From Alphaproteobacteria bacterium (GTDB lineage: Bacteria > Pseudomonadota > Alphaproteobacteria > Rhodobacterales > Rhodobacteraceae), in the NCBI GenBank assembly GCA_030148665.1, contig JASBSZ010000008.1, positions 7,284-71,283 of the forward strand: a stretch of DNA of 64,000 nucleotides. Direction: 5' to 3'. The translations under genes and the position numbers were made by a program. Of the stretch, positions 1 to 64,000 are shown in pieces (the stretch's first letter is position 1; every line of letters begins with the position of its first letter). The notes under the pieces were generated by a model. The model was not told the origin of the DNA, made no database searches, and saw only the letters and a program-made list of their open reading frames with translations.

Positions 1-1
1 G

Positions 2-646
2 TTGGCGCAGCTTTTCCAGCGCCTGGCGCAGCATGCGCCGCATCAATACGGCGTCGATGGCCATGAATGCGACGATGGCCAGAAAGGCGTAATAGGCGGT
101 GTTGGACCATTTCGCACGCAGGGCGCGGGATTCCTCGATCCTGGGGCGCAGGCTCTGGGCCTCGGCCTTCAGTTCCCGGGTCTTGGCGATCGCCTTTTGC
201 TTGCGCTTTTCCTGCTTGTTGATCTTGCGCTCGAGCCGCGCGCGGGCGCGTTCGTCATCGACGGGCAGCTTTTCCATCGCGCTGCGCGTGCGCGCGATGA
301 TGGCGTCGGCCTTGTTGATGCGCGACTGCGTGCGCGCGATGGACTTGTCTATCGCATCCACCGCCGCCACGGCGTCGGAATACACGATGCGGGCCTGGCG
401 CTCGATACCGCTGGCATAGAGGATCAGCGCAAAAAGCGGCCAGTACAGGAAACCCCACCGGTTCTTGAGATACAGGCGGTGAAAGCCGAACAGGCCCCCG
501 ACCAGCCACAGGAAATAGGCGATCCCGATCGAGCGCGACCCGGGGGTCGGCTGGATCCGTCGCGACAGATACATGGCGACCAGCGGGAAGACGATCAGCC
601 CCGACCAGTACAGCCAATGCGGTAGAACGAACTCGACGCTCGGCAT
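2..646 (-). CDS. TM2-domain membrane protein with a long charged, coiled-coil-like C-terminal half; the 3' end runs off the window (partial)
   Basis: Absent from the ORF track because there is no stop inside the window. The reverse strand is open from ATG 646-644 to position 2; I checked every triplet. Hand translation: MPSVEFVLPHWLYWSGLIVFPLVAMYLSRRIQPTPGSRSIGIAYFLWLVGGLFGFHRLYLKNRWGFLYWPLFALILYASG... GGLFGxHRxYL is TM2-domain-like. Third positions are G/C-rich on this strand, and GGGAG lies about 8 nt upstream. The same-phase + ORF 2..625 translates to Arg/Gly/Asp-rich junk. Confidence 0.6.
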   Translation of the reverse strand, partial: MPSVEFVLPHWLYWSGLIVFPLVAMYLSRRIQPTPGSRSIGIAYFLWLVGGLFGFHRLYLKNRWGFLYWPLFALILYASGIERQARIVYSDAVAAVDAIDKSIARTQSRINKADAIIARTRSAMEKLPVDDERARARLERKINKQEKRKQKAIAKTRELKAEAQSLRPRIEESRALRAKWSNTAYYAFLAIVAFMAIDAVLMRRMLRQALEKLRQ

Positions 647-658
647 GGATTCACTCCC

Positions 659-692
659 CCGGAAGGCGGGCCATCAGGGCGGGGCCTTCCGG
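659..692 (-). terminator. GC-rich hairpin downstream of the TRAP receptor gene (candidate terminator)
   Basis: ccggaagg (659-666) pairs perfectly with ccttccgg (685-692), 70-100 nt past the stop at 762-764. No clear U-tract. Confidence 0.3.
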
Positions 693-761
693 ATTGATGG
701 AAATCGGCGAAATCAGAGGCTCACCCGGCACGGATGCCGGATGAGCCGACAACCCGCGGGA

Positions 762-1865
762 TCACAGTTTCAGGGTCTGGCCCGCAATCATGTCCTCGGT
801 CACGTAACCCAGCGACGGCGACATCATGTAGTCGAGCTGCGTCTTGAAGATCTGGGCCGCGGCCTTGTCCTTGTTGGCCCAGGCATACCAGCGACCCACG
901 GCGATCTCGGTGATGACCTCGACATCGTCGGGGCTGAGGCGGGTAACCTCGGTGCCGTCTGCCTCGAACTTCTTCCAGGCTTCCTGATCGGCGGCCTGGA
1001 TCGCGGCATGGTGCAGGTCGGAATAGCGATGCACCTCGGCCTCGACAAAGACCTTCATCTCGGGCGGAAGCGCATTCCACGACTTCATGCCGACGGTGAT
1101 GTCCATAAGGTCCACCGGCTGATAGACCGACATCATGCCCGGCGGGCCCATCGAGATGTATTTGGTCACCTGGCTGAAGCCCAGCGCATAGTTGATCGCG
1201 GGGCCCACATAGTCGGCCACGTCGATCGTGCCCTTTTCCAGTGCCGGGAAGATCTCGGAACCCGGCAAGAGGGTCGTCTTGGCGCCCAGTTCCTGGAACA
1301 CCTCGGCAACCATACCGCCGGGCAGGCGCATCTTGCGGCCGCGGAAGTCATCGACCGAGCGGATCGGCACCTTGGAGTGGATGATGTTGGGGCCGTGCTG
1401 AACGGGGCCGACATAATACATGCCCTGATCGGCAAACAGCTTGCGCGCCATTTCCAGCCCGCCGAGGCCATAATAGAAGGTGTCCCATTCACCGGGGCTA
1501 CGCAGACCCATCGGATACGAACTCAGGAACACGGCCGCCGGAATCCGGCCGGCCCAGTACAGCGTGAACGGGTTCATGGCGTCCAGCACGCCGTTTTTCA
1601 CCGCGTCGAACAGCTGGAAATCGCCGACGACATCCTTGGCGCCGAAGGGAATGAACTTCAGCTGTCCCGAGGTGCGCTCTTCAATGGAATTGCACCAGTC
1701 CTTGAAGATCTTCAGCCCGATGCCGCCGGGCCATGATGTCTGGAGCTTCCAGGTGATGGTATTGCCGGCCGCGGTGGCCAGCGAAGGTGCCGCAAGGGTA
1801 CCTGCTGCGGCGGCCGCACCGGCCCCCTTCAGCAGGAAATTGCGTCTGTTGGTCCTGGTTGTCAT
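762..1865 (-). CDS. TRAP-type transporter periplasmic solute receptor (DctP/FcbT1-like) with a twin-arginine signal peptide
   Basis: ORF 762..2183 trimmed to ATG 1865, with GGAGG a few nt upstream. N-terminus MTTRTNRRNFLLKGAGAAAAAGTLAAPSLATA is a Tat signal. The mature part resembles DctP-family receptors. The N-terminal 106 codons of the long ORF are Arg-rich non-coding-like sequence. Confidence 0.8.
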   Translation of the reverse strand: MTTRTNRRNFLLKGAGAAAAAGTLAAPSLATAAGNTITWKLQTSWPGGIGLKIFKDWCNSIEERTSGQLKFIPFGAKDVVGDFQLFDAVKNGVLDAMNPFTLYWAGRIPAAVFLSSYPMGLRSPGEWDTFYYGLGGLEMARKLFADQGMYYVGPVQHGPNIIHSKVPIRSVDDFRGRKMRLPGGMVAEVFQELGAKTTLLPGSEIFPALEKGTIDVADYVGPAINYALGFSQVTKYISMGPPGMMSVYQPVDLMDITVGMKSWNALPPEMKVFVEAEVHRYSDLHHAAIQAADQEAWKKFEADGTEVTRLSPDDVEVITEIAVGRWYAWANKDKAAAQIFKTQLDYMMSPSLGYVTEDMIAGQTLKL

Positions 1866-1980
1866 GAAATGTCCTCCCTGTTCAATGACAATGGCTGTGC
1901 CACCCCGAAGGCGGCCTTTGGTCCTGCTCTGGTTTCCTTCCCGTTCCCTGTTACCTGTCCTTTCGTCCCGCGCGGCGCCG

Positions 1981-2946
1981 TCAGAGCGCAACCTCGGCGG
2001 CCTCGCCCTGTTCCTGCGCCAGCCGCGCCGCGACCGAGGCAACGGCCAGATCCTGCAGGCCCACGCCGGTGCCGTCGAAAAGGGTGATCTCGTCATCCGA
2101 TGTGCGGCCCGGATGATCGCCATTGATGACCATGCCGATGGGCGTGATGTCGTCCTCGGCCAAAAGGCCCGCAGCAACCGCATGCTGGGTTTCGCCGATG
2201 GTGATCGACTGGGCGATTTCGTCGGTGAACACCGTCGCCGCAGCCACCAGTTCGGGATCGAGCTCTTGCTTGCCCTTGGTGTCGGTGCCCATACAGGCGA
2301 TATGCGTGCCCGGCTTGATCCAGCCCTTCATCAACAGCGCGTCATGGGCCGAGGTGATCGACACGATGACATCGGCCTCGGCGCCCAGCTGTTCGCGTTC
2401 GACTGCCTCAAAGGGCAGGCCCAGCTCGGCCGCGACCTTGCCCAGAGACGGCAGCATGTCAGGATGATAGTTCCAGGCGATGACGCGCTCGAAATCACGT
2501 TGCTCGGCGGCGGCGCGCAGCTGGAACTGCGCCTGATGGCCGGCCCCGACCATGCCCAGAACACGCGCATCCTTTCGCGCAAGATGGTTGATCGAGATCG
2601 CGCTTGACGCCGCCGTGCGCACCGCCGTCAGGTAGTTGCCGCCGACCAGCGCCGCCAACTGCCCGGTGTCGGGATCGAACAGGAACACGGTTGACTGGTG
2701 GTTGGTCAGCCCCCTGTCCATATTGTGGGGCCAGTAGCCCCCGGCCTTGACGCCCAGCGTCAGCCCGGCCCTATCAAAACCCGACTTGAAACCATACAGG
2801 GCATCCGCATGCCCGATGGCCTCGCGCACCACCGGAAAGTTCCACGCATCCCCGCGCGCCATGGCGCCGAACACGGCCTCGACCGCATCATAGGCCGCCT
2901 TGCGGGTCACGACCTTCTGGCAGGTTTCCTCGGATACGATCAGCAT
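1981..2946 (-). CDS. bhcD: Iminosuccinate reductase (ornithine cyclodeaminase / mu-crystallin family), beta-hydroxyaspartate cycle
   Basis: 321 aa. OCD/mu-crystallin-like sequence with the MVGAGHQA dinucleotide motif. ATG 2946 overlaps the bhcC stop (TGATG). Fourth gene in the order aminotransferase, dehydratase, aldolase, reductase. Confidence 0.75.
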   Translation of the reverse strand: MLIVSEETCQKVVTRKAAYDAVEAVFGAMARGDAWNFPVVREAIGHADALYGFKSGFDRAGLTLGVKAGGYWPHNMDRGLTNHQSTVFLFDPDTGQLAALVGGNYLTAVRTAASSAISINHLARKDARVLGMVGAGHQAQFQLRAAAEQRDFERVIAWNYHPDMLPSLGKVAAELGLPFEAVEREQLGAEADVIVSITSAHDALLMKGWIKPGTHIACMGTDTKGKQELDPELVAAATVFTDEIAQSITIGETQHAVAAGLLAEDDITPIGMVINGDHPGRTSDDEITLFDGTGVGLQDLAVASVAARLAQEQGEAAEVAL

Positions 2947-4109
2947 CACCAGGCCAGCCCCCTTGCCGTCACCGGGATCACGTCCTCGACCTTGTCGCCG
3001 CGCACCAGCACATACCAGTCATGGACATTGCAGGTGGGGTCGCAATGGCCGGGGATCAGCCTGATCTTCTGGTTGATCTGCAGCTTGCCCTCGGGGTCGG
3101 CGATCACGCCGTGTTCGTCGGAACACTTGATGTATTCCACGCCTTCGATGCCATGAACCTTGGGCAGGCCGCTATCGACCGACTGGGCCTTCAGACCCGC
3201 ATCGACCACCGCCTTGTCGGGTTTTGCATGGCTCATCACCGAGGTCAGCAGGAACAGCGAGCTGGCAAACTGGCTTTGGCTGATCGGCACACCGTTTTCA
3301 TCCAGGATACGGCCGTAATCGGCATCCATGAAGGCGTAAGAGCCGCATTGCAGCTCGTTATAAACGCCCGAGGCGCCCTCGAAATAATAGCTGCCGGTGC
3401 CACCGCCACCAATGATGTCGCATTCCAGCCCCTGCGATTTCAGCGCCTGAAAGGCGTCCTTGACCATGGCAACCGCGATATCGATCTTTTCCTTGCGGTC
3501 CTCATAGCGATCAAGATGCTGCATCGCGCCCTGATAGGCCTGAATGCCGGAAAATTTCAGCCCCGGAGCCGCATCGATCAGCTTGGCAATATTGACCACA
3601 TCCTGAGATGTCGTCACCCCGCAACGCCCGGCGCCGCAGTCGATTTCGACCAGACATTCGATCTCGGTCCCGTGCCTTTCGGCAGCGGCAGAAAGATCGG
3701 CCACGTTTTCGGGATCATCCACACAGACCAGCGTGCGCACGCCCAGTTTCGGCAGGCGCGCAAGGCGGTCGATCTTGGCGGGATCGCGCACCTGGTTCGA
3801 GACCAGAATGTCCTTGATGCCATTGCGGGCAAAGGCCTCGGCCTCGCTTACCTTCTGGCAACAGATGCCGCAGGCACCGCGTTCGATCTGCATTCTGGCG
3901 ACGTCGGCCGATTTGTGCATCTTGCCATGTATGCGCAGACGCATCCCCATCGCATCGGCGTCGGCCTGCATCTTGTCGAGGTTCCTTTCCAGCTGATCCA
4001 TGTCGATGATCAGGCAGGGGGTCTGGATTTCGTCAAAGCTCATCCCCGGCTTGGCGGGAATGTTGTAGCCGACCTCGTATTCCTCGAAATTCATGTCCTT
4101 CATGGTCAT
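2946..4109 (-). CDS. bhcC: beta-Hydroxyaspartate aldolase (alanine-racemase-fold PLP enzyme, D-threonine aldolase / DSD1-like family)
   Basis: 387 aa. Family resemblance: ...RIHGKMHKSADVARMQ..., C-terminal ...IPGHCDPTCNVHDW. AGGAGG SD precedes ATG 4109. Operon context. Confidence 0.75.
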   Translation of the reverse strand: MTMKDMNFEEYEVGYNIPAKPGMSFDEIQTPCLIIDMDQLERNLDKMQADADAMGMRLRIHGKMHKSADVARMQIERGACGICCQKVSEAEAFARNGIKDILVSNQVRDPAKIDRLARLPKLGVRTLVCVDDPENVADLSAAAERHGTEIECLVEIDCGAGRCGVTTSQDVVNIAKLIDAAPGLKFSGIQAYQGAMQHLDRYEDRKEKIDIAVAMVKDAFQALKSQGLECDIIGGGGTGSYYFEGASGVYNELQCGSYAFMDADYGRILDENGVPISQSQFASSLFLLTSVMSHAKPDKAVVDAGLKAQSVDSGLPKVHGIEGVEYIKCSDEHGVIADPEGKLQINQKIRLIPGHCDPTCNVHDWYVLVRGDKVEDVIPVTARGLAW

Positions 4110-4124
4110 TCCTCCTTGCCCGGA

Positions 4125-5081
4125 TCACATCCAGGGCAGTTTTTTCAGATCGACATTGCCGCCGGTCAGGATCACGCCCACGCGCTTGCCTGCAAACCGG
4201 TCCCTGTTTTTCAGGATGGTGGCCAGCGTCACCGCGCTGGATGGCTCGACCACGATCTTCATGCGCTGCCAGATCAGATACATGGCGTCGATGATCTCGT
4301 CCTCTTCGGCCAGCAGGATGTCAGTGACGTGGTTGCTGACGAAATGCCAGGTCAGTTCCTTGAGCGGCACCTTCAGGCCATCGGCCACCGTCTCGGGCGC
4401 GTCATCGGCGATGATGTGGCCGGCCTTGAAACTGCGATAAGCGTCGTCGGCCTGTTTCGGCTCGGCGGCAAGGATTTCCACATCCGGTGCGATATTGGAC
4501 AGCGTCAGGCAGGTGCCCGACACCATGCCGCCGCCGCCGATGGGGGCGATGACCGCATCGAGCCCGTCCACCTGCGACAGCAACTCGCGCGAGCATGTCC
4601 CCTGCCCCGCGATGACTCGCGGGTCGTTATAGGGATGCACGAATTCGGCACCGGTTTCGGCCACGACCTGCGCGAACACCTCTTCACGGCTGCTGGTCGA
4701 GGGCTCGCATTCGGTGATCGTGCCGCCATAGCCGCGTACGGCCTGTTTCTTGGCCTCGGGCGCGGTGCGGGGCATGACCACATGGCACGGGATGCCGCGC
4801 CGGCCGGCCGCATAGGACAGCGACAGCCCGTGGTTGCCGGAACTGTGGGTTGCGACACCACGGGCTGCCTGGTCTTCCGTGAGTGAGAAGACGGCATTGC
4901 TGGCCCCGCGCGCCTTGAACACGCCGGCCTTTTGAAAATTCTCGCATTTGAAAAACAGCTCGGCCCCCGTCAGACCATTGAACCAGGTCGAGGTCAGAAC
5001 CGGGGTTTCATGCACATGGGGGCGGATGCGCTCGTGGGCGGCAACGACATCTTCATAGGTGGGTATCTGCATCAAGGGCAT
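4125..5081 (-). CDS. bhcB: beta-Hydroxyaspartate dehydratase (fold-type II PLP serine/threonine dehydratase / serine racemase family)
   Basis: 318 aa. FKCENFQKAGVFKARGA PLP-lysine motif. GGAGG SD. Operon context. Confidence 0.75.
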   Translation of the reverse strand: MPLMQIPTYEDVVAAHERIRPHVHETPVLTSTWFNGLTGAELFFKCENFQKAGVFKARGASNAVFSLTEDQAARGVATHSSGNHGLSLSYAAGRRGIPCHVVMPRTAPEAKKQAVRGYGGTITECEPSTSSREEVFAQVVAETGAEFVHPYNDPRVIAGQGTCSRELLSQVDGLDAVIAPIGGGGMVSGTCLTLSNIAPDVEILAAEPKQADDAYRSFKAGHIIADDAPETVADGLKVPLKELTWHFVSNHVTDILLAEEDEIIDAMYLIWQRMKIVVEPSSAVTLATILKNRDRFAGKRVGVILTGGNVDLKKLPWM

Positions 5082-5087
5082 CCCTCC

Positions 5088-6278
5088 TCAGGCGGCGTTC
5101 GACATGGCGGCGCGGGCGGTTGCGCGGAAATGTTCCTGCGCGGCGGCAACCCCGCTGCCCAGCGTGATCGGATAGTCGAGATCCTTCATGGCCATCTCGA
5201 TGGTCGCCAGCCCCGACAGAACCATGACATCGGTCAGCGCGCCCAGATGGCCGATGCGAAAGGCGCGGCCGGCCATCTCACCCAGCCCAACACCAAAGGA
5301 AACGCCATAGGCATCATAGGCGTGGTTCACCAGCGCGTCGGCATTGAAGCCCTCGGGCACATAGATGGCGGTGACGGAATCCGAATACAGCTCGGGCGAT
5401 TTCGCCACCAGTTCCAGCCCCCAGGCGGCAACCGCACGGCGCACGCCCTCGGCAAGGCGGTGGTGGCGGCCAAAGACATTGTCCAGCCCCTCGTCAAACA
5501 ACATTTCCAGGCTTTTGCGCAGGCCGAATATCAGCTGCAAAGGCGGCGTATAGGGGTAACCGGCGGCGGCATTGGCCCGCAGCATGTCGCGAAAATCGAA
5601 ATAGCAGCGCGGGCTGGTTGCGGTTTCGGTGGCCTTCATGGCCTTCTGGCTGACGGCAACAATGGCCATGCCGGCGGCCAGCATCAGCCCCTTTTGCGAG
5701 CCCGAAATCGCCAGATCGACGCCCCATTCATCCATGCGGAAATCCATCGAGGCCAGCGAGCTGACGCAATCGACATACAGCATCGCCGGGTGGTCGCAGC
5801 CATCCAGGGCCGCGCGCACGGCAGCGATATCGGACAGGACACCGGTTGCGGTTTCGTTATGGGTGACCAGCACCGCCTTGATCTGATGATCGGTGTCCGC
5901 TGCCAGACGTTCGGCAAACAGATCCGCGGGCGCGCCGGTGCCCCATTCGCATTCGATCACCTCGACATCCAGGAAATGCCGCTGGCAAAGGTCGATCCAG
6001 CGGTGGCTGAACATGCCGTAGCGGGCCACCAGCACCTTGTCGCCGGGGCTGAGCGTATTGGTCACGGCCGCCTCCCAGCCGCCGGTGCCGCTGGACGGAA
6101 AGGTGATGATCTCGGCCGTTTCCGTCCTGAACAGGCGCTTGAGATCCGCCAGCACCGGCCGCAGGGTTGTGGCGAAATCCGGCGCGCGGTGATCCATCGT
6201 CTGCACCGCCATGGCATGGCGGATCGGGTCGGGGATATTTGTCGGGCCCGGAATGAAAACCGGGTTCTGGCCGGACAT
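5088..6278 (-). CDS. bhcA: Aspartate-glyoxylate aminotransferase (class V aminotransferase, serine-glyoxylate aminotransferase type)
   Basis: ORF 5088..6338 trimmed to ATG 6278 (MSGQNPVFIPGPTNIP...), with AGAGGA SD. 396 aa. Class V aminotransferase sequence with SGSQKGL (PLP lysine). Confidence 0.75.
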   Translation of the reverse strand: MSGQNPVFIPGPTNIPDPIRHAMAVQTMDHRAPDFATTLRPVLADLKRLFRTETAEIITFPSSGTGGWEAAVTNTLSPGDKVLVARYGMFSHRWIDLCQRHFLDVEVIECEWGTGAPADLFAERLAADTDHQIKAVLVTHNETATGVLSDIAAVRAALDGCDHPAMLYVDCVSSLASMDFRMDEWGVDLAISGSQKGLMLAAGMAIVAVSQKAMKATETATSPRCYFDFRDMLRANAAAGYPYTPPLQLIFGLRKSLEMLFDEGLDNVFGRHHRLAEGVRRAVAAWGLELVAKSPELYSDSVTAIYVPEGFNADALVNHAYDAYGVSFGVGLGEMAGRAFRIGHLGALTDVMVLSGLATIEMAMKDLDYPITLGSGVAAAQEHFRATARAAMSNAA

Positions 6279-6339
6279 GGCGAATCCTCTGCTAATCATG
6301 CTTTCGCATATCTTGACGTGATTCACCCGGATCGGCAAT

Positions 6340-6438
6340 TTTTCTGAAAAATATTTTCATTTTTGAAATAAATTTACCAACTAATTGTAATCACGCATGT
6401 TTTCATTTTTCAAAATTATAATATGTTTTCTTTGAAAA
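6340..6438. promoter_or_regulatory. AT-rich divergent bhcA/bhcR control region with four TTTC/GAAA dyads (candidate IclR/BhcR operators)
   Basis: Four dyads: TTTTCtGAAAA 6340-6350; TTTTCATTTTTGAAA 6354-6368; TTTTCATTTTTCAAAA 6400-6415; TTTTCtttGAAAA 6426-6438. The 11-mer TTTTCATTTTT occurs twice (6354-6364 and 6400-6410). The region is strikingly AT-rich against a GC-rich background. Confidence 0.5.
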
Positions 6439-7325
6439 TTTTTTTCATTCTGGTAAAAACAACCTGTACCCTTGCCCCGGACGGAGAAATCACCCTGTCG
6501 GAAATACCGGAAAGGAAGCGCAAGCGCGGGCGGCCACGCTCGGGCAAGGCCGATAATGCCGCCTCGACGGTACAGGCCCTGGACCGTGGTCTGCTGATCC
6601 TGCGCGCCCTGGCCCGCAGCCGGGGCGCCACCCTCAGCGAACTGGCGCTGCAGGTGGGCATGCCGCCCTCGACGGCCCATCGGGTACTGGCCACCCTGCA
6701 GAACCACGGCTTTGCCGAATTCGACGATTCCACCCAGGAATGGGCGGTCGGTGTGGGCGCTTTCCGGGTCGGCAGCTCGTATCTGATGCGCACCAACCTG
6801 ATCGAGGCGGCCCGCAAGGCCATGCGCGGGTTGATGCGTGAAACCGGCGAAACCGCCAATCTGGGAATCATGGATGGCTGTCATGTCGTCTTTGTCAGCC
6901 AGGTAGAGACCCACAATCCGATCCGCGCCTTCTTTCGCCCCGGGACGCGCTCGGAGATGCATGCCTCGGGCATCGGCAAGGCCCTGCTTTCCGAGATGAG
7001 CCGCAAGCAGGTGGAAAAGATACTGCAAAAGACCGGCCTGCCCGAATTCACCCCGAACACGATCACCTCGGCCAGCGCGCTGTTCGAGGATCTGGAACGC
7101 AGCCGTGCCCGTGGCTGGGCGCTGGACGACGAGGAGCGCTATCACGGCATGCGCTGCGTTGCCGCCCCGATCCACAACGCCTATGGCGAGACCATCGCCG
7201 GGATATCGGTCTCGGGTCCGGCGGTACGCTTTTCCCCCGAGGTGATCCTGGCAACCGGCCCCCGCGTGCGCAAGGCCGCCAGCGAGGTCACCCGAAAGAT
7301 CGGCGGCATTGCCCCGCAGCGCTGA
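6423..7325 (+). CDS. bhcR: IclR-family transcriptional regulator of the beta-hydroxyaspartate cycle operon
   Basis: wHTH (LDRGLLILRALARSRGATLSELALQVGMPPSTAHRVLATL) plus an IclR effector domain. Divergent from bhcA. ATG 6423 lies inside operator-like AT-rich DNA and the first ~12 codons are AT-rich, so the true start may be downstream or non-ATG. The 3' end is firm. Confidence 0.75.
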   Translation: MFSLKIFFILVKTTCTLAPDGEITLSEIPERKRKRGRPRSGKADNAASTVQALDRGLLILRALARSRGATLSELALQVGMPPSTAHRVLATLQNHGFAEFDDSTQEWAVGVGAFRVGSSYLMRTNLIEAARKAMRGLMRETGETANLGIMDGCHVVFVSQVETHNPIRAFFRPGTRSEMHASGIGKALLSEMSRKQVEKILQKTGLPEFTPNTITSASALFEDLERSRARGWALDDEERYHGMRCVAAPIHNAYGETIAGISVSGPAVRFSPEVILATGPRVRKAASEVTRKIGGIAPQR

Positions 7326-7376
7326 CGCGGCCCCGACGAATGGCGCCGGCCGCCGGACAGGGGCGCCGGGGCAGCC

Positions 7377-8567
7377 TCAGAACGATCGCGCCACGGCCAG
7401 GCTCAGATAATCGCTGTTGGCAAGGGCGGCCACCGGATCGGAAGGGGCGGGCGTGTTGAAGAAACGCCCCTCCAGCGTGACCTGCCAGGATTCGCCGATG
7501 CGGCGCGTGCCCTTGATCGACATCACCCTAGCCCCGCTGCGGGCGTCCAGCAGCACGCCGGCCAGCAGATTCGTGCTGGCAAGGTCATTCAGGGTCAGCC
7601 GGGCACCCAGGAACAGATCGTTGTCGAAAATGGTGACCGGGGCCAGCACCGGATCGCGCCCGTCGCGGCTGTATTCCGCCAGCAGGCCCAGATCGGCGCC
7701 CGAAGGCAGCCCTCCGGGCAATGTCCATTCGAAACCCGCAGTCACGGCGTTGAAGCGCGGGCCCTGCCCGGCCCGGTTGATGGCCTCGACCTTCCACAGC
7801 CAGTCGCCTGCCGTATATTGCAGGTCCAGCCCGATCTGCGAAATGTGATCGTAGATCGGCGTCAGGCTGGGGCCCGTGGGCATCAGGACGGGCGCGCGGC
7901 TGGTGCCTTCGAACCAGGACAGGCCGATGTCCCAGTCGCCGATGCTGTTTGACCAGCGCAGCGCGAAGTCGACATGTCCCCGGCCGCCGGGCCCGGTATA
8001 TGCCGCCGGACCCACCGGCAATGGCGGGCCCAGGCGGGTGCCGGCGCGCGGATAGACACGGGGGCGGAAACCCGGCAGCGCGTAGAGCGAAAACGTGCCG
8101 AAATCACCGTAGAGGCTGAGGCCCAGCATCGGCTGGCCCAGCTTGGCGGTGCCGTCGATACCTTCCTGCATGTCGTCCTGATTGACGATATCGACCAGAT
8201 GGCGCGATTCCGTGACGCCCCAGAAAACCTTGTCGATACCGGCGGTCAGGCTCCAGCCGTCGCCCTGGTGCAGCCAGTAGGCCTCGCGCAGGTCGGTGTG
8301 GCTGCGCCCCTCGCCTCTGTTGTCCCACCGGCTGAACAGCGACAGGACAACCCGGTCGGAATCGCCCAGATCGCCGGTGATCCGCCCATCGAAGGTGACC
8401 GAGGGAAACAGGCGGCGATTGTCGCCACCGGGCAATGGTGCCTCGGTATAGCCGCGCAGGCCCGCGCCCAGCGCGCCGGTGAACTCCCAGCTCTGGGCCA
8501 GGGCCGGCGCGCCGGCAATCGCGGCCAGACCGACGGCAAGCCAGAGCGCCCTTTTCGTCGTCCTCAT
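7377..8567 (-). CDS. Predicted outer-membrane beta-barrel protein, last gene of the ABC/LolA-like operon
   Basis: 396 aa. Signal peptide MRTTKRALWLAVGLAAIAGAPALA-QS. Alternating amphipathic, Gly/aromatic-rich sequence. C-terminal ...LSLAVARSF (terminal Phe typical of OM barrels). ATG 8567 overlaps the upstream stop (ATGA). Confidence 0.6.
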   Translation of the reverse strand: MRTTKRALWLAVGLAAIAGAPALAQSWEFTGALGAGLRGYTEAPLPGGDNRRLFPSVTFDGRITGDLGDSDRVVLSLFSRWDNRGEGRSHTDLREAYWLHQGDGWSLTAGIDKVFWGVTESRHLVDIVNQDDMQEGIDGTAKLGQPMLGLSLYGDFGTFSLYALPGFRPRVYPRAGTRLGPPLPVGPAAYTGPGGRGHVDFALRWSNSIGDWDIGLSWFEGTSRAPVLMPTGPSLTPIYDHISQIGLDLQYTAGDWLWKVEAINRAGQGPRFNAVTAGFEWTLPGGLPSGADLGLLAEYSRDGRDPVLAPVTIFDNDLFLGARLTLNDLASTNLLAGVLLDARSGARVMSIKGTRRIGESWQVTLEGRFFNTPAPSDPVAALANSDYLSLAVARSF

Positions 8568-9388
8568 CTGATATTCCTCAGATTGCCCTTGCTGAAGGTG
8601 GCCGCGCTCAGCCCCGTGCCGAAACGCCAGTCACCGTATTTCAGCACCGTCGTGCGACCCGTCTTGAGATTCTTCATGGTCAGCGTGCGCGCGCGCCAGA
8701 AACGGCCCTTGTACAGCTTGTAATCGGCAAGGTTCAGCACCTTGACCATCTTGCCCCGCCGGTCGAGATATTCGATCTTTTCCACACGATAGGTCTTGCT
8801 GTCGAACCAGGTGATCAGCCTGCTGTAGCCCGAATTGCGATAGGCGGGCTTGCGGGCGACAATCAGGCAGCTCCGGCTGCCGCAGGGTTTGCTGCCCAGA
8901 TATTCATAGGTGAACTTGCCGATCTCGGGGGCGGCGATGTCCTCGTAGGTGAATTCGCTGCCGAAAAAGGCCCCCGTCTTGTTGGACGAGGAAATCCTCT
9001 TGACCCTTTTCAGCGCCGGCAGGTACAGCCACTGGTCGTCATCGGCGCCGACCCTGGCATGGGTCAGCAACAGCGTGCCCTTCATGTCGGCCGGGCTGTC
9101 GAAGATGGCGATGGACATGTCGCCGCCCTTGTCGCCGGGAACCTCGAGCATCATCATGCGCAGGCTGCGCTTGCGCGTGTTGCCGCGGCGATCCTGCAGG
9201 ATCATGGTCATCCGCACCTGGGCGTCGCGCCAGCCGGAATCGCGCCGCTCGGCCTCGCGGGCGATTTCCAGGCCGCGCCCGGCCGCCCGGGATGCTGTCT
9301 GCGCCTGCGCGGGGGCTGCGGAAAAACCGGACCAGATGCCGGGCATGGCAAGAGCGGCGGTCAGTACCGCAATGGCAAACCTTTTCAT
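8564..9388 (-). CDS. Periplasmic LolA-like 'outer membrane lipoprotein-sorting' family protein
   Basis: ORF 8564..9571 trimmed to ATG 9388 (AGGAG SD). Signal peptide MKRFAIAVLTAALAMPGIWSGFSAAPAQA. The mature sequence resembles the LolA_like family usually encoded next to FtsX/ABC genes. ATGA overlap with the ABC ATPase stop. Confidence 0.65.
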   Translation of the reverse strand: MKRFAIAVLTAALAMPGIWSGFSAAPAQAQTASRAAGRGLEIAREAERRDSGWRDAQVRMTMILQDRRGNTRKRSLRMMMLEVPGDKGGDMSIAIFDSPADMKGTLLLTHARVGADDDQWLYLPALKRVKRISSSNKTGAFFGSEFTYEDIAAPEIGKFTYEYLGSKPCGSRSCLIVARKPAYRNSGYSRLITWFDSKTYRVEKIEYLDRRGKMVKVLNLADYKLYKGRFWRARTLTMKNLKTGRTTVLKYGDWRFGTGLSAATFSKGNLRNIR

Positions 9389-10281
9389 GACGGACTCCTT
9401 TCGGACAGCTTCACGGGGGTTTCGAACCGGGCGAGATAGCGCTCGGGGGTGGCGGTGAAACGCTCGCGGCAACGCACCGAGCAGAAATGATAGCGTTGCC
9501 CCTGATGTTCGGTGAACAGGGTCGAGATCCAGGCGTCGATGGCCATGTTGCAGACCGGATCGCGCACCCATTCGTGGTCGTCCTGCTTGCGGTCGCGCAG
9601 ATGCCCGTCCTCAAGCCACAGGATACGGTCGGCCACATCCTCGACCCGGCGGTCATGGGTGACGATCAGCACTGCGCGCCCCTCGTCCCGGGCGATGTCA
9701 TGCAGCACCATCAGCACGTCCTGCCCGGACTTGCTGTCGAGGTTGCCGGTGGGCTCGTCGGCGATGATCAGCCGCGGCTGGTTGATCAGGGCACGCGCGA
9801 TGGCGACGCGCTGCTTTTCGCCGCCCGACAGGGTGCCGGGCAGCGCGTTGCGCCGCTTGGACAGGCCCAGCCGGGCCAGCAGTTCATCGGCCCGCTCCTG
9901 CGCGGCCCGCACGCCGCCGGGCGCCAGATGGGCGGGAAACAGCACGTTGTCGCGCACGCTGAGGGCTTCGAGCAGGTTGAACGCCTGGAACACGAAACCG
10001 ATGGTGCGGGCACGCAGCCTGGAAACGCGCGCATCGGACAGGGTCGAGATATCGACCCCGTCGATGATCACGCTGCCGCTGTCGGGCCGCAGCAGCGCGC
10101 CCAGGATCGACACCAGCGTCGTCTTGCCCGAGCCCGACGGCCCGGTGATGGTGACCATTTCCCCGGATGCCACATCCAGTGACACCCCATCGACCGCGCG
10201 TACCAGGGTGCGGCCTTCGCCATAGGTCTTGGTCAGGTTTTCCGCATGCAGGATCGTTGATGACATTTTTCCTGTCCTCAT
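9385..10281 (-). CDS. ABC transporter ATP-binding protein (MacB/LolD-type) with a C-terminal YHS/TRASH-type metal-binding domain
   Basis: Walker A GPSGSGKT, signature LSGGEKQR, Walker B LIIADEPT. The C-terminal 60 aa, VRDPVCNMAIDAWISTLFTEHQGQRYHFCSVRCRERFTATPERYL..., match the YHS pattern DPVCxM...YxFCSxxCxxxF. ATG 10281 overlaps the permease stop (ATGA). Confidence 0.85.
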   Translation of the reverse strand: MRTGKMSSTILHAENLTKTYGEGRTLVRAVDGVSLDVASGEMVTITGPSGSGKTTLVSILGALLRPDSGSVIIDGVDISTLSDARVSRLRARTIGFVFQAFNLLEALSVRDNVLFPAHLAPGGVRAAQERADELLARLGLSKRRNALPGTLSGGEKQRVAIARALINQPRLIIADEPTGNLDSKSGQDVLMVLHDIARDEGRAVLIVTHDRRVEDVADRILWLEDGHLRDRKQDDHEWVRDPVCNMAIDAWISTLFTEHQGQRYHFCSVRCRERFTATPERYLARFETPVKLSERSPS

Positions 10282-11387
10282 TGCTGAAAGGCGGTTACGG
10301 GATCGACGGCAAGCACCCGGCGCACCGGAATTGCGGCAGCGATCAGCGACACCACTACCGCCAGCCCGCCCGTTCGGATGAGTGAATCGCCGCTCATGCC
10401 CAGGCTGACCTTGGGCACGAGGGCCTCGGTCAGGGGGATGGCCAGATAGATCAGCCCCACCGCCAGCCCGTAGGCCAGCAGCCCGATGACCAGCGCCTGA
10501 ACGAGGATTGCCGCCCAGATCACCCGGTCGCGCACGCCAAGTGCCTTGATCACCGCCAGTTCCCGTTCACGGTCGGAGATGTGCGAATAGATGATGAACC
10601 CGGTCAGCAGCACCGCCAGCGCCCCGCCGATGATGGTCATCATCCAGATGATTTCCAGCCCCATCTGCACCGCAATCGAAAAATCACGACGTGAAAAATC
10701 CTGCCGTGTCAGGGCGTTGACCTTTTCCACCTGGGTTCGGATACGTTCTGCCAGCACCGCCGGATCGACCCCTGGCCGGGCATCGACCAGCAGATAGCTG
10801 ACCGCACCGACCGACGACATGGTATCAGCCAGATCGGACAGGGTCACGAAACTGACCGAGTTGGCCATCGAAAAGGTATCGGCCGAAAACCCCGCAACCG
10901 TAAAGTCGCGTCCGGCGATGCGCACCTTGTCGCCGATCTTCAGCCCCGCATCCGAGGCAAAGATGTCGGGCACGATCGCCTGACCCGGCCCCGGCAGGCG
11001 CGCGCCGGCCGCCGATTTCCACGGTCCCGCACGGCCGTCGCCCTGCTCGATTCCCACGACATAGGAAAACCAGCTGCGCCCGCCGGCCTGGATGACCGAG
11101 TTGAGATAGAGAATCGGCGTGACCTTGGCGACGCCATCGACCGCGGCCACCGCGTCGATCTTCCAGTCGCTTAGGAACGAGGTCGTCATGTGCATGTTGC
11201 CGACCCCTTTCTGCATGACCCAGACATCGGCGTCGGTCTTGTCGATCAGGGCCACGATCTGGCGCGATTCTCCGGTAAAGACCCCGGCAAAGAACAGCAC
11301 CAGCGCAAAGGCCCCCGCCACCGCCGCGACACTGGCAAGCAGCTGCTGCGGCGCGGCCAGAAGTTCCCTGTAAGTCCAGTTCAACAT
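10278..11387 (-). CDS. ABC transporter permease, FtsX/MacB-type (paralogue 2)
   Basis: 369 aa. TM1, then a large periplasmic domain, then three C-terminal TMs typical of the FtsX family. Confidence 0.8.
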   Translation of the reverse strand: MLNWTYRELLAAPQQLLASVAAVAGAFALVLFFAGVFTGESRQIVALIDKTDADVWVMQKGVGNMHMTTSFLSDWKIDAVAAVDGVAKVTPILYLNSVIQAGGRSWFSYVVGIEQGDGRAGPWKSAAGARLPGPGQAIVPDIFASDAGLKIGDKVRIAGRDFTVAGFSADTFSMANSVSFVTLSDLADTMSSVGAVSYLLVDARPGVDPAVLAERIRTQVEKVNALTRQDFSRRDFSIAVQMGLEIIWMMTIIGGALAVLLTGFIIYSHISDRERELAVIKALGVRDRVIWAAILVQALVIGLLAYGLAVGLIYLAIPLTEALVPKVSLGMSGDSLIRTGGLAVVVSLIAAAIPVRRVLAVDPVTAFQQ

Positions 11388-11391
11388 CGTT

Positions 11392-12522
11392 TCACCCCCT
11401 GAATGCCGTTGCCGGATCCAGCCGCATCAGGCTGCCCAGCGGTGCCAGTGCGCCCAGAACCGCCAGCACCAGCGCGATCAGCGCGGTGCGCCACAGGGCC
11501 GTGGGATCCAGCGTCTGCAACATGTAGACCGGGGCGAGCGATTCGATCAGCGACCCCAGCCCGGCCCCGATCGCGATGCCCAGCGGAATGGCCAGCACCA
11601 CGGTTCCCAGCGCCTCGGTCATCACCCCGATCACGAGGTGGCGCGTGTCGAACCCCAATGCACGCAGCACGCCCAGGCTCTTGCGGCGGGTACGCACGGC
11701 GGCATAGGAAAACAGCCCGATGGCTAGCGCCCCGATGCCATAGCTCAACCCCAGCAACAGGTTCATGATCGGACCCAGCAGTTCGCGCCCCAGATTTTCG
11801 TCATTGGCAGCCAGCTGCGCAGGCAGGATGGCCGAGGCCTCGGGGACGTTGGCCGATATGTCGGCGGCCACGGCCACGGGGGAAAAACCCTTTTTCACAT
11901 CGACCATCAGAAAACTGAGCAGCGGAAAGGCCGCGATGTCGGCGGCAACATCGGATTCGAAATAGAAATCGATCAGCCCGTCATAGGTGAGAAAGGCAAA
12001 GGGCGTGAACAGCGCGGCGGCCCCGTCGGCAATACCCGAAACGGTAAAGTCATAGGCCGACAATGTCAGCGTGTCACCGACACTCAGCCCATAGCGCTCG
12101 GCCAGCGACCGGTCGATGACGATCTCGCGCGATTTGCGGGGCGCGCGCCCGGCGATCAGGCGGCTCGGCCCACCCTTGTCGTCATAGACCAGAACGATGA
12201 TCGGCGTCAGACGTCCGTCGGCCTCGTAGATCGCTGAAATCGAGGTCAGCGGATGCGCGCTGGCAACGCCGGGGCGGGATTCCACGTCACGCCGCGTGCG
12301 CTGGGGCAGGATCGAGCGTGCGGCAAGGAAATTCGTGACCCCCTTCTGGGACACGATGACATCGCCGCCACGCTGCAACACGGCCTGGCGCAGCTGGGTA
12401 TACGAACCCGTCAGAAAGCCTTCGAGAACCAGAATCTCGGCCAGAATCGCGGCAATTGCCAAGATCGTCAGTGCCGTTCTGGCGGGCTTGTGGACAGCGT
12501 TTCCAAGGGTCAGGGAAAACAT
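11392..12522 (-). CDS. ABC transporter permease, FtsX/MacB-type (paralogue 1)
   Basis: 376 aa. Same architecture as paralogue 2. AAGGAG SD precedes ATG 12522. Confidence 0.8.
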   Translation of the reverse strand: MFSLTLGNAVHKPARTALTILAIAAILAEILVLEGFLTGSYTQLRQAVLQRGGDVIVSQKGVTNFLAARSILPQRTRRDVESRPGVASAHPLTSISAIYEADGRLTPIIVLVYDDKGGPSRLIAGRAPRKSREIVIDRSLAERYGLSVGDTLTLSAYDFTVSGIADGAAALFTPFAFLTYDGLIDFYFESDVAADIAAFPLLSFLMVDVKKGFSPVAVAADISANVPEASAILPAQLAANDENLGRELLGPIMNLLLGLSYGIGALAIGLFSYAAVRTRRKSLGVLRALGFDTRHLVIGVMTEALGTVVLAIPLGIAIGAGLGSLIESLAPVYMLQTLDPTALWRTALIALVLAVLGALAPLGSLMRLDPATAFRG

Positions 12523-12569
12523 CCGATGCTCCTTTTCCTTCGGGCGTCGTCTCGGGCGTCCGGGCTAAT

Positions 12570-12782
12570 TCATGCGGATTTCTCTGGTTCCATGTCCGGC
12601 GCAGGCGCTGCGCGTTCGGGCGACGCGTCGTCGGCAGCGTCCTTGCCGCCCCCGCAGCATCCGCCGCGCCCGACCCTGGCCCCGCTCCGGTGGCCCTTGC
12701 CATGCCGGTGACCGAACAGGTGCATGCCGCCCATGCCCCCGAGCAAGGCCAGCACAACCCAGTTTTCCGCAATCCAGTTCAT
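12570..12782 (-). CDS. Small His/Cys-rich membrane peptide (DUF2933-like), first gene of the operon
   Basis: ORF 12570..12842 trimmed to ATG 12782 (AGGAGG SD). MNWIAENWVVLALLGGMGGMHLFGHRHGKGHRSGARVGRGGCCGGGKD...: one TM helix followed by an HxxxHxHxxxH and CC cluster. 70 aa. Confidence 0.6.
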   Translation of the reverse strand: MNWIAENWVVLALLGGMGGMHLFGHRHGKGHRSGARVGRGGCCGGGKDAADDASPERAAPAPDMEPEKSA

Positions 12783-12846
12783 CCCGATCCTCCTGCAAGG
12801 GCGGATCTGGTGCCGCCCCGGTTTCAGTGTCGGGGCAGTCATGCGG

Positions 12847-12868
12847 CTTCCAGTCTATGGAAGGTCAA
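12847..12868 (-). promoter_or_regulatory. CueR/MerR-type copper-box promoter
   Basis: Minus strand reads TTGACCTTCCATAGACTGGAAGCC. This is a -35 TTGACC fused to the dyad ACCTTCC-N7-GGAAGcc, with the same register as the E. coli copA promoter (TTGACCTTCC-N5-CTGGAAGG). It lies ~65-85 nt upstream of ATG 12782. The -10 is weak (CATGAC/ATGACT at 19-20 bp spacing). Confidence 0.6.
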
Positions 12869-12985
12869 GGGGTTTCTTGACGACCCTGCGGAATTTGCCC
12901 GAAACGCGGCCTCGATGGCGGTCGCCGCAAGATCATGCAGATGAAAAACACATCGGTATTCCGGTCACTTGCGCGACAGGCGGGA

Positions 12986-13978
12986 TCAGGCAGCCCGTGT
13001 ATCCCCGCCGGTGGCAAGGCCAGCCTCGTTCCAGGCCACCATGCCGCCGCGCAGCACGCGAACGTCGCGCGCACCGGATTCGGCCAGCAGGCGTGCCGCC
13101 AAGGCCGAGCGTCGATCGGTGCGACAGACGGCAATGATCGCCCCCTGCATGGCCTCGGTCAGTTCATCGAGGCGGTCGTCCAGCTCGTCCAGGGGAATGT
13201 TGACGGCGCCGGGTATGTGGCCGTGTGGGCCGGAAAACTCGTCAGTGCCGCGCACATCCAGCACAAACGGCGCATCCGCCGCGCCCAGCCGGGCGTGCAG
13301 ATCGTCGATCGCTGCCCAGGAAACCGGCCCGCCCCGCAGACGGCGGATCAGGCGCGGCACAAAGGCGATGGTCGCCAGCAGGGCCAGCGCCAACACCCCG
13401 TAGCGGATGGCCGAGGCATCGCCACCCAGGGCCTCGCGCCCGGCATATCCCAGCCAGGTATAGGCCAGCGCGCCGGGGGCCATGGTGAAAAAGGATGTCA
13501 CCACATAGGACACAAAGGGAATCCGCGTGAGCCCGAAGGCATAGTTCGACAGGTTGAAGGGAAAGACCGGGACAAGACGCACAAAGGCGACAAAGCGCCA
13601 GCCCTCGGCCTCGACCCCACGCACGAGGCGGCCCAGCCTGCTGCCAGCCTTGCGCGCAACCCAGTCGCCGGCCAGAAAACGGGCGATCAGAAAGGCCAGC
13701 GCGGCCCCGATGGTCGCACCCGTCAGGTTGAACAGCGTCCCCGCGACGGGGCCGAACATAGCCCCGCCCGCCAGGGCAAACAGCGCGCCGGGGGCAAAGA
13801 CGACGGTGCCCAGCGCATAGGCGACGACATAGACCGCCGGGGCAAGAGCGCCAAATCCCGACAGCCAGGCGTCCAGCGCCGCCGGATCCAGCCGGTCGCG
13901 GTTCAGCCCGACAACCAGCACCCCGACACCCAGCAATACCAGCAGGGCCAGGCGCCCCATGAACTCATTCCTGCGCAT
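12986..13978 (-). CDS. TVP38/TMEM64 (DedA-related) membrane protein fused to a C-terminal rhodanese domain
   Basis: Multi-TM N-terminal part (...FVRLVPVFPFNLSNYAFGLT...) plus rhodanese (VLDVRGTDEFSGPHGHIPGAVNIP...AVCRTDRRSA active-site loop). Start is ATG 13978 or ATG 13960; both have SD-like sequence. GTG 14011 is less likely. Confidence 0.7.
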   Translation of the reverse strand: MRRNEFMGRLALLVLLGVGVLVVGLNRDRLDPAALDAWLSGFGALAPAVYVVAYALGTVVFAPGALFALAGGAMFGPVAGTLFNLTGATIGAALAFLIARFLAGDWVARKAGSRLGRLVRGVEAEGWRFVAFVRLVPVFPFNLSNYAFGLTRIPFVSYVVTSFFTMAPGALAYTWLGYAGREALGGDASAIRYGVLALALLATIAFVPRLIRRLRGGPVSWAAIDDLHARLGAADAPFVLDVRGTDEFSGPHGHIPGAVNIPLDELDDRLDELTEAMQGAIIAVCRTDRRSALAARLLAESGARDVRVLRGGMVAWNEAGLATGGDTRAA

Positions 13979-14831
13979 TGTCGTTCCTTCCGTCCTGTTG
14001 CGTCCGATCACGCGGGTCGGGCCCGCTTGCCGGACCCAGGGCCGGCTGGATCAGCATTCGGTCCAGCCACTGGTCGCGAAGGCTGCGAAACTGCTCGATC
14101 CCGATTTCCATGTCGTCATGGCCCCTGGCGGGCTGGGCGATATATGTGCCCAGCAGCCGATCCCACCATGTGAGGTTGAACCCGAAATTGCTGTCGGTCT
14201 CGCGCCGGTCAACGGAATGGTGGACGCGGTGCATGTCGGGCGTGACCAGAAACAGGCGCAGGAAGCGATCCAGCCATGCGGGCAGGCGGATGTTCGAGTG
14301 GTTGAACATGGCGGTTCCGTTCAGGATCACCTCGAATATCAGCACGGCGACAGCCGGCGGGCCCAGCGCCAGCACCGCGGCCAGCTTGATCCCCATCGAC
14401 AGCACGATTTCCAGCGGATGAAACCGCAACCCCGTGGTCACGTCGATGGCCTGATCGGCATGGTGCATCCGGTGCAGCCGCCATAGCGCGGGCACGAAAT
14501 GGAACACCACATGCTGGAGATAGATGACGAAATCGAGGATCACGACCGAGGCCAGGATCGCAACCCAGCCCGGAAGCTGGACGATATTGAACAGACCCCA
14601 GCCATTGCGCTGGGCCATCAGCGCCAGGCCGACGGCCACCACCGGGAATGTCAGACGTACGACAATGGTATTGATGACGACGACCCCCAGATTGTTGGTC
14701 CAGCGGATCAGCCGCGGGATTTCGATACGCCGGCGCGGCACCGCCAGTTCAAGCGCCGCCATGGCAATCAGGATTCCCAGAAAAACCGCCAGGCGAACGG
14801 CACCTTCATTTGTCAAAAGCAGCTCGGTCAT
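13965..14831 (-). CDS. Fatty acid hydroxylase / sterol desaturase family membrane protein
   Basis: ORF trimmed to ATG 14831 (MTELLLTNEG...). His boxes HFVPALWRLHRMHH and DMHRVHH. The 3' end abuts or overlaps the TVP38::rhodanese start. Confidence 0.75.
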   Translation of the reverse strand: MTELLLTNEGAVRLAVFLGILIAMAALELAVPRRRIEIPRLIRWTNNLGVVVINTIVVRLTFPVVAVGLALMAQRNGWGLFNIVQLPGWVAILASVVILDFVIYLQHVVFHFVPALWRLHRMHHADQAIDVTTGLRFHPLEIVLSMGIKLAAVLALGPPAVAVLIFEVILNGTAMFNHSNIRLPAWLDRFLRLFLVTPDMHRVHHSVDRRETDSNFGFNLTWWDRLLGTYIAQPARGHDDMEIGIEQFRSLRDQWLDRMLIQPALGPASGPDPRDRTQQDGRNDNAQE

Positions 14832-14844
14832 GTTCGATACCCCT

Positions 14845-14865
14845 TGTGGAACAGGTGATTCCACA
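14845..14865. promoter_or_regulatory. Inverted repeat in the divergent hydroxylase/ArsR promoter region (candidate ArsR operator)
   Basis: TGTGGAA-N7-TTCCACA: 14845-14851 and 14859-14865 form a perfect 7-bp dyad. An ATTCCA direct repeat follows immediately. The 80-nt spacer 14832-14911 is relatively AT-rich. Confidence 0.45.
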
Positions 14866-14911
14866 TTACATTCCAATAATCGCTTGAATGATATAATGAA
14901 GGGACCCCCCG

Positions 14912-15577
14912 ATGTCAATCAGCCCCAAGCTGAAGCTGTACGAAGCATTCGCCGCGATCGGCCGCGCGCTGGGAAACGCGCATCGGCTGGACATCCTGGA
15001 ACACCTGGCCCAGGGCGAACGCGGGGTCGAGGCGCTGGCCGCAAAGCTGGGCCTGACCACGGCCAACACCTCGCAACATCTTCAACATCTGAAACAGGCA
15101 GGGCTGGTCGAATCCCGCAGGCAGGGGAAATTCATCCTTTACCGCCTGTCCGATGACAGCGTGCAGAGGCTGCTCGCCGCCCTGTTCGAAGTGGGTGAGC
15201 GCAACCTCGCCGAGGTGGACAAGGTTCTGCGCGATTACTTTCAGGCCCGCGACGCGATGGAGCCGGTCTCGCCCGACGAGCTGATCGCCCGCTCGCGCCA
15301 GGGGCTGGTCACGGTGCTGGACGTGCGCCCCCGCGACGAGTTCGAGGCCGAACATCTGCCCGGCGCGGTCAACATCCCGCTGTCCGAACTGGAAGAAAGA
15401 CTGTCCGAGCTGAACCCCGAGAAAGAGGTCGTCGCCTATTGCCGGGGCCCCTATTGCGTGCTGTCGTTCGAGGCCGTGGCCAGGCTGCGCGATCACGGGC
15501 TCAGGGCGCGACGCCTCAGCGACGGCCTGCCGGAATGGCGCCTGGGCGGGCTGCCGGTGGAAAGCGGCGCCGAATGA
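14912..15577 (+). CDS. ArsR/SmtB-family transcriptional regulator fused to a rhodanese domain
   Basis: HTH HRLDILEHLAQGERGVEALAAKLGLTTANTSQHLQHLKQAGLV, plus rhodanese (VLDVRPRDEFEAEHLPGAVNIP...AYCRGPYCVLS). Confidence 0.8.
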   Translation: MSISPKLKLYEAFAAIGRALGNAHRLDILEHLAQGERGVEALAAKLGLTTANTSQHLQHLKQAGLVESRRQGKFILYRLSDDSVQRLLAALFEVGERNLAEVDKVLRDYFQARDAMEPVSPDELIARSRQGLVTVLDVRPRDEFEAEHLPGAVNIPLSELEERLSELNPEKEVVAYCRGPYCVLSFEAVARLRDHGLRARRLSDGLPEWRLGGLPVESGAE

Positions 15578-15640
15578 CGGCGGCAACGTTTCGCCCGACA
15601 CCGCGCGCCCCACGCGCCGCGCCGGGGCAGGTGGCGTGGC

Positions 15641-17245
15641 TCAATGCGCGGTGACCCCGCTGGCCTCGGGCGGGGGCTTGCGCATCAGCATGGCACCGGC
15701 GGCCAGCGTCAGGAACAGCAGCGTCAGCATGGTAAAGACGTCGATATAGGTCATCACCCCGGCCTGACGCAGCACCATGCGTTTCAGCTGGGCAAGGGCC
15801 GCGGTCTGCCCGTCCAGCCCGTGGCTGGAATAGCTGCGCGACAGCTTGTCAACCAGCCCGACGGCCTGGGCATTGGCATAGCTCACCGTCTCTGACAGGC
15901 GCGCATAATGGAAATCGGCGCGCTTGGTCAGCATGGTGTTGATGATCGCCAGCCCGAAGGCCCCGCCGAGGTTGCGCGTCAGGTTGTACAGGCCCGACGC
16001 ATTCTTGATGCGCGCGCGCGGCAATGTCCCCAGCGACAGGTTGTTGATGGGCACCATGCACAGCATGAGCGCCACGCCCCGCAGCACCTGCGGCACCAGC
16101 AGCTCGTTGAAATCCCAGTCGGCGGTCAGATAGGTCATCCGCCATGTGCCCGCGGCAAAGATGACGAACCCGCCCATCAGCATCACCCTGAGGTCGAGCA
16201 CCCGCGACAGCATCCCCGACAGCGGCGCCGACAGGAACATGACCGCCCCGCTGACAGCCAGCGTTTCGCCGATCATCAGCGAATCGTATCCCCGGATCCG
16301 CCCCAGATACAGCGGGTAGAGATAGGTCAGCCCGTACAACCCGACCCCAAGGGTAAAGGAAAACAGCGAGCCGACCGCGAAATTGACATCCGTGAACGCC
16401 TTGAGATCGACGATCGGCTCGTCGCTGGTGAAGGCCCGCCAGAAGAACAGGACCGCGCCAACGGCCATGACAATAGCAAAATTGCGCACGGTTTCGTCCT
16501 GCAGCCAGTCATTGGACGGGCCTTCTTCCAGCACATATTCCAATGAGCCCAGAAACAGCGCCATGCCCAGCAGGCCCCACCAGTCGAACTTGTGAAAAAG
16601 GGCGAGGTTGGGCTTGTCGAAATCGATCAGCAGCCAGGCAAAGATGGTGACGGGAATCCCGATCGGCACGTTGACCAGAAACAGCCAGTGCCAGGAAAAG
16701 GCATCGCTCAGATATCCGCCCACGGTCGGGCCGATGGTCGGGGCAAGGGTTGCGATCAGCCCGATGACGGGCGACACGATCGCCCTTTTCGAGGGCGGAA
16801 AGATGGTGAACGCCGCGGCAAAGACGCTGGGGATCATGCCGCCGCCAATGAAACCCTGGGCCGCGCGATAGATGATCATCTGGTCGATATTGGTGGCGGT
16901 CGCCGCCAGGGCGCTGGAGATGGTGAAACCGGCCGCCGAGACGGTAAACACGACGCGCGTGGACAGCATCCGCGCCAGATAGCCCGACAGCGGGATCATG
17001 ATCACCTCGGCAATCAGATAGGCGGTCTGCACCCAGGCGATCTCGCTGTTCGAGGCGCTGAGACCGGCCTGGATCTCGGTGAGCGATGCCGAGACGATCT
17101 GGATGTCGAGGATGGCCATGAACATGCCGAACACCATCACCCCAAAGGCGATGATGCGCGCCGGGGTGATCGGCGGTTCCGCCGCGTGCGGGGGGATGGG
17201 GGCAGATATGGCGACATCCGCCGGCTCGGTCGTGATCGACGACAT
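15641..17245 (-). CDS. MFS multidrug efflux permease, DHA2/EmrB family (14-TM type)
   Basis: ORF trimmed to ATG 17245, 1 nt after the upstream stop. Long hydrophobic MFS sequence typical of EmrB/QacA. Confidence 0.8.
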   Translation of the reverse strand: MSSITTEPADVAISAPIPPHAAEPPITPARIIAFGVMVFGMFMAILDIQIVSASLTEIQAGLSASNSEIAWVQTAYLIAEVIMIPLSGYLARMLSTRVVFTVSAAGFTISSALAATATNIDQMIIYRAAQGFIGGGMIPSVFAAAFTIFPPSKRAIVSPVIGLIATLAPTIGPTVGGYLSDAFSWHWLFLVNVPIGIPVTIFAWLLIDFDKPNLALFHKFDWWGLLGMALFLGSLEYVLEEGPSNDWLQDETVRNFAIVMAVGAVLFFWRAFTSDEPIVDLKAFTDVNFAVGSLFSFTLGVGLYGLTYLYPLYLGRIRGYDSLMIGETLAVSGAVMFLSAPLSGMLSRVLDLRVMLMGGFVIFAAGTWRMTYLTADWDFNELLVPQVLRGVALMLCMVPINNLSLGTLPRARIKNASGLYNLTRNLGGAFGLAIINTMLTKRADFHYARLSETVSYANAQAVGLVDKLSRSYSSHGLDGQTAALAQLKRMVLRQAGVMTYIDVFTMLTLLFLTLAAGAMLMRKPPPEASGVTAH

Positions 17246-17246
17246 G

Positions 17247-18491
17247 TCAGTTGCCCATGCTGAGGCGCGGGCTGACCTCGGGCTTTCGGGGGGTCGGGGC
17301 AGGCGAGCCACCGGCCGCCGGGGCGGTGCGGCTGTCCACCCGGACCACCACGCTGAGGCCCGCGCGCAGGCGCGACAGCGCCCCGGCCGGGCCGGTCAGA
17401 TCAATGCGTACGGGAACGCGCTGGACGATCTTGGTGAAATTGCCGGTGGCGTTGTCGGACGGCAAAAGCGAAAACAGAGACCCCGTCCCCGGCGCGATGG
17501 ATGCGACGCGGCCGGTAAAGGCGATATCGGGCAAGGCATCGACGCTGATCGAGACCTTTTCGCCGGGCACGACGCGCTCCATCTGCGTTTCCTTGAAATT
17601 CGCGGTGATATAGAGCTTGCCGACCGGCACCACCATGGCCAGCTTTTGCCCCACACCCACCAGATCGCCGGGATGGGCCGAAAGATTGGCAACCTGCCCG
17701 TCAAACGGCGCGCGCAGGGTGGTAAATCCAAGGTCACGCGCGGCCTTCTTGCGGGCCAGTTCCAGCCCCCTCATGCGGCTGGCAGCCTCGGCCCGCTGGG
17801 CCTTGAGCACCGAGACATTGGCCCTGGCGGCAGCCAGCTGCGCCCTGGCCGAGGCCACGGCGGCGCGCGCCCGACGGTCGGCGGTGACGGCCTGGTCGCG
17901 CCGGGCGCTGGTGATGGTGCCGCTGGAAAACAGCTCGTCCGCCCGCTTGCGTTCGCGGGCCGCGTTGTCGGCCGTGGCCTGGGCCGATTGCAATCCGGCC
18001 TCGGCCTGCGCGATCTGGGCGCGGGCGGCGGTGATCTGGGCATCCATGCGCGCCAGCGTCATCTTCTGGCTGTCGATTTTCGCCTGGGCACTTTCCAGTG
18101 CGATGCGATAATCCCCGTCGTCGATCACGACCAGCGGATCGCCCTTTTTCACCATCTGGTTCTCGGCCACCGGCACGCGCGCGACATAGCCGGGCACCTT
18201 GGGCGAGACATAGGTGGAATCCGCCGCAAGATATGCATCATCGGTCGTCACCATGAACCGGCCGACCAGCCAGTATTCGCGCCCGAAATATCCACCGGCC
18301 GACAGCGCGGCCATGAGAAACAGCAACAGGACGAACCTGCCCCGCCGCCTTTTCGCGGGGGGCTCTGACGGCTGCGTGGCCGCTGTGTCCGCCTGCGGCA
18401 AGGGGGGCGTGGCTGCCTCGTTGATGGGGGTCACGTCCCCGCTATCCTTGCTCGTTGCGCCTTTTTGTCGTGCCGATGCATTGCGCGCCAT
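17247..18491 (-). CDS. HlyD/EmrA-family membrane fusion protein
   Basis: N-terminal TM, long Ala/Arg/Gln coiled coil, beta-barrel/lipoyl-type flanks. Start set at ATG 18491 because the palindromic operator at 18515-18529 lies inside the longer ORF (to 18545). Confidence 0.75.
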   Translation of the reverse strand: MARNASARQKGATSKDSGDVTPINEAATPPLPQADTAATQPSEPPAKRRRGRFVLLLFLMAALSAGGYFGREYWLVGRFMVTTDDAYLAADSTYVSPKVPGYVARVPVAENQMVKKGDPLVVIDDGDYRIALESAQAKIDSQKMTLARMDAQITAARAQIAQAEAGLQSAQATADNAARERKRADELFSSGTITSARRDQAVTADRRARAAVASARAQLAAARANVSVLKAQRAEAASRMRGLELARKKAARDLGFTTLRAPFDGQVANLSAHPGDLVGVGQKLAMVVPVGKLYITANFKETQMERVVPGEKVSISVDALPDIAFTGRVASIAPGTGSLFSLLPSDNATGNFTKIVQRVPVRIDLTGPAGALSRLRAGLSVVVRVDSRTAPAAGGSPAPTPRKPEVSPRLSMGN

Positions 18492-18514
18492 GTTTCGTTT
18501 TCCCGATATATTGA

Positions 18515-18529
18515 ACCGAACGGTTCGGT
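18515..18529. promoter_or_regulatory. Perfect 15-bp palindrome, candidate TetR operator 1
   Basis: ACCGAACgGTTCGGT, in the emrA-tetR divergent spacer. Confidence 0.6.
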
Positions 18530-18577
18530 ACGTTTTCTGTTGCATTAGCCGATTCGTTGGGCAATAATCAAGACAGA

Positions 18578-18592
18578 ACCGAACCGTTCGGT
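18578..18592. promoter_or_regulatory. Perfect 15-bp palindrome, candidate TetR operator 2
   Basis: ACCGAACcGTTCGGT. Same arms as operator 1, 63 nt away, 20 nt upstream of the tetR ATG. Confidence 0.6.
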
Positions 18593-18611
18593 TTGAACTC
18601 GTGGAGCACGA

Positions 18612-19328
18612 ATGTCATCCAAGGATCAATCCGTTTCTCCCGGCCCGTCCCGCCCTGCCCCGTCCTCCGGCGGGCGGGACGGTGATAAAATTCAAGGTTC
18701 GAAATGCCAGGCCGGGCAGAACCCGCGCAAGCGCAACCAGATCCTTGACGGGGCGCGGCGGGTGTTTCGCGAGATGGGCTTTGATGCCGCCTCGATGAAC
18801 GATATCACCCGCGCGGCCGGCGTGTCCAAGGGTACGGTCTATGTCTATTTCTCCAACAAGGAAGAGCTGTTCGAGGCCCTCGTCGATGACGAGCGGCGCA
18901 AGCTGTTTGCCGATCTCTATGACCGGCTGAACGGGCACGCGGATACCAGCGCCCAAGCGGTGCGCGAAACCCTGATCTCGTTCGGCTGCACGCTGGCCCA
19001 TCGCCTGTGCTCGGAACCCGTCATCCGCGCCCAGCGCACCGTGATCGCGGTGGCCGCGCGCATGCCCGAACTCGGCAGACGTTTCTTTGAAAAGGGCCCG
19101 CTGAGAGGGCACGCCATCCTGGCCGACTATCTGTCCGCGGCGGTCGAACGCGGCGTGCTGTCGATCCCCGATATCGATCTGGCCGCTTTCCAGCTGTTCG
19201 AACTGTGCGTTGCCGGCATCATGCGGGCGCGCCTGTTCGCGCATGCCTCGGACCCACCGGATGACGACGAGATTTGCCATATCGTCACCAGCGGCATCGA
19301 CATGTTCATGGCCGCCTACCGCGCATAG
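18612..19328 (+). CDS. TetR/AcrR-family transcriptional regulator
   Basis: HTH FDAASMNDITRAAGVSKGTVYVYFSNKEELF. GTGGAG SD. Divergent from the efflux genes. Confidence 0.85.
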   Translation: MSSKDQSVSPGPSRPAPSSGGRDGDKIQGSKCQAGQNPRKRNQILDGARRVFREMGFDAASMNDITRAAGVSKGTVYVYFSNKEELFEALVDDERRKLFADLYDRLNGHADTSAQAVRETLISFGCTLAHRLCSEPVIRAQRTVIAVAARMPELGRRFFEKGPLRGHAILADYLSAAVERGVLSIPDIDLAAFQLFELCVAGIMRARLFAHASDPPDDDEICHIVTSGIDMFMAAYRA

Positions 19329-19409
19329 CGCAACCGCCGCAGACAATCGCAAGGTCCCATGCCATCGACATCAATCGCCGGCTGCCCCGGCATCCAGACC
19401 GAGAACACA

Positions 19410-20828
19410 ATGATGCCCAGACATTTACGAAACACCAGACTGGCCGGGTTGGCGCCGGTTTCCCTGATGCCCGCCCTCGTGGCCCCGCTCATCGCGGCCT
19501 CGGTTTCCCTGGCGCCTGCCCCCCTCGTCGCCGAGACCCTGACCGATGCCCTGATTTCGGCCTATCGCACCAGCCCCGAACTCAAGGCACAGCGGGCGAC
19601 GCTGCGGGGCTCGGACGAGGACGTGGCCAGGGCTCTGGCGGCACGTCGCCCGACGCTGAACGCTCAGGCCTCGGCCGGGGTCAACCATTCCTTTGCCTTC
19701 AATCGCGACACCCGGTTCGCGACGCTCAACCTGGCCGCCAGCCTGACATTGTGGGACGGGGGCATGACCGATCTGGCGATCCGTTCGGCCAGGGCCGGGG
19801 TCAGGCTCGGGCGCGTCAATCTGGTCGATACCGAACAACAGGTGATGCTGGGCGCCCTCACCGCCTACATGGACATGCGCCGCGACGAAAAGCTGCTGGA
19901 CCTTGCCCGCACCAGTTTCGAGGTCGCCACCCGGCAGGTCAAGGCGATCCGCGACCGTTTCGAGGTGGGCGAGGTGCGGCGCACCGATGTCAGCCAGGTC
20001 GAGGCGCGCAAGGCCCTGGCCCAGAGCATCGTCGCCCTGCGCCAGGGCACGCTGGAAATCTCGCGCGAGGCCTATCACGTGGCGGTCGGGAAATACCCGG
20101 GCCGGCTGGCCCCGCCCCCGCCCCTGCCCCGCCTGCCGAAAACCCAGGCGGCCGCGCGCGCGCTGGCGCTGAAAAACCACCCCATGATCCGGCGCGCGCG
20201 GATTCTGGTCGAGATCGCCGATCTGAACGTTGCCCGCGCCCGCGCCGCGATGAAACCGCGTCTCGGGTTGCAGGGCAGCCTCGGAATCAACGCCAATGCG
20301 CCGACCGGAGACACGGCGACCGTCTCGATCACCGGCTCGATGCCGATCTATCAGGGCGGCGGATTGACCTCGGCCCTGCGCAAGGCACAGGCGCTGGCAC
20401 AAAAGGCGCGATTTGATCTGCAACGCGCCGGCCAGTTGGTGACCCAGGGTGTCAGCAGCAGCTGGTCGCGCCTGGCGATCGCGCGCGCCACCATCGTTGC
20501 CCGCCGCAAGGAGGTGGAATCGGCGCAGGTGGCGCTGAAGGGAATCCGCGACGAGGCCAGTCTCGGCACCCGCACCGCGCTTGACGTGCTGGACGCCGAA
20601 AAGGTGCTGTTCGAGGCCCGGACGAACCTGGCAACCGCCCGCCATGACGAGGAAATTGCCGCATATGGCCTGCTGTCGGCGATGGGTCTGCTGACCGCGC
20701 GCCATCTGGGCCTGGGCGTCAAGCTGTACGATCCGGTCGCACATTACCGCAAGGTGGAAAAGGCCCCGGTCGATTCCCGGCGCGGAAAGCTGCTCGACCG
20801 TATCCTGCGCCGGGCCGGACAGAACTGA
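19410..20828 (+). CDS. TolC-family outer-membrane efflux channel
   Basis: ORF trimmed to ATG 19410 (MMPRHLRNTRLAGLAPVSLMPALVAPLIAASVSLAPAPLVAETLTDAL...). Two-repeat TolC-like sequence (SPELKAQRA..., ...LDVLDAEKVLFEAR...). Confidence 0.8.
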   Translation: MMPRHLRNTRLAGLAPVSLMPALVAPLIAASVSLAPAPLVAETLTDALISAYRTSPELKAQRATLRGSDEDVARALAARRPTLNAQASAGVNHSFAFNRDTRFATLNLAASLTLWDGGMTDLAIRSARAGVRLGRVNLVDTEQQVMLGALTAYMDMRRDEKLLDLARTSFEVATRQVKAIRDRFEVGEVRRTDVSQVEARKALAQSIVALRQGTLEISREAYHVAVGKYPGRLAPPPPLPRLPKTQAAARALALKNHPMIRRARILVEIADLNVARARAAMKPRLGLQGSLGINANAPTGDTATVSITGSMPIYQGGGLTSALRKAQALAQKARFDLQRAGQLVTQGVSSSWSRLAIARATIVARRKEVESAQVALKGIRDEASLGTRTALDVLDAEKVLFEARTNLATARHDEEIAAYGLLSAMGLLTARHLGLGVKLYDPVAHYRKVEKAPVDSRRGKLLDRILRRAGQN

Positions 20829-20839
20829 TCCTGCGTTAT

Positions 20840-20866
20840 CGGCCTGGCCGGATCGCCCCCAGGCCG
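20840..20866 (+). terminator. Hairpin just after the tolC-like stop (candidate terminator)
   Basis: cggcctgg (20840-20847) pairs with ccaggccg (20859-20866), followed by tt. Confidence 0.35.
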
Positions 20867-20989
20867 TTCCGGGGGCATACAAGGGGGCATTTCGCAGGGC
20901 CGCCGGGCGCAGGTTCCGGCGGCGTCCCGTCCCACCCGGGCCGAAGGCTCGTCCCGAGTGGGCCGTTTTCGGCGGCGGAACCGCGCGCC

Positions 20990-21523
20990 CTACCCGTCAA
21001 GGCGACCATTTGCGCCTGTAGCCTGCCCGCCTTTGGCCGGCTCTTCGCCCTGCCCGTCGGGTTTGCCCGGCTGCATGCGTTGCCTCACCTTTCTGACATA
21101 ATCTCCGGTGAACTGATGCTGCTGGGCGTCATCGTGCAGGAACGCGATGATATCGCCCAGCTCGTCGCCGGTAAATTCGATCTGCGCGCCCAGCTCGTCC
21201 TGCTGGGCCGGGATCATGATCGTGGCCATGCTCCACATCCGCGCCGCCAGATCGAAGGGATTCATGAACCTGTCCATGTCATGGGCATCCAGCGCGGCGG
21301 CATCCTCGCCGCCGACGCCATTGACCGAATGGCAGGTCGCACAACCCTTTTGCACGAACAGCTCCATACCCCTGGCGCTGTCCAGACTTGGCATCAGAAG
21401 GCGGGTTGCAGCGGCGGCCTGATCCTGTGTTTCGCCGGCCGTTGCGAGGGCGGGAACGGTGGTGGTTGCGAGTACGCCCAGCGCAGCAGCGCCCAGTACC
21501 CGCGAAATCATCGCGTGTTTCAT
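20990..21523 (-). CDS. Periplasmic mono-haem c-type cytochrome (class I-like), function unknown
   Basis: ORF trimmed to ATG 21523 (AAGGA SD). Signal peptide MKHAMISRVLGAAALGVLATTTVPALA. Single CATCH haem-binding motif. 177 aa. Confidence 0.7.
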   Translation of the reverse strand: MKHAMISRVLGAAALGVLATTTVPALATAGETQDQAAAATRLLMPSLDSARGMELFVQKGCATCHSVNGVGGEDAAALDAHDMDRFMNPFDLAARMWSMATIMIPAQQDELGAQIEFTGDELGDIIAFLHDDAQQHQFTGDYVRKVRQRMQPGKPDGQGEEPAKGGQATGANGRLDG

Positions 21524-21593
21524 CGGAATCGTCCTTGATTGCGTTTTCGTCCGTGGCGTGTGGGTGATCGTGCCGGCAGAAAAGCCGACCGGT

Positions 21594-21947
21594 TCAGCCG
21601 ATCGGAACGGGCTCGCGCGCATCCGCCGACCAGACGTCGGCGATGCTCAGATCTGGAAGAAGGTGCGAATCGGGATCATGCGAAACCGCAACCCTGGCCC
21701 GCGACACCCCGTCAAGCGCCTGCAGGCAGCTGGCATCGGCCTGGCAATTGTCCGGTGCCGGTGCGATGACATCGGCCGGGGCCGAACCATCGCCGACAAC
21801 CACGCTGGCCACCATGTCCTGTTTCTGCCCGGTATTGCCTGCAAGATCGCTGATCGGCCACAGCGACACCAAGACCAGCGCCAGCAATGCCAGCGCAAGA
21901 CCCGGCAAGGTACCGGGCTGTCGGTCACGAGGCTTGCGGTGGCGCAT
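21594..21947 (-). CDS. Hypothetical membrane-anchored periplasmic protein (one N-terminal TM, two Cys)
   Basis: ORF trimmed to ATG 21947 (MRHRKPRDRQPGTLPGLALALLALVLVSLWP...). Reasonable GC3 bias. I recognise no family. The FNR box at 22013-22026 lies in the discarded upstream part. Confidence 0.45.
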   Translation of the reverse strand: MRHRKPRDRQPGTLPGLALALLALVLVSLWPISDLAGNTGQKQDMVASVVVGDGSAPADVIAPAPDNCQADASCLQALDGVSRARVAVSHDPDSHLLPDLSIADVWSADAREPVPIG

Positions 21948-22012
21948 GGCGGTCTTGCCCCCAGGCTGGTTCGGTTTCAGCCCGGACCTATTGCATGGCC
22001 ACAGCAACAACA

Positions 22013-22026
22013 TTGACGCCGATCAA
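22013..22026. promoter_or_regulatory. FNR/NNR-type box upstream of the hypothetical-protein / cytochrome c unit
   Basis: TTGACgccgATCAA. Centre is 72.5 nt upstream of ATG 21947. Confidence 0.6.
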
Positions 22027-22095
22027 GTTTTCCCGCCGTCACCCTGCGACAAACTGCATCGGGGGCGGCTCGACATGGGTGCCATATGTCCCATC

Positions 22096-22305
22096 TCAGA
22101 CCCCGTCGGCCTCGTCCATCAGGCGACGCACCCAGCGCCCTGCGGCCCAGCCCGCCGGAATGCCCAGCGGCACCGACAGCCCCAGCGCCCACCAGGGCGA
22201 CAATGTCGGCAGGCCCAGCCAGCTGCCCGCCAGCGCCAGCATGAACAGGTTGATCGCGACCGCCGCCGCCGCAAAGGAATACAGCAGCAACGACAGCTTC
22301 CACAC
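22096..22305 (-). CDS. Small two-TM membrane protein, hypothetical
   Basis: ORF 22096..22380. The portion overlapping nirN has poor codon bias, while bias becomes coding-like from GTG 22305 (VWKLSLLLYSFAAAAVAINLFMLALAGSWLGLPTLSPWWALGLSVPLGIPAGW...). Start uncertain (ATG 22380 or GTG 22305). Confidence 0.4.
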   Translation of the reverse strand: MWKLSLLLYSFAAAAVAINLFMLALAGSWLGLPTLSPWWALGLSVPLGIPAGWAAGRWVRRLMDEADGV

Positions 22306-22336
22306 GGGCCATCTTGCGCCATCGCCCGTGTCCGCC

Positions 22337-23875
22337 TCAGTGGCTGGTGCCTTCCGAGAAGGTGATCTTGTTCCAGACATTGTATTTCCCCGAAGGTTTC
22401 TTCATCGGCAGGCGCTTGACCAGCTTCAGCGTTCTGGCGTCATAGATCAGCAGAGCACCCTTGTTTTCCCATACCGAAACCATCGCGTATTTTCCGTCGC
22501 GGGTGAATTCCACATGCGCCAGCGTGACGCCGGGGATGGGGCGCAGGGTCTTGACGATCTTCAGGCTTTGCTTGTCGATGACATGCATTTCGTCCCTGTT
22601 CGGGCCAAAGAACACGTCGGCCCAGATATAGGGCGTGTTTTCATGGCTGCGCAGGAAAAAGCCGGGGCCGTCTGTCCTGATCGTGGCGACGACCTTCCAG
22701 TCGGTGATGTCGATGACCGAAATCTTGCCTTCCTTCAGATGCGGCGTTGCCATCACCCGCCGCCCTTTCCACACCCAGCTGATGCCCGAGCCCAGATGCG
22801 GCATGCCGGCCAGCGGCAGGGTGGCAATCTCGCGCCCAACATTCAGGTTGACGACCACGCCCCGCTTGCGATCACGCGCAGCCCCTACCAGAAAGCGGTA
22901 ATCGGGGGTGAAAAAGAAATCGTCCAGAGGCTCGGAAATCTCGATCCGGCGGCGTGCAAACAGCCCCTCTGACGAGGGCAGCGCCTCTTCCATGCCCTTT
23001 TCATAGGAATGAACAAACCCCTCATGCACCTTGCCGGCATTGGGGTCGGTGGCGATTTCCCAGATCTCGGGCGTGTCCTTGAGCGCAAGGATGAAACTTT
23101 TTCGCTGCGGTGCCTGATAGACGGCCGAAACCCGCGAGGGCCGGCCGTCGCGCCCGACCACCTGAAACACCTTTTCCACCGACAGATCGCTGGTGGACAG
23201 GATCGTCAGCGTTGTCGGCAGGTAATTGGCAATGGCCAGATGCTTGCCATCATGGCTGATCGCGATATTGCGGCTGTTGAGGCCCGCACGGATGCGCCCG
23301 ACCTCGTGCAGCGACCAGATATCGTATTTCTGCACCCAGCCATCGCGCGACACCACAAAGGCATAGCGCCCGTCCGGGGTGTATTTGATGCCGCCGTGAA
23401 CGGCAAACGGGGTGGCAAAACGGTCGAGAACCCTGAAACTGTCACCATCCAGCACGCTGACATGATGATCGCCCTTTTCCACCACCAGGGTGATGTTCAT
23501 GGGGTCGGCCGTGAAAACCGGCTTGTCGGCGGGAATATAGGCGGGGTTCATCTTGCGGCTGGCCATGATCTCGGCCGCGCCCCAGGGGGGGATGCGCTTC
23601 AGCGGCTGACGCAGATAGTCCGCAAGCGCCGTGATGCGCGCCTTGTCCAGAACCTTGCCAAAGGCAGGCATCTGCGTGGCCGCCCGCCCGCGGGCTATGA
23701 CCTGGGCCACATGCGGCCCGCGCATCCGGCCCAGCGATTGCGGGATCAGGGCCGGCCCCTGCCCACCCAGACGGTTGGCCCCGTGGCAGGCGGCGCAGTA
23801 TTGCGCGTAATCCTCGGCCGGGCCGGCCTGAACGGGCTGCACCAGCGCGGCGATGACGGCAAGCACGCCCAGCAT
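22337..23875 (-). CDS. nirN: NirN, cytochrome c + d1-type beta-propeller protein (dihydro-haem d1 dehydrogenase)
   Basis: CAACH haem c motif followed by a NirS/NirF-like propeller. Last gene of the nir operon order. Start set at ATG 23875 (MLGVLAVIAALVQPVQA signal). Alternative is ATG 23983. The further upstream part of ORF 22337..24361 is Arg-rich and contains two strong palindromes. Confidence 0.8.
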   Translation of the reverse strand: MLGVLAVIAALVQPVQAGPAEDYAQYCAACHGANRLGGQGPALIPQSLGRMRGPHVAQVIARGRAATQMPAFGKVLDKARITALADYLRQPLKRIPPWGAAEIMASRKMNPAYIPADKPVFTADPMNITLVVEKGDHHVSVLDGDSFRVLDRFATPFAVHGGIKYTPDGRYAFVVSRDGWVQKYDIWSLHEVGRIRAGLNSRNIAISHDGKHLAIANYLPTTLTILSTSDLSVEKVFQVVGRDGRPSRVSAVYQAPQRKSFILALKDTPEIWEIATDPNAGKVHEGFVHSYEKGMEEALPSSEGLFARRRIEISEPLDDFFFTPDYRFLVGAARDRKRGVVVNLNVGREIATLPLAGMPHLGSGISWVWKGRRVMATPHLKEGKISVIDITDWKVVATIRTDGPGFFLRSHENTPYIWADVFFGPNRDEMHVIDKQSLKIVKTLRPIPGVTLAHVEFTRDGKYAMVSVWENKGALLIYDARTLKLVKRLPMKKPSGKYNVWNKITFSEGTSH

Positions 23876-23907
23876 TTCTTCTTTGCGAAAATACGCGCGC
23901 CGCAGGC

Positions 23908-23930
23908 ATGGCGCCTTGGCAAGGCGCCAT
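23908..23930. repeat. Perfect 23-nt palindrome upstream of nirN
   Basis: ATGGCGCCTTG-g-CAAGGCGCCAT, 33-55 nt upstream of ATG 23875. Confidence 0.6.
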
Positions 23931-24073
23931 TTCCGGCCTTGCCGGGCGTATTTGAACAAAGAAGAAAGCAGGGTGGCCGACATCCCGCCCCAGGGCAATC
24001 GCGTGAAACTCTCTCGTCGCTGTCCGGCGCTGCAACGCGCCCCGATTGCCAACCGCCGGGGCGCTTGCGGCCC

Positions 24074-24108
24074 GGCATGCGCCCGCCCACCCCGGGCGGC
24101 CGCATGCC
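24074..24108. repeat. GC-rich palindromic (REP-like) hairpin in the nirJ-nirN spacer
   Basis: ggcatgcgcccgccc-acccc-gggcggccgcatgcc: 15-bp stem with 1 mismatch and a 5-nt loop. The same motif recurs at 56349-56410. Confidence 0.6.
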
Positions 24109-24165
24109 TCGCTTGCGTCCAGATTCGCCTCTTCAAGCGATTGCCGTGCATCCTGCCCCCCTTGA

Positions 24166-25374
24166 TCACTGAAACTGGTGGGCGGGGTCGTGGCTCTTGC
24201 CGCGGAAGGGGCGCAGTTCCAGGCGCTCGGCGTCCTCCAGCCCGATCTCGGCATTGTCCAGATAGCAGGCGGGATCCTCGGCCCAGGGGTCGCCGGTCAG
24301 TTGCAGCGCGCGGATGCGGGTGTTGCCGCCGCAGATTTCCTTGTAGGCGCAAGCCCCGCAACGCCCCTTGAGGGGACGCGGGCGCAACCTGAGCTGGGCA
24401 AGGATCGGGTCGGGGCCGGTCCAGAGCCGGGAAAACGGTTTTTCGCGCACATCCCCGATGGTGTAGTCGGACCAGTAGGTATCCGGGTGCACCTTGCCTT
24501 GCGTGTCGATATTGGCAACCCCCAGCCCCGAGGCATTGCCCCCCCAGGCGCGCAGGTGCTGGCGCAGATGGTCGATCTTTTCTGGCGCGAAATGGCGTTC
24601 GGCCCAGCGCAGGAAATAGACCGCGTCGGCGTCATTGTTGCCGGTGACGATATCCAGCGGCATGTCTTCGGCCACTGCCAGCCAGGCACGTTCGATCAGC
24701 TCGTCCAGCGCCTTGCGGGTGCGCTTGCGGGTTGCGTCCTCGCCGCGGTTCTTGTCGCCGCGTCCGGCATAGACCAGATGCGACAGATAGAATTTCTCGA
24801 CCCCCTCGTCATCGCACAGCTGCAGCAGGTCGCCCAGCTGGTGCTGGTTGGCCTCGGTCAGGGTAAAGCGCAGGCCGACCTTGATGCCCCGCTTGCGGCA
24901 GGCGCGCACCCCGGCGAGGGCGGTGTCGAATGCGCCGTCCACGCCGCGGAACCAGTCATTCGTTTCGCCAATGCCGTCGATCGAGATGCCCACATAATCG
25001 AAACCGATTTCCCTGATCCGGTCGGCATTTTCGTCATTGATCTGCGTGCCATTGGTGGAAAGCGCCAGCACCGGCACCAGCTGGCGGGCGCGCGCGGCGA
25101 TCTCGAACAGGTCGGGGCGGTCCAGCGGCTCGCCGCCCGACAGGATCAGCGCGGGGATGCGAAAGCGGCCCAGATCCTCGACCACCTCCATCGCGTCGTC
25201 GTGGGTCAATTCACCCGGAAAGTTCACATCGGCCGAAACCGTATAGCAATGGCGGCAGCGCAGGTTGCAGCGCCGGGTGAGGTTCCAGATCACCACCGGC
25301 TTTTGCGGCCCGCGCGGCGCGCGCAGCGGTGTCGGGTTGACCAGCTGGTTCATGTAATGGGTCAGGCGGAACAT
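24166..25374 (-). CDS. nirJ: NirJ, radical SAM haem d1 biosynthesis protein
   Basis: 402 aa. CNLRCRHC radical-SAM cluster motif. C-terminal Cys-rich auxiliary cluster region. Confidence 0.9.
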
Positions 25375-25378
25375 GGCA

Positions 25379-25867
25379 TCAGCCCCCTGGCTTGCCGAGC
25401 CTCAGCCCGGTCTTTTTCAGGATCCGTTTCGAATAAAGAATGTCGTGGCCGCGGCAGGCATCGCCCAGCAGGGCGGCGACCTCGGTGCGCTTTTCCTCGA
25501 CCTCGGCGCGGGTCTTGCCGTGCAGCATGGCAAACAGGTTGTAGGGCCAGTCCGGCAGCGCGCGCGGGCGCTGATAACAATGCGAGACATAGGGCAGCGC
25601 GCCGATGCGAACGCCCATCTCTTCGGCCCGATCGTCGGCGACATCCCAGACCGACATGCCGTTGGCCCTGATGCCCAGCGCGTAATGATTGGGCGCCAGC
25701 GCGATGCGGCGGATGATGCCGCTGTTCTGCATGGCCTGCATGCGGGTAATGACCTCGGCCTCGTTCAGGCCCAGCTGGCGGGCGACCTCGGCATAGGGCG
25801 CGGGCACCAGCGGCAGGCCGGCCTGGGTCGCCTCGATGATTTGCCTGTCTGTCCGGTCGATGATCAT
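25379..25867 (-). CDS. nirH: NirH, siroheme decarboxylase subunit (AsnC/Lrp-like)
   Basis: ORF trimmed to ATG 25867, overlapping the nirG stop (ATGA). Paralogous to NirD/L/G (...[16 protein letters not shown]...). Confidence 0.8.
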
Positions 25868-26319
25868 GCCGCCACCCTGAAGCCGATGAAGAATTCGCGT
25901 TCCTTGGGAAAGCGCAGCACCTTCAGCCCCGTGAGCGCCTCGATCTGGTCGGCCACCTCGGCAATGCGTTCCCTGCTGTCGGTTGCCAGCACGAACCACA
26001 TGTTCAGCCGGTGGTCGCGCTCATAATTATGGGCGACCTCCGCATGTGCATTGACCTGTGTCAGAACGCGGTCGAATTCTGCCTCGGGCACCGCCATCGC
26101 GCACAGGCAGAAGGCGCCGCCCATGGCCTCGGTGTCATAGAAGGGGCCAAAGCGGGTAATGATGCCGCTTTCCCGAAGGCGCTTGATACGGGCGATCAGC
26201 TCGTCCTCCTGAATACCCAGTGCGCGCGCCGCCTGCCGGAACGGGCGGGGCGACAGGGGGAAACCCTCTTGCAGGGCGTTCAGGATCTTGCGGTCGATAT
26301 CGTCAAGAGCGCGGGTCAT
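25864..26319 (-). CDS. nirG: NirG, siroheme decarboxylase subunit (AsnC/Lrp-like)
   Basis: 151 aa. LNALQEGFPLSPRPFRQAARALGI... ATGA overlap with the nirDL stop. Confidence 0.8.
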   Translation of the reverse strand: MTRALDDIDRKILNALQEGFPLSPRPFRQAARALGIQEDELIARIKRLRESGIITRFGPFYDTEAMGGAFCLCAMAVPEAEFDRVLTQVNAHAEVAHNYERDHRLNMWFVLATDSRERIAEVADQIEALTGLKVLRFPKEREFFIGFRVAA

Positions 26320-27326
26320 GGCGAAACCCCTTGCGTCAGCACCGGCCTGACCGGTGGCTTGATCAGTGCACCCGTCTGGCGAAAACAGCGGACCGAAAAC
26401 AGCGGTTTGCAGGGCACCCCGCGCAACCCGGGCAGGGCGCGGGCCTGTGCAAGAATATCGAGCGCCGCCTCGCGTGAACGCGCGTGGATCATCGAATACA
26501 GCCGCCAGGGCCAGATGTCGGGCACGGGGCGGCGTTCATAGCACAGCGTCACGCCGGGCAGTGCGGCAAGGGCCGGGCCGACGCTGGTGACGGCTTCGGA
26601 CGGCAGATCCCAGACCACCATCGCATTGGCCCGCCAACCCAGCGCGCGGTGGCGCACGATGACGCCCAGGCGGGTAATGATGGCCGCCTGCATCAGTGCC
26701 TGAATGCGCGAAATGATCGCCTCTTCGGCATGTTTCAGCCGCGCCCCTATCAGGGCGAAGGGGCGCGGCACCAGCGGCAGACCGGAGCACAAGGTCTGCA
26801 ATATATCGCGATCACCGGGTTGCATGGCAGACATGTCCGCGCGCCTGACCGATCGGTGCGGCATGGGCGTGCCGGACAGGTTGAAACCCAGGTCGATGTT
26901 GAACGGCCTGAGAAGCGGCAGATCCAGCACGCGCAGCCCGGTTTCGCGTTCGATTCGCGCAAGCGCGGCATTCACATGGACGCGATCGGGGCCGGTGGCC
27001 ACGAACCACAGGTTCCAGTCGTCCTCGCGCAGATAGGAATGGTTGATACCGGGCTGGCGGTTGATGATATCGGCAACATCCTCGACCCGTTCGTCGGGCA
27101 CCGATATTGCGGCCAGCGTCGAGGCCGAAACCGTGTTGGGCGCGCAAGTCGCGCCAACGCGCGTGATACTGCCCTGAGCGCGCAGCCTGTCGAGGCGGGC
27201 GATGACCTCTTCCTCGTCGATGCCCAGCCTGCGCGCGATGGCTGCAAAGGGGCGTGGCACCAGAGGCAGGTCGCGCTGCCAGTCGTTCAGCAGGCTGCGG
27301 TCGATGGGGTCGCCAAGCTGGATCAT
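26316..27326 (-). CDS. nirDL: NirD-NirL fusion, siroheme decarboxylase
   Basis: ORF trimmed to ATG 27326, 2 nt after the nirF stop. Two tandem AsnC-like modules (...LPLVPRPFAAIARRLGI... and ...LPLVPRPFALIGARLKH...). Confidence 0.8.
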   Translation of the reverse strand: MIQLGDPIDRSLLNDWQRDLPLVPRPFAAIARRLGIDEEEVIARLDRLRAQGSITRVGATCAPNTVSASTLAAISVPDERVEDVADIINRQPGINHSYLREDDWNLWFVATGPDRVHVNAALARIERETGLRVLDLPLLRPFNIDLGFNLSGTPMPHRSVRRADMSAMQPGDRDILQTLCSGLPLVPRPFALIGARLKHAEEAIISRIQALMQAAIITRLGVIVRHRALGWRANAMVVWDLPSEAVTSVGPALAALPGVTLCYERRPVPDIWPWRLYSMIHARSREAALDILAQARALPGLRGVPCKPLFSVRCFRQTGALIKPPVRPVLTQGVSP

Positions 27327-27328
27327 CG

Positions 27329-28483
27329 TCAAAGCCCCGTCTTGTGCGCGCGCACGGTAAAGAAGATGCCCGAGGGCGATTGCGCCGGAAGCTCGGCAAT
27401 CTTGGCAAAGCTGTGGGTGTCGTAGATCACCACCTTGTTGCGGTCGCGCACCGAGATCCACACCTCGTTGCCGCGGGCGGTGAATTCCATGTGCAGCACC
27501 GCCGGGCCGGGGGTGAACTGGTGGATCACCTTTTTCGTCAGCGTGTCGATCACCTGCACGGTGTCATTCAGGGGATGCGCGAAATTCACCCAGATCTGGC
27601 GCCCGTCGGGCCGCGCCATGGCGAATACCGGCTGGCCGTGGGTCTTGGTCACGCCGGTCTGTTTCAGGCTGCGGGCATCGACCCACAGCACCTCATGCGC
27701 GCCAACCGCGGGCAGGACGAACTGGTTGCCGGCCAGCGCCCAGCCCTCGAGATGGGGCATCTTGTAGACCGGCAGCTTTTTCTCGCCCTTGCCGTATCCC
27801 ATCAGAAAGGGGCGCGGCCTGGGATCCTTCTGCCACAGGTCGAGCGCGGTCAGATGGTCCTGGCTGAAAAGCCCGGCGATATAGGTGCGCCCGTCGGGCG
27901 TGATCAGCCCGTCATAGGGGTTTTCGCCGATGCCGGGGATGCGCGTGATCTGCGGCTTGTTCCCCTTTGAAAAATCGGCAATCCAGGTTTCGCCCTTGTC
28001 CCACAGGGTAAAGACAAAGCGCCTGCCGGGGGCGTCAACCAGGCCGATGGTTTTCGAATCCGTCGGAATATTGGCGACGCGTTCCAGTGTTTCGGCGTCA
28101 AAGACATGCACGCCGCCGGGGACATAGTTGGACACCGCGACCAGCCTGCCATCGTCGGAAATCGCGCCGCCGATGGAATTGCCCGCCTGCATCACGCGCT
28201 TGACGATCCTGCGCGTCAGGATATCGACCTTGGTCAGCCCGCCATCGCGGCCGAACACATAGGCATAGCGTTCATCGGGCGAATAGACGACCGAGGCATG
28301 CGACAGGTCGCCCAGCCCGGTGACGCGGCCCAGAATGGCGTGTTCGCTCTGGTCGATGATCAGGATCGATCCGGTCGCGCGCTCGATGATCACGCCCATG
28401 TCGCCGGTGCCGCGCAGTTCATCCGCAGCGGTCGGGGCCGTCAGCAGGAAAAGGGTGGCCAGCAGGGCTGCAAGGCGCTTCAT
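27329..28483 (-). CDS. nirF: NirF, periplasmic d1-type beta-propeller haem d1 biosynthesis protein
   Basis: 384 aa. Signal peptide MKRLAALLATLFLLTAPTAA. NirS-propeller-like without a haem c motif. ATGA overlap with the nirC stop. Confidence 0.85.
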   Translation of the reverse strand: MKRLAALLATLFLLTAPTAADELRGTGDMGVIIERATGSILIIDQSEHAILGRVTGLGDLSHASVVYSPDERYAYVFGRDGGLTKVDILTRRIVKRVMQAGNSIGGAISDDGRLVAVSNYVPGGVHVFDAETLERVANIPTDSKTIGLVDAPGRRFVFTLWDKGETWIADFSKGNKPQITRIPGIGENPYDGLITPDGRTYIAGLFSQDHLTALDLWQKDPRPRPFLMGYGKGEKKLPVYKMPHLEGWALAGNQFVLPAVGAHEVLWVDARSLKQTGVTKTHGQPVFAMARPDGRQIWVNFAHPLNDTVQVIDTLTKKVIHQFTPGPAVLHMEFTARGNEVWISVRDRNKVVIYDTHSFAKIAELPAQSPSGIFFTVRAHKTGL

Positions 28484-28797
28484 GGTCTTTTTCCTTTCAG
28501 CAGATATTGCACGATCCAGTCCACGTCGGATTCGCTCAGCAGCGGGCGCCAGGGCGGCATGGCGCTGCCGGGAATGCCGTCAAGGATGATGGATTTCAGC
28601 GCTTCCGGCGCGCGACCGGCCAGTGTTTCGGCGCGGATGTCGGGGCCCAGCCCTCCCTTCAGCGTCATGCCGTGGCAGGATCCGCAATCCTGCCGCACGA
28701 GGTTTTCCAGCGCGTCCTGGCGCGTGGCAGGCAGTTCGCCCCCAAAGGCAGGCGTGGCGGCAGAAAATGCCGCCAGGACAAGGGCAACCCTACGCAT
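28480..28797 (-). CDS. nirC: NirC, small c-type cytochrome (c55X)
   Basis: ATG 28797 (MRRVALVLAAFSAATPAFG signal). CGSCH motif. Overlaps the nirE stop by 8 nt. Confidence 0.8.
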   Translation of the reverse strand: MRRVALVLAAFSAATPAFGGELPATRQDALENLVRQDCGSCHGMTLKGGLGPDIRAETLAGRAPEALKSIILDGIPGSAMPPWRPLLSESDVDWIVQYLLKGKRP

Positions 28798-29584
28798 GGG
28801 CCACCGCCGCAACCATGTCGGCGGGCGCCTCCTGCATCAATTGCCGGATGTCGCGTTGTTCATACAGCGAAACCACATTGCCGATCACGAACAGGACCGG
28901 CCCGTCGGGGGGTGTTCGGCGGATCTTCGGGGCAATGTCGCCAAGGCTGGCCAGCAGGCGGGTTTCGCGCGGGGTCGTTGCGTTGGCGATTGCCATGACC
29001 GGCAGGCTGGCGGGCATGCCGGCGGCCATCAGGCGCAGCGCGATTTCGCCGATATTGGCAACGCCCATATAGACGATCAGCGTGGTGTCGGGATCGGCCA
29101 GCTTGTGCCAGTCCATGTCCAGCGGGCGGTCGGCCTGGCGGTGGCCGGTGATGTATTGCACGCCGCTGGCCAGCCCGCGATGGGTCAGAGGAACGCCGGT
29201 CGCGGCAGCCGCCCCCTGGGCGGCGGTGATGCCTGGCACATATTCGACAGCGATGCCAAGGGCGCGCAGATGGGCGGCCTCTTCCGCGCCGCGGCCAAAG
29301 ATCAGCGGATCGCCCCCCTTGAGGCGGACGACCGTCAGGCCATTGAGCGCCAGATCTGCAAGAATTTCGTTGATGCGGTCCTGCGGGACCGGATGATTGC
29401 GCGGCGCCTTGCCGACCGGGATCATGCGCGCCCCTTCAGGGGCCAGCGCCAGGATTTCGGGTGAAACCAGACGGTCATGAACCACGGCATCGGCCTGGTT
29501 CAGCAGGCGCAGCGCCTTGAGTGTCAGCAGCTCGGCATCGCCCGGACCAGCCCCGATCAGGTAAACCTTTCCTTGGGTCGTCAT
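28790..29584 (-). CDS. nirE: NirE, uroporphyrinogen-III C-methyltransferase (SUMT)
   Basis: 264 aa. VYLIGAGPGDAELLT SUMT signature. Confidence 0.9.
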   Translation of the reverse strand: MTTQGKVYLIGAGPGDAELLTLKALRLLNQADAVVHDRLVSPEILALAPEGARMIPVGKAPRNHPVPQDRINEILADLALNGLTVVRLKGGDPLIFGRGAEEAAHLRALGIAVEYVPGITAAQGAAAATGVPLTHRGLASGVQYITGHRQADRPLDMDWHKLADPDTTLIVYMGVANIGEIALRLMAAGMPASLPVMAIANATTPRETRLLASLGDIAPKIRRTPPDGPVLFVIGNVVSLYEQRDIRQLMQEAPADMVAAVAHA

Positions 29585-29651
29585 GGCCGCGCCTTTCCTG
29601 CTGCGATGTGAGGGGGGAAAGGGGCCGGCCGGACAGCCGGCCCCGGTTTTG

Positions 29652-31482
<1,831 letters not shown>

Positions 31483-31505
31483 GGTCCCGGCGGCGGGCCT
31501 GCGGC

Positions 31506-33602
31506 ATGTTGTGGCACATGTTTGCGATCCTTGTCCGATCCGTTCTCTTTTCCGTGCTGCTGGCGCTCGGGCTGCCCGGCATCGCCTCGGCGCGCGACGG
31601 CTGGCCCTCGGCGGATCACCCTCCCGCCCCCTCGGCGCCTGACCGCGATATCGCCCGCGCCCTGCTGGGCATCGACGCCCCGCTGCGCATCGAACGCCAG
31701 GACCTGGCCGTGCCCGGCTGGGTGGTGCGCCGTGCCGACGGCTCGCTGGCCGGCTATATTGCCTCTACCTGGGAAATATCGCGCTCGGTGGGCTATTCGG
31801 GCAAACCGCTGGACGTGCTGGTCGCCGTCGATTCCACGGGGCGGATAGCAGGCGCCCGCCTGATGCGGCATAGCGAGCCGATCCTGACCCTGGGCATTTC
31901 CGAACGCGACATTGCGCGGTTTGTCGAATCGTTTCGCGGCATCGACCTGCGCGCCCCGCGCAAAGGGGCCGCGGGAGCCGAGAAATCGCGCAGTCCCGGC
32001 CCGCCCGACATCATATCCAGAGCCACGGTATCATCGGGGGTGATCCGCGATTCGATCCTGCGCACCGCACGCAGCCTGGCCATAGGGCGCGGCCTGATTT
32101 CCGGCGGCGGGATCGACCGGGTGCATTTCAGCCCCCGCTCGTGGCAGGCGCTGGTGGCCGAAGGGGCGCTGGCCCATGGCGAGGTCACGATGAGCCAGGC
32201 CAGCCGTGCCCTGCGCGACGCACAGGTGCCGGTTCCTGCCGGCGACGGGCCGTTCATCGATCTGTATTTCGGCCTGATCGACCCACCCTCGATCGGGCGC
32301 AGCCTGTTGGGCCAGCAGGATTTTTCCCGTGTCGTCGCCGCCCTCGGCCCCGGCGAGACGGCGTTGTTCGTGGCGTCGCGGGGGGTCTATTCCCACCGTG
32401 GGCTGAAATGGCGACGCAGCGGGATCTTTGACCGCCTTGCCCTGGTTCAGGGAGACCGGCGGTTCCCGATCACCGCGGCCGGCTACAGGCGCATTGACGA
32501 GCTGGCGCTTGACGACGCCCCCGCCTTCAAGGAGCGCAGCATCTTTGTCATACCGGCCGACGGGATTGACGTGCTGAAACCGTTTCGCCTGGAACTGACG
32601 ATCAGCCGCCCGGCACGCGACAACAAGAGTGCGACCATGGTTCTGGCCGTGGACTATGCCCTGCCCCAGGAATACGTGGTGCCGCCGCCGCCCGAGCCCC
32701 TTCCGCTGTGGCAGGAAACCTGGAAGGACAAGCGCCAGACGGTTGTCGGCGTGGTCGCTATGCTGTCGGCATTGACCCTGATCCTGTTCTTTCAGGGCAG
32801 TTTCGTGCGCCGCCCGAAACTGTGGCGCCGCGGGCGGCTGGCCTTTCTGCTGGTCACCTTCCTGTGGCTGGGATGGGGGGTGAACGGGCAGCTTTCGGTT
32901 GTACAGGTGGCCGCCTTCCTCCATTCCCTGCTGAGCGGCTTCAGATGGGAAACCTTCCTGATCGAGCCGGTCATCTTTGTCCTGTGGTCCTTTGTCGCAC
33001 TGGGTCTGCTGTTCTGGGGGCGCGGCGTCTACTGCGGCTGGCTGTGCCCGTTCGGCGCGTTGCAGGAGCTGACCAATGCCCTTGCCCAACGCCTGAAGGT
33101 ACCGCAGATTGCCGTGCCGCACGCGCTGCATGAACGGCTGTGGGTCATCAAGTACACGCTGTTTGTCGCCATCATCGCGCTGTCCTTCTATTCCATGAAG
33201 GATGCGCTGGTGCTGGCCGAGGTCGAGCCCTTCAAGACGGCCATTTCACTGCGCATGATCCGTGCCTGGCCGTTCGTGCTGTTCGTTGTCGCCATCCTGA
33301 CCGCGGGGCTTTTCATCGAGCGATTCTATTGCCGCTATCTGTGTCCGCTGGGCGCGGGGCTGGCCATCCCGGCAAAGCTGAAGATCTTTGACTGGCTTGA
33401 ACGGCGCACGCAATGCGGCCGCGAATGTCGCCTGTGCGAAACAAGATGCACGGTCGGTGCAATCGACGCCCTGGGCCGGATCAATCCCAATGAATGCGTC
33501 CTGTGCCTGCGCTGCCAGGTCATCTATCACGACGACGAGACCTGCACGATCCTCAAGCGGCGCAAGCGCAAGCTCGAGGCCGCGATGGCGGCTCGGAAAT
33601 AG
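31506..33602 (+). CDS. nirI: NirI (NosR/NirI family membrane Fe-S/flavin protein required for nir expression)
   Basis: 698 aa. Periplasmic N-terminal domain, multiple TMs, CPFGALQE and CRYLCPLG motifs, C-terminal ferredoxin-type Cys clusters (CGRECRLCETRC, CVLCLRCQ). Alternative start ATG 31518. Confidence 0.85.
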   Translation: MLWHMFAILVRSVLFSVLLALGLPGIASARDGWPSADHPPAPSAPDRDIARALLGIDAPLRIERQDLAVPGWVVRRADGSLAGYIASTWEISRSVGYSGKPLDVLVAVDSTGRIAGARLMRHSEPILTLGISERDIARFVESFRGIDLRAPRKGAAGAEKSRSPGPPDIISRATVSSGVIRDSILRTARSLAIGRGLISGGGIDRVHFSPRSWQALVAEGALAHGEVTMSQASRALRDAQVPVPAGDGPFIDLYFGLIDPPSIGRSLLGQQDFSRVVAALGPGETALFVASRGVYSHRGLKWRRSGIFDRLALVQGDRRFPITAAGYRRIDELALDDAPAFKERSIFVIPADGIDVLKPFRLELTISRPARDNKSATMVLAVDYALPQEYVVPPPPEPLPLWQETWKDKRQTVVGVVAMLSALTLILFFQGSFVRRPKLWRRGRLAFLLVTFLWLGWGVNGQLSVVQVAAFLHSLLSGFRWETFLIEPVIFVLWSFVALGLLFWGRGVYCGWLCPFGALQELTNALAQRLKVPQIAVPHALHERLWVIKYTLFVAIIALSFYSMKDALVLAEVEPFKTAISLRMIRAWPFVLFVVAILTAGLFIERFYCRYLCPLGAGLAIPAKLKIFDWLERRTQCGRECRLCETRCTVGAIDALGRINPNECVLCLRCQVIYHDDETCTILKRRKRKLEAAMAARK

Positions 33603-33729
33603 CGACCCGCCGCGCCATCGGCCACCGCCCGACAGCGGGCGACATGAGCCGCAAACCGCCGCGCTGCGACGAGATGGCGCGCATCTATCACGCCAGGTCA
33701 CGAAAAATCACACGCATGATCACGAACGC

Positions 33730-33743
33730 TTGACTTTCGTTAA
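33730..33743. promoter_or_regulatory. NNR/FNR-type box upstream of norC
   Basis: TTGACtttcGTTAA. Centre is 70.5 nt upstream of ATG 33807. Confidence 0.7.
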
Positions 33744-33806
33744 GGCGGACCCCGCCCCGATCGGCGCAGTCTAGCGCATCATCAACGCAGCGCAAAGGAG
33801 AGCGCA

Positions 33807-34259
33807 ATGCGCGAAGTTTTGACCAAAAGCAAGGCTCGCAACATCTTCTACGGCGGGTCCTTGTTCTTCATCGTGATCTTTCTGGGGCTGTCCTGGAACA
33901 GCCATAGCTACATCGTGAACACATCCACCGATGCCAAGGGCCTGACCGCCAGCGTTGTCGCCGGCAAGCGGGTCTGGGAGGCCAACGGGTGCATCGACTG
34001 CCATACCATCCTGGGCGAGGGCGCCTATTTCGCCCCCGAGCTGGGCAATGTGATGAAACGCTGGGACGTCCAGAACGACCCCGAGGCAGCATATGAGACG
34101 CTGAAGGGCTGGATGGAGGCGCAGCCCTCGGGCACCGCGGGCCGCCGGCAGATGCCCCAGTTCAACCTTACCGACAGGCAGATCCGCGATCTTGCCGATT
34201 TCCTGCTGTGGACGGGCACCATCGATACCCAGGGCTGGCCCCCGAACAATGCGGGCTGA
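33807..34259 (+). CDS. norC: Nitric oxide reductase cytochrome c subunit
   Basis: 150 aa. N-terminal TM anchor, CIDCH motif, AAGGAGA SD. Confidence 0.92.
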   Translation: MREVLTKSKARNIFYGGSLFFIVIFLGLSWNSHSYIVNTSTDAKGLTASVVAGKRVWEANGCIDCHTILGEGAYFAPELGNVMKRWDVQNDPEAAYETLKGWMEAQPSGTAGRRQMPQFNLTDRQIRDLADFLLWTGTIDTQGWPPNNAG

Positions 34260-34271
34260 GGAGAAAGAGCC

Positions 34272-35642
34272 ATGAAATATCAAACCCAGAAAATTGCATT
34301 GGCCTATATCGTCGTGGCGCTTGCGCTGTTTGCGGTGCAGGTCCTGATGGGGCTGCTTGCCGGCTGGATCTATGTCGAACCGAATACCCTTTCGACCCTC
34401 CTGCCATTCAACATCGTGCGCATGCTGCACACCAACAGCCTGATCGTCTGGCTGATCACCGGCTTTTTCGGGGCCGCCTATTTCCTGATCCCCGAAGAGG
34501 CCGAGCGCGAAATCTATTCGCCCAAGCTGGCCTATATCCAGCTGGCCATTCTGGTGATCGGCACGGCGGGCGTCGTGGTCACCTACACGTTCGACCTGTT
34601 CCACGGCAACTGGCTGCTGGGCAAGGAGGGGCGCGAGTTCCTTGAACAGCCCATATGGGTCAAGGTCGGCATCGTGGTGGCGGCGCTGATTTTCCTGTTC
34701 AATGTCACCATGACGGTGCTTGCAGGCAAAAAGACGGCAATCACCAACATCCTGCTGCTGGGCCTGTGGGGGCTGGCGCTGTTGTTCCTGTTCAGTTTCT
34801 ACAACCCCGGCAACCTGAGCCTCGACAAGCAGTACTGGTGGTATGTCGTCCACCTGTGGGTCGAAGGCGTGTGGGAGCTGATCATGGCATCCATCCTGGC
34901 CTATCTGATGCTGAGACTGACCGGCGTGGACCGCGAGATCGTCGAGAAATGGCTGTATGTCATCGTCGCGGCGGCGCTGTTTTCGGGCATCCTGGGCACC
35001 GGCCACCACTATTACTGGATCGGCACGCCCGGCTACTGGCAGTGGCTTGGCTCGGTCTTTTCGGCGCTCGAGGTCATCCCCTTCTTTGCCATGATGGCAT
35101 TCGCCTTTGTCATGGTCTGGAAAGGGCGGCGCGATCACCCCAACAAGGCGGCGCTTCTGTGGTCGCTGGGCTGCGCGACGCTGGCCTTTTTCGGCGCGGG
35201 TGTGTGGGGCTTTCTGCACACGCTGTCCTGGGTCAACTACTATACCCACGGCACGCAGATCACCGCCGCACACGGGCATCTGGCCTTTTTCGGCGCCTAT
35301 GTCTCGCTGAACCTCGCCGTCTTTACCTATGCCATGCCGATCCTGCGCGGGCGCGACCCGTATAACCAGGTGCTGAACATGGTCAGCTTCTGGCTGATGG
35401 CCGGCGGCATGGTGTTCATGACCTTTGCCCTGACATTTGCGGGCACCGTGCAAACCCATCTGCAACGGGTCATGGGCATGAACTACATGGAGGTACAGGA
35501 CCAGCTGGCATTGTTCTACTGGATGCGCCTTGGCGCCGGTGTTGCCGTGGTGCTGGGCGTGTTCCTGTTCATCTATGCCATCGCCCTGCCCCGGCGTGAG
35601 GTCATCGCGCCGGGCGACAAGGCCGAGGTTCCGGCGGAGTGA
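34272..35642 (+). CDS. norB: Nitric oxide reductase large (haem b / FeB) subunit
   Basis: 456 aa. 12-TM haem-copper-oxidase-like sequence with conserved His (HLWVEG..., [18 protein letters not shown]). Confidence 0.92.
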
Positions 35643-36454
35643 GCGTCATGGACGGCACATATCAGATGAAGGGGGCGCAGGATGCCCCCTTCTACCTGCC
35701 CCAGGGCGACGAGGTTTCGGTGTTCGAGACCGCGCATGCCAACGGCCTGCCGATGCTGCTCAAGGGGCCGACGGGATGCGGCAAGACGCGTTTCGTCGCC
35801 CATATGGCGGCACGTCTGGGCCGGCCGCTTTACACGGTGGCCTGCCATGACGACCTGTCGGCGGCCGACCTGATCGGGCGCTATCTGCTGAAAGGCGGCG
35901 AAACCGTCTGGGTGGACGGGCCCCTGACGCGGGCGGTGCGCGAGGGCGCGATCTGCTACCTCGACGAGGTGGTCGAGGCGCGCAAGGATGTCACCGTGGT
36001 CCTGCACCCGCTGACCGACGACCGGCGCATCCTGCCGATCGACCGCACCGGCGAGGAACTCGAGGCCGCGCCGGGCTTCATGCTGGTGGCATCCTACAAC
36101 CCCGGATACCAGAATATCCTGAAAACCCTGAAACCCTCGACCCGGCAACGATTTGTCTCGGTCAGCTTCGACTTTCCGCCGCCCGAGATGGAAACCCGGA
36201 TCGTGGCGCAGGAAAGCGGCCTGTCCGAGGATCGCGTGCGCCCGCTGGTGCGCCTTGCCGGCAAGCTGCGCGCCCTCAAGGGGCAGGATCTGGAAGAGGG
36301 CGTCTCGACCCGCCTTGTGGTTTACGCGGCAACGCTGATCCATCAGGGCATGGCGGTCGAGCGCGCCATACTGGCGGCGATGATCGAGCCGCTGAGCGAT
36401 GAAGAAGATGTAAAACGCGGGCTCCTCGACCTTGTCACGGCCGTCTTTGGGTGA
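35639..36454 (+). CDS. norQ: NorQ, MoxR-type AAA+ ATPase for NOR maturation
   Basis: Walker [12 protein letters not shown] 35639 overlaps the norB stop (GTGA). ATG 35648 is the alternative start. Confidence 0.88.
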
Positions 36455-36457
36455 GGC

Positions 36458-38467
36458 ATGGCTGTGGGCAAGGTCGAAATCGAGCCATGGGAACCCGAGG
36501 AAACGGTCGGGAAACTGTGGCACGCATTTGCCAGCCGTCTCGATGCGCCCCAAGCGCATCACGAGTCCGCGGTCGATCTGACACAGATCGGTGGACGGCT
36601 GGCAGTCTTTTTTCGCGGTCTCGGCGGGGATCATTCGGTCGAGATCCGCCCGGCGCGCGCCGAGCGCAGCCAGCATCGGCTGCGCCTGCTGCGCCGTCTG
36701 GGGGCGGATGCGGAAACCGTTCCGCGCGCCAGTTTCGACGGTGAAATCCTGCGCCTTCCCGAACAGCTGGCGATCTTTCCCGCGCGCGAGGCCAATGCCG
36801 CGCTGTATCTGTGGCTGACAGCCAGCATAGCCCATGTCGGCGTGCCCGCCACCGGCGGGGGCACAGGTCCGTGGTGGATGGGCAAGAAAGGCGCCAGCCT
36901 GATTGATGACCCCGACCCGCTGCGTCGGGATCTTGCGTCGCTGGCTGCTGCGCAGGCCATGGTTGCCGCAACGCTTGAGAATGCCCCCGGTCTGCGCCCC
37001 CTCTATCGTGATCTCTGCCAGGCCCTGCTAGGCCTGCGCCAGACCGCCCAGTTGCCCCGCCATGAGGCGGCGGTCGAGGCCATGCTGCGCCATTTCCTCG
37101 GCGACAGGGCGCCATTGCCCCCGCTTGCGGCCGAAATGAAGGATTGCGTTCTTTCCACGGCTGCGGATTTCCCCCTTCCACGCCTGAGGGCGCCGCGCCG
37201 ATACCGCCCCTTTGCCCCCGTGGCCCTGTGGCCGGATCTGCGGCCGCTGACCTTCAGCGCCCCCGACACCGTCGAGAGCCGCGACACCGACGGCACCCCC
37301 GAAGAGGCCACCGACGGCATCCACCGCGCGCGGCGGCGCAAATCCGACCAGGCCGAGCGCAGTGACAGCCTGATCCTGCACAAGTTCGAATCCATCCTCA
37401 GCTGGGCGGAATTCCTCAACCTCAACCGCCGCGTCGATGACGACGACCCGGACAACGCGAAAAAGGCCGCCGACGATCAGGATGAAATCGGCCTTGGCCA
37501 GATCTCCAAGGCACCGGCGACGCGGCTGAAACTGCATCTCGACCTTGCCCCCGAGGATGTGGACCGCGAGCGTCTTTCCGGCAAGGTGACATACCCCGAA
37601 TGGGATACGCGCACCGGCGCCTACATGCCCGATCATGTCTGCGTGCTGACCAGCCGGGCCGATGCGGGCGACGACATTCCGTCATTCCGCGCCGATGCCG
37701 CCAGCGCGCGCCGCATCCGCCATGTCCGCCGCCAGTTCGAGGCGCTGCGCCCGCGGCGTATCTTTACCCCCGGACATCTGGACGGGGACGAGCTGGACAT
37801 GGACGCCGCTGTCCGCGCGCAGGTCGATCTGCTGACCACCGGCATCGGGAATGAACGCATCTGGCGCCAGTCCCGCCCGCAGGCGCGTGACCTTGCGGTG
37901 ATGATCCTGCTGGACGTGTCGCGTTCCACCGAAAGCGCGGTTGGTGGGCGGGCCGTCATCGACGTCGAGCGCGAGGCCCTTGCGGCGCTGGCCTGGGGGC
38001 TGGATGCCAGCGGCGACGATTGCGCGATCAACGCCTTTTCCTCGCTCAAGCGCCACCGCGTCTATGTGCAGAACTGCAAGCGTTTCGATGAAAAGATGGG
38101 CGAGGCGGTGGAATCGCGCATCGGTGCCCTGCGGCCTGGCTTTTATACCCGCCTGGGCGCCGCAATCCGCCATTCCTCGGCCGAGCTTGACCGCGCCGCG
38201 CGCAAGCGCAAGCTGCTGCTGGTCATCACCGATGGCAAGCCCAACGACCTTGATCACTATGAGGGCCGCCACGGCATCGAAGACACCATGATGGCCGTGC
38301 GCGAGGCCCGCCGGGCAGGCCAGGCGGTGTTTGGCGTGACGGTGGATCGCGACGCCAAATCATGGTTTGCGCGCATGTTCGGCCCCGGCGGGTTTTCCGT
38401 GATCCCGGATCCGGAAAAGCTCACCCAGGCCCTGCCGCAGATCTATCGCCAGCTGGTCGCAGGCTGA
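36458..38467 (+). CDS. norD: NorD, von Willebrand factor A domain NOR maturation protein
   Basis: 669 aa. C-terminal VWA domain with MIDAS LLDVSRSTES. Confidence 0.85.
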   Translation: MAVGKVEIEPWEPEETVGKLWHAFASRLDAPQAHHESAVDLTQIGGRLAVFFRGLGGDHSVEIRPARAERSQHRLRLLRRLGADAETVPRASFDGEILRLPEQLAIFPAREANAALYLWLTASIAHVGVPATGGGTGPWWMGKKGASLIDDPDPLRRDLASLAAAQAMVAATLENAPGLRPLYRDLCQALLGLRQTAQLPRHEAAVEAMLRHFLGDRAPLPPLAAEMKDCVLSTAADFPLPRLRAPRRYRPFAPVALWPDLRPLTFSAPDTVESRDTDGTPEEATDGIHRARRRKSDQAERSDSLILHKFESILSWAEFLNLNRRVDDDDPDNAKKAADDQDEIGLGQISKAPATRLKLHLDLAPEDVDRERLSGKVTYPEWDTRTGAYMPDHVCVLTSRADAGDDIPSFRADAASARRIRHVRRQFEALRPRRIFTPGHLDGDELDMDAAVRAQVDLLTTGIGNERIWRQSRPQARDLAVMILLDVSRSTESAVGGRAVIDVEREALAALAWGLDASGDDCAINAFSSLKRHRVYVQNCKRFDEKMGEAVESRIGALRPGFYTRLGAAIRHSSAELDRAARKRKLLLVITDGKPNDLDHYEGRHGIEDTMMAVREARRAGQAVFGVTVDRDAKSWFARMFGPGGFSVIPDPEKLTQALPQIYRQLVAG

Positions 38468-38597
38468 CCCCGCCCCTGCCCCGGCAGCCTGGCACGCAAG
38501 GATACGCGAATCTTCTTCATGTGGTTACTTTTTTGTGCCTACTTTCACTGTGTCACCAGTGCTCCTATTCTCATGTAGCGCATCGGACAATGCGATC

Positions 38598-39452
38598 ATG
38601 CGCACCCGGATGGCAAACCAGACAGGGAGCAGAGCCTTGCAACGCGAAATCGTGGAAATTCTGAAAGGCGTGGAAACCTCCGACGGGGCGGGCGTCAGCC
38701 TGATCCGCTATATCGGCGGGCCTCAACGCGACATGCTCGATCCCTTTCTGCTGCTCGATTTCTTTTCCTCCAGTGATCCCGACGACTATATCGCCGGTTT
38801 TCCCGAGCACCCCCATCGCGGGTTCGAAACCGTTACCTACATGCTGGCCGGGCGGATGCGCCACCGCGACCACATGGGCAACGAAGGCGTGATCGGCCCG
38901 GGCGACGTGCAGTGGATGACGGCCGGGCGCGGTGTGCTGCACTCGGAGATGCCCGAACAGCAGGACGGGCTGTTGCAGGGCTTTCAGCTGTGGGTGAACC
39001 TGCCCGCGCGGGACAAGATGATCGCCCCCGCCTGGCACGAGTTCAACGCGCGGCAGATCCCCCACGAGGCCATCCCTGGCGGCGATATCGCGGTCATCGC
39101 CGGGCGTACCGATGCGGGCACGACGGGGCCGGTTGCGGGCATTGCAACCGCACCCCTGTATCTGGATGTCAGGCTGAACGGCCGGTTTGAACAGCATGTC
39201 CCCGAGGGGCACAACGCGTTCATCCACGTCATCGAAGGCCGGGTAAACGATGTGCCGGCCGGTCATCTGGGCGTGTTCGGCCCTGGCGACCGGGTCGCGC
39301 TGGAGGGCGATGACGCCCGTTTCCTGCTGGTCGCGGCGCAGCGGCTGGATGAACCCGTTTCCCGCGCAGGACCCTTTGTCATGAATACCCGCGAGGAACT
39401 GCTGCAGGCCTTTGACGATTATCGCGCCGGGCGCTTTGCCGGAGGGGCATGA
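38598..39452 (+). CDS. Pirin-family bicupin protein
   Basis: HPHRGFETVTYML cupin metal motif. Start uncertain: ATG 38598, ATG 38610, or TTG ~38637, which has the best SD (AGGGAG). Confidence 0.8.
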   Translation: MRTRMANQTGSRALQREIVEILKGVETSDGAGVSLIRYIGGPQRDMLDPFLLLDFFSSSDPDDYIAGFPEHPHRGFETVTYMLAGRMRHRDHMGNEGVIGPGDVQWMTAGRGVLHSEMPEQQDGLLQGFQLWVNLPARDKMIAPAWHEFNARQIPHEAIPGGDIAVIAGRTDAGTTGPVAGIATAPLYLDVRLNGRFEQHVPEGHNAFIHVIEGRVNDVPAGHLGVFGPGDRVALEGDDARFLLVAAQRLDEPVSRAGPFVMNTREELLQAFDDYRAGRFAGGA

Positions 39453-40411
39453 TGGGACTGCTCGTTGACGGAAAATGGCAGGACAAGTGGTATGACACCC
39501 GCGAAACCGGCGGCAGATTCAAACGCGACCGAGCGCGCTTTCGCAACTGGATCACCCCCGACGGCAGCCCCGGACCCACCGGCGAGGGCGGGTTCAAGGC
39601 CGAATCCGGGCGTTATCACCTGTATGTCTCGTATGCCTGCCCCTGGGCCCATCGCACCCTGATCTACCGGCGCCTCAAGGGGCTGGAAGAGATGATCACG
39701 CTGTCGGTCGTCAACCCGCTGATGCTGGAACAGGGCTGGACATTCGCCGCCGCCGACGGGGTGATCCCCGACCCGGTGATGGGGGCCGAATTCCTGCACC
39801 AGATCTATACGGCCGCGCAGCACGACTATACCGGGCGCGTCACCGTGCCGGTTCTGTGGGACCGGGAAAGGGAAACCATCGTTTCCAACGAGTCCGCCGA
39901 CATCATCCGCATGTTTGCCACCGCCTTTGACGGCATCGGTGCAACACCGCTGGAACTGAGGCCCGCGGCGCTGCGCACCCGGATCGACGCGCTGAACGAC
40001 CGCATCTACCGAACCGTCAACAACGGCGTCTACAAGGCCGGTTTCGCAACCTCGCAACAGGCCTATGGCGAGGCCGTCACCGAGCTGTTCGACAGCCTCG
40101 ACTGGCTGGAATCGATCCTGGAAACCCGGCCATACCTGACCGGGGCCCGGATCACCGAGGCCGACTGGCGTCTGTTCACGACGCTGGTGCGTTTTGACCC
40201 CGTCTATGTGGGTCATTTCAAGTGCAACCTGCGCCGCATTGCCGACTATCCGGCCCTGTCACGCTATCTGAACGATCTCTACGGGCAGCCGGGGGTTGCC
40301 GGGACGGTGCGCATGGATCACATCAAGACCCATTATTACGGCAGCCACCCGACGATAAACCCCTCGGGCATCATCCCCATCGGCCCGCAGATGCGCCTCG
40401 GCCCCGCTTGA
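39449..40411 (+). CDS. yqjG: Xi-class glutathione S-transferase / glutathionyl-hydroquinone reductase
   Basis: 320 aa. GRYHLYVSYACPWAHRTL (CPWA catalytic motif). The start overlaps the pirin stop (ATGATG). Confidence 0.8.
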   Translation: MMGLLVDGKWQDKWYDTRETGGRFKRDRARFRNWITPDGSPGPTGEGGFKAESGRYHLYVSYACPWAHRTLIYRRLKGLEEMITLSVVNPLMLEQGWTFAAADGVIPDPVMGAEFLHQIYTAAQHDYTGRVTVPVLWDRERETIVSNESADIIRMFATAFDGIGATPLELRPAALRTRIDALNDRIYRTVNNGVYKAGFATSQQAYGEAVTELFDSLDWLESILETRPYLTGARITEADWRLFTTLVRFDPVYVGHFKCNLRRIADYPALSRYLNDLYGQPGVAGTVRMDHIKTHYYGSHPTINPSGIIPIGPQMRLGPA

Positions 40412-40476
40412 CGCCAGCCGCCAGCCCGCAGATGCCCGCACGCAAGATGGCGCGGGCCCGCACGCGGACATGACGC

Positions 40477-41286
40477 TCAGTTGTCGGGGGTCTGTGCGAA
40501 CATGTCGATTCCCTCGATATCGGCGGCCCTGACCAGCTCGGCCACCAGTTCGCGCGCGGCATCGAACCAGGCCAGTTTTTCCAGGTCTTCATGGATCTGC
40601 TCGCGCACCGTCTCGAAAGGCAGCAGTCGGCCCTCGGCCAGCCGGTCGAGGCGCAGGACATGGACGCCAAAGCGGGTTTCAAGGGGTTCCTGAGCTATCT
40701 CGCCGACCTCCAGCGTTCTGAGGACGGCCTCGAACTCGGGTGCCGTGTCGCCGGCGCGAAGCTGCCCCAGCCGGCCACCGTTTTCGGCCGATGTACAATC
40801 CGAGTTCTTGCGCGCCAGCTCTTCGAAACCTGCGGGATCCTCGCGCAGCGACGCGATCATTTCCTCGGCCATGCCGCGTGCCCGGGCGCGGGCCTCGGTG
40901 TCATCGGGGCGCGCGGCCAGCAGGATATGCGACGCCTCGAACAGATCGGGCGAGCAATAGCGCGCGGGCGCCTTCCGGTAAAAGCGTTCGACATCCTCGT
41001 CGGTGACCTCGCGCGGCTCGACCACCTGATCCATCCAGGCGCGGACCAGCGCCTCTTCATCGGTTTCGATGCGCGTTTCGTCCAGCTTTTCGGGGGCCGG
41101 GATGGCCCCGGCCTCGGTTGCCGCCTGAAACAGCAGCTCGCGCACGACCAGGGCACGGGCCGCCTCGCGCCACGAGAAGCCGGGCTTGCCCGGAGGGGCC
41201 TTGTGGTTCTGGGCCTCGGCGGCGATATACGCCGCCGAGATTTTCTTGCCGTTGACGATGACGTCCGGCATGAGTGGTTTACCCAT
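40477..41286 (-). CDS. PpiC/parvulin-type peptidyl-prolyl isomerase encoded downstream of narI
   Basis: 269 aa. Rotamase motif ...DCTSAENGGRLGQLRAGDTAPEFE... Starts 6 nt after the narI stop. Confidence 0.75.
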   Translation of the reverse strand: MGKPLMPDVIVNGKKISAAYIAAEAQNHKAPPGKPGFSWREAARALVVRELLFQAATEAGAIPAPEKLDETRIETDEEALVRAWMDQVVEPREVTDEDVERFYRKAPARYCSPDLFEASHILLAARPDDTEARARARGMAEEMIASLREDPAGFEELARKNSDCTSAENGGRLGQLRAGDTAPEFEAVLRTLEVGEIAQEPLETRFGVHVLRLDRLAEGRLLPFETVREQIHEDLEKLAWFDAARELVAELVRAADIEGIDMFAQTPDN

Positions 41287-41291
41287 CGTAT

Positions 41292-41975
41292 CTACGCCTT
41301 CTTGCGCCGGGTGCGCACGATCTGATAGCCGGGCCGCCAGAGATAACGCACCGGCGCCGAGAGCATGTGCACGAGGCGGGTGAACGGAAACAGGATGAAG
41401 ATGGTCAATCCCAGCACGATGTGCAACTTGAAGATCAGGTCCACATCCTTGATATAGCTGGCCGCGTTGGGATCAAGGGTAAAGATGCCGTTGGCCCAGG
41501 CCATGAACTTGACCACACCGCCATCGGACAGCTCGGCCAGCGAGAACGGCACCGAGATCAGCCCCAGCGCCAGCTGCGCGATCAGCACCAGCAGGATCCC
41601 CGTATCGGCAAAGCTCGAGGTTGCGCGGATACGCGGGTCTGTCAGACGCCGATGGGCCAGCATCAAGGCGCCGATCAGCGCGATCGAGCCGAACACGCCC
41701 CCGGCAACCGCCGCCAGCAGCTGCTTGGCCTCTGCCTCGATACCAAGGAATTCATAGACCCTGATCGGCACCAGCAGGCCAAAGAAATGGCCGAAGAACA
41801 CGAAAAGAACCCCGACATGAAACAGGATCGAGCCCCATATCAGCTGTTTGCGCCGCAGCAACTGGCTGGAGCTGGATTTCCATGTATAGGGGTCGCGTTC
41901 ATAGCGGGCGATCGAGCCGACCAGCAACACGGTCAACGCGATATAGGGGTAGGTTCCGAAAAAGAACTGGTTCAT
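41292..41975 (-). CDS. narI: Respiratory nitrate reductase gamma (haem b) subunit
   Basis: ORF trimmed to ATG 41975 (AAGGAGG SD; MNQFFFGTYPYIALTVLLVGS...). 5-TM NarI sequence. Confidence 0.9.
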   Translation of the reverse strand: MNQFFFGTYPYIALTVLLVGSIARYERDPYTWKSSSSQLLRRKQLIWGSILFHVGVLFVFFGHFFGLLVPIRVYEFLGIEAEAKQLLAAVAGGVFGSIALIGALMLAHRRLTDPRIRATSSFADTGILLVLIAQLALGLISVPFSLAELSDGGVVKFMAWANGIFTLDPNAASYIKDVDLIFKLHIVLGLTIFILFPFTRLVHMLSAPVRYLWRPGYQIVRTRRKKA

Positions 41976-41985
41976 GGTCGCCTCC

Positions 41986-42702
41986 TTATCCTTTGGCGGC
42001 AGCCGCGGCGGGCTGATTGATGACGGGGTCCATTCTGGCCAGCACGTCGCGCGTGACCGGGCAGCCGGCATTGGGGTCGGGGCCAAAGGTGATTTCGGCC
42101 TCGGCCCAGACGGCATCGAGCGCGGCAAGGTCCTGCGGGTCGTCCTCGTCCACCTTCAGCAGCTCCTGCACCAGCTCGGACGATTTCTCGACCCCGGCAA
42201 ATTCGGCCAGCGCCGCGAACACCGCCGCGTAGGGGCTCTCGCGCCGCTGCAAGCGTTCCGCCAGCGCCGCGATGATGTGGCCTGCATCCAGCAGCATCTC
42301 GCGCGCATCATCCAGCGGGCGGGTGGAAAGATACTCCAGCAGGATCGGCAGATGGTCGGGCAGCTCGGTGCTGACCAGATCGAAACCGCCGGCACGGTAG
42401 GTTTCCAGCAGGTCCACCATGGCCGGGCCACGATCGCGGCTTTCGCCATGCACATGCTCGAACAGGTTGAGGCTGAGCGTGCGCGAGCGGTCGAACAACA
42501 GCACATAGCGTTCCTGCAGATCGTAAAGATCAAGCTCGGCCATCTCTTGCAGAAGCGGCTTCAGCGATGCCCGGGCCGAAGGCGAAAGGATCGCCTCGGC
42601 CTCCAGTATCGCGCCGATCTCGGGCGCAGCCGCGCGCAGCTCTTCGCTGGGATAGCAGAGCAGCGCGGACAGTGCCTTGAAGGTTTTCACCTGGACAGAC
42701 AT
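41986..42702 (-). CDS. narJ: Nitrate reductase molybdenum cofactor assembly chaperone
   Basis: ORF trimmed to ATG 42702, overlapping the narH stop (TGATG). NarJ/TorD-like sequence. Confidence 0.85.
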   Translation of the reverse strand: MSVQVKTFKALSALLCYPSEELRAAAPEIGAILEAEAILSPSARASLKPLLQEMAELDLYDLQERYVLLFDRSRTLSLNLFEHVHGESRDRGPAMVDLLETYRAGGFDLVSTELPDHLPILLEYLSTRPLDDAREMLLDAGHIIAALAERLQRRESPYAAVFAALAEFAGVEKSSELVQELLKVDEDDPQDLAALDAVWAEAEITFGPDPNAGCPVTRDVLARMDPVINQPAAAAAKG

Positions 42703-44222
42703 CAGCGCGCCCCCCCGGTCGGAACCACGAACTTGCGGCTGCCGAACAGCTTGCCCCCGCCGGTACCGGTCGAGCACTGGTTGGTATCGGTAAAGCCGCA
42801 GCCACCGCGCAGGTCATAGGCGTCTTCGGTCAGCTCGCGATGGGTGGTGGGCACGACAAAGCGGTCTTCGTAATCGGCCAGCGCCATGATCCTGTACATC
42901 TCGTCGATCTGCGCTGGCGTCAGGCCGACACGCTGGGCGATGCCCAGATCCACGACGCCGTCGATGGTTTTCGCCCGCATGTAGCCACGCATGGCCAGCA
43001 TCCGTTCCAGCGCCCTGACGATGGGTTCCTCGTCGCCGGCTGTCAGCATGTTGGCCAGATAGCGCACCGGGATGCGCAGCGATTTCACATCGGGCACCTC
43101 GCCATCGACACCGATCTTGCCGGCCGCGGCCTCATTCTGGATCGGCGAGAGCGGCGGCACATACCAGACCATCGGCAGCGTGCGATATTCGGGATGCAGC
43201 GGGAAGGCGATCTTCCAGTCCATCGCCATCTTCCACACCGGCGAGTTCTTGGCACTGTCGATCCAGTCCTGCGGCACGCCATCGCGCAGGGCGGCGGCCT
43301 GAACCTCGGGGTCGTTGGGGTCCAGGAACACGCCCAGCTGGGCATCGTACAGCTCCTGTTCGTCCTCGACGGCGGCGGCCTCCTTGATGCGGTCGGCGTC
43401 ATACAGCATCACACCCAGATAGCGGATGCGCCCGACGCAGGTTTCCGAACACACCGTCGGCATGCCGCTTTCGATGCGCGGATAGCAGAAGGTGCATTTT
43501 TCGGATTTTCCGCTTTCCCAGTTGTAATAGATCTTCTTGTAGGGACAGCCCGAAACGCACATGCGCCAGCCGCGACAGGCCTCCTGGTCGATCAGCACGA
43601 TACCGTCCTCGTCGCGCTTGTAGATCGCGCCCGACGGGCACGAGGCCACGCAGGTCGGGTTGAGGCAATGCTCGCACAGGCGCGGCAGATACATCATGAA
43701 GGTGTTTTCATACTCGCCATAGATTTCCTTCTGCACGCCTTCGAAATTGTAGTCCTTGCCACGCTTTTCGAATTCGCCGCCCAGGATTTCCTCCCAGTTG
43801 GGGCCGTGGACGATCTTTTCCATGCGCTCGCCCGAAATCCTGGAACGCGGCTGCGCTGTCGGAAAGGCTTCCATCTCGGGGGCGGATTTCAGGTGGTCAT
43901 AGTCGAAATCGAACGGTTCATAGTAATCGTCGATCTCGGGCAGGTTGGGGTTGGCAAAGATGTTTGCAAGGATCCGCCATTTCGCCCCCTGACGCGGAAC
44001 CAGCTTGCCGCCGCGCGTGCGCGTCCAGCCGCCGTTCCAGCGTTTCTGGTTTTCCCAGTCATCGGGATAGCCGATGCCGGGCTTGGTCTCGACGTTGTTG
44101 AACCAGGCGTATTCGACCCCGTCGCGCGAGGTCCAGACGTTCTTGCAGGTGACGGAACAGGTGTGACACCCGATGCATTTGTCGAGATTCAGCACCATGC
44201 CGATTTGTGCGCGGACTTTCAT
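42702..44222 (-). CDS. narH: Respiratory nitrate reductase beta (Fe-S) subunit
   Basis: 506 aa. CIGCHTCSVTC and further Fe-S cluster motifs. ATGA overlap with the narG stop. Confidence 0.95.
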   Translation of the reverse strand: MKVRAQIGMVLNLDKCIGCHTCSVTCKNVWTSRDGVEYAWFNNVETKPGIGYPDDWENQKRWNGGWTRTRGGKLVPRQGAKWRILANIFANPNLPEIDDYYEPFDFDYDHLKSAPEMEAFPTAQPRSRISGERMEKIVHGPNWEEILGGEFEKRGKDYNFEGVQKEIYGEYENTFMMYLPRLCEHCLNPTCVASCPSGAIYKRDEDGIVLIDQEACRGWRMCVSGCPYKKIYYNWESGKSEKCTFCYPRIESGMPTVCSETCVGRIRYLGVMLYDADRIKEAAAVEDEQELYDAQLGVFLDPNDPEVQAAALRDGVPQDWIDSAKNSPVWKMAMDWKIAFPLHPEYRTLPMVWYVPPLSPIQNEAAAGKIGVDGEVPDVKSLRIPVRYLANMLTAGDEEPIVRALERMLAMRGYMRAKTIDGVVDLGIAQRVGLTPAQIDEMYRIMALADYEDRFVVPTTHRELTEDAYDLRGGCGFTDTNQCSTGTGGGKLFGSRKFVVPTGGAR

Positions 44223-47200
44223 TCTGCTGCCTCCGTTTTGGCGGGCTTGTCGAGCCAGTCGACCTTGGTCAGTTTTCTGACGATCACGAATTCATCGCGG
44301 TTGGACCCGACAGTGCCGTAATAGTTGAACCCGTATGATTGCTGGGCATAGCCGCCGATCATATGGGTGGGTTTGATGGTCGCCCTGGTGACCGAGTTGT
44401 GGATCCCGCCACGCAGGCCGGTCTTTTGCGAGCCCGGCGTGTTCACGATCTTTTCCTGGGCGTGATACATGAACAGGGTGCCTTCCTTCATCCGCTGGCT
44501 GACCACCGCGCGTGCGGTCAGGGCACCGTTGATGTTGTAGGCTTCGACCCAGTCGTTGTCCTTGATCCCGGCCTTTTTGGCATCGACCTCGGAAATCCAC
44601 ACGACCGGCCCGCCCCTGTTCAGCGTCAGCATCAGCAGGTTGTCGGAATAGGTGGAGTGAATGCCCCATTTCTGGTGCGGCGTGATGAAGTTCAGCACCA
44701 CATGCGGCTCGTTCGAGGCGGCCGAGCTGTTGACCTCGGTGGTGATGGTCTTGAGATCGACAGGCGGGCGCCATGTCACCAGGCTTTCGCCAAAGGCACG
44801 CATCCACAGGTGATCCTGATACAGCTGCTGGCGGCCCGAAAGCGTGCGCCAGGGGATCAGTTCGTGGACATTGGTATAGCCGGCGTTATAGCTGACCTCC
44901 TCGCTTTCGATTCCCGACCATGTGGGCGAGCTGATGATCTTGCGCGGCTGTGCGGCGATGTCGCGGAAACGGATCTTTTCGTCTTGGCGGGCACGCGCCA
45001 GATGGGTGTGATCGCGCCCGGTGTGATCGCCCAGCGCATCCCATGCCTTGACGGCAACCTCGCCATTGGTTTCCGGGGCCAGCATCAATATGACCTCGGT
45101 CGCATCGATATCGGTCTCGATCCTGGCCAGGCCCTCGCTGACACCTTTTTCGGTCACGACACCGTTCAGCTCCTTCAGATGCTCGATCTCGACATCGGTG
45201 TTCCAGCCGATCCCCTTGCCGCCATTGCCCAGCTTGTTCATCAGCGGGCCGACCGAGGTGAACCGCTTGTACAGGTTGGGATAGTCGCGCCTGACGGGGA
45301 TGAAGGCCGGCGCGGTCTTGCCGGGGATCAGATCGCATTCGCCCTTTTTCCAGTCGCGCACCTGATCCTGGGCCAGCTCGGCCGGGCTGTCATGCTGGGC
45401 CGGCAATGCGACAATGTCGGTTTCCTCGCCCAGATATCCCGGCACGATTTCCGAAAACTTGCGGGCGATCGCCTTGAAGATCTCCCAGTCGGATTTCGAT
45501 TCATAGGCCGGATCCACGGCCGCCTGCAGCGGGTGGATGAAGGGGTGCATGTCGCTGGTATTGAGGTCGTTCTTTTCGTACCACGATGCCGTCGGCAGCA
45601 CGATGTCGGAATAGACCGCCGTGGTGGACATGCGGAAATCGATGCACACCAGAAGGTCCAGCTTGCCCTTGGGGGCCTCGTCATGCCAGCGGGCCTCGAT
45701 CGGCTTCTGGCGGCCTTCCTCGCCCAGATCCTTGCCCATCACACCGTTGTCGGTGCCCAGCAGGTGACGCAGGAAATATTCATGCCCCTTGCCGCTGGAG
45801 CCCAGGATGTTCGAGCGCCAGACGAACATGTTGCGCGGCCAGTTGTCGGGTGCGTCCGGGTCCTCGCAGGACATTTCCAGATCGCCCGATTTCAGTTGCT
45901 GGGCAACATAGTCGGGGATCTCCTTGCCGGCCTCGCTGGCCTCGCGGGCGACTTCAAGCGGGTTTTTCCTCAGCTGAGGCGCACTTGGCAGCCAGCCCAT
46001 GCGTTCGGCCCGGATGTTCAGGTCGATCATGCTGGTTTCTTTCCAGTCACCCTCGGGCGCGATCGGGGAAAGGATTTCCTCGGGCTTGAGGGTTTCATAG
46101 CGCCACTGGTCGGTATGCGCATAGAAGAACGACGTGCCGTTCATGTGGCGCGGCGGGCGTGCCCAGTCCAGCGCAAAGGCCAGCGGGGTCCAGCCTGTCT
46201 GCGGGCGCAGTTTCTCCTGGCCCACATAATGCGACCAGCCACCGCCGGATTTGCCGATACAGCCGCACATCACCAGCATGTTGATGATGCCGCGATAGGC
46301 CATGTCCATGTGGTACCAGTGGTTCAGACCGGCCCCCAGAATGACCATCGACCTGCCTTCGGTCTTTTCGGCGTTCAGGGCAAATTCGCGGGCGACCGTG
46401 ATGATGCGGTCGCGCGGCACACCGGTAACCTTTTCGGCCCAGGCCGGGGTAAAGGGCGTGTCGTCGTCATAGCTGCTGGCCACGAAATCGCCGCCAAGGC
46501 CGCGATCGAGGCCGTAATTGGCGCAGAACAGATCGAACACCGTGGTCACCCAGGCCTCGCCATCGGCCAGCTTCAGCTTTTTCACCGGCAGGTTGCGGGT
46601 CAGGATCTCGGGGTGGTCCGTCCTGGTGAAGTTTTCCGTCGCGGCGCCGCCGAAATAGGGGAAATCCACGCCGACCACATCGTCATGGTCTTCGTCCAGA
46701 ACCAGCGACAGCGCCAGCTCGACATCCTTGCCGCCGGATTTCTGTTCAAGGTTCCATTCACCCTTTTCGCCCCAGCGGAAGCCGATCGAACCGTTGGGCG
46801 CAACCGGATTGCCGGTCTTGCGGTCAAGCGCGATGGTTTTCCATTCGGGGTTGTTGTCCTGGCCCAGGCTGTCGTCGAAATCGGCCGCGCGCAGCATCCG
46901 GCCCGGCACAAGACGGCCGTCGCGCTCTTCCAGGCGCACCAGCATCGGCATGTCGGAGTAGCGGCGGATATAGTCGGTGAAATATTCGGACTGGCGGTCG
47001 AGGTGGAACTCGCGCAGGATCACATGCCCCATGGCCATGGCAAGCGCCGCATCGGTGCCCTGTTTCGGGGCCAGCCAGATATCGCCGAACTTGGCGGCCT
47101 CGGAATAGTCGGGGCTGATGACCGCCGATTTGGTGCCGCGATAACGCGCCTCGGTATAGAAATGCGCATCCGGCGTGCGCGTCTGCGGCACGTTCGAGCC

Positions 47201-47962
47201 CCAGAGCAGCAAGAAGCCCGCATTGTACCAGTCGGCGCTTTCGGGCACGTCGGTCTGTTCGCCCCAGGTCTGGGGGCTGGCCGGCGGCAGGTCGCAATAC
47301 CAGTCATAGAAGGAAAGGCAGGCCCCGCCCAGCAGGCTGAGATAACGCGCGCCGGCGGCGTAGGAAACCATCGACATGGCCGGGATCGGCGAAAAGCCGA
47401 TCACCCGGTCGGGGCCGTGGTTCTTGACGGTATAGGCGTTTGCGGCGGCGATGATTTCCAGCGCCTCGTCCCATTCGGCGCGCACGAAACCGCCCTTGCC
47501 GCGGGCAGACATGTAATCGGCCCGCAGGATCGGATCCGACTGCAGTTTCGCCCAGGCCTCGATCGGGCCCAGCTCCTTGCGCATGCGGCGATAGCTTTTC
47601 AGCAGGCGCGAACGGATCAGGGGCGTCTTTACCCGGTTGGCGGAATACAGATACCAGCTGTAGCTGGCGCCACGGGCACAGCCGCGGGGCTCGTGATTGG
47701 GCATGCCGGGCCGCGTGCGGGGATAGTCGGTCTGCTGGGTTTCCCAGGTCACGATGCCCGACTTGACGTAGATCTTCCAGCTGCACGACCCGGTGCAGTT
47801 CACCCCGTGGGTCGAGCGCACGATCTTGTCGTGGCGCCAGCGGTTGCGATAGACGTCCTCCCAGTCGCGGTTCTCGACCGTGGTCTGCCCGTGGCCATCG
47901 GCAAATGTCCCGACGCGGGTGCTTTTCAGGAAATTCAGTCGATCCAGTAGATGGCTCATCAT
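44219..47962 (-). CDS. narG: Respiratory nitrate reductase alpha (Mo-bisMGD) subunit
   Basis: 1247 aa. HGVNCTGSCSW FS0 motif. GGAGA SD. Confidence 0.95.
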   Translation of the reverse strand: MMSHLLDRLNFLKSTRVGTFADGHGQTTVENRDWEDVYRNRWRHDKIVRSTHGVNCTGSCSWKIYVKSGIVTWETQQTDYPRTRPGMPNHEPRGCARGASYSWYLYSANRVKTPLIRSRLLKSYRRMRKELGPIEAWAKLQSDPILRADYMSARGKGGFVRAEWDEALEIIAAANAYTVKNHGPDRVIGFSPIPAMSMVSYAAGARYLSLLGGACLSFYDWYCDLPPASPQTWGEQTDVPESADWYNAGFLLLWGSNVPQTRTPDAHFYTEARYRGTKSAVISPDYSEAAKFGDIWLAPKQGTDAALAMAMGHVILREFHLDRQSEYFTDYIRRYSDMPMLVRLEERDGRLVPGRMLRAADFDDSLGQDNNPEWKTIALDRKTGNPVAPNGSIGFRWGEKGEWNLEQKSGGKDVELALSLVLDEDHDDVVGVDFPYFGGAATENFTRTDHPEILTRNLPVKKLKLADGEAWVTTVFDLFCANYGLDRGLGGDFVASSYDDDTPFTPAWAEKVTGVPRDRIITVAREFALNAEKTEGRSMVILGAGLNHWYHMDMAYRGIINMLVMCGCIGKSGGGWSHYVGQEKLRPQTGWTPLAFALDWARPPRHMNGTSFFYAHTDQWRYETLKPEEILSPIAPEGDWKETSMIDLNIRAERMGWLPSAPQLRKNPLEVAREASEAGKEIPDYVAQQLKSGDLEMSCEDPDAPDNWPRNMFVWRSNILGSSGKGHEYFLRHLLGTDNGVMGKDLGEEGRQKPIEARWHDEAPKGKLDLLVCIDFRMSTTAVYSDIVLPTASWYEKNDLNTSDMHPFIHPLQAAVDPAYESKSDWEIFKAIARKFSEIVPGYLGEETDIVALPAQHDSPAELAQDQVRDWKKGECDLIPGKTAPAFIPVRRDYPNLYKRFTSVGPLMNKLGNGGKGIGWNTDVEIEHLKELNGVVTEKGVSEGLARIETDIDATEVILMLAPETNGEVAVKAWDALGDHTGRDHTHLARARQDEKIRFRDIAAQPRKIISSPTWSGIESEEVSYNAGYTNVHELIPWRTLSGRQQLYQDHLWMRAFGESLVTWRPPVDLKTITTEVNSSAASNEPHVVLNFITPHQKWGIHSTYSDNLLMLTLNRGGPVVWISEVDAKKAGIKDNDWVEAYNINGALTARAVVSQRMKEGTLFMYHAQEKIVNTPGSQKTGLRGGIHNSVTRATIKPTHMIGGYAQQSYGFNYYGTVGSNRDEFVIVRKLTKVDWLDKPAKTEAAE

Positions 47963-48026
47963 ATGTCTCCGAAGGATTGTAGGTGCCGGCGCACTTTCGC
48001 GCCGGCAGGATGTCTTTGGGCCGTGA

Positions 48027-49634
48027 TCAGGGGTTCTTCACATAGGCGCCGGGGCGCAGGTAGAACCACCAGTTGATGACAATGCACACGGCATAGAAGA
48101 TGGCGAAACCATAGAGCGCATATTCGGGCGTGGCGGCCTTGAGCTGCTCGCCGAACACCTTGGGGATGATGAATGCGCCATAGGCGGCCACTGCCGAGGT
48201 CCAGCCCAGCACGGGGCCGGCCTGCTCCTTGTCGAACACCACCGCGATGGTGCGGAAGGTCGAGCCATTGCCAATACCCGTTGCGGTGAACAGGATCAGG
48301 AACAGGATCATGAAGGGCAGGAAATAGGTTTCCGGCGTGGCCGAGACATAGGCCTTTTGCAGCAGATAGGCCAGCGCCACCGCCGAGGCCACCATCACAA
48401 CCGAGATGATCTGCGTGACCTTCGCACCACCCATCTTGTCGGCGATCATGCCGCCCACGGGGCGGATCAGGGCACCGATGAACGGCCCCATCCAGGCATA
48501 CATCAGCGCCGACGGGCCGTTCGGGTTGACCGTGTCATGGGTCATCACGCCGTTCACAACGAGGTGCTGAAAGCCGAACACGACCTTGATGGTCAGCGCG
48601 AAAGCCGCCGAATAGCCGATGAAGCTGCCGAATGTCATGGTGTAGATGACGGTCATCGCCCAGGTGTGGCGGTTGCCGAAAATCCGGTACTGGCGGGTCA
48701 GGTTCTGGCCCACCTCGCCGGGGATCATCTTGAGCAGGAACACCGTCAGCGCGATCACGATGGGCAGCACGAGCCATTTGCTCAGCATGATGCCGGCGCC
48801 GCCAACCTTGGCCGGCAGCAGCAGCCACAACCCGAATGTCGCGGTGACCAGCCCGATCAGCAGCATGCCGGTAATGATCGAAATCGCCCCGATCGGCCCC
48901 GGAATGTTGGGCGAGACGTGTTCATCGCGGATGTTGTTCATGCCGAACCAGGTCAGGAAGGCCAGCGGGATCAGCGGGATCAGCCAGACAAAGCCGGCAT
49001 TGTGGATATAGGTCAGCGTGCCGGCGGGGATCTTGCCGATCAGCGTGCCCGAGGTGTTGATCAACGCGCGCCCGGCCCCGCCGAACATCGCAACCGTCAT
49101 CACCGCCGGGATCACCACCTGCATGGTGGTCACACCGAAATTGCCCAGACCCGCATTCATGCCCAGCGCATAGCCCTGCACCTTTTTGGGGAAAAAGAAA
49201 CTGATGTTGGACATGGAAGAGGCAAAGTTGCCGCCGCCGATACCCGAAAGCAGCGCCAGAACCTGAAACACCCACAACGGCGTATCCGGGTTCTGCAGCG
49301 CGATGCCGGTGCCCGCGGCGGGCAGGATCAACAGCGTCGTGGTCCAGAAGATGGTGTTACGCCCACCCGCGATGCGGATGAAAAAGGTCGAGGGAATGCG
49401 CAGCGTTGCGCCGGTCAGACCGGCGATGGCGGCCAGGGTGAACAGCTCGGATTTCTCGAAGGGAAAGCCGAGGTTGATCATCTGCACGGTGATGATCCCC
49501 CAGTACAGCCACACGGCAAAGCCGCACAACAGGGCAGGAATCGATATCCACAGGTTGCGGTTGGCGATCTTCTTGCCTGTCGATTCCCAGAACTTCTCGT
49601 CCTCGACATTCCAGTTTCTCAGGTCTTGTCCCAC
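48027..49634 (-). CDS. narK2: Nitrate/nitrite transporter, NarK2-type MFS
   Basis: Start set at GTG 49634 (VGQDLRNWNVEDEKFW...), preceded by AAGGAG at 6-nt spacing. The TTG 49670 of the track ORF has no SD. NNP-family sequence (GGNFASSM..., GNGSTF). Confidence 0.85.
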   Translation of the reverse strand: MGQDLRNWNVEDEKFWESTGKKIANRNLWISIPALLCGFAVWLYWGIITVQMINLGFPFEKSELFTLAAIAGLTGATLRIPSTFFIRIAGGRNTIFWTTTLLILPAAGTGIALQNPDTPLWVFQVLALLSGIGGGNFASSMSNISFFFPKKVQGYALGMNAGLGNFGVTTMQVVIPAVMTVAMFGGAGRALINTSGTLIGKIPAGTLTYIHNAGFVWLIPLIPLAFLTWFGMNNIRDEHVSPNIPGPIGAISIITGMLLIGLVTATFGLWLLLPAKVGGAGIMLSKWLVLPIVIALTVFLLKMIPGEVGQNLTRQYRIFGNRHTWAMTVIYTMTFGSFIGYSAAFALTIKVVFGFQHLVVNGVMTHDTVNPNGPSALMYAWMGPFIGALIRPVGGMIADKMGGAKVTQIISVVMVASAVALAYLLQKAYVSATPETYFLPFMILFLILFTATGIGNGSTFRTIAVVFDKEQAGPVLGWTSAVAAYGAFIIPKVFGEQLKAATPEYALYGFAIFYAVCIVINWWFYLRPGAYVKNP

Positions 49635-49690
49635 GGGTTTTCTCCTTTCGGGATTGATTGCGGCGGGCAACCAGGGCCCGCCGAGTTGTT

Positions 49691-51031
49691 CTATTGGGCA
49701 GGCTTGGCCAGCGGCCCTTCGGGAAGGTCGGACAGCGAGGTATCACCCGCGATTTCGGGAAACTTGCTGCGCTCCATCCGGCGAATGGCAACATGCATCC
49801 AGATGGTGCTGACACCGACCAGCACGAACATCAGCATGAACACCGTGGACCAGACCTGCGTCAGGTCGAGCAGCACGCCAAAGGCGATGGGCAGGAAAAA
49901 TCCGCCAAGCCCGCCGATCATGCCGACCAGCCCGCCAACCGCGCCGACGTGATGCGGATAATAGACCGGGATATGCTTGTAGACTGCGGCCTTGCCCAGG
50001 CTCATCACGAAACCCAGAACCACCGACAGGAACACGAACAGATACAGCGGGATGCCAAAGCTGAACTTGATCAGGTTGGGCGAGCCATCGGGTTTCGGGA
50101 TGCCCTGCACGATATAGGTGGTCTGGGGATAGCTCATCACGAACAGGACGATCAGCGACACGATGAAGGTCAGGTACATGACGAACCGCGCGCCCCATAT
50201 GTCGGCCATCCAGCCGCCCAGCGCCCGAAAGATCGAGCCGGGCAGCGAATACAGCCCCGCAAATATGCCGGCCGCGGCCAGCGACACGCCGTAGGCGCCG
50301 ACGTAATAGTGCGGCAGGAAGGATGCAAAGGCCACGAAACCGCCGAACACGAAGAAATAGTAGGTGGCAAAGCGCCAGACCCGGATATCCTTCAGCGGTT
50401 CGAGCTGGGCCTTGGCCGAAACCGGCTTGCGACCCGTCTTGCGCTGTTGCACGACCACGGGATCGGGTTTGGAAAAGACATAGAACACGATCGCCGTGAT
50501 CACCAGCACGACGGCATAGATCTTGGCCGTGCCCTGCCAGCCATAGGCCAGCACCAGGAACGGCGCGGCAAAGTTGGTAATCGCCGCACCCACATTGCCG
50601 GCCCCGAAGATGCCCAGCGCCGTGCCCTGCTTTTCAGCCGGATACCAGCGCGAAACATAGGCGATGCCGATGATGAACGAGCCACCGGCCAGCCCCAGCC
50701 CCAGCGCCGCCACCAGAAAGACGGCATAGGTGTGGACGGATGCCAGCAACCAGACGCTGATCGCAGTAACCAGCATCTGCAACGGCATCATGATCCGGCC
50801 GCCGATCTGGTCGGTCCACACGCCGAGGAATATCCGGCTGAGCGATCCGGTCAGGACGGGGGTTGCGACCAGCAGCCCGAACTGGGTCTCGCTCAGCCCC
50901 AGATCCTGCTTGATCTTGACCCCGATGATGGAAAAGATCGTCCATACCGCAAAACACACGGTGAACGCCAAAGTACTGAGCCCAAGCGATCTGTACTGGT
51001 CGCTTTTGGTCACGCCTTCCAGGTCATGCAT
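49691..51031 (-). CDS. narK1: Nitrate transporter, NarK1-type MFS
   Basis: ORF trimmed to ATG 51031 (GGAGGA SD; MHDLEGVTKSDQYRSLGLSTLAF...). 446 aa, 12-TM NNP family. TAG stop at 49691-49693. Reading frame differs from narK2. Confidence 0.85.
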   Translation of the reverse strand: MHDLEGVTKSDQYRSLGLSTLAFTVCFAVWTIFSIIGVKIKQDLGLSETQFGLLVATPVLTGSLSRIFLGVWTDQIGGRIMMPLQMLVTAISVWLLASVHTYAVFLVAALGLGLAGGSFIIGIAYVSRWYPAEKQGTALGIFGAGNVGAAITNFAAPFLVLAYGWQGTAKIYAVVLVITAIVFYVFSKPDPVVVQQRKTGRKPVSAKAQLEPLKDIRVWRFATYYFFVFGGFVAFASFLPHYYVGAYGVSLAAAGIFAGLYSLPGSIFRALGGWMADIWGARFVMYLTFIVSLIVLFVMSYPQTTYIVQGIPKPDGSPNLIKFSFGIPLYLFVFLSVVLGFVMSLGKAAVYKHIPVYYPHHVGAVGGLVGMIGGLGGFFLPIAFGVLLDLTQVWSTVFMLMFVLVGVSTIWMHVAIRRMERSKFPEIAGDTSLSDLPEGPLAKPAQ

Positions 51032-51109
51032 CTCATATCCTCCATCCTTGCGGCCCGAACCCACGGGGCCGCGTCGGCGGCACATGACATCCACTTTGCC
51101 TGTCAGTTT

Positions 51110-51123
51110 TTGACCCAGGTCAA
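51110..51123. promoter_or_regulatory. FNR-type box upstream of narK1
   Basis: TTGACccagGTCAA, with perfectly palindromic half-sites. Centre is 85.5 nt upstream of ATG 51031. Confidence 0.7.
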
Positions 51124-51267
51124 GAATTTCACCGGAAAACGGGGGGTTGGGCGTTTTCCCCAATAAAACAAGGGACGCGCGATTTGACGCGCCTCGACAA
51201 TCTGGAAAGTTTTCCCCATATGAGGGAAACATGTGCAGCACGCCATTGACAAAGGAGGCGCGGGCGA

Positions 51268-51281
51268 TTGATTAAGATCAG
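51268..51281. promoter_or_regulatory. FNR-like box immediately upstream of narR
   Basis: TTGATtaagATCAg, one mismatch to TTGAT-N4-ATCAA. Centre is 28.5 nt upstream of ATG 51303, so it is more likely repressive/autoregulatory or belongs to a leader. Confidence 0.45.
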
Positions 51282-51302
51282 CCCGATCAGAGCGAGGAAA
51301 CA

Positions 51303-51992
51303 ATGCCAATCGCGAAATTCGAGGAAATCCGTTCGCTGCCCCTCTTTTCGGGAACCCGAGACGAATCATTCCGCGCCCTCGTCCGGGGCGCCTATGTGCA
51401 GAATTTCCCCCCACATACCGAACTCGCCGTCGAGGGCGAGCCGGCCGATTTCCTGCATATCATCGTGTCGGGCTCGATCGAGCTGTTCAGCCAGTGGCAG
51501 GGACGCGAGACCAGCATGTCGTTCCTGGGCGCGAACGATACCTTCATCCTGGCGGCGACGATCAAGGACCGCCCCTATCTGATGTCGGCCCGGACGCTGG
51601 AAAAATCGCGCGTCATCCTGATCCCCTCCGAGGACATCCGCGAGGTGTTCGAAAACGATGCCGAATTCGCCAAGGCGATCGTCATCGAACTGGCGACCTG
51701 CTATCGGCAGGCCATCAAGTCGGCCAAGAACATCAAGCTGCGCGCATCGCCCGAGCGGGTGGCCAACTATCTGCTGAAACTGCGCTGCAAGAACGGCGGA
51801 GCAGATTGTTTTGCCCTGCCCTTTGAAAAACGGCGGATCGCGGAATTCCTGGGCATGACGCCCGAAAACCTGTCGCGTTCATTCGCCATGCTCAAGTCGA
51901 AAGGCGTATCGGTCAATGGCCAGGAGGTGCATGTCGAGGACATCGACACGCTCACCGAGTTTGCCCATCCCAACCCTCTCATCGACAGCTGA
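51303..51992 (+). CDS. narR: Crp/Fnr-family regulator lacking the FNR N-terminal Cys cluster (NarR-type)
   Basis: 229 aa. cNMP-like domain plus HTH with the ENLSRSF recognition helix (E--SR motif for TTGA half-sites). No Cys in the first 130 residues. Divergent from narK, as narR is in Paracoccus. Confidence 0.75.
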   Translation: MPIAKFEEIRSLPLFSGTRDESFRALVRGAYVQNFPPHTELAVEGEPADFLHIIVSGSIELFSQWQGRETSMSFLGANDTFILAATIKDRPYLMSARTLEKSRVILIPSEDIREVFENDAEFAKAIVIELATCYRQAIKSAKNIKLRASPERVANYLLKLRCKNGGADCFALPFEKRRIAEFLGMTPENLSRSFAMLKSKGVSVNGQEVHVEDIDTLTEFAHPNPLIDS

Positions 51993-52010
51993 CAGCCGGC
52001 CCGGCGGCCC

Positions 52011-52046
52011 GGTGAACGACCCCGTGACCGACCCCGTGAACGACCC
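52011..52046. repeat. 3 x 12-nt tandem repeat in a convergent intergenic spacer
   Basis: ggtgaacgaccc / cgtgaccgaccc / cgtgaacgaccc. Confidence 0.7.
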
Positions 52047-52058
52047 GCCGTCAGGCAA

Positions 52059-53609
52059 TCACATGCCTTGCCTGGCAGCCTCTCTCACCCGCAGCCGGAC
52101 GATGGTAACGGCGACATAGGGCTGGCCGCCGCGATTCAGGATGACCGGACGCAGCAGCTCGGCACCGGGGTCGATCCTGCGCGCCTGGGCCAGCATGTCG
52201 GCCCCGGCCTGCGCCGTTTCTGGCAACAGCGTCGGGCGCAGCAACAGCGCCGTGCCACGCGCCTGCGCCCCCGGCAGATAGGCGAAATGATGCGCGGCGC
52301 CCCCGGGAATGATCCGCATCGGCCGACCGTCGCCCAGCGCACTGGCGATCAGCCCGCCTTCGATCCAGCCCGAGGCCATGATCAGATCGGCATCTTTCCA
52401 CAGGCCCCGCCTTTCCAGCGCCTCCCGCAGGGCGCGATAATCGAAAAGGGCCAGCGTGTTGTCCCATTTCGGCGGCCGTGCAAAGAACGGTCGGGTCAAA
52501 AGGCCCGTATCGGCCTGAAACACGAACATGCCCAGCAGCAGCCACAGCGCCCCGGCGAAGGCAACACTCGAACGCGCCACCCGCCGCCGCAGAGCAGCCG
52601 AGCCCCGCACCAGCCACAGCGCCCCCAGCGGCAATGCGAACTGCCAGCCCGGCATCGCCCAATGGGCCAGAGGGTGGGCCGAGGTCAGGTATATGTAGTT
52701 GAAGATCACGATCGGACCCGACGCGACCAGCAACAACAGCGCCAGATCCGCACGATCGCGCGCGCGCCAGGCCATCCACAACCCTGCAAGGGCCACGAAC
52801 ATGCCGCTCGGCAACAGATACAGCGCCTGCCCGACCAGCATCAGCGCCATGTTCGACAGGCTGACCCCGCCGCCTGCGCGCCCGCCCTGGAACGCAAATG
52901 ATGCCCAGCCATTGCCCATGTTCCACAGGATCACCGGCAACAGCCCCAGCAGGCCCACCCCGGCGGCCAACCACGGCCCCAGATGCACGAACCAACGCCG
53001 GCCGCGCGGGTGAAGGGTCATGAACAGAAGAAAGGCCAGCGGCAACCATGCCGCCTGGTATTTCGAACCCAGCGCCAGCGCCAGCGACAACCCGACCCAT
53101 GTCCAGTCGCGCAGGCGTCCGTCATCGCCCCGTGAATCGCCCCGTGAAAGGATGCGCAACAGGAACATCACCGTCAGCGCGCTGGCCAGATTCAGCGTCC
53201 CGTCGGGCACCGCCAGCAACCCGCCCGACAGCATGAAGAAGGGTGACACCGCATAGAGCGCCGCGCTCCACAACCCGACGCGCGCCCCGCCGATGATTTC
53301 CCCGATCCGGTACATGACCCAGATCGTCGCAAGGCCCGCCACGACAAAGGGCAGACGATGGATCAGCGGATTGTCCAGCCCGGTCAGATCGGCAAGGGCC
53401 ACCGACAGCCAGAAACTGACCGGCGGGTGGTCGAAAAAGCTCAGGCTGTAGCCGCGTGCGACCGCCGTCGCATAGGCCTCGTCCACGATCAGCGGCACGG
53501 CCCAGGCGAGCAGCAGCTTGACCAGCCCCGACACGGCCAGCAGGCGGATCAGCCAGCGCCGCGCCATTGCCGGCGGCAGGTCATGACCGACATTCACGCC
53601 GCCCGCCAT
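52059..53609 (-). CDS. GT-C fold glycosyltransferase, ArnT / GT39-like (polyprenyl-phosphate-sugar dependent)
   Basis: 516 aa. ~10+ TMs. N-terminal ...VDEAYATAVARGYSLSFFDHPP... resembles the ArnT/PMT DE-motif loop. Starts 3 nt after the GT2 stop (alternative ATG 53567). Confidence 0.7.
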   Translation of the reverse strand: MAGGVNVGHDLPPAMARRWLIRLLAVSGLVKLLLAWAVPLIVDEAYATAVARGYSLSFFDHPPVSFWLSVALADLTGLDNPLIHRLPFVVAGLATIWVMYRIGEIIGGARVGLWSAALYAVSPFFMLSGGLLAVPDGTLNLASALTVMFLLRILSRGDSRGDDGRLRDWTWVGLSLALALGSKYQAAWLPLAFLLFMTLHPRGRRWFVHLGPWLAAGVGLLGLLPVILWNMGNGWASFAFQGGRAGGGVSLSNMALMLVGQALYLLPSGMFVALAGLWMAWRARDRADLALLLLVASGPIVIFNYIYLTSAHPLAHWAMPGWQFALPLGALWLVRGSAALRRRVARSSVAFAGALWLLLGMFVFQADTGLLTRPFFARPPKWDNTLALFDYRALREALERRGLWKDADLIMASGWIEGGLIASALGDGRPMRIIPGGAAHHFAYLPGAQARGTALLLRPTLLPETAQAGADMLAQARRIDPGAELLRPVILNRGGQPYVAVTIVRLRVREAARQGM

Positions 53610-53612
53610 CGG

Positions 53613-54857
53613 TCAGGATTTCCACGTGACCAGCGCGCTGGCAACGAAATTCCACAACGCGCCGACAAGGGCGCCCGCAAAGCCGGCCAGCGCCCAGAAC
53701 GGCAGCACCGCGTAAACCGCCGTCGCAACGCCGACATTGGCAACGGCACCGATCGAACAGACACCGTAAAAGCTGAACAGACCCCGCAGAAACTGCCACC
53801 CCCTGAGGGTGCGATCCTTGTAGGTCAGGGCGTTGTTCAGCATGAAATTCGTCGTCATCGCCACCACCACGGCAATTGTCTGGGAAAGGGCGAAACGGTC
53901 GGGCATCACCCCCAGGGCGAGACGCAGGACAATCAGGTTGACGACCAGACCCGACAGGCCGACCAGCATGAACATGACAAAGCGGATCGACACCATGCCG
54001 CCGGTTGCGCGCACCAGGAGCAGGCCCAGAAATTCCAGCGCGACGGCGCTGTCCATCTTGCTCTCGCCGAACTGGCGCGCACGAAAGACATAGGGCACCT
54101 CGGCCACCTTCCAGCGCCCTCCGCTGGCCGACAGCATGTCGGCAAGGATCTTGAACCCCCGCTTCTGAAGCCCCACCACCACGGAATTGAAACTTTCGCG
54201 CCGGACCATGAAAAATCCGCTCATCGGATCGGTTGCGGTGATGCGCAGCAGCCTGCGCGCAATTCCGGTGGCGGTATCGCTGCCCCATTTTCGCAGACGC
54301 GACAGACCGCTGCCGCTGGAGCCACCCTCGACATTGCGGCTGGCAATCACCAGGTCGAGATTGTCATCGGCCTGCATCATTTCCAGCATGCGCGGCAGGA
54401 TGGTTTCGTCATGTTGAAGATCGCCATCCATGACCGCCACGATCGGGGCCACGCTGGACAGGATGCCCTCGATACAGGCCCCGGCCAGACCGCGCCGGCC
54501 GATCCGGTGGATCACGCGCACATCGGGTTTCTCGCGGGCAACGGCGCGCACCTCGCGGGCGGTGCCGTCGGGGCTGTCATCATCGACAAAGACGACCTCC
54601 CAGCGATGGCCATGCAATGCCTTTTCCAGCAGCGCGACCAGCGGACGGACATTTTCCCGTTCGTTGAAGGTGGGGACCACGATCGTCAGTTCGGGAACCA
54701 TGATTTTCCGTTCGTTCGGGGGCAATTCGGGCGGGGGCAATTCGGGACCATTCGTTGCGGGCGGATTCTGGGCGCTTCCTTCAACCAAATGGCCGGCCTT
54801 GGCAAGGGGGGCCTGTCGTTCCGACGGGGCGGTTCGGTTATCTGCGGGGCGGCTCAT
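53613..54857 (-). CDS. GT2 polyprenyl-phosphate glycosyltransferase fused to a GtrA-like C-terminal membrane domain
   Basis: [18 protein letters not shown] and DGDLQHD (DXD) motifs, plus a 4-TM GtrA-like tail. Start is ATG 54857 (ATGA overlap with the murD stop) or ATG 54701 ([14 protein letters not shown]). The first 52 codons have weaker codon bias. Confidence 0.75.
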
Positions 54858-56260
54858 GCGCCCAGATGCGCCACAACCAGCGCCATGAAGGCCTCGCCCC
54901 GGGCCTCGAAATCGCGATACTGGTCAAAACTGGCGGCGGCAGGGGCCAGCAGCACGGTGTCGCCCGCTTCGGCCTCGGCCACGGCGCGGGCAAAGGCGCG
55001 CTCCAGGGTTTCGCATATCTCGTGGGGCAGATCGCCGAGCTGGGCCGCGTAAACGGGTGCCGCCTCGCCGATCAGATAGGCCTTGCGCACGTTTTGCATC
55101 TGCTCGGCAATGCCGGCAATGCCGCCCTCCTTGCCCTGCCCGCCCAGGATCCAGCGGATATTGCCAAAGGCGGCCAGCGCGCGGGCGGCGGCGTCCGCAT
55201 TGGTGGCCTTTGAGTCATTGACGAAACGCACGCCATCGCGTTCGCCCAGAAACTGCGCCCGGTGCGGCAGGCCCGGATATGAGGCGAGGCTTTTTTCGAT
55301 CAGCCGCGGCGCCAGGCCAAGGCTGCGGCACACGGCATAGGCCGCGCAAGCGTTCTGATGGTTGTGGGTGCCGGGCAGTCCCCGCATGTCGCGCAGGTCG
55401 ATTGCCGCCACCTGCCTGCCGCGGCGCCATTCGGCCAGAAAGCCCTTGCGGGCGTGCACCGTCCAGTCCGGCCCCTTCAGTCTGCGCGCGGCAGAGATGC
55501 GAATCACCGGATCACCGCTGCCCGCGCCCTCGCGCAGCTGGCTGGCCAGAAAACGGCCCTCGTCCTCGTCCACGCCGATGATGGCGCGTTCCGGGCCGCC
55601 CTCGATGAACAGGCGGCGCTTGGCGGCGAAATAGCCGCCGATGCCGCCGTGACGATCAAGGTGGTCGGGCGAAAGGTTCAGGAACACGGCGATGTCAGGC
55701 GCTAGCGCGCGGGCCAGTTCCGTCTGATAGCTGGACAGTTCCAGCACGATGACCTCGCCCTCCTGCGCGGGCGCGATATCGAGCACGCCGCGCCCGATAT
55801 TGCCGGCCAGCTGGCTCGCGCGCCCCTGTTCGCGCAGGATGTGGTGGATGAGCGCCGAGGTAGTCGATTTCCCGTTCGAGCCTGTGACCGCCACAACCTT
55901 GGGCAGGGTTTCGAAATCGTCCCAATCGGGGCTAGAAAACGAGCGGAAGAACAGCCCGATATCGTTGTCCACGACAACCCCCGCCTCCCACGCGGCGCGC
56001 ACGACCGGGTGCGGCGCGGGGTAGAGATGGGGGATGCCGGGCGAGACGATCAGCGCGACAACATCGTCGAGTGCGCGGTCGCGGCGCAGATCGTGCAGCG
56101 ACAGGCCCTCGGCCTCGGCACGGGCGCGGCTTTCCTCGTTGTCGTCCCAGCACAGGGCGATGGCGCCCCCGGCCTGAAGCGCGCGCGCGGTCGCCATGCC
56201 GGAACGCCCCAGCCCCAGAACGGCAACCTTGTGGCCGCGATATCCGCGTACGGGGATCAT
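54854..56260 (-). CDS. murD: UDP-N-acetylmuramoylalanine--D-glutamate ligase
   Basis: ORF trimmed to ATG 56260 ([21 protein letters not shown]...). [10 protein letters not shown]-loop. Confidence 0.9.
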
Positions 56261-56306
56261 GGGCGGGGCACCCGTGCAACAGGCGCATCTGTGGCCAGCA
56301 CATGTC

Positions 56307-56517
56307 GCGTCTGACTGTATTGCCTCGCCCGGGGCGCGCTCGCGTCCCGGGCATGCGCCCGCCCGCCCCCTTGGCGGGCGCATATGCGCCCACCCGGGCG
56401 GCCGCACGCCCTGGCGTTGCGCCTTTGCCGCTTTGGATCGGTCTTGGCAAAGACCCGAGGCGAGGGCGCATGCCCGGGATGCTGCGCAACCCGGGCGAGG
56501 CGAATACAGTCAGACGC
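56307..56517. repeat. Nested inverted-repeat (REP/MITE-like) element in the mraY-murD spacer
   Basis: Outer arms gcgtctgactgtattgcctcgcccggg (56307-56333) and cccgggcgaggcgaatacagtcagacgc (56490-56517) are complementary apart from 1 indel. Inner perfect 16-bp IR: tcccgggcatgcgccc (56345-56360) / gggcgcatgcccggga (56464-56479). Perfect 11-bp hairpin at 56353-56383. 7-bp hairpin at 56423-56452. Confidence 0.7.
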
Positions 56518-56555
56518 AACAGGCCCTAACATATGCACAGCCCCCACGACGCCCC

Positions 56556-57641
56556 TCACCTGATCTTCAGCGTTGCCAGGCCGATCAGGGCCAGCACCAG
56601 CGAGATGATCCAGAACCGTATCACGATCTGGCTTTCTGCCCAGCCGAGTTTTTCGAAATGGTGGTGGATCGGTGCCATCAGGAACACCCGTTTGCCGGTT
56701 CTCTTGTAATACAGCACCTGGATGATGACCGACAGGGCCTCGACCACGAACAGCCCGCCGACGATCGCCAGAACGATCTCGTGCTTGGTGGCAACGGCGA
56801 TCGCCCCCAGCGCGCCGCCCAGCGCCAGGCTGCCCGTGTCGCCCATGAACACGGCCGCAGGTGGCGCGTTATACCACAGGAACCCCAACCCGCCACCGAT
56901 CAGCGCCGAGACGAAAACCAGCAATTCACCCGTTCCGGGAACGTAGTGGACCTCGAGATATTGCGAAAAGTCCACCCGACCGACCGTATAGGCAATGACG
57001 CCCAGGCTTGCCGCAGCGATCATCACCGGCATGATGGCCAGCCCGTCCAGCCCGTCGGTCAGGTTCACCGCGTTTGCAGAACCGACGATCACAAGCATGG
57101 TAAAGGGGATAAAGAAATACCCCATGTTGATCAGGACATTCTTCAGGAAAGGCACCGCAAGCTGGCCCGACAGCGCCTCGGGATGCACGACCATGGCCCA
57201 GTATCCGGCGATCCCCGCCACGACCAGACCTATGCCGAAACGCAGCTTTCCCGACACGCCGTCGCTGCTGTTGCGGCTGACCTTGGCATAATCGTCGGCA
57301 AAGCCCAGCAGGCCGAAGGAAACGGTCACGAACAGCACCATCCAGATATAGGTATTGTCCAGACGCGCCCAGATCAGGGTCGACACGATCAGCGCGCCCA
57401 GGATCAGTACCCCGCCCATGGTCGGGGTTCCCGCCTTTTCCAGGATATGGCTTTCGGGGCCGTCCTTGCGGATGGGCTGCCCGTTGCCCTGACGCCGCCT
57501 GAGCAGGTCGATCAGGGGTCGGCCGAACAGAAAGCCGAACAGCAGCGCGGTAAAGAACGCCCCGCCCGAGCGCATGGTGATATAGCGGAACAGATTGAAG
57601 ATTCCGCCACCATCCGAAAAGTCGCTTAGAAAATAGAGCAT
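56556..57641 (-). CDS. mraY: Phospho-N-acetylmuramoyl-pentapeptide transferase
   Basis: ORF trimmed to ATG 57641 ([22 protein letters not shown]...). 361 aa. Classic MraY sequence. Confidence 0.92.
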
Positions 57642-57691
57642 CCTGCCACCTTGTCCTGCTTTCGGCCCGATCCTGCCTTGCTGCACCCGCC

Positions 57692-59119
57692 CTAGGCGGT
57701 GCGGTCCAGTTTCATTATGGCACGCACCACAAGGGACGCACACGAACCCTTGGACCCCTTGACCATGACCACATCGCCCGCGTCAAGCAGGTGATGCACC
57801 CGTGCGGCCAGCCCTTCGGCGGATTCATGCCACTCGCCGCGCTTGTCAAAGGGCAGCGCCTCGAAAAACGCGCGCATCAACGGCCCCGCCAGGTGAAACC
57901 GATCGATATTTTCAACCGCCGGCAGCGCGGCCAGGGCGCGGTGCATGTCGGCAGCATTTTCGCCCAGCTCCAGCATGTCGGTCAGCATGGCGATGCGACG
58001 ACCGCGGGCAATGCGCCCGATACCGTCGCAGGGCGTACTTGCCGCAAGCACGTCGAATGCCGCCGCCATCGAGGCGGGGTTGGCGTTATAGGCGTCGTCG
58101 ATCAGTTCCAGGCACAACTCGTCCGCAGTGGGGTCGAGCGCGATCATGTGGCGCGCACCGCGCCCCTCGGGGGGGCTCCAGCCGCGCAGGTCCAGCGCCG
58201 CAAGCGCGACATCGGCACCGACGGCCTCGACCGCGGCCAGAACAGCCAGCGCATTCAGGGCCAGATGCGGCCCCGGCGCGTTGATCCGTACCATCAGGGG
58301 AGTACCATGCATCTGCGCGCGCATGCTGGTGACGTTTCGATTGTGCGACAGTTCGATCACGCGAAAATCGGCGCCCATGTCGCGGCCAAAGGTCACCACC
58401 GAGCAGCCGGCGGCGCGCGCAATACCGTCGAGCAGCCCGAAGGTTTCGATGTCGCGGTTCACGATGGCGGTGCTGCCGGGCGTCATGCCCTGAAAGATCT
58501 CGGCCTTGGCGCGGGCGATATCCCGAATTCCATCAAAGGCGGCCATATGGGCCTGGGCGACATTGGTAATCACCGCCACATGCGGGCGCGCCAGACGGCT
58601 GAGGGGGGCAATCTCGCCGGCGTGATTCATGCCGATCTCGACAAGGGCGAAATCTGTGGCGCGTGGCATCCGTGCCAGCGTCAGCGGCACCCCCCAGTGA
58701 TTGTTCAGGCTCATGTAGGCGGCATGCACCCTGCCCTGGCGCGCAAGCGCGCTGCGCAGCATCTCCTTGGTGGTGGTCTTGCCGACCGAGCCGGTGACCG
58801 CGATCACCTGCGCATCCGTGCGCGCCCGTGCCGCGCGCCCCAGATCGAGCAGCGCCTCGTACACGTCATCGACGATCAGGAGCGGCGCGTCCTCGTCCAC
58901 CCCCGGAGGCACGCGCGAGACCACGGCCGCCGCCGCACCTGCCTGAAACGCCGCGGCGACGAAATCATGGCCATCGCGCGCATCGGTCAGGGCAACGAAC
59001 AGATCGCCCGGTCGCAGGTCACGGCTGTCGATGGATACGCCGCTTGCCTGCCAGTCGCCGCGCAGCTGCCCGCCGGTGGCCGCGGCCGCCTCGGTTGCAG
59101 TCCACAGGGCGCCGCTCAT
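57692..59119 (-). CDS. murF: UDP-MurNAc-tripeptide--D-alanyl-D-alanine ligase
   Basis: 475 aa. [10 protein letters not shown]-loop. ATGA overlap with the murE stop. Confidence 0.9.
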
Positions 59120-60609
59120 GCCCGCCCCCCGTCGAGCGCCGCCACCGTGACCGAGGCCTGTTCCGCATCGTTGAAGGGCAGCACGTCATCGCCGATGATC
59201 TGGCCGGTTTCATGACCCTTGCCCGCGATCAGCAGGGCATCGCCCGCCTGCAAGGCATCCACGCCCGCGAGGATCGCCTCGGCGCGGTCGCCGATCTCGG
59301 CCGCCTGGGGACAACCCTGCATAACCTCGGCCCGTATCGCGCCGGGGTCTTCGCCGCGGGGATTGTCGTCGGTCACGATCACCATGTCGGCATGCTCGGC
59401 CGCCGCGCGCCCCATCAGCGGGCGCTTGGTCCGGTCGCGATCGCCACCCGCGCCGAACACCACGATGACGCGCCCCATCACATGGGGGCGCAGGGCCCGC
59501 AGGGCGGTGGCCAGGGCATCGGGCGTATGGGCGTAATCGACATAGACGGCCGCGCCGTTTGCGCGCGTCGCAACCAGCTCCATCCGCCCGCGCACGGTGG
59601 CAAGGCCGGGCAAGGTGGCAAGAACCTCGTCGGGGGCGCTGCCCGCCGCGATGGCAAGCCCGGCCGCAACCAGCACGTTGGCGGCCTGAAACCCTCCGAT
59701 CAGGCCGAGGCGGGCCATGTCCACCCTGTCGCGCCAGCCATAGCGCAGCTGCTGGCCGGTCGCCTCGAAACGCTGGCCGAGGATGCGCAGATCGGCGCCC
59801 GTGCCGCGCCCGACCGTCAGCAGGCGCTGCCCCCGATCGCGGGCGATCGCAGCCATCTCGGCCGCGCGGGGATCGTCGATATCGATGACAGCCGTACCCC
59901 CCGGGGGCAGCACGCGCGCAAACAACCCCGCCTTGGCGTCGAAATATTCCTGAAACCCCGCGTGGTAATCCAGGTGGTCCTGGGTGAAATTGGTGAATGC
60001 GGCGGCCCGCAGGCGAACGCCGTCCAGACGCCGCTGGTCGAGACCGTGGCTTGAGGCCTCCATGGCGGCATGCGTGATCCCGGCCTCTGCCAGCCTGCCC
60101 AGCAGGGCGTGCAGGGTGATCGGCTCGGGCGTGGTGTGGCCCAGGGGCGCGCTGTAGCCGCCCTCGACGCCGGTGGTGCCGAAATTGACCGCAGGCAGGC
60201 CCAGCGCCTCCCATATCTGGCGGGCAAAGCTGGCCACCGATGTCTTGCCATTGGTGCCGGTAACGGCAACCATGACCTCGGGCTGGGCATCGAACCAGGC
60301 AGCGGCGGCAAGGGCCAGCGCGCGGCGCGGATCCTCGGCAACCACCAGAGCCGCAGGATACCGCGTCAGGGCATCATCGGCAATCCGCGCCCCCGCGGCA
60401 TCGGTCAGCACCGCTGCCGCCCCCATGCGCAGGGCGTACCGGACAAAGGTCGCGCCATGTACATTGACACCCGGCAGCGCGGCAAACAGGTGGCCGGGCC
60501 TTACCTGCCGGCTGTCCACCGACAGCCCGGTGACCGGAACATCCCCGCCCGCGACGGGCCGCAGCCCCAGCGCCGAGAGCGGCCTTGTCCGCGCCTGATC
60601 CTTTTCCAT
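59116..60609 (-). CDS. murE: UDP-MurNAc-L-Ala-D-Glu--2,6-diaminopimelate ligase
   Basis: 497 aa. VTGTNGKTS P-loop. DNPR motif (VTDDNPRGE). Confidence 0.9.
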   Translation of the reverse strand: MEKDQARTRPLSALGLRPVAGGDVPVTGLSVDSRQVRPGHLFAALPGVNVHGATFVRYALRMGAAAVLTDAAGARIADDALTRYPAALVVAEDPRRALALAAAAWFDAQPEVMVAVTGTNGKTSVASFARQIWEALGLPAVNFGTTGVEGGYSAPLGHTTPEPITLHALLGRLAEAGITHAAMEASSHGLDQRRLDGVRLRAAAFTNFTQDHLDYHAGFQEYFDAKAGLFARVLPPGGTAVIDIDDPRAAEMAAIARDRGQRLLTVGRGTGADLRILGQRFEATGQQLRYGWRDRVDMARLGLIGGFQAANVLVAAGLAIAAGSAPDEVLATLPGLATVRGRMELVATRANGAAVYVDYAHTPDALATALRALRPHVMGRVIVVFGAGGDRDRTKRPLMGRAAAEHADMVIVTDDNPRGEDPGAIRAEVMQGCPQAAEIGDRAEAILAGVDALQAGDALLIAGKGHETGQIIGDDVLPFNDAEQASVTVAALDGGRA

Positions 60610-60635
60610 GCGCGCGCCTTTCCTGCAACCGCCGG

Positions 60636-62417
60636 TCAGTAACTGGACAGCGTGTAATTCATCCCCGGCGCGGGATCAATCTTTGGTCTGATCCCCAACA
60701 GCGGGGCAACCCGGCGGATGATCTCGGCAGCCACGGGAACCGCCGTCCAGCCGGCCGTGCGGCGCGGCTTGGGCCCCGAGGTCTCCACCGGCTCGTCCAG
60801 CGTCACGATCAGGACGAATCTGGGATCGGATGCGGGGAAGAACGACGCAAAGGTGGAAATCACCTTGTCCTCGTAATACCCGCCCTGGGGATCGGGCTTG
60901 TTGGCGGTGCCCGTCTTGCCGCCGACCTCGTATCCGCGCACCTTGCCCAGCGAGGCCGTGCCCCGCGTGACCACCTGGCGCAGTATCTTGCGGATTTCGG
61001 CCGAGGTCTGCTGCGAAATCACCCGCGGACCCTGTTGCACGGTATCGGTTTTCACCAGCGTCGGACGTACCCGCGTGCCCCCGTTGACCAGCGCCGCATA
61101 GGCGGCCGCCAGGTGCACCGGCGTTACCGCGATGCCGTGTCCATAGGCAACCGTCATGGTGGACAGCTCGTTCCATTTGGCGGGCAGCAGCGGGCGCGTG
61201 CGTTTCGATTCAGGCAGCTGCAACGGCAGGGGATCGAACAATCCCAGCTTTTGCAGGAATGCCTTTTGCGCATCGGCCCCGATGGCGGCCGCCATGTTGG
61301 CAGCTCCGATATTCGAACTCTTGACGATGACATCCGTCAGGCTGAGTCGCGGGCCGTAATCGTGAAAATCCTTGATGACAAAGCCATCCTTTTTCAACGG
61401 CCCCCGGGTTTCGATCATGGTGTCGGGACGTGCGGCACCGCTTTGCAGGGCCAGAGCCGCGGTGAACGCCTTGAATGTCGAGCCCAGCTCGTAAACCCCC
61501 TGGGCCGCGCGGTTGAACAACGGGCTGTCGCTGGCATCCCCCCTGGTCAGGGGGCGAGGGCGATTGTTGGGGTCGAAATCGGGCAATGACACCAGGGCGC
61601 GCAGTTCCCCCGTGCGCACATCCATCAGCACGGCCGCCGCACCGCGGGCACGCAGCATCTTCATGCCGCCGTTCAGAACGCGCCGCACCGCCGCCTGCAC
61701 CGGCAGGTCGATGGACAGTTGCAACGGCTGTCCATCGCGGTTGGGATCGCGCAGGAAGGAATCGAACCAGTATTCCACCCCGGCCGTGCCGACCAGTTCG
61801 GCCCAGCTGACGCCCTCGCGGCCGAAACTGACACCGCCCAGGACATGGGCCGCAAGTCGCCCGTTGGGATAGAGACGCATCTCGCGCGGGCCGAATGCCA
61901 GGCCCGGCTCGCCGATATCATGCACCTTCTGCTGCTGTTCGGGCGACAGCTTGCGCCGCAGCCAGACGAACTTGCGACCCGAGTTGAACTTGCGCAGCAA
62001 TTCGTCGGCCTTCATGTCGGGAAATATCTCGGCCAGGCGGCGGGCGGCGGTCGCCTTGTCGATCATCTGTTCGGGTTGTGCATAAAGCGCCTTGGTCACC
62101 AGATTGGTTGCCAGGATCATGCCATTGCGATCGACGATCTCGGCCCGCGTGCTGGTGACGCGCGACGAGGTGCTGTCGGCGTGCGGTTCCTGCGGATCGA
62201 CCGATGCCAGAACCCCCATGCGCGCACCCACCACGACAAAGGCAGCCAGAAAGCCCAGCGCCAGCAGCAGCAACCGCCCCTCGGCACGCTGACGGTCCAG
62301 GTCGCGCATCTCTTCGTGCCGCAGGCGGATGTTTTCCGCCTCGATCAGATCGGGATCCTCGCCCTTTTCGCGGGCCGAAATGATGCGGGCAAGCGGCCTC
62401 AGCGGGATGCGCGTCAT
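60636..62417 (-). CDS. ftsI: Peptidoglycan D,D-transpeptidase FtsI (PBP3)
   Basis: 593 aa. N-terminal TM. STFK, SSN and KTG motifs. Confidence 0.9.
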   Translation of the reverse strand: MTRIPLRPLARIISAREKGEDPDLIEAENIRLRHEEMRDLDRQRAEGRLLLLALGFLAAFVVVGARMGVLASVDPQEPHADSTSSRVTSTRAEIVDRNGMILATNLVTKALYAQPEQMIDKATAARRLAEIFPDMKADELLRKFNSGRKFVWLRRKLSPEQQQKVHDIGEPGLAFGPREMRLYPNGRLAAHVLGGVSFGREGVSWAELVGTAGVEYWFDSFLRDPNRDGQPLQLSIDLPVQAAVRRVLNGGMKMLRARGAAAVLMDVRTGELRALVSLPDFDPNNRPRPLTRGDASDSPLFNRAAQGVYELGSTFKAFTAALALQSGAARPDTMIETRGPLKKDGFVIKDFHDYGPRLSLTDVIVKSSNIGAANMAAAIGADAQKAFLQKLGLFDPLPLQLPESKRTRPLLPAKWNELSTMTVAYGHGIAVTPVHLAAAYAALVNGGTRVRPTLVKTDTVQQGPRVISQQTSAEIRKILRQVVTRGTASLGKVRGYEVGGKTGTANKPDPQGGYYEDKVISTFASFFPASDPRFVLIVTLDEPVETSGPKPRRTAGWTAVPVAAEIIRRVAPLLGIRPKIDPAPGMNYTLSSY

Positions 62418-62788
62418 CTTGCGGCCCCTTTCGCGGCCTTTGGCATCTGAGCGCTCAGATCGACCGGATCCCTGACATCGCGCGCTGCCGCCGCCAGGGC
62501 GGGGTTGGGATAGGCCACCTGCGAGACATCGGCGAAATTGAGCGCCGACAGCGGCACGAGGCGAAGCGTATCAAAATTCAGATCGACCAGATCGCGCAGC
62601 CTCTCGGGGCGGTTCAGATAGGCCCATTCGGCGCGCAGAACGCTCAGCTTTTCGCGATTGGCGCCGATTTCGCGTTGCAGCGCCTCGACCCTGCGCAGGG
62701 CCTGCTGGGTGGCGTAATTCTCGTTATAGGCCCAGTAGGCCAGGGCAATCACGGCAAGCGCGGACAGGGAATAGAGGAACAGGCGCAT
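62414..62788 (-). CDS. ftsL: Cell division protein FtsL (alphaproteobacterial type)
   Basis: 124 aa. N-terminal TM plus coiled coil. Lies between rsmH and ftsI, with 1-4 nt overlaps on both sides. Confidence 0.75.
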   Translation of the reverse strand: MRLFLYSLSALAVIALAYWAYNENYATQQALRRVEALQREIGANREKLSVLRAEWAYLNRPERLRDLVDLNFDTLRLVPLSALNFADVSQVAYPNPALAAAARDVRDPVDLSAQMPKAAKGAAR

Positions 62789-63828
62789 CAGTTTCTCTCC
62801 TTTCCGGGGTTGTCGGTCGGCAAGAACGAGGCAACACGCGGCACACCCAACGCATGGGCATCAACAGGGACGCCGGGCGCATCCAGGCGACGCCAGACGC
62901 GCAGCCGCGCCGACCTGGCGCGGGGATTGACGGCAAGTTCGGCCGCATCGGCAACCGCCGCCTTGCGCAGGACGGGTTCGAAACGCGGCGGCGGGGCGAT
63001 TTGCTCGGGGGCGAAACGGTTGCCCCGCGGCGCCTGTGCCGAAGCCTGCTGAAAGAACCGCTTGACGATACGATCCTCAAGCGAATGAAAGGTGACAACC
63101 GCCAGGATGCCTCCCGGCCGCAGGGCGCGTTCCGCCGCCGACAGACCCTGCACCAGCTGGCCCAGCTCGTCATTGACGGCGATGCGCAGGGCCTGAAAGC
63201 TGCGGGTTGCCGGATGCACCTGTCCCGGCCTGGGGCGCGGCAGGCAGGACTGCACGATTTCGGCAAGGCGTGTGGTGGTGGTGATCGGTTCTTCGGCGCG
63301 CGCTGCAACGATGCGGCGCGCGATCCGGCGCGAGGCCCGTTCCTCGCCATACCGGAACAGGATGTCGGCCAGCGTTGCCTCGTCGGCGCGGTTGACGATA
63401 TCGGCCGCCGAGGGGCCGGACTGGCTCATCCGCATGTCGAGCGGGCCTTCCTTCATGAAGGAAAAGCCGCGCTCGGGCTGGTCGATCTGCATCGACGACA
63501 CCCCGATATCCAGCACCACCCCGTCCAGCGGCAAGGCGTCGTGATCTGCTGCCAGCCGGTCAAGGCGCGCAAATTCGCCCTCGATCATCACCAGACGGTC
63601 GCCATAGCGGGGCGCCCAGGCGCGCGCGCGCGAAAACACTTCGGGGTCGCGATCGATGGCCAGCAGGCGCGCAGCACCCGCATCAAGCAGGGCGCGCGCA
63701 TAGCCGCCGGCGCCAAAGGTGCCGTCCAGCCAGACCCCGGAAACCGGCGAGACGGCAGCAAGAATCTGCCCGAGCAGAACGGGAACATGGGGTGTATCGT
63801 CGGAAAGGCTTTCGGCCGGCGTTGCCAT
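62788..63828 (-). CDS. rsmH: 16S rRNA (cytosine1402-N4)-methyltransferase
   Basis: 346 aa. HVPVLL..., DGTFGAGGY and [10 protein letters not shown] signatures. Confidence 0.92.
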
Positions 63829-63831
63829 GGC

Positions 63832-64000
63832 CTAATCCCCCGGTGTCTGCGCCAGGGCGCCCTCAAGCAGGACGAGCGGATCGAAATCCTCGTCGAACTC
63901 GTCAAACATCGCGTCGAATTTCTCGGCCTCGATGGCATAGACCTCGGGTGACCAGATCTGGAAGGTATCGCCCGAGGCGATGAAAAAGGCCTCTCTCTGG
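63832..64000 (-). CDS. mraZ: Transcriptional regulator MraZ, C-terminal part (5' end beyond the window)
   Basis: Not in the ORF track (no start in window). Reverse-strand hand translation: ...QREAFFIASGDTFQIWSPEVYAIEAEKFDAMFDEFDEDFDPLVLLEGALAQTPGD*, with TAG at 63832-63834. The FQIWSPE motif and the position upstream of rsmH fit MraZ. Confidence 0.7.
   Translation of the reverse strand, partial: QREAFFIASGDTFQIWSPEVYAIEAEKFDAMFDEFDEDFDPLVLLEGALAQTPGD

Follow-up and report, generated by a model that had tools for sequence, protein, structure and literature searches.

The window, a stretch of 64,000 nucleotides of DNA (64 kb), harbors six open reading frames downstream of a MerR/CueR-type promoter. 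The features of this locus are:

12838–12868, minus strand: MerR/CueR-type promoter, read from the sequence (-35, dyad and candidate -10)
12570–12782, minus strand: gene for a His/Cys peptide, 70 aa, one hydrophobic helix
11392–12522, minus strand: gene for permease 1, 376 aa, FtsX/MacB-type
10278–11387, minus strand: gene for permease 2, 369 aa, FtsX/MacB-type
9385–10281, minus strand: gene for an ABC ATPase of the LolD/MacB/DevA clade, 298 aa, with a C-terminal YHS/TRASH domain
9433–9567, minus strand: YHS domain of this ATPase (Pfam YHS), residues 239–283
8564–9388, minus strand: gene for a LolA-like protein, 274 aa, LolA superfamily, PF17131 / TP_0789-like
7377–8567, minus strand: gene for a predicted outer-membrane beta-barrel, 396 aa, ending in ...ARSF

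All six minus-strand ORFs were found where the first-pass annotation had placed them, and its gene order, domain calls and tight gene coupling were confirmed by the ORFs, by Pfam and by reading of the junctions. ATGA overlaps are located at 10278–10281, 9385–9388 and 8564–8567, and the remaining gaps comprise 4 nt and 47 nt. Although all three ATGA sequences are present, the first overlap may not be the start used, since the gene calls in public records place the start of the identical ATPase P0121 (100% identity) at the ATG at position 10266, which shortens the protein to 293 aa and leaves a gap of 11 nt. The likely ATPase start of the gene callers would be this ATG, i.e., residue 6. The ORF list and Pfam revealed no MacA/HlyD adaptor gene and no TolC/OEP gene within the operon, as had been claimed. 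The proposed composition was also borne out by the ORFs, Pfam and AlphaFold2: the ABC system is heteromeric and of the MacB/LolCDE type, and it is accompanied by a soluble protein of the LolA superfamily and by a barrel of its own.

Both permeases matched the Pfam families MacB_PCD and FtsX (1e-11 and 6e-12 for permease 1, 4e-15 and 4e-13 for permease 2). For permease 1, no sequence relative was found in the PDB at an E value of 0.01. Permease 2 matched DevC best in NCBIfam (1e-13, far under the cut-off), and its identity to permeases of other loci serving as scan query was 41–77%. The ATPase matched ABC_tran (Pfam, 7e-36) as well as LolD (9e-68) and DevA (2e-67) of NCBIfam, both under the equivalog cut-offs. 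ABC_tran and YHS were combined in 120 of the 120 best ATPase homologues. Judged by their sequences, the permeases are too far from solved type VII ABC transporters for mechanistic detail to be transferred.

The LolA-like protein matched LolA_like PF17131 (Pfam, 8.5e-54) and partially DUF1329. Its matches in the PDB were 3bk5 (4e-66), 9tp6 (P. gingivalis LolA3, 2e-33), 4z48 and 3buu. The N-terminus shows a signal peptide and no lipobox Cys, and the protein is predicted to be soluble and periplasmic. The solved homologue LolA3 has a hydrophobic groove. Neither the Arg feature of LolA nor the Leu feature of LolB is present in it, and it shows no binding to LolB.

The layout of the operon resembles that of LolCDE-LolA(-LolB): both have two FtsX-type permeases that differ from each other and carry large periplasmic domains, a single ATPase of the LolD clade and, encoded alongside, a soluble protein of the LolA superfamily, likely with the same logic of extraction and hand-off. 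The operon might therefore encode a Lol paralogue, a second lipoprotein-sorting route that would supply the outer membrane with particular lipoproteins (e.g., those damaged by copper or able to bind it), and the match of the ATPase to LolD is in line with this. We nevertheless consider such a role very doubtful. The equivalog cut-offs of NCBIfam were missed widely (21.9 and 22.9 bits for the two permeases against 362 for LolC/E, and 228 for the ATPase against 308 for LolD), the carrier belongs to PF17131 and not to LolA, and its solved homologue shows the deviations described above. The acceptor would be a beta-barrel and not the lipoprotein LolB, and the same carrier and barrel partner RND transporters, which are not known for moving lipoproteins. 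Unlike LolCDE, the ATPase bears a YHS domain, and the operon, with a CueR-type promoter in front, does not belong to the housekeeping genes.

AlphaFold2 predicted a confident barrel of 18–20 strands for the last gene product (pLDDT 86, pTM 0.81), for which Foldseek returned the porins OmpM1 and OmpF as well as AlgE (E 1e-10 to 1e-9). The protein has a signal peptide and a C-terminal Phe. Residues 113–146, between two strands, are highly conserved, with the invariant residues clustering at 116–146; by position in the model, this segment would correspond to porin loop 3. The barrel had no sequence match in Pfam, NCBIfam or the PDB, and its family comprises 3,319 representatives at 50% identity with no Pfam model. 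Orphan barrels exist. The genes for the LolA-like protein and the barrel were direct neighbors in about 60 of the 80 genomes, and in 54 of 80 the pair was located directly downstream of an HAE3/MMPL RND gene (best NCBIfam match HAE3, 4.5e-50). The trees of both proteins showed the same groupings. At three loci the MMPL and LolA-like ORFs were fused in frame, and since some RND versions of the LolA-like protein are thus part of the transporter, free shuttling of this protein is uncertain. The first-pass annotation had considered that the LolA-like protein might carry a metal-loaded cargo. This was not supported: ABC-linked and RND-linked pairs share the same conserved residues, and neither protein has ABC-specific Cys, His or Met residues. 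Because the pair lacks ABC-specific metal ligands, the cargo is probably lipid-like rather than a metal ion.

In Thalassolituus, an MMPL-LolA-like protein and a downstream porin, possibly related to the pair described here, were induced on long-chain alkanes, and the authors proposed that the porin eases the passage of these alkanes. By analogy, the operon could serve the uptake of a metallophore or a hydrophobic nutrient, which would cross the barrel first and then reach the ABC transporter by way of the LolA-like protein. This direction appears extremely improbable, as the ORFs and Pfam revealed neither a substrate-binding protein nor a TonB-dependent receptor encoded in the operon. Type VII ABC and HAE3/MMPL transporters are known solely as exporters or extractors.

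The promoter has the -35 sequence TTGACC at 12863–12868 and a dyad (CCTTCC-N7-GGAAGc, 12846–12864) within a 19-nt spacer. The candidate -10 sequence CATGAC at 12838–12843 is a weak element. The CueR-type site at 12846–12868 was the sole match of its kind in the window. The dyad by itself is not rare, as 15 of 100 shuffled versions of the window contained at least one match; its weight comes from its position and its recurrence in other loci. CueR-type promoters were present at 10 of 76 loci encoding the ABC-YHS system and at 0 of 54 RND-type control loci (Fisher p 0.005), on the operon strand every time. They were located immediately 5' of the operon in the window and at L001, L085, L008 and L098, and at a greater distance upstream at L094, L095, L112 and L165. 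The proposed promoter signature for metals thus held: the site is present, and the same architecture recurs in other lineages. Neither a MerR-family gene nor a P1B ATPase gene was found in the 64-kb window.

The YHS domain of the ATPase scored 37.7 bits in Pfam (2e-9; cut-off 30.3). It contains D241, C244, C267 and C271 with the spacing C-X22-C-X3-C; among 121 ATPase sequences the three Cys residues were invariant and the Asp was present in 95%. YHS was fused to the ATPase at 59 of the 60 loci in which the 3' end of the gene was present. There is an experimental precedent for such a domain as a copper switch, the C-terminal YHS domain of the Mycobacterium phlei adenylyl cyclase with Asp and three Cys as proposed ligands (PMC4626032). 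Both proteins have the same conserved Asp and Cys residues, and in both a short linker joins the domain to a nucleotide-using catalytic domain. The partner domain differs, being an ABC ATPase in the operon. The Cys3 site of the ATPase could also have a structural role or bind another metal.

P1B copper ATPase genes were found near 13 of 37 ABC-YHS loci but near none of the 43 RND-type loci (p 1e-5). The neighbors of 26 ABC-YHS loci included YHS (9), multicopper oxidase (6), DUF411 (5), HMBD (4), CopB (2), cupredoxin (2) and CusS (1), while L088 and L090 had no clear metal context. The lipid-modifying genes CTI, CMAS and FA_hydroxylase also occur nearby. With the conserved YHS motif, the recurring promoter and the enrichment of copper-resistance genes, the metal link proposed by the first-pass annotation was supported, and it appears stronger than was visible from the window.

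These data bear on a reading without any metal function, in which the operon would encode an exporter for lipids or hydrophobic compounds that is either constitutive or under some other regulation, YHS would be a structural zinc-ribbon-like appendage, and the copper genes would be neighbors only through shared genomic islands. It is consistent with the main service of the LolA-like/barrel pair to HAE3/MMPL transporters, with related systems linked to monoterpenes, with the alkane-induced proteins of Thalassolituus, with the ABC-YHS loci that lack metal genes and with the lipid-modifying genes close by. We regard it as unlikely, because the Cys3 site is invariant and the Asp nearly so, P1B ATPase genes are enriched, CueR-type promoters lie immediately 5' in several lineages and at none of the RND-type loci, and YHS has a precedent as a copper switch.

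The peptide gene is preceded by a strong Shine-Dalgarno sequence (gcAGGAGGatcggg-ATG) and encodes a single hydrophobic helix (NWVVLALLGGMGGMHLFG), an HRHGKGH run and a GGCCGG motif. The product is similar to the C-terminal half of DUF2933, but its assignment to this family failed, as it misses the Pfam threshold (15.2 bits, E 0.025; cut-off 21 bits). L001 and L085 share the His run and the CC motif with the window but diverge in the tail; the peptide was missing from all ABC-YHS loci other than these closest relatives. It may represent a lineage-specific accessory metal-binding membrane protein.

Contrary to what had been supposed, the six genes do not form one conserved unit, since the peptide is confined to the closest relatives and the pair occurs mostly with HAE3/MMPL RND genes. 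Two separable modules are apparent, the permeases with the ABC-YHS ATPase and the LolA-like/barrel pair. Of the 29 ABC-YHS operons that could be assessed, 14 also had the pair and 13 lacked it, one of the latter from a Dehalococcoidia genome bin. The ABC core must therefore manage without the pair in these cases. When both modules were present, they were adjacent on the same strand and overlapped or almost abutted, in at least five separate clades of a crude tree. The pair was located downstream or upstream of the ABC-YHS genes or was split.

The absence of the pair from these operons, the variable gene order and the orphan barrels would fit a copper-gated FtsEX-like mechanotransmitter that drives a periplasmic process (copper species handling or enzyme activation), next to a functionally separate outer-membrane unit for uptake or export. 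Among the type VII ABC systems are signal transmitters that transport nothing (FtsEX) as well as the lipid hydrolase complex YbbAP-TesA. We consider this separation quite improbable: the repeated independent joining of the two modules argues for functional coupling, and the pair is otherwise nearly always tied to an inner-membrane transporter.

A full-text literature search found no paper describing the system and no characterized system of the same composition. The first-pass annotation was right in this respect, but analogues of the system have already been studied. MacAB-TolC and DevBCA-HgdD share the MacB-type permease fold and the NBD clade, and DevC and DevA were among the best NCBIfam matches of permease 2 and the ATPase, respectively. 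DevBCA exports glycolipids. These systems differ in having an HlyD-family adaptor and a TolC/OEP protein, whereas the operon encodes neither; its permease is heteromeric and not homodimeric, its NBD is a separate protein, and YHS is attached to the ATPase. Further analogues are AmeABCD of Castellaniella, which confers monoterpene tolerance by efflux, and the DUF1302/DUF1329/BNR/HAE3-RND cofitness clusters of Shewanella and Pseudomonas. Like the operon, they combine an inner-membrane exporter, a periplasmic LolA-superfamily protein (with DUF1329 partially matched by ours) and a dedicated non-TolC barrel with no classical adaptor. Their engine is an RND protein instead of an ATP-driven type VII ABC transporter, our barrel of about 400 aa has no sequence relation to the roughly 600-aa DUF1302 proteins, a BNR/Ycf48-like protein is missing from the operon, and the copper context is new. 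MerR-CopA-cupredoxin-DUF2933-ICMT copper islands were described in Alteromonas and others (PMC8478169). DUF2933, ICMT, cupredoxin, P1B ATPase and MerR genes also recur around ABC-YHS operons, and the peptide of the window resembles part of DUF2933; the other island genes were not found in the window itself. The main text of that paper does not mention an ABC transporter, FtsX, YHS or LolA.

We propose, with about even confidence, that the operon encodes a copper-responsive trans-envelope exporter built from two modules, and that cargo is probably moved outward under copper stress. The engine would be a heteromeric type VII (MacB/LolCDE-like) ABC transporter with two different FtsX permeases and presumably an ATPase dimer, each ATPase ending in a YHS/TRASH domain that lies in the cytoplasm and has an Asp and Cys3 site. 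The outward path would consist of the soluble PF17131 carrier and the dedicated 18–20-strand barrel, which elsewhere mostly serve HAE3/MMPL RND transporters. The adjacency to MMPL genes, the fusions, the monoterpene tolerance conferred by AmeABCD and the groove of LolA3 argue for coupling of this pair to exporters of hydrophobic substrates. Excess Cu(I) (or Ag/Au) would activate a regulator of the MerR/CueR type whose gene lies at another place in the genome, and this regulator would turn on the promoter at 12838–12868. Metal binding by YHS would license or tune ATP hydrolysis, and mechanotransmission through the periplasmic domains of the permeases would draw a lipid-like, amphiphilic cargo out of the inner membrane at its outer face. 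The LolA-like protein may then take up the cargo in its hydrophobic groove and deliver it to the barrel, for insertion into the outer membrane or release from it. The small peptide would contribute to metal binding at the membrane in this lineage only.

The operon thus combines a MacB/LolCDE-type machine, with a conserved copper-sensor-like domain on its ATPase, with a LolA-like protein and a barrel of its own, and it belongs to a widespread, uncharacterized family sited among copper-resistance genes.

All six minus-strand open reading frames that the first-pass annotation had assigned to the operon were recovered:

12570-12782, minus strand, small peptide, 70 aa
11392-12522, minus strand, FtsX/MacB-type permease 1, 376 aa
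10278-11387, minus strand, FtsX/MacB-type permease 2, 369 aa
9385-10281, minus strand, ABC ATPase with C-terminal YHS domain, 298 aa
8564-9388, minus strand, LolA-like protein, 274 aa
7377-8567, minus strand, outer-membrane barrel, 396 aa

Three junctions had been described as ATGA overlaps, and the sequence ATGA was indeed present at 10278-10281, 9385-9388 and 8564-8567, but the first of these may not be a functional start, since the public gene calls for an identical ATPase (P0121) begin at the ATG at 10266, which gives a protein of 293 aa and a gap of 11 nt. Exact look-up of the 298-aa ATPase in public records returned no entry because these calls begin at residue 6. The remaining gaps between the genes were 4 and 47 nt. 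A strong Shine-Dalgarno sequence precedes the start of the 70-aa peptide; an alternative start at 12842 (90 aa) falls within the predicted -10 region and is unlikely to be used. Megablast of the operon against the PLSDB plasmids resulted only in short matches to ABC motifs.

The FtsX, MacB_PCD, ABC_tran, YHS and LolA_like domains were all confirmed by Pfam in the products in which they were expected. Both permeases exceeded the Pfam cut-offs for the C-terminal FtsX transmembrane domain (6e-12 for permease 1, 4e-13 for permease 2) and for the large periplasmic MacB_PCD domain ahead of it (1e-11 and 4e-15, respectively). The best NCBIfam matches of the nucleotide-binding domain (NBD) of the ATPase were LolD, DevA, MacB and FtsE (1e-58 to 1e-68), and PDB searches with the ATPase retrieved the MacB NBD (5lj9, 2e-53) and LolD (7arh, 4.5e-51). 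On these sequence matches the ATPase is placed in the LolD/DevA/MacB/FtsE clade. The permeases fell weakly near DevC, ADOP, YbbP and LolC/E in NCBIfam, and the scores of the ATPase and both permeases were all far below the equivalog cut-offs; a PDB sequence search with permease 1 gave no match. With the FtsX domain, MacB_PCD and the NBD clade, three sequence features of a type VII (MacB/FtsX-type) ABC system were present. The permeases and the ATPase are thus predicted to form such a system, for which mechanotransmission without a transmembrane path for the substrate is only presumed.

The YHS domain of the ATPase scored 37.7 bits against a Pfam cut-off of 30.3. Its cysteines are spaced C244-X22-C267-X3-C271; the TRASH signature is C-X19-22-C-X3-C. 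When 121 ATPases were aligned, C244, C267 and C271 were invariant and D241 was kept in 95%. The 120 best homologues of the ATPase, the most distant at 64% identity, without exception combined ABC_tran with YHS, and YHS was fused to the ATPase in 59 of the 60 loci in which the 3' end of the gene was present. An adenylyl cyclase of Mycobacterium phlei also carries a C-terminal YHS domain, in which the same set of one Asp and three Cys is proposed to bind copper, and copper switches this YHS-bearing enzyme on (PMC4626032). By analogy to this cyclase, the one precedent, the YHS domain of the ATPase is a candidate metal-binding site.

A candidate CueR-type promoter was located at 12868-12838 and reads TTGACC-TTCCATAGACTGGAAGCCG-CATGAC, with a -35 element, a 19-nt spacer and the dyad CCTTCC-N7-GGAAGc. 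The dyad within the spacer, CCTTCCATAGACTGGAAGC, has one mismatch to CCTTCC-N7-GGAAGG. The reference architecture and consensus for CueR are those of the E. coli copA promoter. A generic sigma-70 scan had missed the promoter because of the 19-nt spacer. For comparison with homologous loci (L numbers) from other genomes and metagenomes, a metagenome scan with permease 2 enlarged the set to 76 non-redundant loci with the ABC-YHS core, i.e., both permeases and the YHS-bearing ATPase. RND-type loci, in which the pair of adjacent LolA-like and barrel genes lies behind an HAE3/MMPL transporter, served as the other group. With up to one mismatch allowed, the promoter pattern occurred once in the window and at 10 of the 76 ABC-YHS loci, every time on the operon strand, and at none of the 54 RND-type loci (919 kb; p 0.005). 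In the window and in L001, L085, L008 (-134) and L098 (-212) it immediately precedes the operon's first gene, and it lies about 0.9-1.3 kb upstream of the operon in L094, L095 and L112. The pattern was missing from L003, where a two-component system adjoins the operon. Searches of the 64-kb window by tblastn with CueR, MerR and SoxR probes found no MerR-family gene, and a probe search found no P1B-type ATPase; the same probes detected such genes at other ABC-YHS loci. In L159, several CueR-type boxes (9146, 15338 and ~2569) are distributed over 13 kb around the ABC-YHS operon. They are accompanied by genes for DUF2933, ICMT, stand-alone YHS proteins and a P1B ATPase, which gives this locus the appearance of a copper island of several operons with a common regulator.

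Pfam scanning of the surroundings of ABC-YHS operons gave the following counts.

Matches among the 327 ORFs found up to 6 kb away from 26 ABC-YHS operons (non-redundant set)
Cytochrome c, 12 ORFs
Stand-alone YHS, 9 ORFs
Multicopper oxidase (Cu-oxidase_3), 6 ORFs
DUF411, 5 ORFs
HMBD, 4 ORFs
Two-component histidine kinases, 4 ORFs
ICMT/PEMT, at least 3 ORFs
CopB, 2 ORFs
Cupredoxin_1, 2 ORFs
CusS sensor, 1 ORF

Individual loci hold DUF2933 with ICMT, YHS-HMBD P-type ATPases, cupredoxins and CzcB. Of 37 ABC-YHS loci that span 12 kb or more, 13 include a P1B-type ATPase, compared with none of 43 RND-type loci whose summed length is similar (Fisher p 1e-5). The metal link proposed for the operon from its sequence was strengthened by this enrichment, by the invariant YHS cysteines and by the recurrent CueR-type promoter.

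The region directly upstream of the operon in the window (12986-15577) contains:

12986-14011, minus strand, VTT/DedA-rhodanese fusion
13965-14918, minus strand, fatty-acid hydroxylase
14912-15577, plus strand, ArsR-rhodanese regulator, divergent, after the hydroxylase gene

Synteny extends to L001 and L085, both of which add a DsrE gene that is missing from the window. VTT/DedA genes also lie beside the ABC-YHS operons of L086, L160, L161, L164, L166 and L170. This context may point to a link in function with the handling of sulfur or lipids. Genes of the cyclopropane fatty-acid synthase family (CMAS) and for a fatty-acid cis/trans isomerase (CTI) were seen near some operons (L090, 4495-5787 and 15192-17702; one further locus); they may fit a theme of envelope remodelling.

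The assignment of the small peptide to DUF2933 (PF11666) did not hold: the match, limited to residues 18-32, scored 15.2 bits (E 0.025), where the cut-off is 21. In an alignment with true DUF2933 proteins the core hLLGxxxxMHLFxHxxH was common to both, and the peptide has only one of the two helices. Pfam and NCBIfam otherwise gave nothing usable. Only the closest relatives have the peptide; its tail diverges among them, but they keep both the CC motif and the His run. A conserved upstream peptide across ABC-YHS operons was considered and ruled out, as the upstream ORFs are heterogeneous. The genes just 5' of other ABC-YHS operons differ and often look metal-related. Examples are a Met-rich secreted protein (L063, 562-1005), a secreted protein in which the motif MHGSHCIAHPDCAA is conserved (L003, 5559-5888; L092, 1551-1904) and proteins resembling an annotated DUF302 protein of L003 (L112, 2638-3027; L165, 7386-8033).

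The LolA-like protein matched PF17131 with 182 bits (cut-off 30) over profile positions 3-183 of 184. In the PDB it matched a structural-genomics entry (3bk5, 4e-66) and LolA3 of P. gingivalis (9tp6, 2e-33). In LolA3 there is a hydrophobic groove, but the hallmark Arg of LolA and Leu of LolB are missing, and the protein does not bind LolB (PMC13103446). The signal peptides of the LolA-like protein and the barrel have no lipobox cysteine.

Sequence searches of Pfam, NCBIfam and PDB gave no match for the barrel. A confident AlphaFold2 model built on an alignment of 28 sequences had 18-20 strands (pLDDT 86, pTM 0.81), and Foldseek matched it to general porins, OmpM1 and the alginate exporter AlgE (E ~1e-10). 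Since the best query-normalised TM-scores were only ~0.5-0.6, the fold is that of a generic large barrel. Invariant residues cluster at positions 116-146, a non-strand segment between strands five and six of the model, whose position suggests a counterpart of porin loop 3. When 1.84 billion representatives were searched with a profile, 3,319 relatives were detected, 1,374 of them at E < 1e-30; the family is sizeable and carries no annotation. The closest relatives were from genome bins assigned to Rhodobacter, Aliiroseovarius, Albidovulum and Rhodobacteraceae. Long members of the family (500-740 aa) were examined as possible LolA-like-barrel fusions, which was rejected: 7 of 10 had N-terminal AMIN, SPOR or OmpA domains and 3 of 10 gave no match. 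In the long family members P0262, P0275, P0284, P0287, P0303, P0370 and P0392 an AMIN, SPOR or OmpA peptidoglycan-binding domain is located N-terminal to the barrel, which indicates that some members are tethered to the cell wall.

The six genes had been taken for one unit, and their distribution argues for two modules and a peptide restricted to close relatives. Relatives of the barrel were found in at least 595 species in a scan with one genome per species. Among the best 80 loci, ~60 have a LolA-like gene as the immediate upstream neighbour of the barrel gene, and in 54 of these the pair is preceded by an MMPL-type RND gene, whose best NCBIfam match is the HAE3 family. The two FtsX permeases and the ABC-YHS ATPase take the place of MMPL only in Rhodobacteraceae-type loci and a few others (Haliea, Woeseiaceae, Syntrophobacteraceae). 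About a dozen barrel genes stand beside unrelated genes and are orphans, which ruled out a third inner-membrane partner for barrels without a LolA-like neighbour.

We also looked at the pair from the side of the ABC genes, in 29 loci that were long enough to judge and had not been selected via the barrel. The expected co-conservation was borne out in 14 of them, which have the pair; 2 have the LolA-like gene only, and 13 have neither gene. The position of the pair varies: it can be downstream of ABC-YHS, upstream (L134, L151, L154, L159) or split (L101). In crude neighbour-joining trees, the ABC-linked barrels and LolA-like proteins formed several clades interleaved with RND-linked ones, and both trees showed the same groupings. 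This indicates that the pair evolves as a unit and that its engine changed more than once. The MMPL and LolA-like ORFs share one frame with no intervening stop in L032 (~9120-9205), L043 (~6159-6340) and L084 (~455-576). TOL_3187 of Thalassolituus was described as MMPL plus LolA-like protein and was induced 42-fold on C28 alkane, together with the downstream porin TOL_3188 (PMC6304351). The in-frame fusions agree with TOL_3187; TOL_3188 is a possible relative of the barrel.

The pair is absent from almost half of the ABC-YHS operons, so the core must also be able to do something by itself. A bin assigned to Dehalococcoidia (L087, 5755-8873) likewise has the ABC-YHS core and no pair, beside cupredoxin and stand-alone YHS genes and a two-component system. 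The phylum of the Dehalococcoidia is not known to have a classical outer membrane. If the binning of L087 is right, the core needs no outer membrane.

A metal-loaded cargo had also been considered for the LolA-like protein and the barrel. Comparison of ABC-linked with RND-linked proteins did not bear this out, as no conserved Cys, His or Met was specific to the ABC-linked forms. Only two positions of the LolA-like protein (R72, F230) and none of the barrel were ABC-specific. With no ABC-specific ligands and so few group-specific positions, the pair probably handles the same cargo class with either engine. Because the usual engine is HAE3/MMPL and the fold has a hydrophobic groove, we infer that this class is most likely amphiphilic or lipid-like and not a bare metal ion.

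In the model that we propose, a CueR-type regulator encoded elsewhere would induce the operon, and copper on the YHS domain would tune the ATPase. The heteromeric type VII ABC would then pull the cargo out of the inner membrane on its periplasmic side, and the cargo would be handed to the LolA-like protein and from there to the barrel. We give this four-step model about an even chance; what weighs most against certainty is the large share of ABC-YHS operons, almost half, that are without the pair. A bolder and rather unlikely version is that ABC-YHS would be the first ABC system allosterically gated by a cytoplasmic copper-sensor domain, here powering an as yet unrecognised Lol-like route from the ABC via the PF17131 carrier to the dedicated barrel; this route would remodel or unload the outer membrane under copper stress. 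Its cargo might be one particular lipid, or else intermediates of lipoproteins or lipids that are poisoned by copper and taken from the inner membrane.

Among known systems, LolCDE-LolA-LolB is closest to the operon in the way that the latter is proposed to work. The permeases scored only 21.9 and 22.9 bits with the lolCE model TIGR02212 (cut-off 362), and the ATPase 228 with the LolD model TIGR02211 (cut-off 307.75). The carrier belongs to PF17131, its homologue LolA3 does not bind LolB, and the next gene encodes a barrel instead of a lipoprotein. On these comparisons the operon falls outside Lol in each membership test run.

MacAB-TolC and DevBCA have an adaptor and a duct, whereas Pfam found neither a MacA/HlyD adaptor nor a TolC-type channel among the six products, as the first-pass annotation had stated. 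ORF sizes and synteny with L085 point to a separate cluster at 15641-20882 with an EmrB-like MFS pump, an HlyD-type adaptor, a TetR regulator and an OEP factor. Its adaptor and OEP genes, 5-8 kb from the operon, are the only such set nearby and belong to this other system.

AmeABCD (PMC6394551) and the DUF1302/DUF1329/BNR/RND cofitness clusters (10.1101/072470) join an exporter of the inner membrane to a protein of the LolA superfamily and a barrel of their own. The operon has the same design but differs in engine, barrel family and accessory protein: it has no RND and no BNR gene, its barrel does not match DUF1302 in Pfam, and its LolA-like protein matches DUF1329 only partially (profile positions 146-223 of 368; 41.8 bits). 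The homologous pair adjoins HAE3-like MMPL genes in 54 other genomes. Full-text literature searches found no paper describing the ABC-YHS system or the barrel family, and the claim of an undescribed system was strengthened.

The type VII ABC systems (MacB, LolCDE, FtsEX, YbbAP) are a small, intensively studied group, each with a distinct envelope process. ABC-YHS adds another widespread branch to this group. Its ATPase invariably carries a domain that resembles a metal sensor, its genes reside in copper-resistance islands across several phyla, and it has an optional private outer-membrane route in common with HAE3/MMPL lipid exporters. If the proposed function is true, cytoplasmic copper sensing would be tied directly to ATP-driven work in the periplasm. 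Two large families without a function, PF17131 and the barrel family (~3,300 representatives, no Pfam model), would gain a role, and copper resistance would gain a component beyond CopA, CueO, Cus and Pco.

Follow-up and report, generated by a model that had tools for sequence, protein, structure and literature searches.

Copper resistance in bacteria is explained today by P1B ATPases, RND (Cus) pumps, multicopper oxidases, and chaperones, and we know of no MacB-fold ABC machine that has a place in this picture. Nor is any type VII ABC ATPase, to our knowledge, gated by a ligand from the cytoplasmic side. MacB-fold machines do not transport their substrates across the inner membrane; they convert an ATP-driven closure of their cytoplasmic domains into movement in the periplasm (PMC5985334). 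The control of an enzyme by a YHS domain has been described for the adenylyl cyclase of M. phlei, which is activated by copper only if its C-terminal YHS domain is present on an 8-residue linker, and which, in a manner reminiscent of ABC ATPases, is active as a dimer of head-to-tail subunits whose interface holds the active sites (PMC4626032). According to Ettema (2003), as cited in PMC4626032, the conserved ligand set of YHS/TRASH domains consists of an Asp and three Cys residues. In the copper pump LpCopA, a terminal metal-binding domain serves as a copper sensor that relieves autoinhibition rather than as a site of ion delivery (PMC11970713). For the YHS-like regions of diiron hydroxylases no regulatory function is known, and no metal is visible in the crystal of toluene-4-monooxygenase (PMC4626032), so that a purely structural site is possible as well.

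In this study, we analyzed an operon on the minus strand of a 64,000-nucleotide stretch of DNA from an Alphaproteobacteria bacterium (GCA_030148665.1 JASBSZ010000008.1:7284-71283), which as a whole is referred to here as the window. An earlier note on this DNA had proposed that the ABC ATPase of the operon ends in a YHS/TRASH metal-binding domain and that its promoter is of the CueR type. The features of the operon are as follows.

12847..12868, minus strand: CueR-type MerR box, TTGACCTTCCATAGACTGGAAG, overlapping a -35 hexamer and lying about 63 nt before the operon's first gene
12570..12782, minus strand: His/Cys-rich small membrane protein of 70 aa, first gene of the operon, with the start MNWIAENW... 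behind AGGAGG
11392..12522, minus strand: permease A, with a MacB_PCD domain (45.9 bits) and an FtsX C-terminal domain (46 bits)
10278..11387, minus strand: permease B, with a MacB_PCD domain (57.1 bits) and an FtsX domain (50 bits)
9385..10281, minus strand: ABC ATPase with a C-terminal YHS domain, type VII, MacB/LolD-like, 298 aa
9433..9567, minus strand: YHS/TRASH metal-binding domain (Pfam PF04945), residues 239-283 of the ATPase
8564..9388, minus strand: secreted LolA-like protein (PF17131, LolA_like 182 bits), coupled to the ATPase gene
7377..8567, minus strand: secreted protein of 396 aa, of no known family

By every feature tested, the motor encoded in this operon belongs to the type VII ABC clade. 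Its ABC_tran domain covers residues 31-178 (124 bits, Pfam), and the closest Foldseek match is the ABC domain of E. coli MacB (5lj9; 44% identity, TM 0.92, normalized to target length), followed by MJ0796, HrtA, YbbA, LolD, and FtsE. The Walker A motif, the Q-loop, the LSGGE signature, the Asp-Glu pair of Walker B, and the His of the H-loop are invariant in the alignment of the ATPase homologues, which argues for a working rather than a degenerate ATPase. The public gene call places the start at the second Met and gives a protein of 293 aa. The start of the gene overlaps the stop of permease B, and its stop overlaps the start of the LolA-like gene in an ATGA; through these overlaps, the ATPase gene and its neighbors are translationally coupled. 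An AlphaFold2 model of the full-length protein, built with 102 homologues, has a mean pLDDT of 86.7; the values exceed 90 over the nucleotide-binding domain and range from 73 to 89 for the tail and from 68 to 75 for the linker. Since the linker is the part of lowest confidence, the model does not fix where the tail sits with respect to the ATP sites. A Foldseek search with this full-length model retrieves the nucleotide-binding domain only, and as the matches end after about 222-228 residues, a YHS tail is absent from all type VII motors of solved structure.

The best NCBIfam models for the ATPase are LolD, DevA, MacB, FtsE, and YbbA, and the scores are far below every equivalog cut-off. The ATPase is not LolD, as it scores 228 bits against an equivalog cut-off of 307.75 (TIGR02211), and with only 22-23 bits against 362 the permeases are not lolCE, so the system is not LolCDE. 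It is also not MacB, for which it reaches 214 bits against 966 and to which, not being fused to a permease, it does not correspond in layout. A MacAB-TolC tripartite pump was discarded because the operon is without a gene for a membrane-fusion (HlyD-type) adaptor and the ATPase is a separate polypeptide.

The tail of this motor is a YHS/TRASH domain by every feature tested, namely score, ligand set, and fold. The peptide quoted in the earlier note is the exact end of the translation of the reading frame at 9385-10281, and the domain, residues 239-283, corresponds exactly to window positions 9567-9433. It passes the YHS HMM threshold with 37.7 bits against a Pfam cut-off of 30.3 (E 2.1e-9, profile positions 1-44 of 47), and the proposed fusion is thereby confirmed. 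The same tail scores 41.4 bits in a genome-wide scan, in which it is the only YHS domain of the 2.77-Mb, 48-contig genome. Candidate metal ligands are D241, C244 (9552-9550), C267 (9483-9481), and C271 (9471-9469). In YHS/TRASH domains the cysteines are spaced C-X19-22-C-X3-C, and in the tail C-X22-C-X3-C, the eponymous Y, H, and S all being contained in 'RYHFCS'. The three Cys residues as well as P242, V243, M246, D249, F266, and P279 are invariant among 120 homologues with 64-100% identity, and because these columns do not vary, the match to the YHS profile is not a matter of chance. D241 is retained in 114 of the 120, and in 2 of 30 sampled members a Cys takes its place, which results in a Cys4 site. 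Ahead of the domain stand the nearly invariant junction sequence 'WLEDG-x-L-RDRK' and about 10 residues of linker. As 'RDRK' and W238 are conserved in at least 94% of the homologues, the sequence argues for a constrained, possibly mechanical, coupling between the ATPase and the YHS domain.

A model of the tail alone (AlphaFold2, pLDDT 89.9) consists of four short strands and two helices. Foldseek matches this fold to the YHS regions of ToMOH, MMOH, and PHN and to the TRASH protein L24e with probabilities of 0.9-0.99 and TM scores of 0.6-0.67 (normalized to query length), the E-values being weak on account of the small size of the domain. A sequence profile of the tail against the PDB likewise leads to the YHS region of phenol hydroxylase (2inp), L24e, and TmoA (E 2e-7 and 2e-3). 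The earlier note had described YHS domains as normally found on copper P-type ATPases or as stand-alone proteins. They do occur there, but this description is too narrow, as they are also present on adenylyl cyclases (PMC4626032) and diiron hydroxylases. In fact, YHS is a very large domain family: a profile of junction plus tail, run against 1.84 billion representatives, retrieved 15,381 of them at E <=0.001, dominated by multi-YHS repeat proteins. The figure is unusable as a measure of the fusion family, because clustering at 50% collapses the ABC-YHS proteins to very few representatives (e.g., P0102).

The fusion of an ABC ATPase with a YHS domain is a fixed architecture of a large family and not an oddity of one gene. 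When the joint ABC_tran and YHS architecture was queried, both PF00005 and PF04945 were found in 120 of 120 homologues, these being the best from a collection of 5.8 billion proteins (64-100% identity). In a scan of one genome per species, the ABC-YHS junction is encoded in at least 460 species representatives, which by record title belong to at least seven phyla and comprise Alpha-/Gammaproteobacteria, Thermodesulfobacteriota, Bacteroidota, Chloroflexota, Nitrospirota, Binatia, and Gemmatimonadota. Nearly all of the carriers listed are MAGs, and one is cultured, Kangiella shandongensis (locus L050). The junction was absent from the 150 other genera sampled in the taxonomic family of the source organism, where the search yielded just two matches, both of them YHS domains in open reading frames of 860-907 aa. 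The module is thus accessory and patchy, and it is unusually well conserved between phyla. Its genes appear in the order permease A, permease B, and ATPase-YHS in every related locus with sufficient upstream DNA, 80 loci having been fetched. In two short stretches, one from a Thiotrichaceae MAG (L037:3637-3969) and one from a Spirochaetales MAG (L076:6875-7225), no more of the ATPase than its final 46-65 residues was found, together with the YHS tail, and the upstream permease genes are absent there; they may be remnants or a different, short architecture.

A link of the ABC-YHS family to copper has support in the genes that surround it. Within 7-kb flanks, a P1B-type (CopA-like) ATPase was found in 15 of the 80 related loci, a second, stand-alone YHS gene in 13, and a MerR/CueR-like gene in 7; by rough reckoning, chance would account for about 1% in the case of a gene with one or two copies per genome. 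At least one of four copper markers (P1B ATPase, MerR/CueR gene, second YHS gene, or CueR-type box) occurs in 32 loci, and the other 48 have none of them within the DNA fetched. The locus of Kangiella shandongensis, one of these 48, has no recognizable metal gene nearby. Cupredoxins, YHS-bearing CopA, DUF2933, multicopper oxidases, and CsoR were seen as single examples near ABC-YHS operons. No single conserved upstream neighbor emerged from the two open reading frames taken per operon, in which 99 Pfam families were counted over 107 frames, a comparison limited by the crude calling of frames in GC-rich DNA. The regulators differ by lineage (CueR box, two-component systems, TetR, and CsoR), while the YHS tail is constant.

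In the genome studied here, the operon belongs to a predicted CueR regulon, and this assignment is well supported in silico. The box pattern TTGACCTTCC-N7-GGAAG is matched with 0 mismatches at the ABC-YHS operon (contig C11:20130-20151) and upstream of copA-cueR (contig C33), where it precedes an 826-aa HMA-bearing P1B ATPase and then a MerR-family gene, and with 1 mismatch upstream of a gene for a 76-aa HMA (copZ-like) protein on contig C20. As a control, the reversed pattern gave 4 matches compared with 8 for the real one. Two CueR equivalogs score above the curated cut-off in this genome, and together with the shared box they bear out, in silico, the CueR-type promoter that had been proposed. 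One of the two genes lies directly downstream of copA, where it completes a box-copA-cueR unit (contig C33, L098:3733-6669), and the second is found at contig C25:91937-92311, with a weaker box-like site (2 mismatches) about 4 kb upstream. Among the upstream regions of related operons searched, a convincing box is present in only 4 loci, all of them from Rhodobacterales, and control by CueR is therefore lineage-specific and not a trait of the family.

By analogy with the cyclase of M. phlei and with LpCopA, we give about an even chance to the reading that the YHS tail is a Cu(I) sensor which gates the hydrolysis of ATP. The motor would serve a type VII (MacB-fold) ABC machine with two different FtsX/MacB permeases, and its tail would sense a cytoplasmic metal, most likely Cu(I) held on the three Cys thiolates with the Asp or a Met nearby. 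Through the short conserved linker, the tail may affect how the nucleotide-binding dimer closes and thereby the hydrolysis of ATP, so that a cytoplasmic copper load would switch on periplasmic work by way of mechanotransmission. As MacB-fold machines do not transport substrate across the inner membrane, a metal site on the cytoplasmic side is better read as a sensor than as a substrate site. In this lineage there would then be two layers of control, the first being transcription under CueR and the second the post-translational action of the tail.

A different reading of the same ligands is that the tail is a structural module similar to a zinc ribbon, in which a permanently bound Zn(II) stabilizes the ATPase itself, the dimer it forms, or the way it docks to the permeases, while nothing is sensed. 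Strict conservation is equally expected of such a site, and the nearest solved relatives, L24e and the YHS-like region of phenol hydroxylase, are both structural elements. Moreover, Zn(II) may be the bound metal because a Cys3-Asp or Cys4 site suits it, the latter being formed in the 2 of 30 members with Cys in place of Asp. However, the corresponding domains of MacB, LolD, HrtA, YbbA, and FtsE work without any such module, and in the single case in which a fusion of YHS to an enzyme was put to the test, it proved to be a copper switch (PMC4626032). A purely structural zinc would also leave the enrichment of copper genes and the predicted membership in the CueR regulon unexplained, and we regard it as unlikely.

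The remaining parts of the operon bear on what a copper-gated motor might do. Both permeases have MacB_PCD and FtsX domains above threshold, as expected of type VII permeases, in which a large periplasmic MacB_PCD domain lies between TM1 and TM2 and an FtsX domain at the C-terminus. Permease A is encoded directly upstream of permease B, an arrangement that is kept in related loci. In its periplasmic domain, permease B contains the motif D-x-W-V-M-Q-x-G-V-x-N-M-H-M (residues 54-67), with M58 and the M65-H66-M67 cluster, and it has two further Met residues, M242 and M250, near TM2 (residues 242-250). These Met and His residues are retained in 95-98% of 63 homologues. The paralogue permease A reads NFLA where permease B has NMHM, and no conserved Cys, His, or Met columns were found in it. 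Clusters of Met and His are typical of periplasmic Cu(I) sites, such as those of CusF, CusB, CusA, and CopC; the motif of permease B is a candidate for a site of this kind, and it hints, by a further step, that the work of the machine on the outside may concern copper itself.

The conserved Met/His residues of permease B have also to be considered in connection with a second alternative, in which the tail does not sense copper but takes up Cu(I) from CopZ or a stand-alone YHS protein and either hands it to the membrane domains for export or sequesters it as a buffer. Stand-alone YHS genes near the operon (the 13 of 80 loci mentioned above) and the copZ-like gene under the same box in this genome would fit such a relay. 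However, MacB-fold transporters are without a substrate path through the membrane (PMC5985334), and the analogous terminal domains of P1B ATPases are sensors and not delivery sites (PMC11970713). In addition, no conserved Cys, His, or Met columns were found in permease A and those of permease B are on the periplasmic side, which makes a relay or buffer quite improbable. Less probable still, to the point that we give it very little credence, is a redox or thiol-stress switch in which the Cys triad forms a disulfide or is S-thiolated instead of binding metal: three invariant, closely spaced cytoplasmic Cys residues and the general physiological overlap of copper and thiol stress would suit it, but the domain matches a metal-binding family and has a conserved Asp and a Met beside the first Cys, and the genomic context is metal-specific with redox regulators absent.

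The genes that flank the motor and its permeases vary between lineages. The 396-aa secreted protein is probably an outer-membrane protein; it has no match in Pfam or NCBIfam, and 67 of its columns, including H90 and M147, are at least 95% conserved in 24 homologues. Genes for the LolA-like and the 396-aa proteins are found downstream in 31 of 81 related loci, the latter always alongside the former, and the pair is missing in Chloroflexota and many Gammaproteobacteria. In the Kangiella locus, two open reading frames for proteins of about 123 and 152 aa (L050:3167-3538 and 3647-4105), without a match in Pfam, lie directly upstream of permease A, and three Ketobacter loci (L026, L028, and L065) have frames of similar size in the same positions; these small genes may be lineage-specific members of the operon that replace the LolA-like/396-aa pair. 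The 70-aa membrane protein that leads the operon studied here also has no Pfam match. As its only relative by tblastn (73% identity) is in the closest locus, L004 of the nearest Rhodobacter MAG, and the same search finds none in the other 79 loci, it is a lineage-specific add-on. Beside the operon, at window positions 12986-15577, Pfam identifies a VTT/DedA-rhodanese membrane protein, a fatty-acid hydroxylase, and a divergent ArsR-rhodanese regulator, and a VTT-domain gene also adjoins the ABC-YHS operon in an unrelated alphaproteobacterial chromosome.

If the tail is indeed a Cu(I) sensor, the work switched on in the periplasm would probably be the handling of periplasmic Cu(I) or of an envelope component damaged by copper, a task in which the Met/His motif of permease B may take part together with the LolA-like protein and the envelope protein of 396 aa. 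Taken further, the operon could represent a new class of copper-defense machine, a metal-gated mechanotransmission pump that couples sensing in the cytoplasm to clearance in another compartment, although we consider this wider proposal tentative and its correctness doubtful. In such a pump, Cu(I) on the cytoplasmic YHS tail would license the hydrolysis of ATP, and through the resulting movement the Met/His site of permease B would pull either Cu(I) or an envelope molecule loaded with copper off the periplasmic face. In carriers with two membranes, this cargo would be passed on to the LolA-fold carrier and to an outer-membrane protein dedicated to the task. The machine would do so without any known component of the RND, P-type, or MacA/TolC kind.

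A full-text literature search found no paper on a YHS-tailed ABC ATPase, and no PDB structure of a type VII ABC ATPase with a YHS tail was found, in agreement with the statement in the earlier note that no MacB/LolD-type ATPase with this fusion is known to have been studied. Two candidate precedents were set aside. The YHS of C. jejuni FetA (PMC10783030) is not the same fusion, as it belongs to a different, periplasmic membrane protein, and the paper on the copper stimulon of C. glutamicum (PMC3140484) is not relevant, as it mentions only the cell-division ftsX. The ABC-YHS fusion is already visible in database annotations, and for this reason it is not in itself a discovery. The YHS-tailed motor offers a directly testable hypothesis, namely that metal-gated hydrolysis of ATP powers work in the envelope, for a family that is present in hundreds of species and is repeatedly found beside copper genes. 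If this is true, the poorly characterized YHS domain would gain a second tested function.

Ligand-binding domains at the end of ABC motors are not without parallel, as MetN, ModC, and MalK have C-terminal regulatory domains, which in trans-inhibition bind the transported solute and inhibit the importer. The role proposed for the YHS tail is similar in that a domain attached C-terminally to the nucleotide-binding domain would control how the dimer closes. However, the folds are different (MetN could be aligned only at an rmsd of 8.3), and the expected effect of the tail is the activation of an exporter-type machine by a metal ligand. The nearest solved relatives of the tail, in both sequence and fold, are the modules of monooxygenase alpha subunits (phenol hydroxylase 2inp, ToMOH, TmoA, and MMOH) and L24e, which, unlike the tail as proposed here, are structural parts of enzymes or of the ribosome with no known sensing role.

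Closer in the suggested function are the Cu(I) P1B-ATPases. As in LpCopA, whose cytoplasmic site is a sensor that relieves autoinhibition (PMC11970713), a predicted sulfur-based metal site on the cytoplasmic side is attached to a machine driven by ATP, and among the genomes surveyed some CopA proteins carry YHS domains themselves. In contrast to the present motor, P1B ATPases are pumps of another class and fold, which carry Cu(I) from the cytoplasm through the membrane, while the work of a MacB-fold machine is done on the periplasmic side. The adenylyl cyclase of M. phlei shares with the ATPase a C-terminal YHS domain with an Asp and three Cys residues on a short linker (8 residues in the cyclase and about 10 in the ATPase), as well as a dimeric catalytic domain with head-to-tail arrangement and interfacial active sites (PMC4626032). 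The cyclase, however, is not an ABC ATPase, and its response was seen with Cu2+ in vitro.

The motor itself is closest to the type VII systems. Its nucleotide-binding domain is 39-44% identical to those of MacB, LolCDE, HrtBA, YbbAP, FtsEX, and MJ0796, with TM scores of up to 0.94 (normalized to target length). Like LolC/LolE, the permeases are two MacB_PCD and FtsX proteins that would form a heterodimer, and the gene for a periplasmic protein with the LolA fold is adjacent. Unlike in the Lol system, this protein is a member of PF17131 and not LolA proper, and unlike in MacAB, neither a membrane-fusion protein nor TolC is part of the system. Mechanotransmission, as in the type VII systems, is the expected mechanism (PMC5985334), and the feature that sets the present motor apart from the solved and studied members, all of which are without one, is its predicted metal-binding tail.
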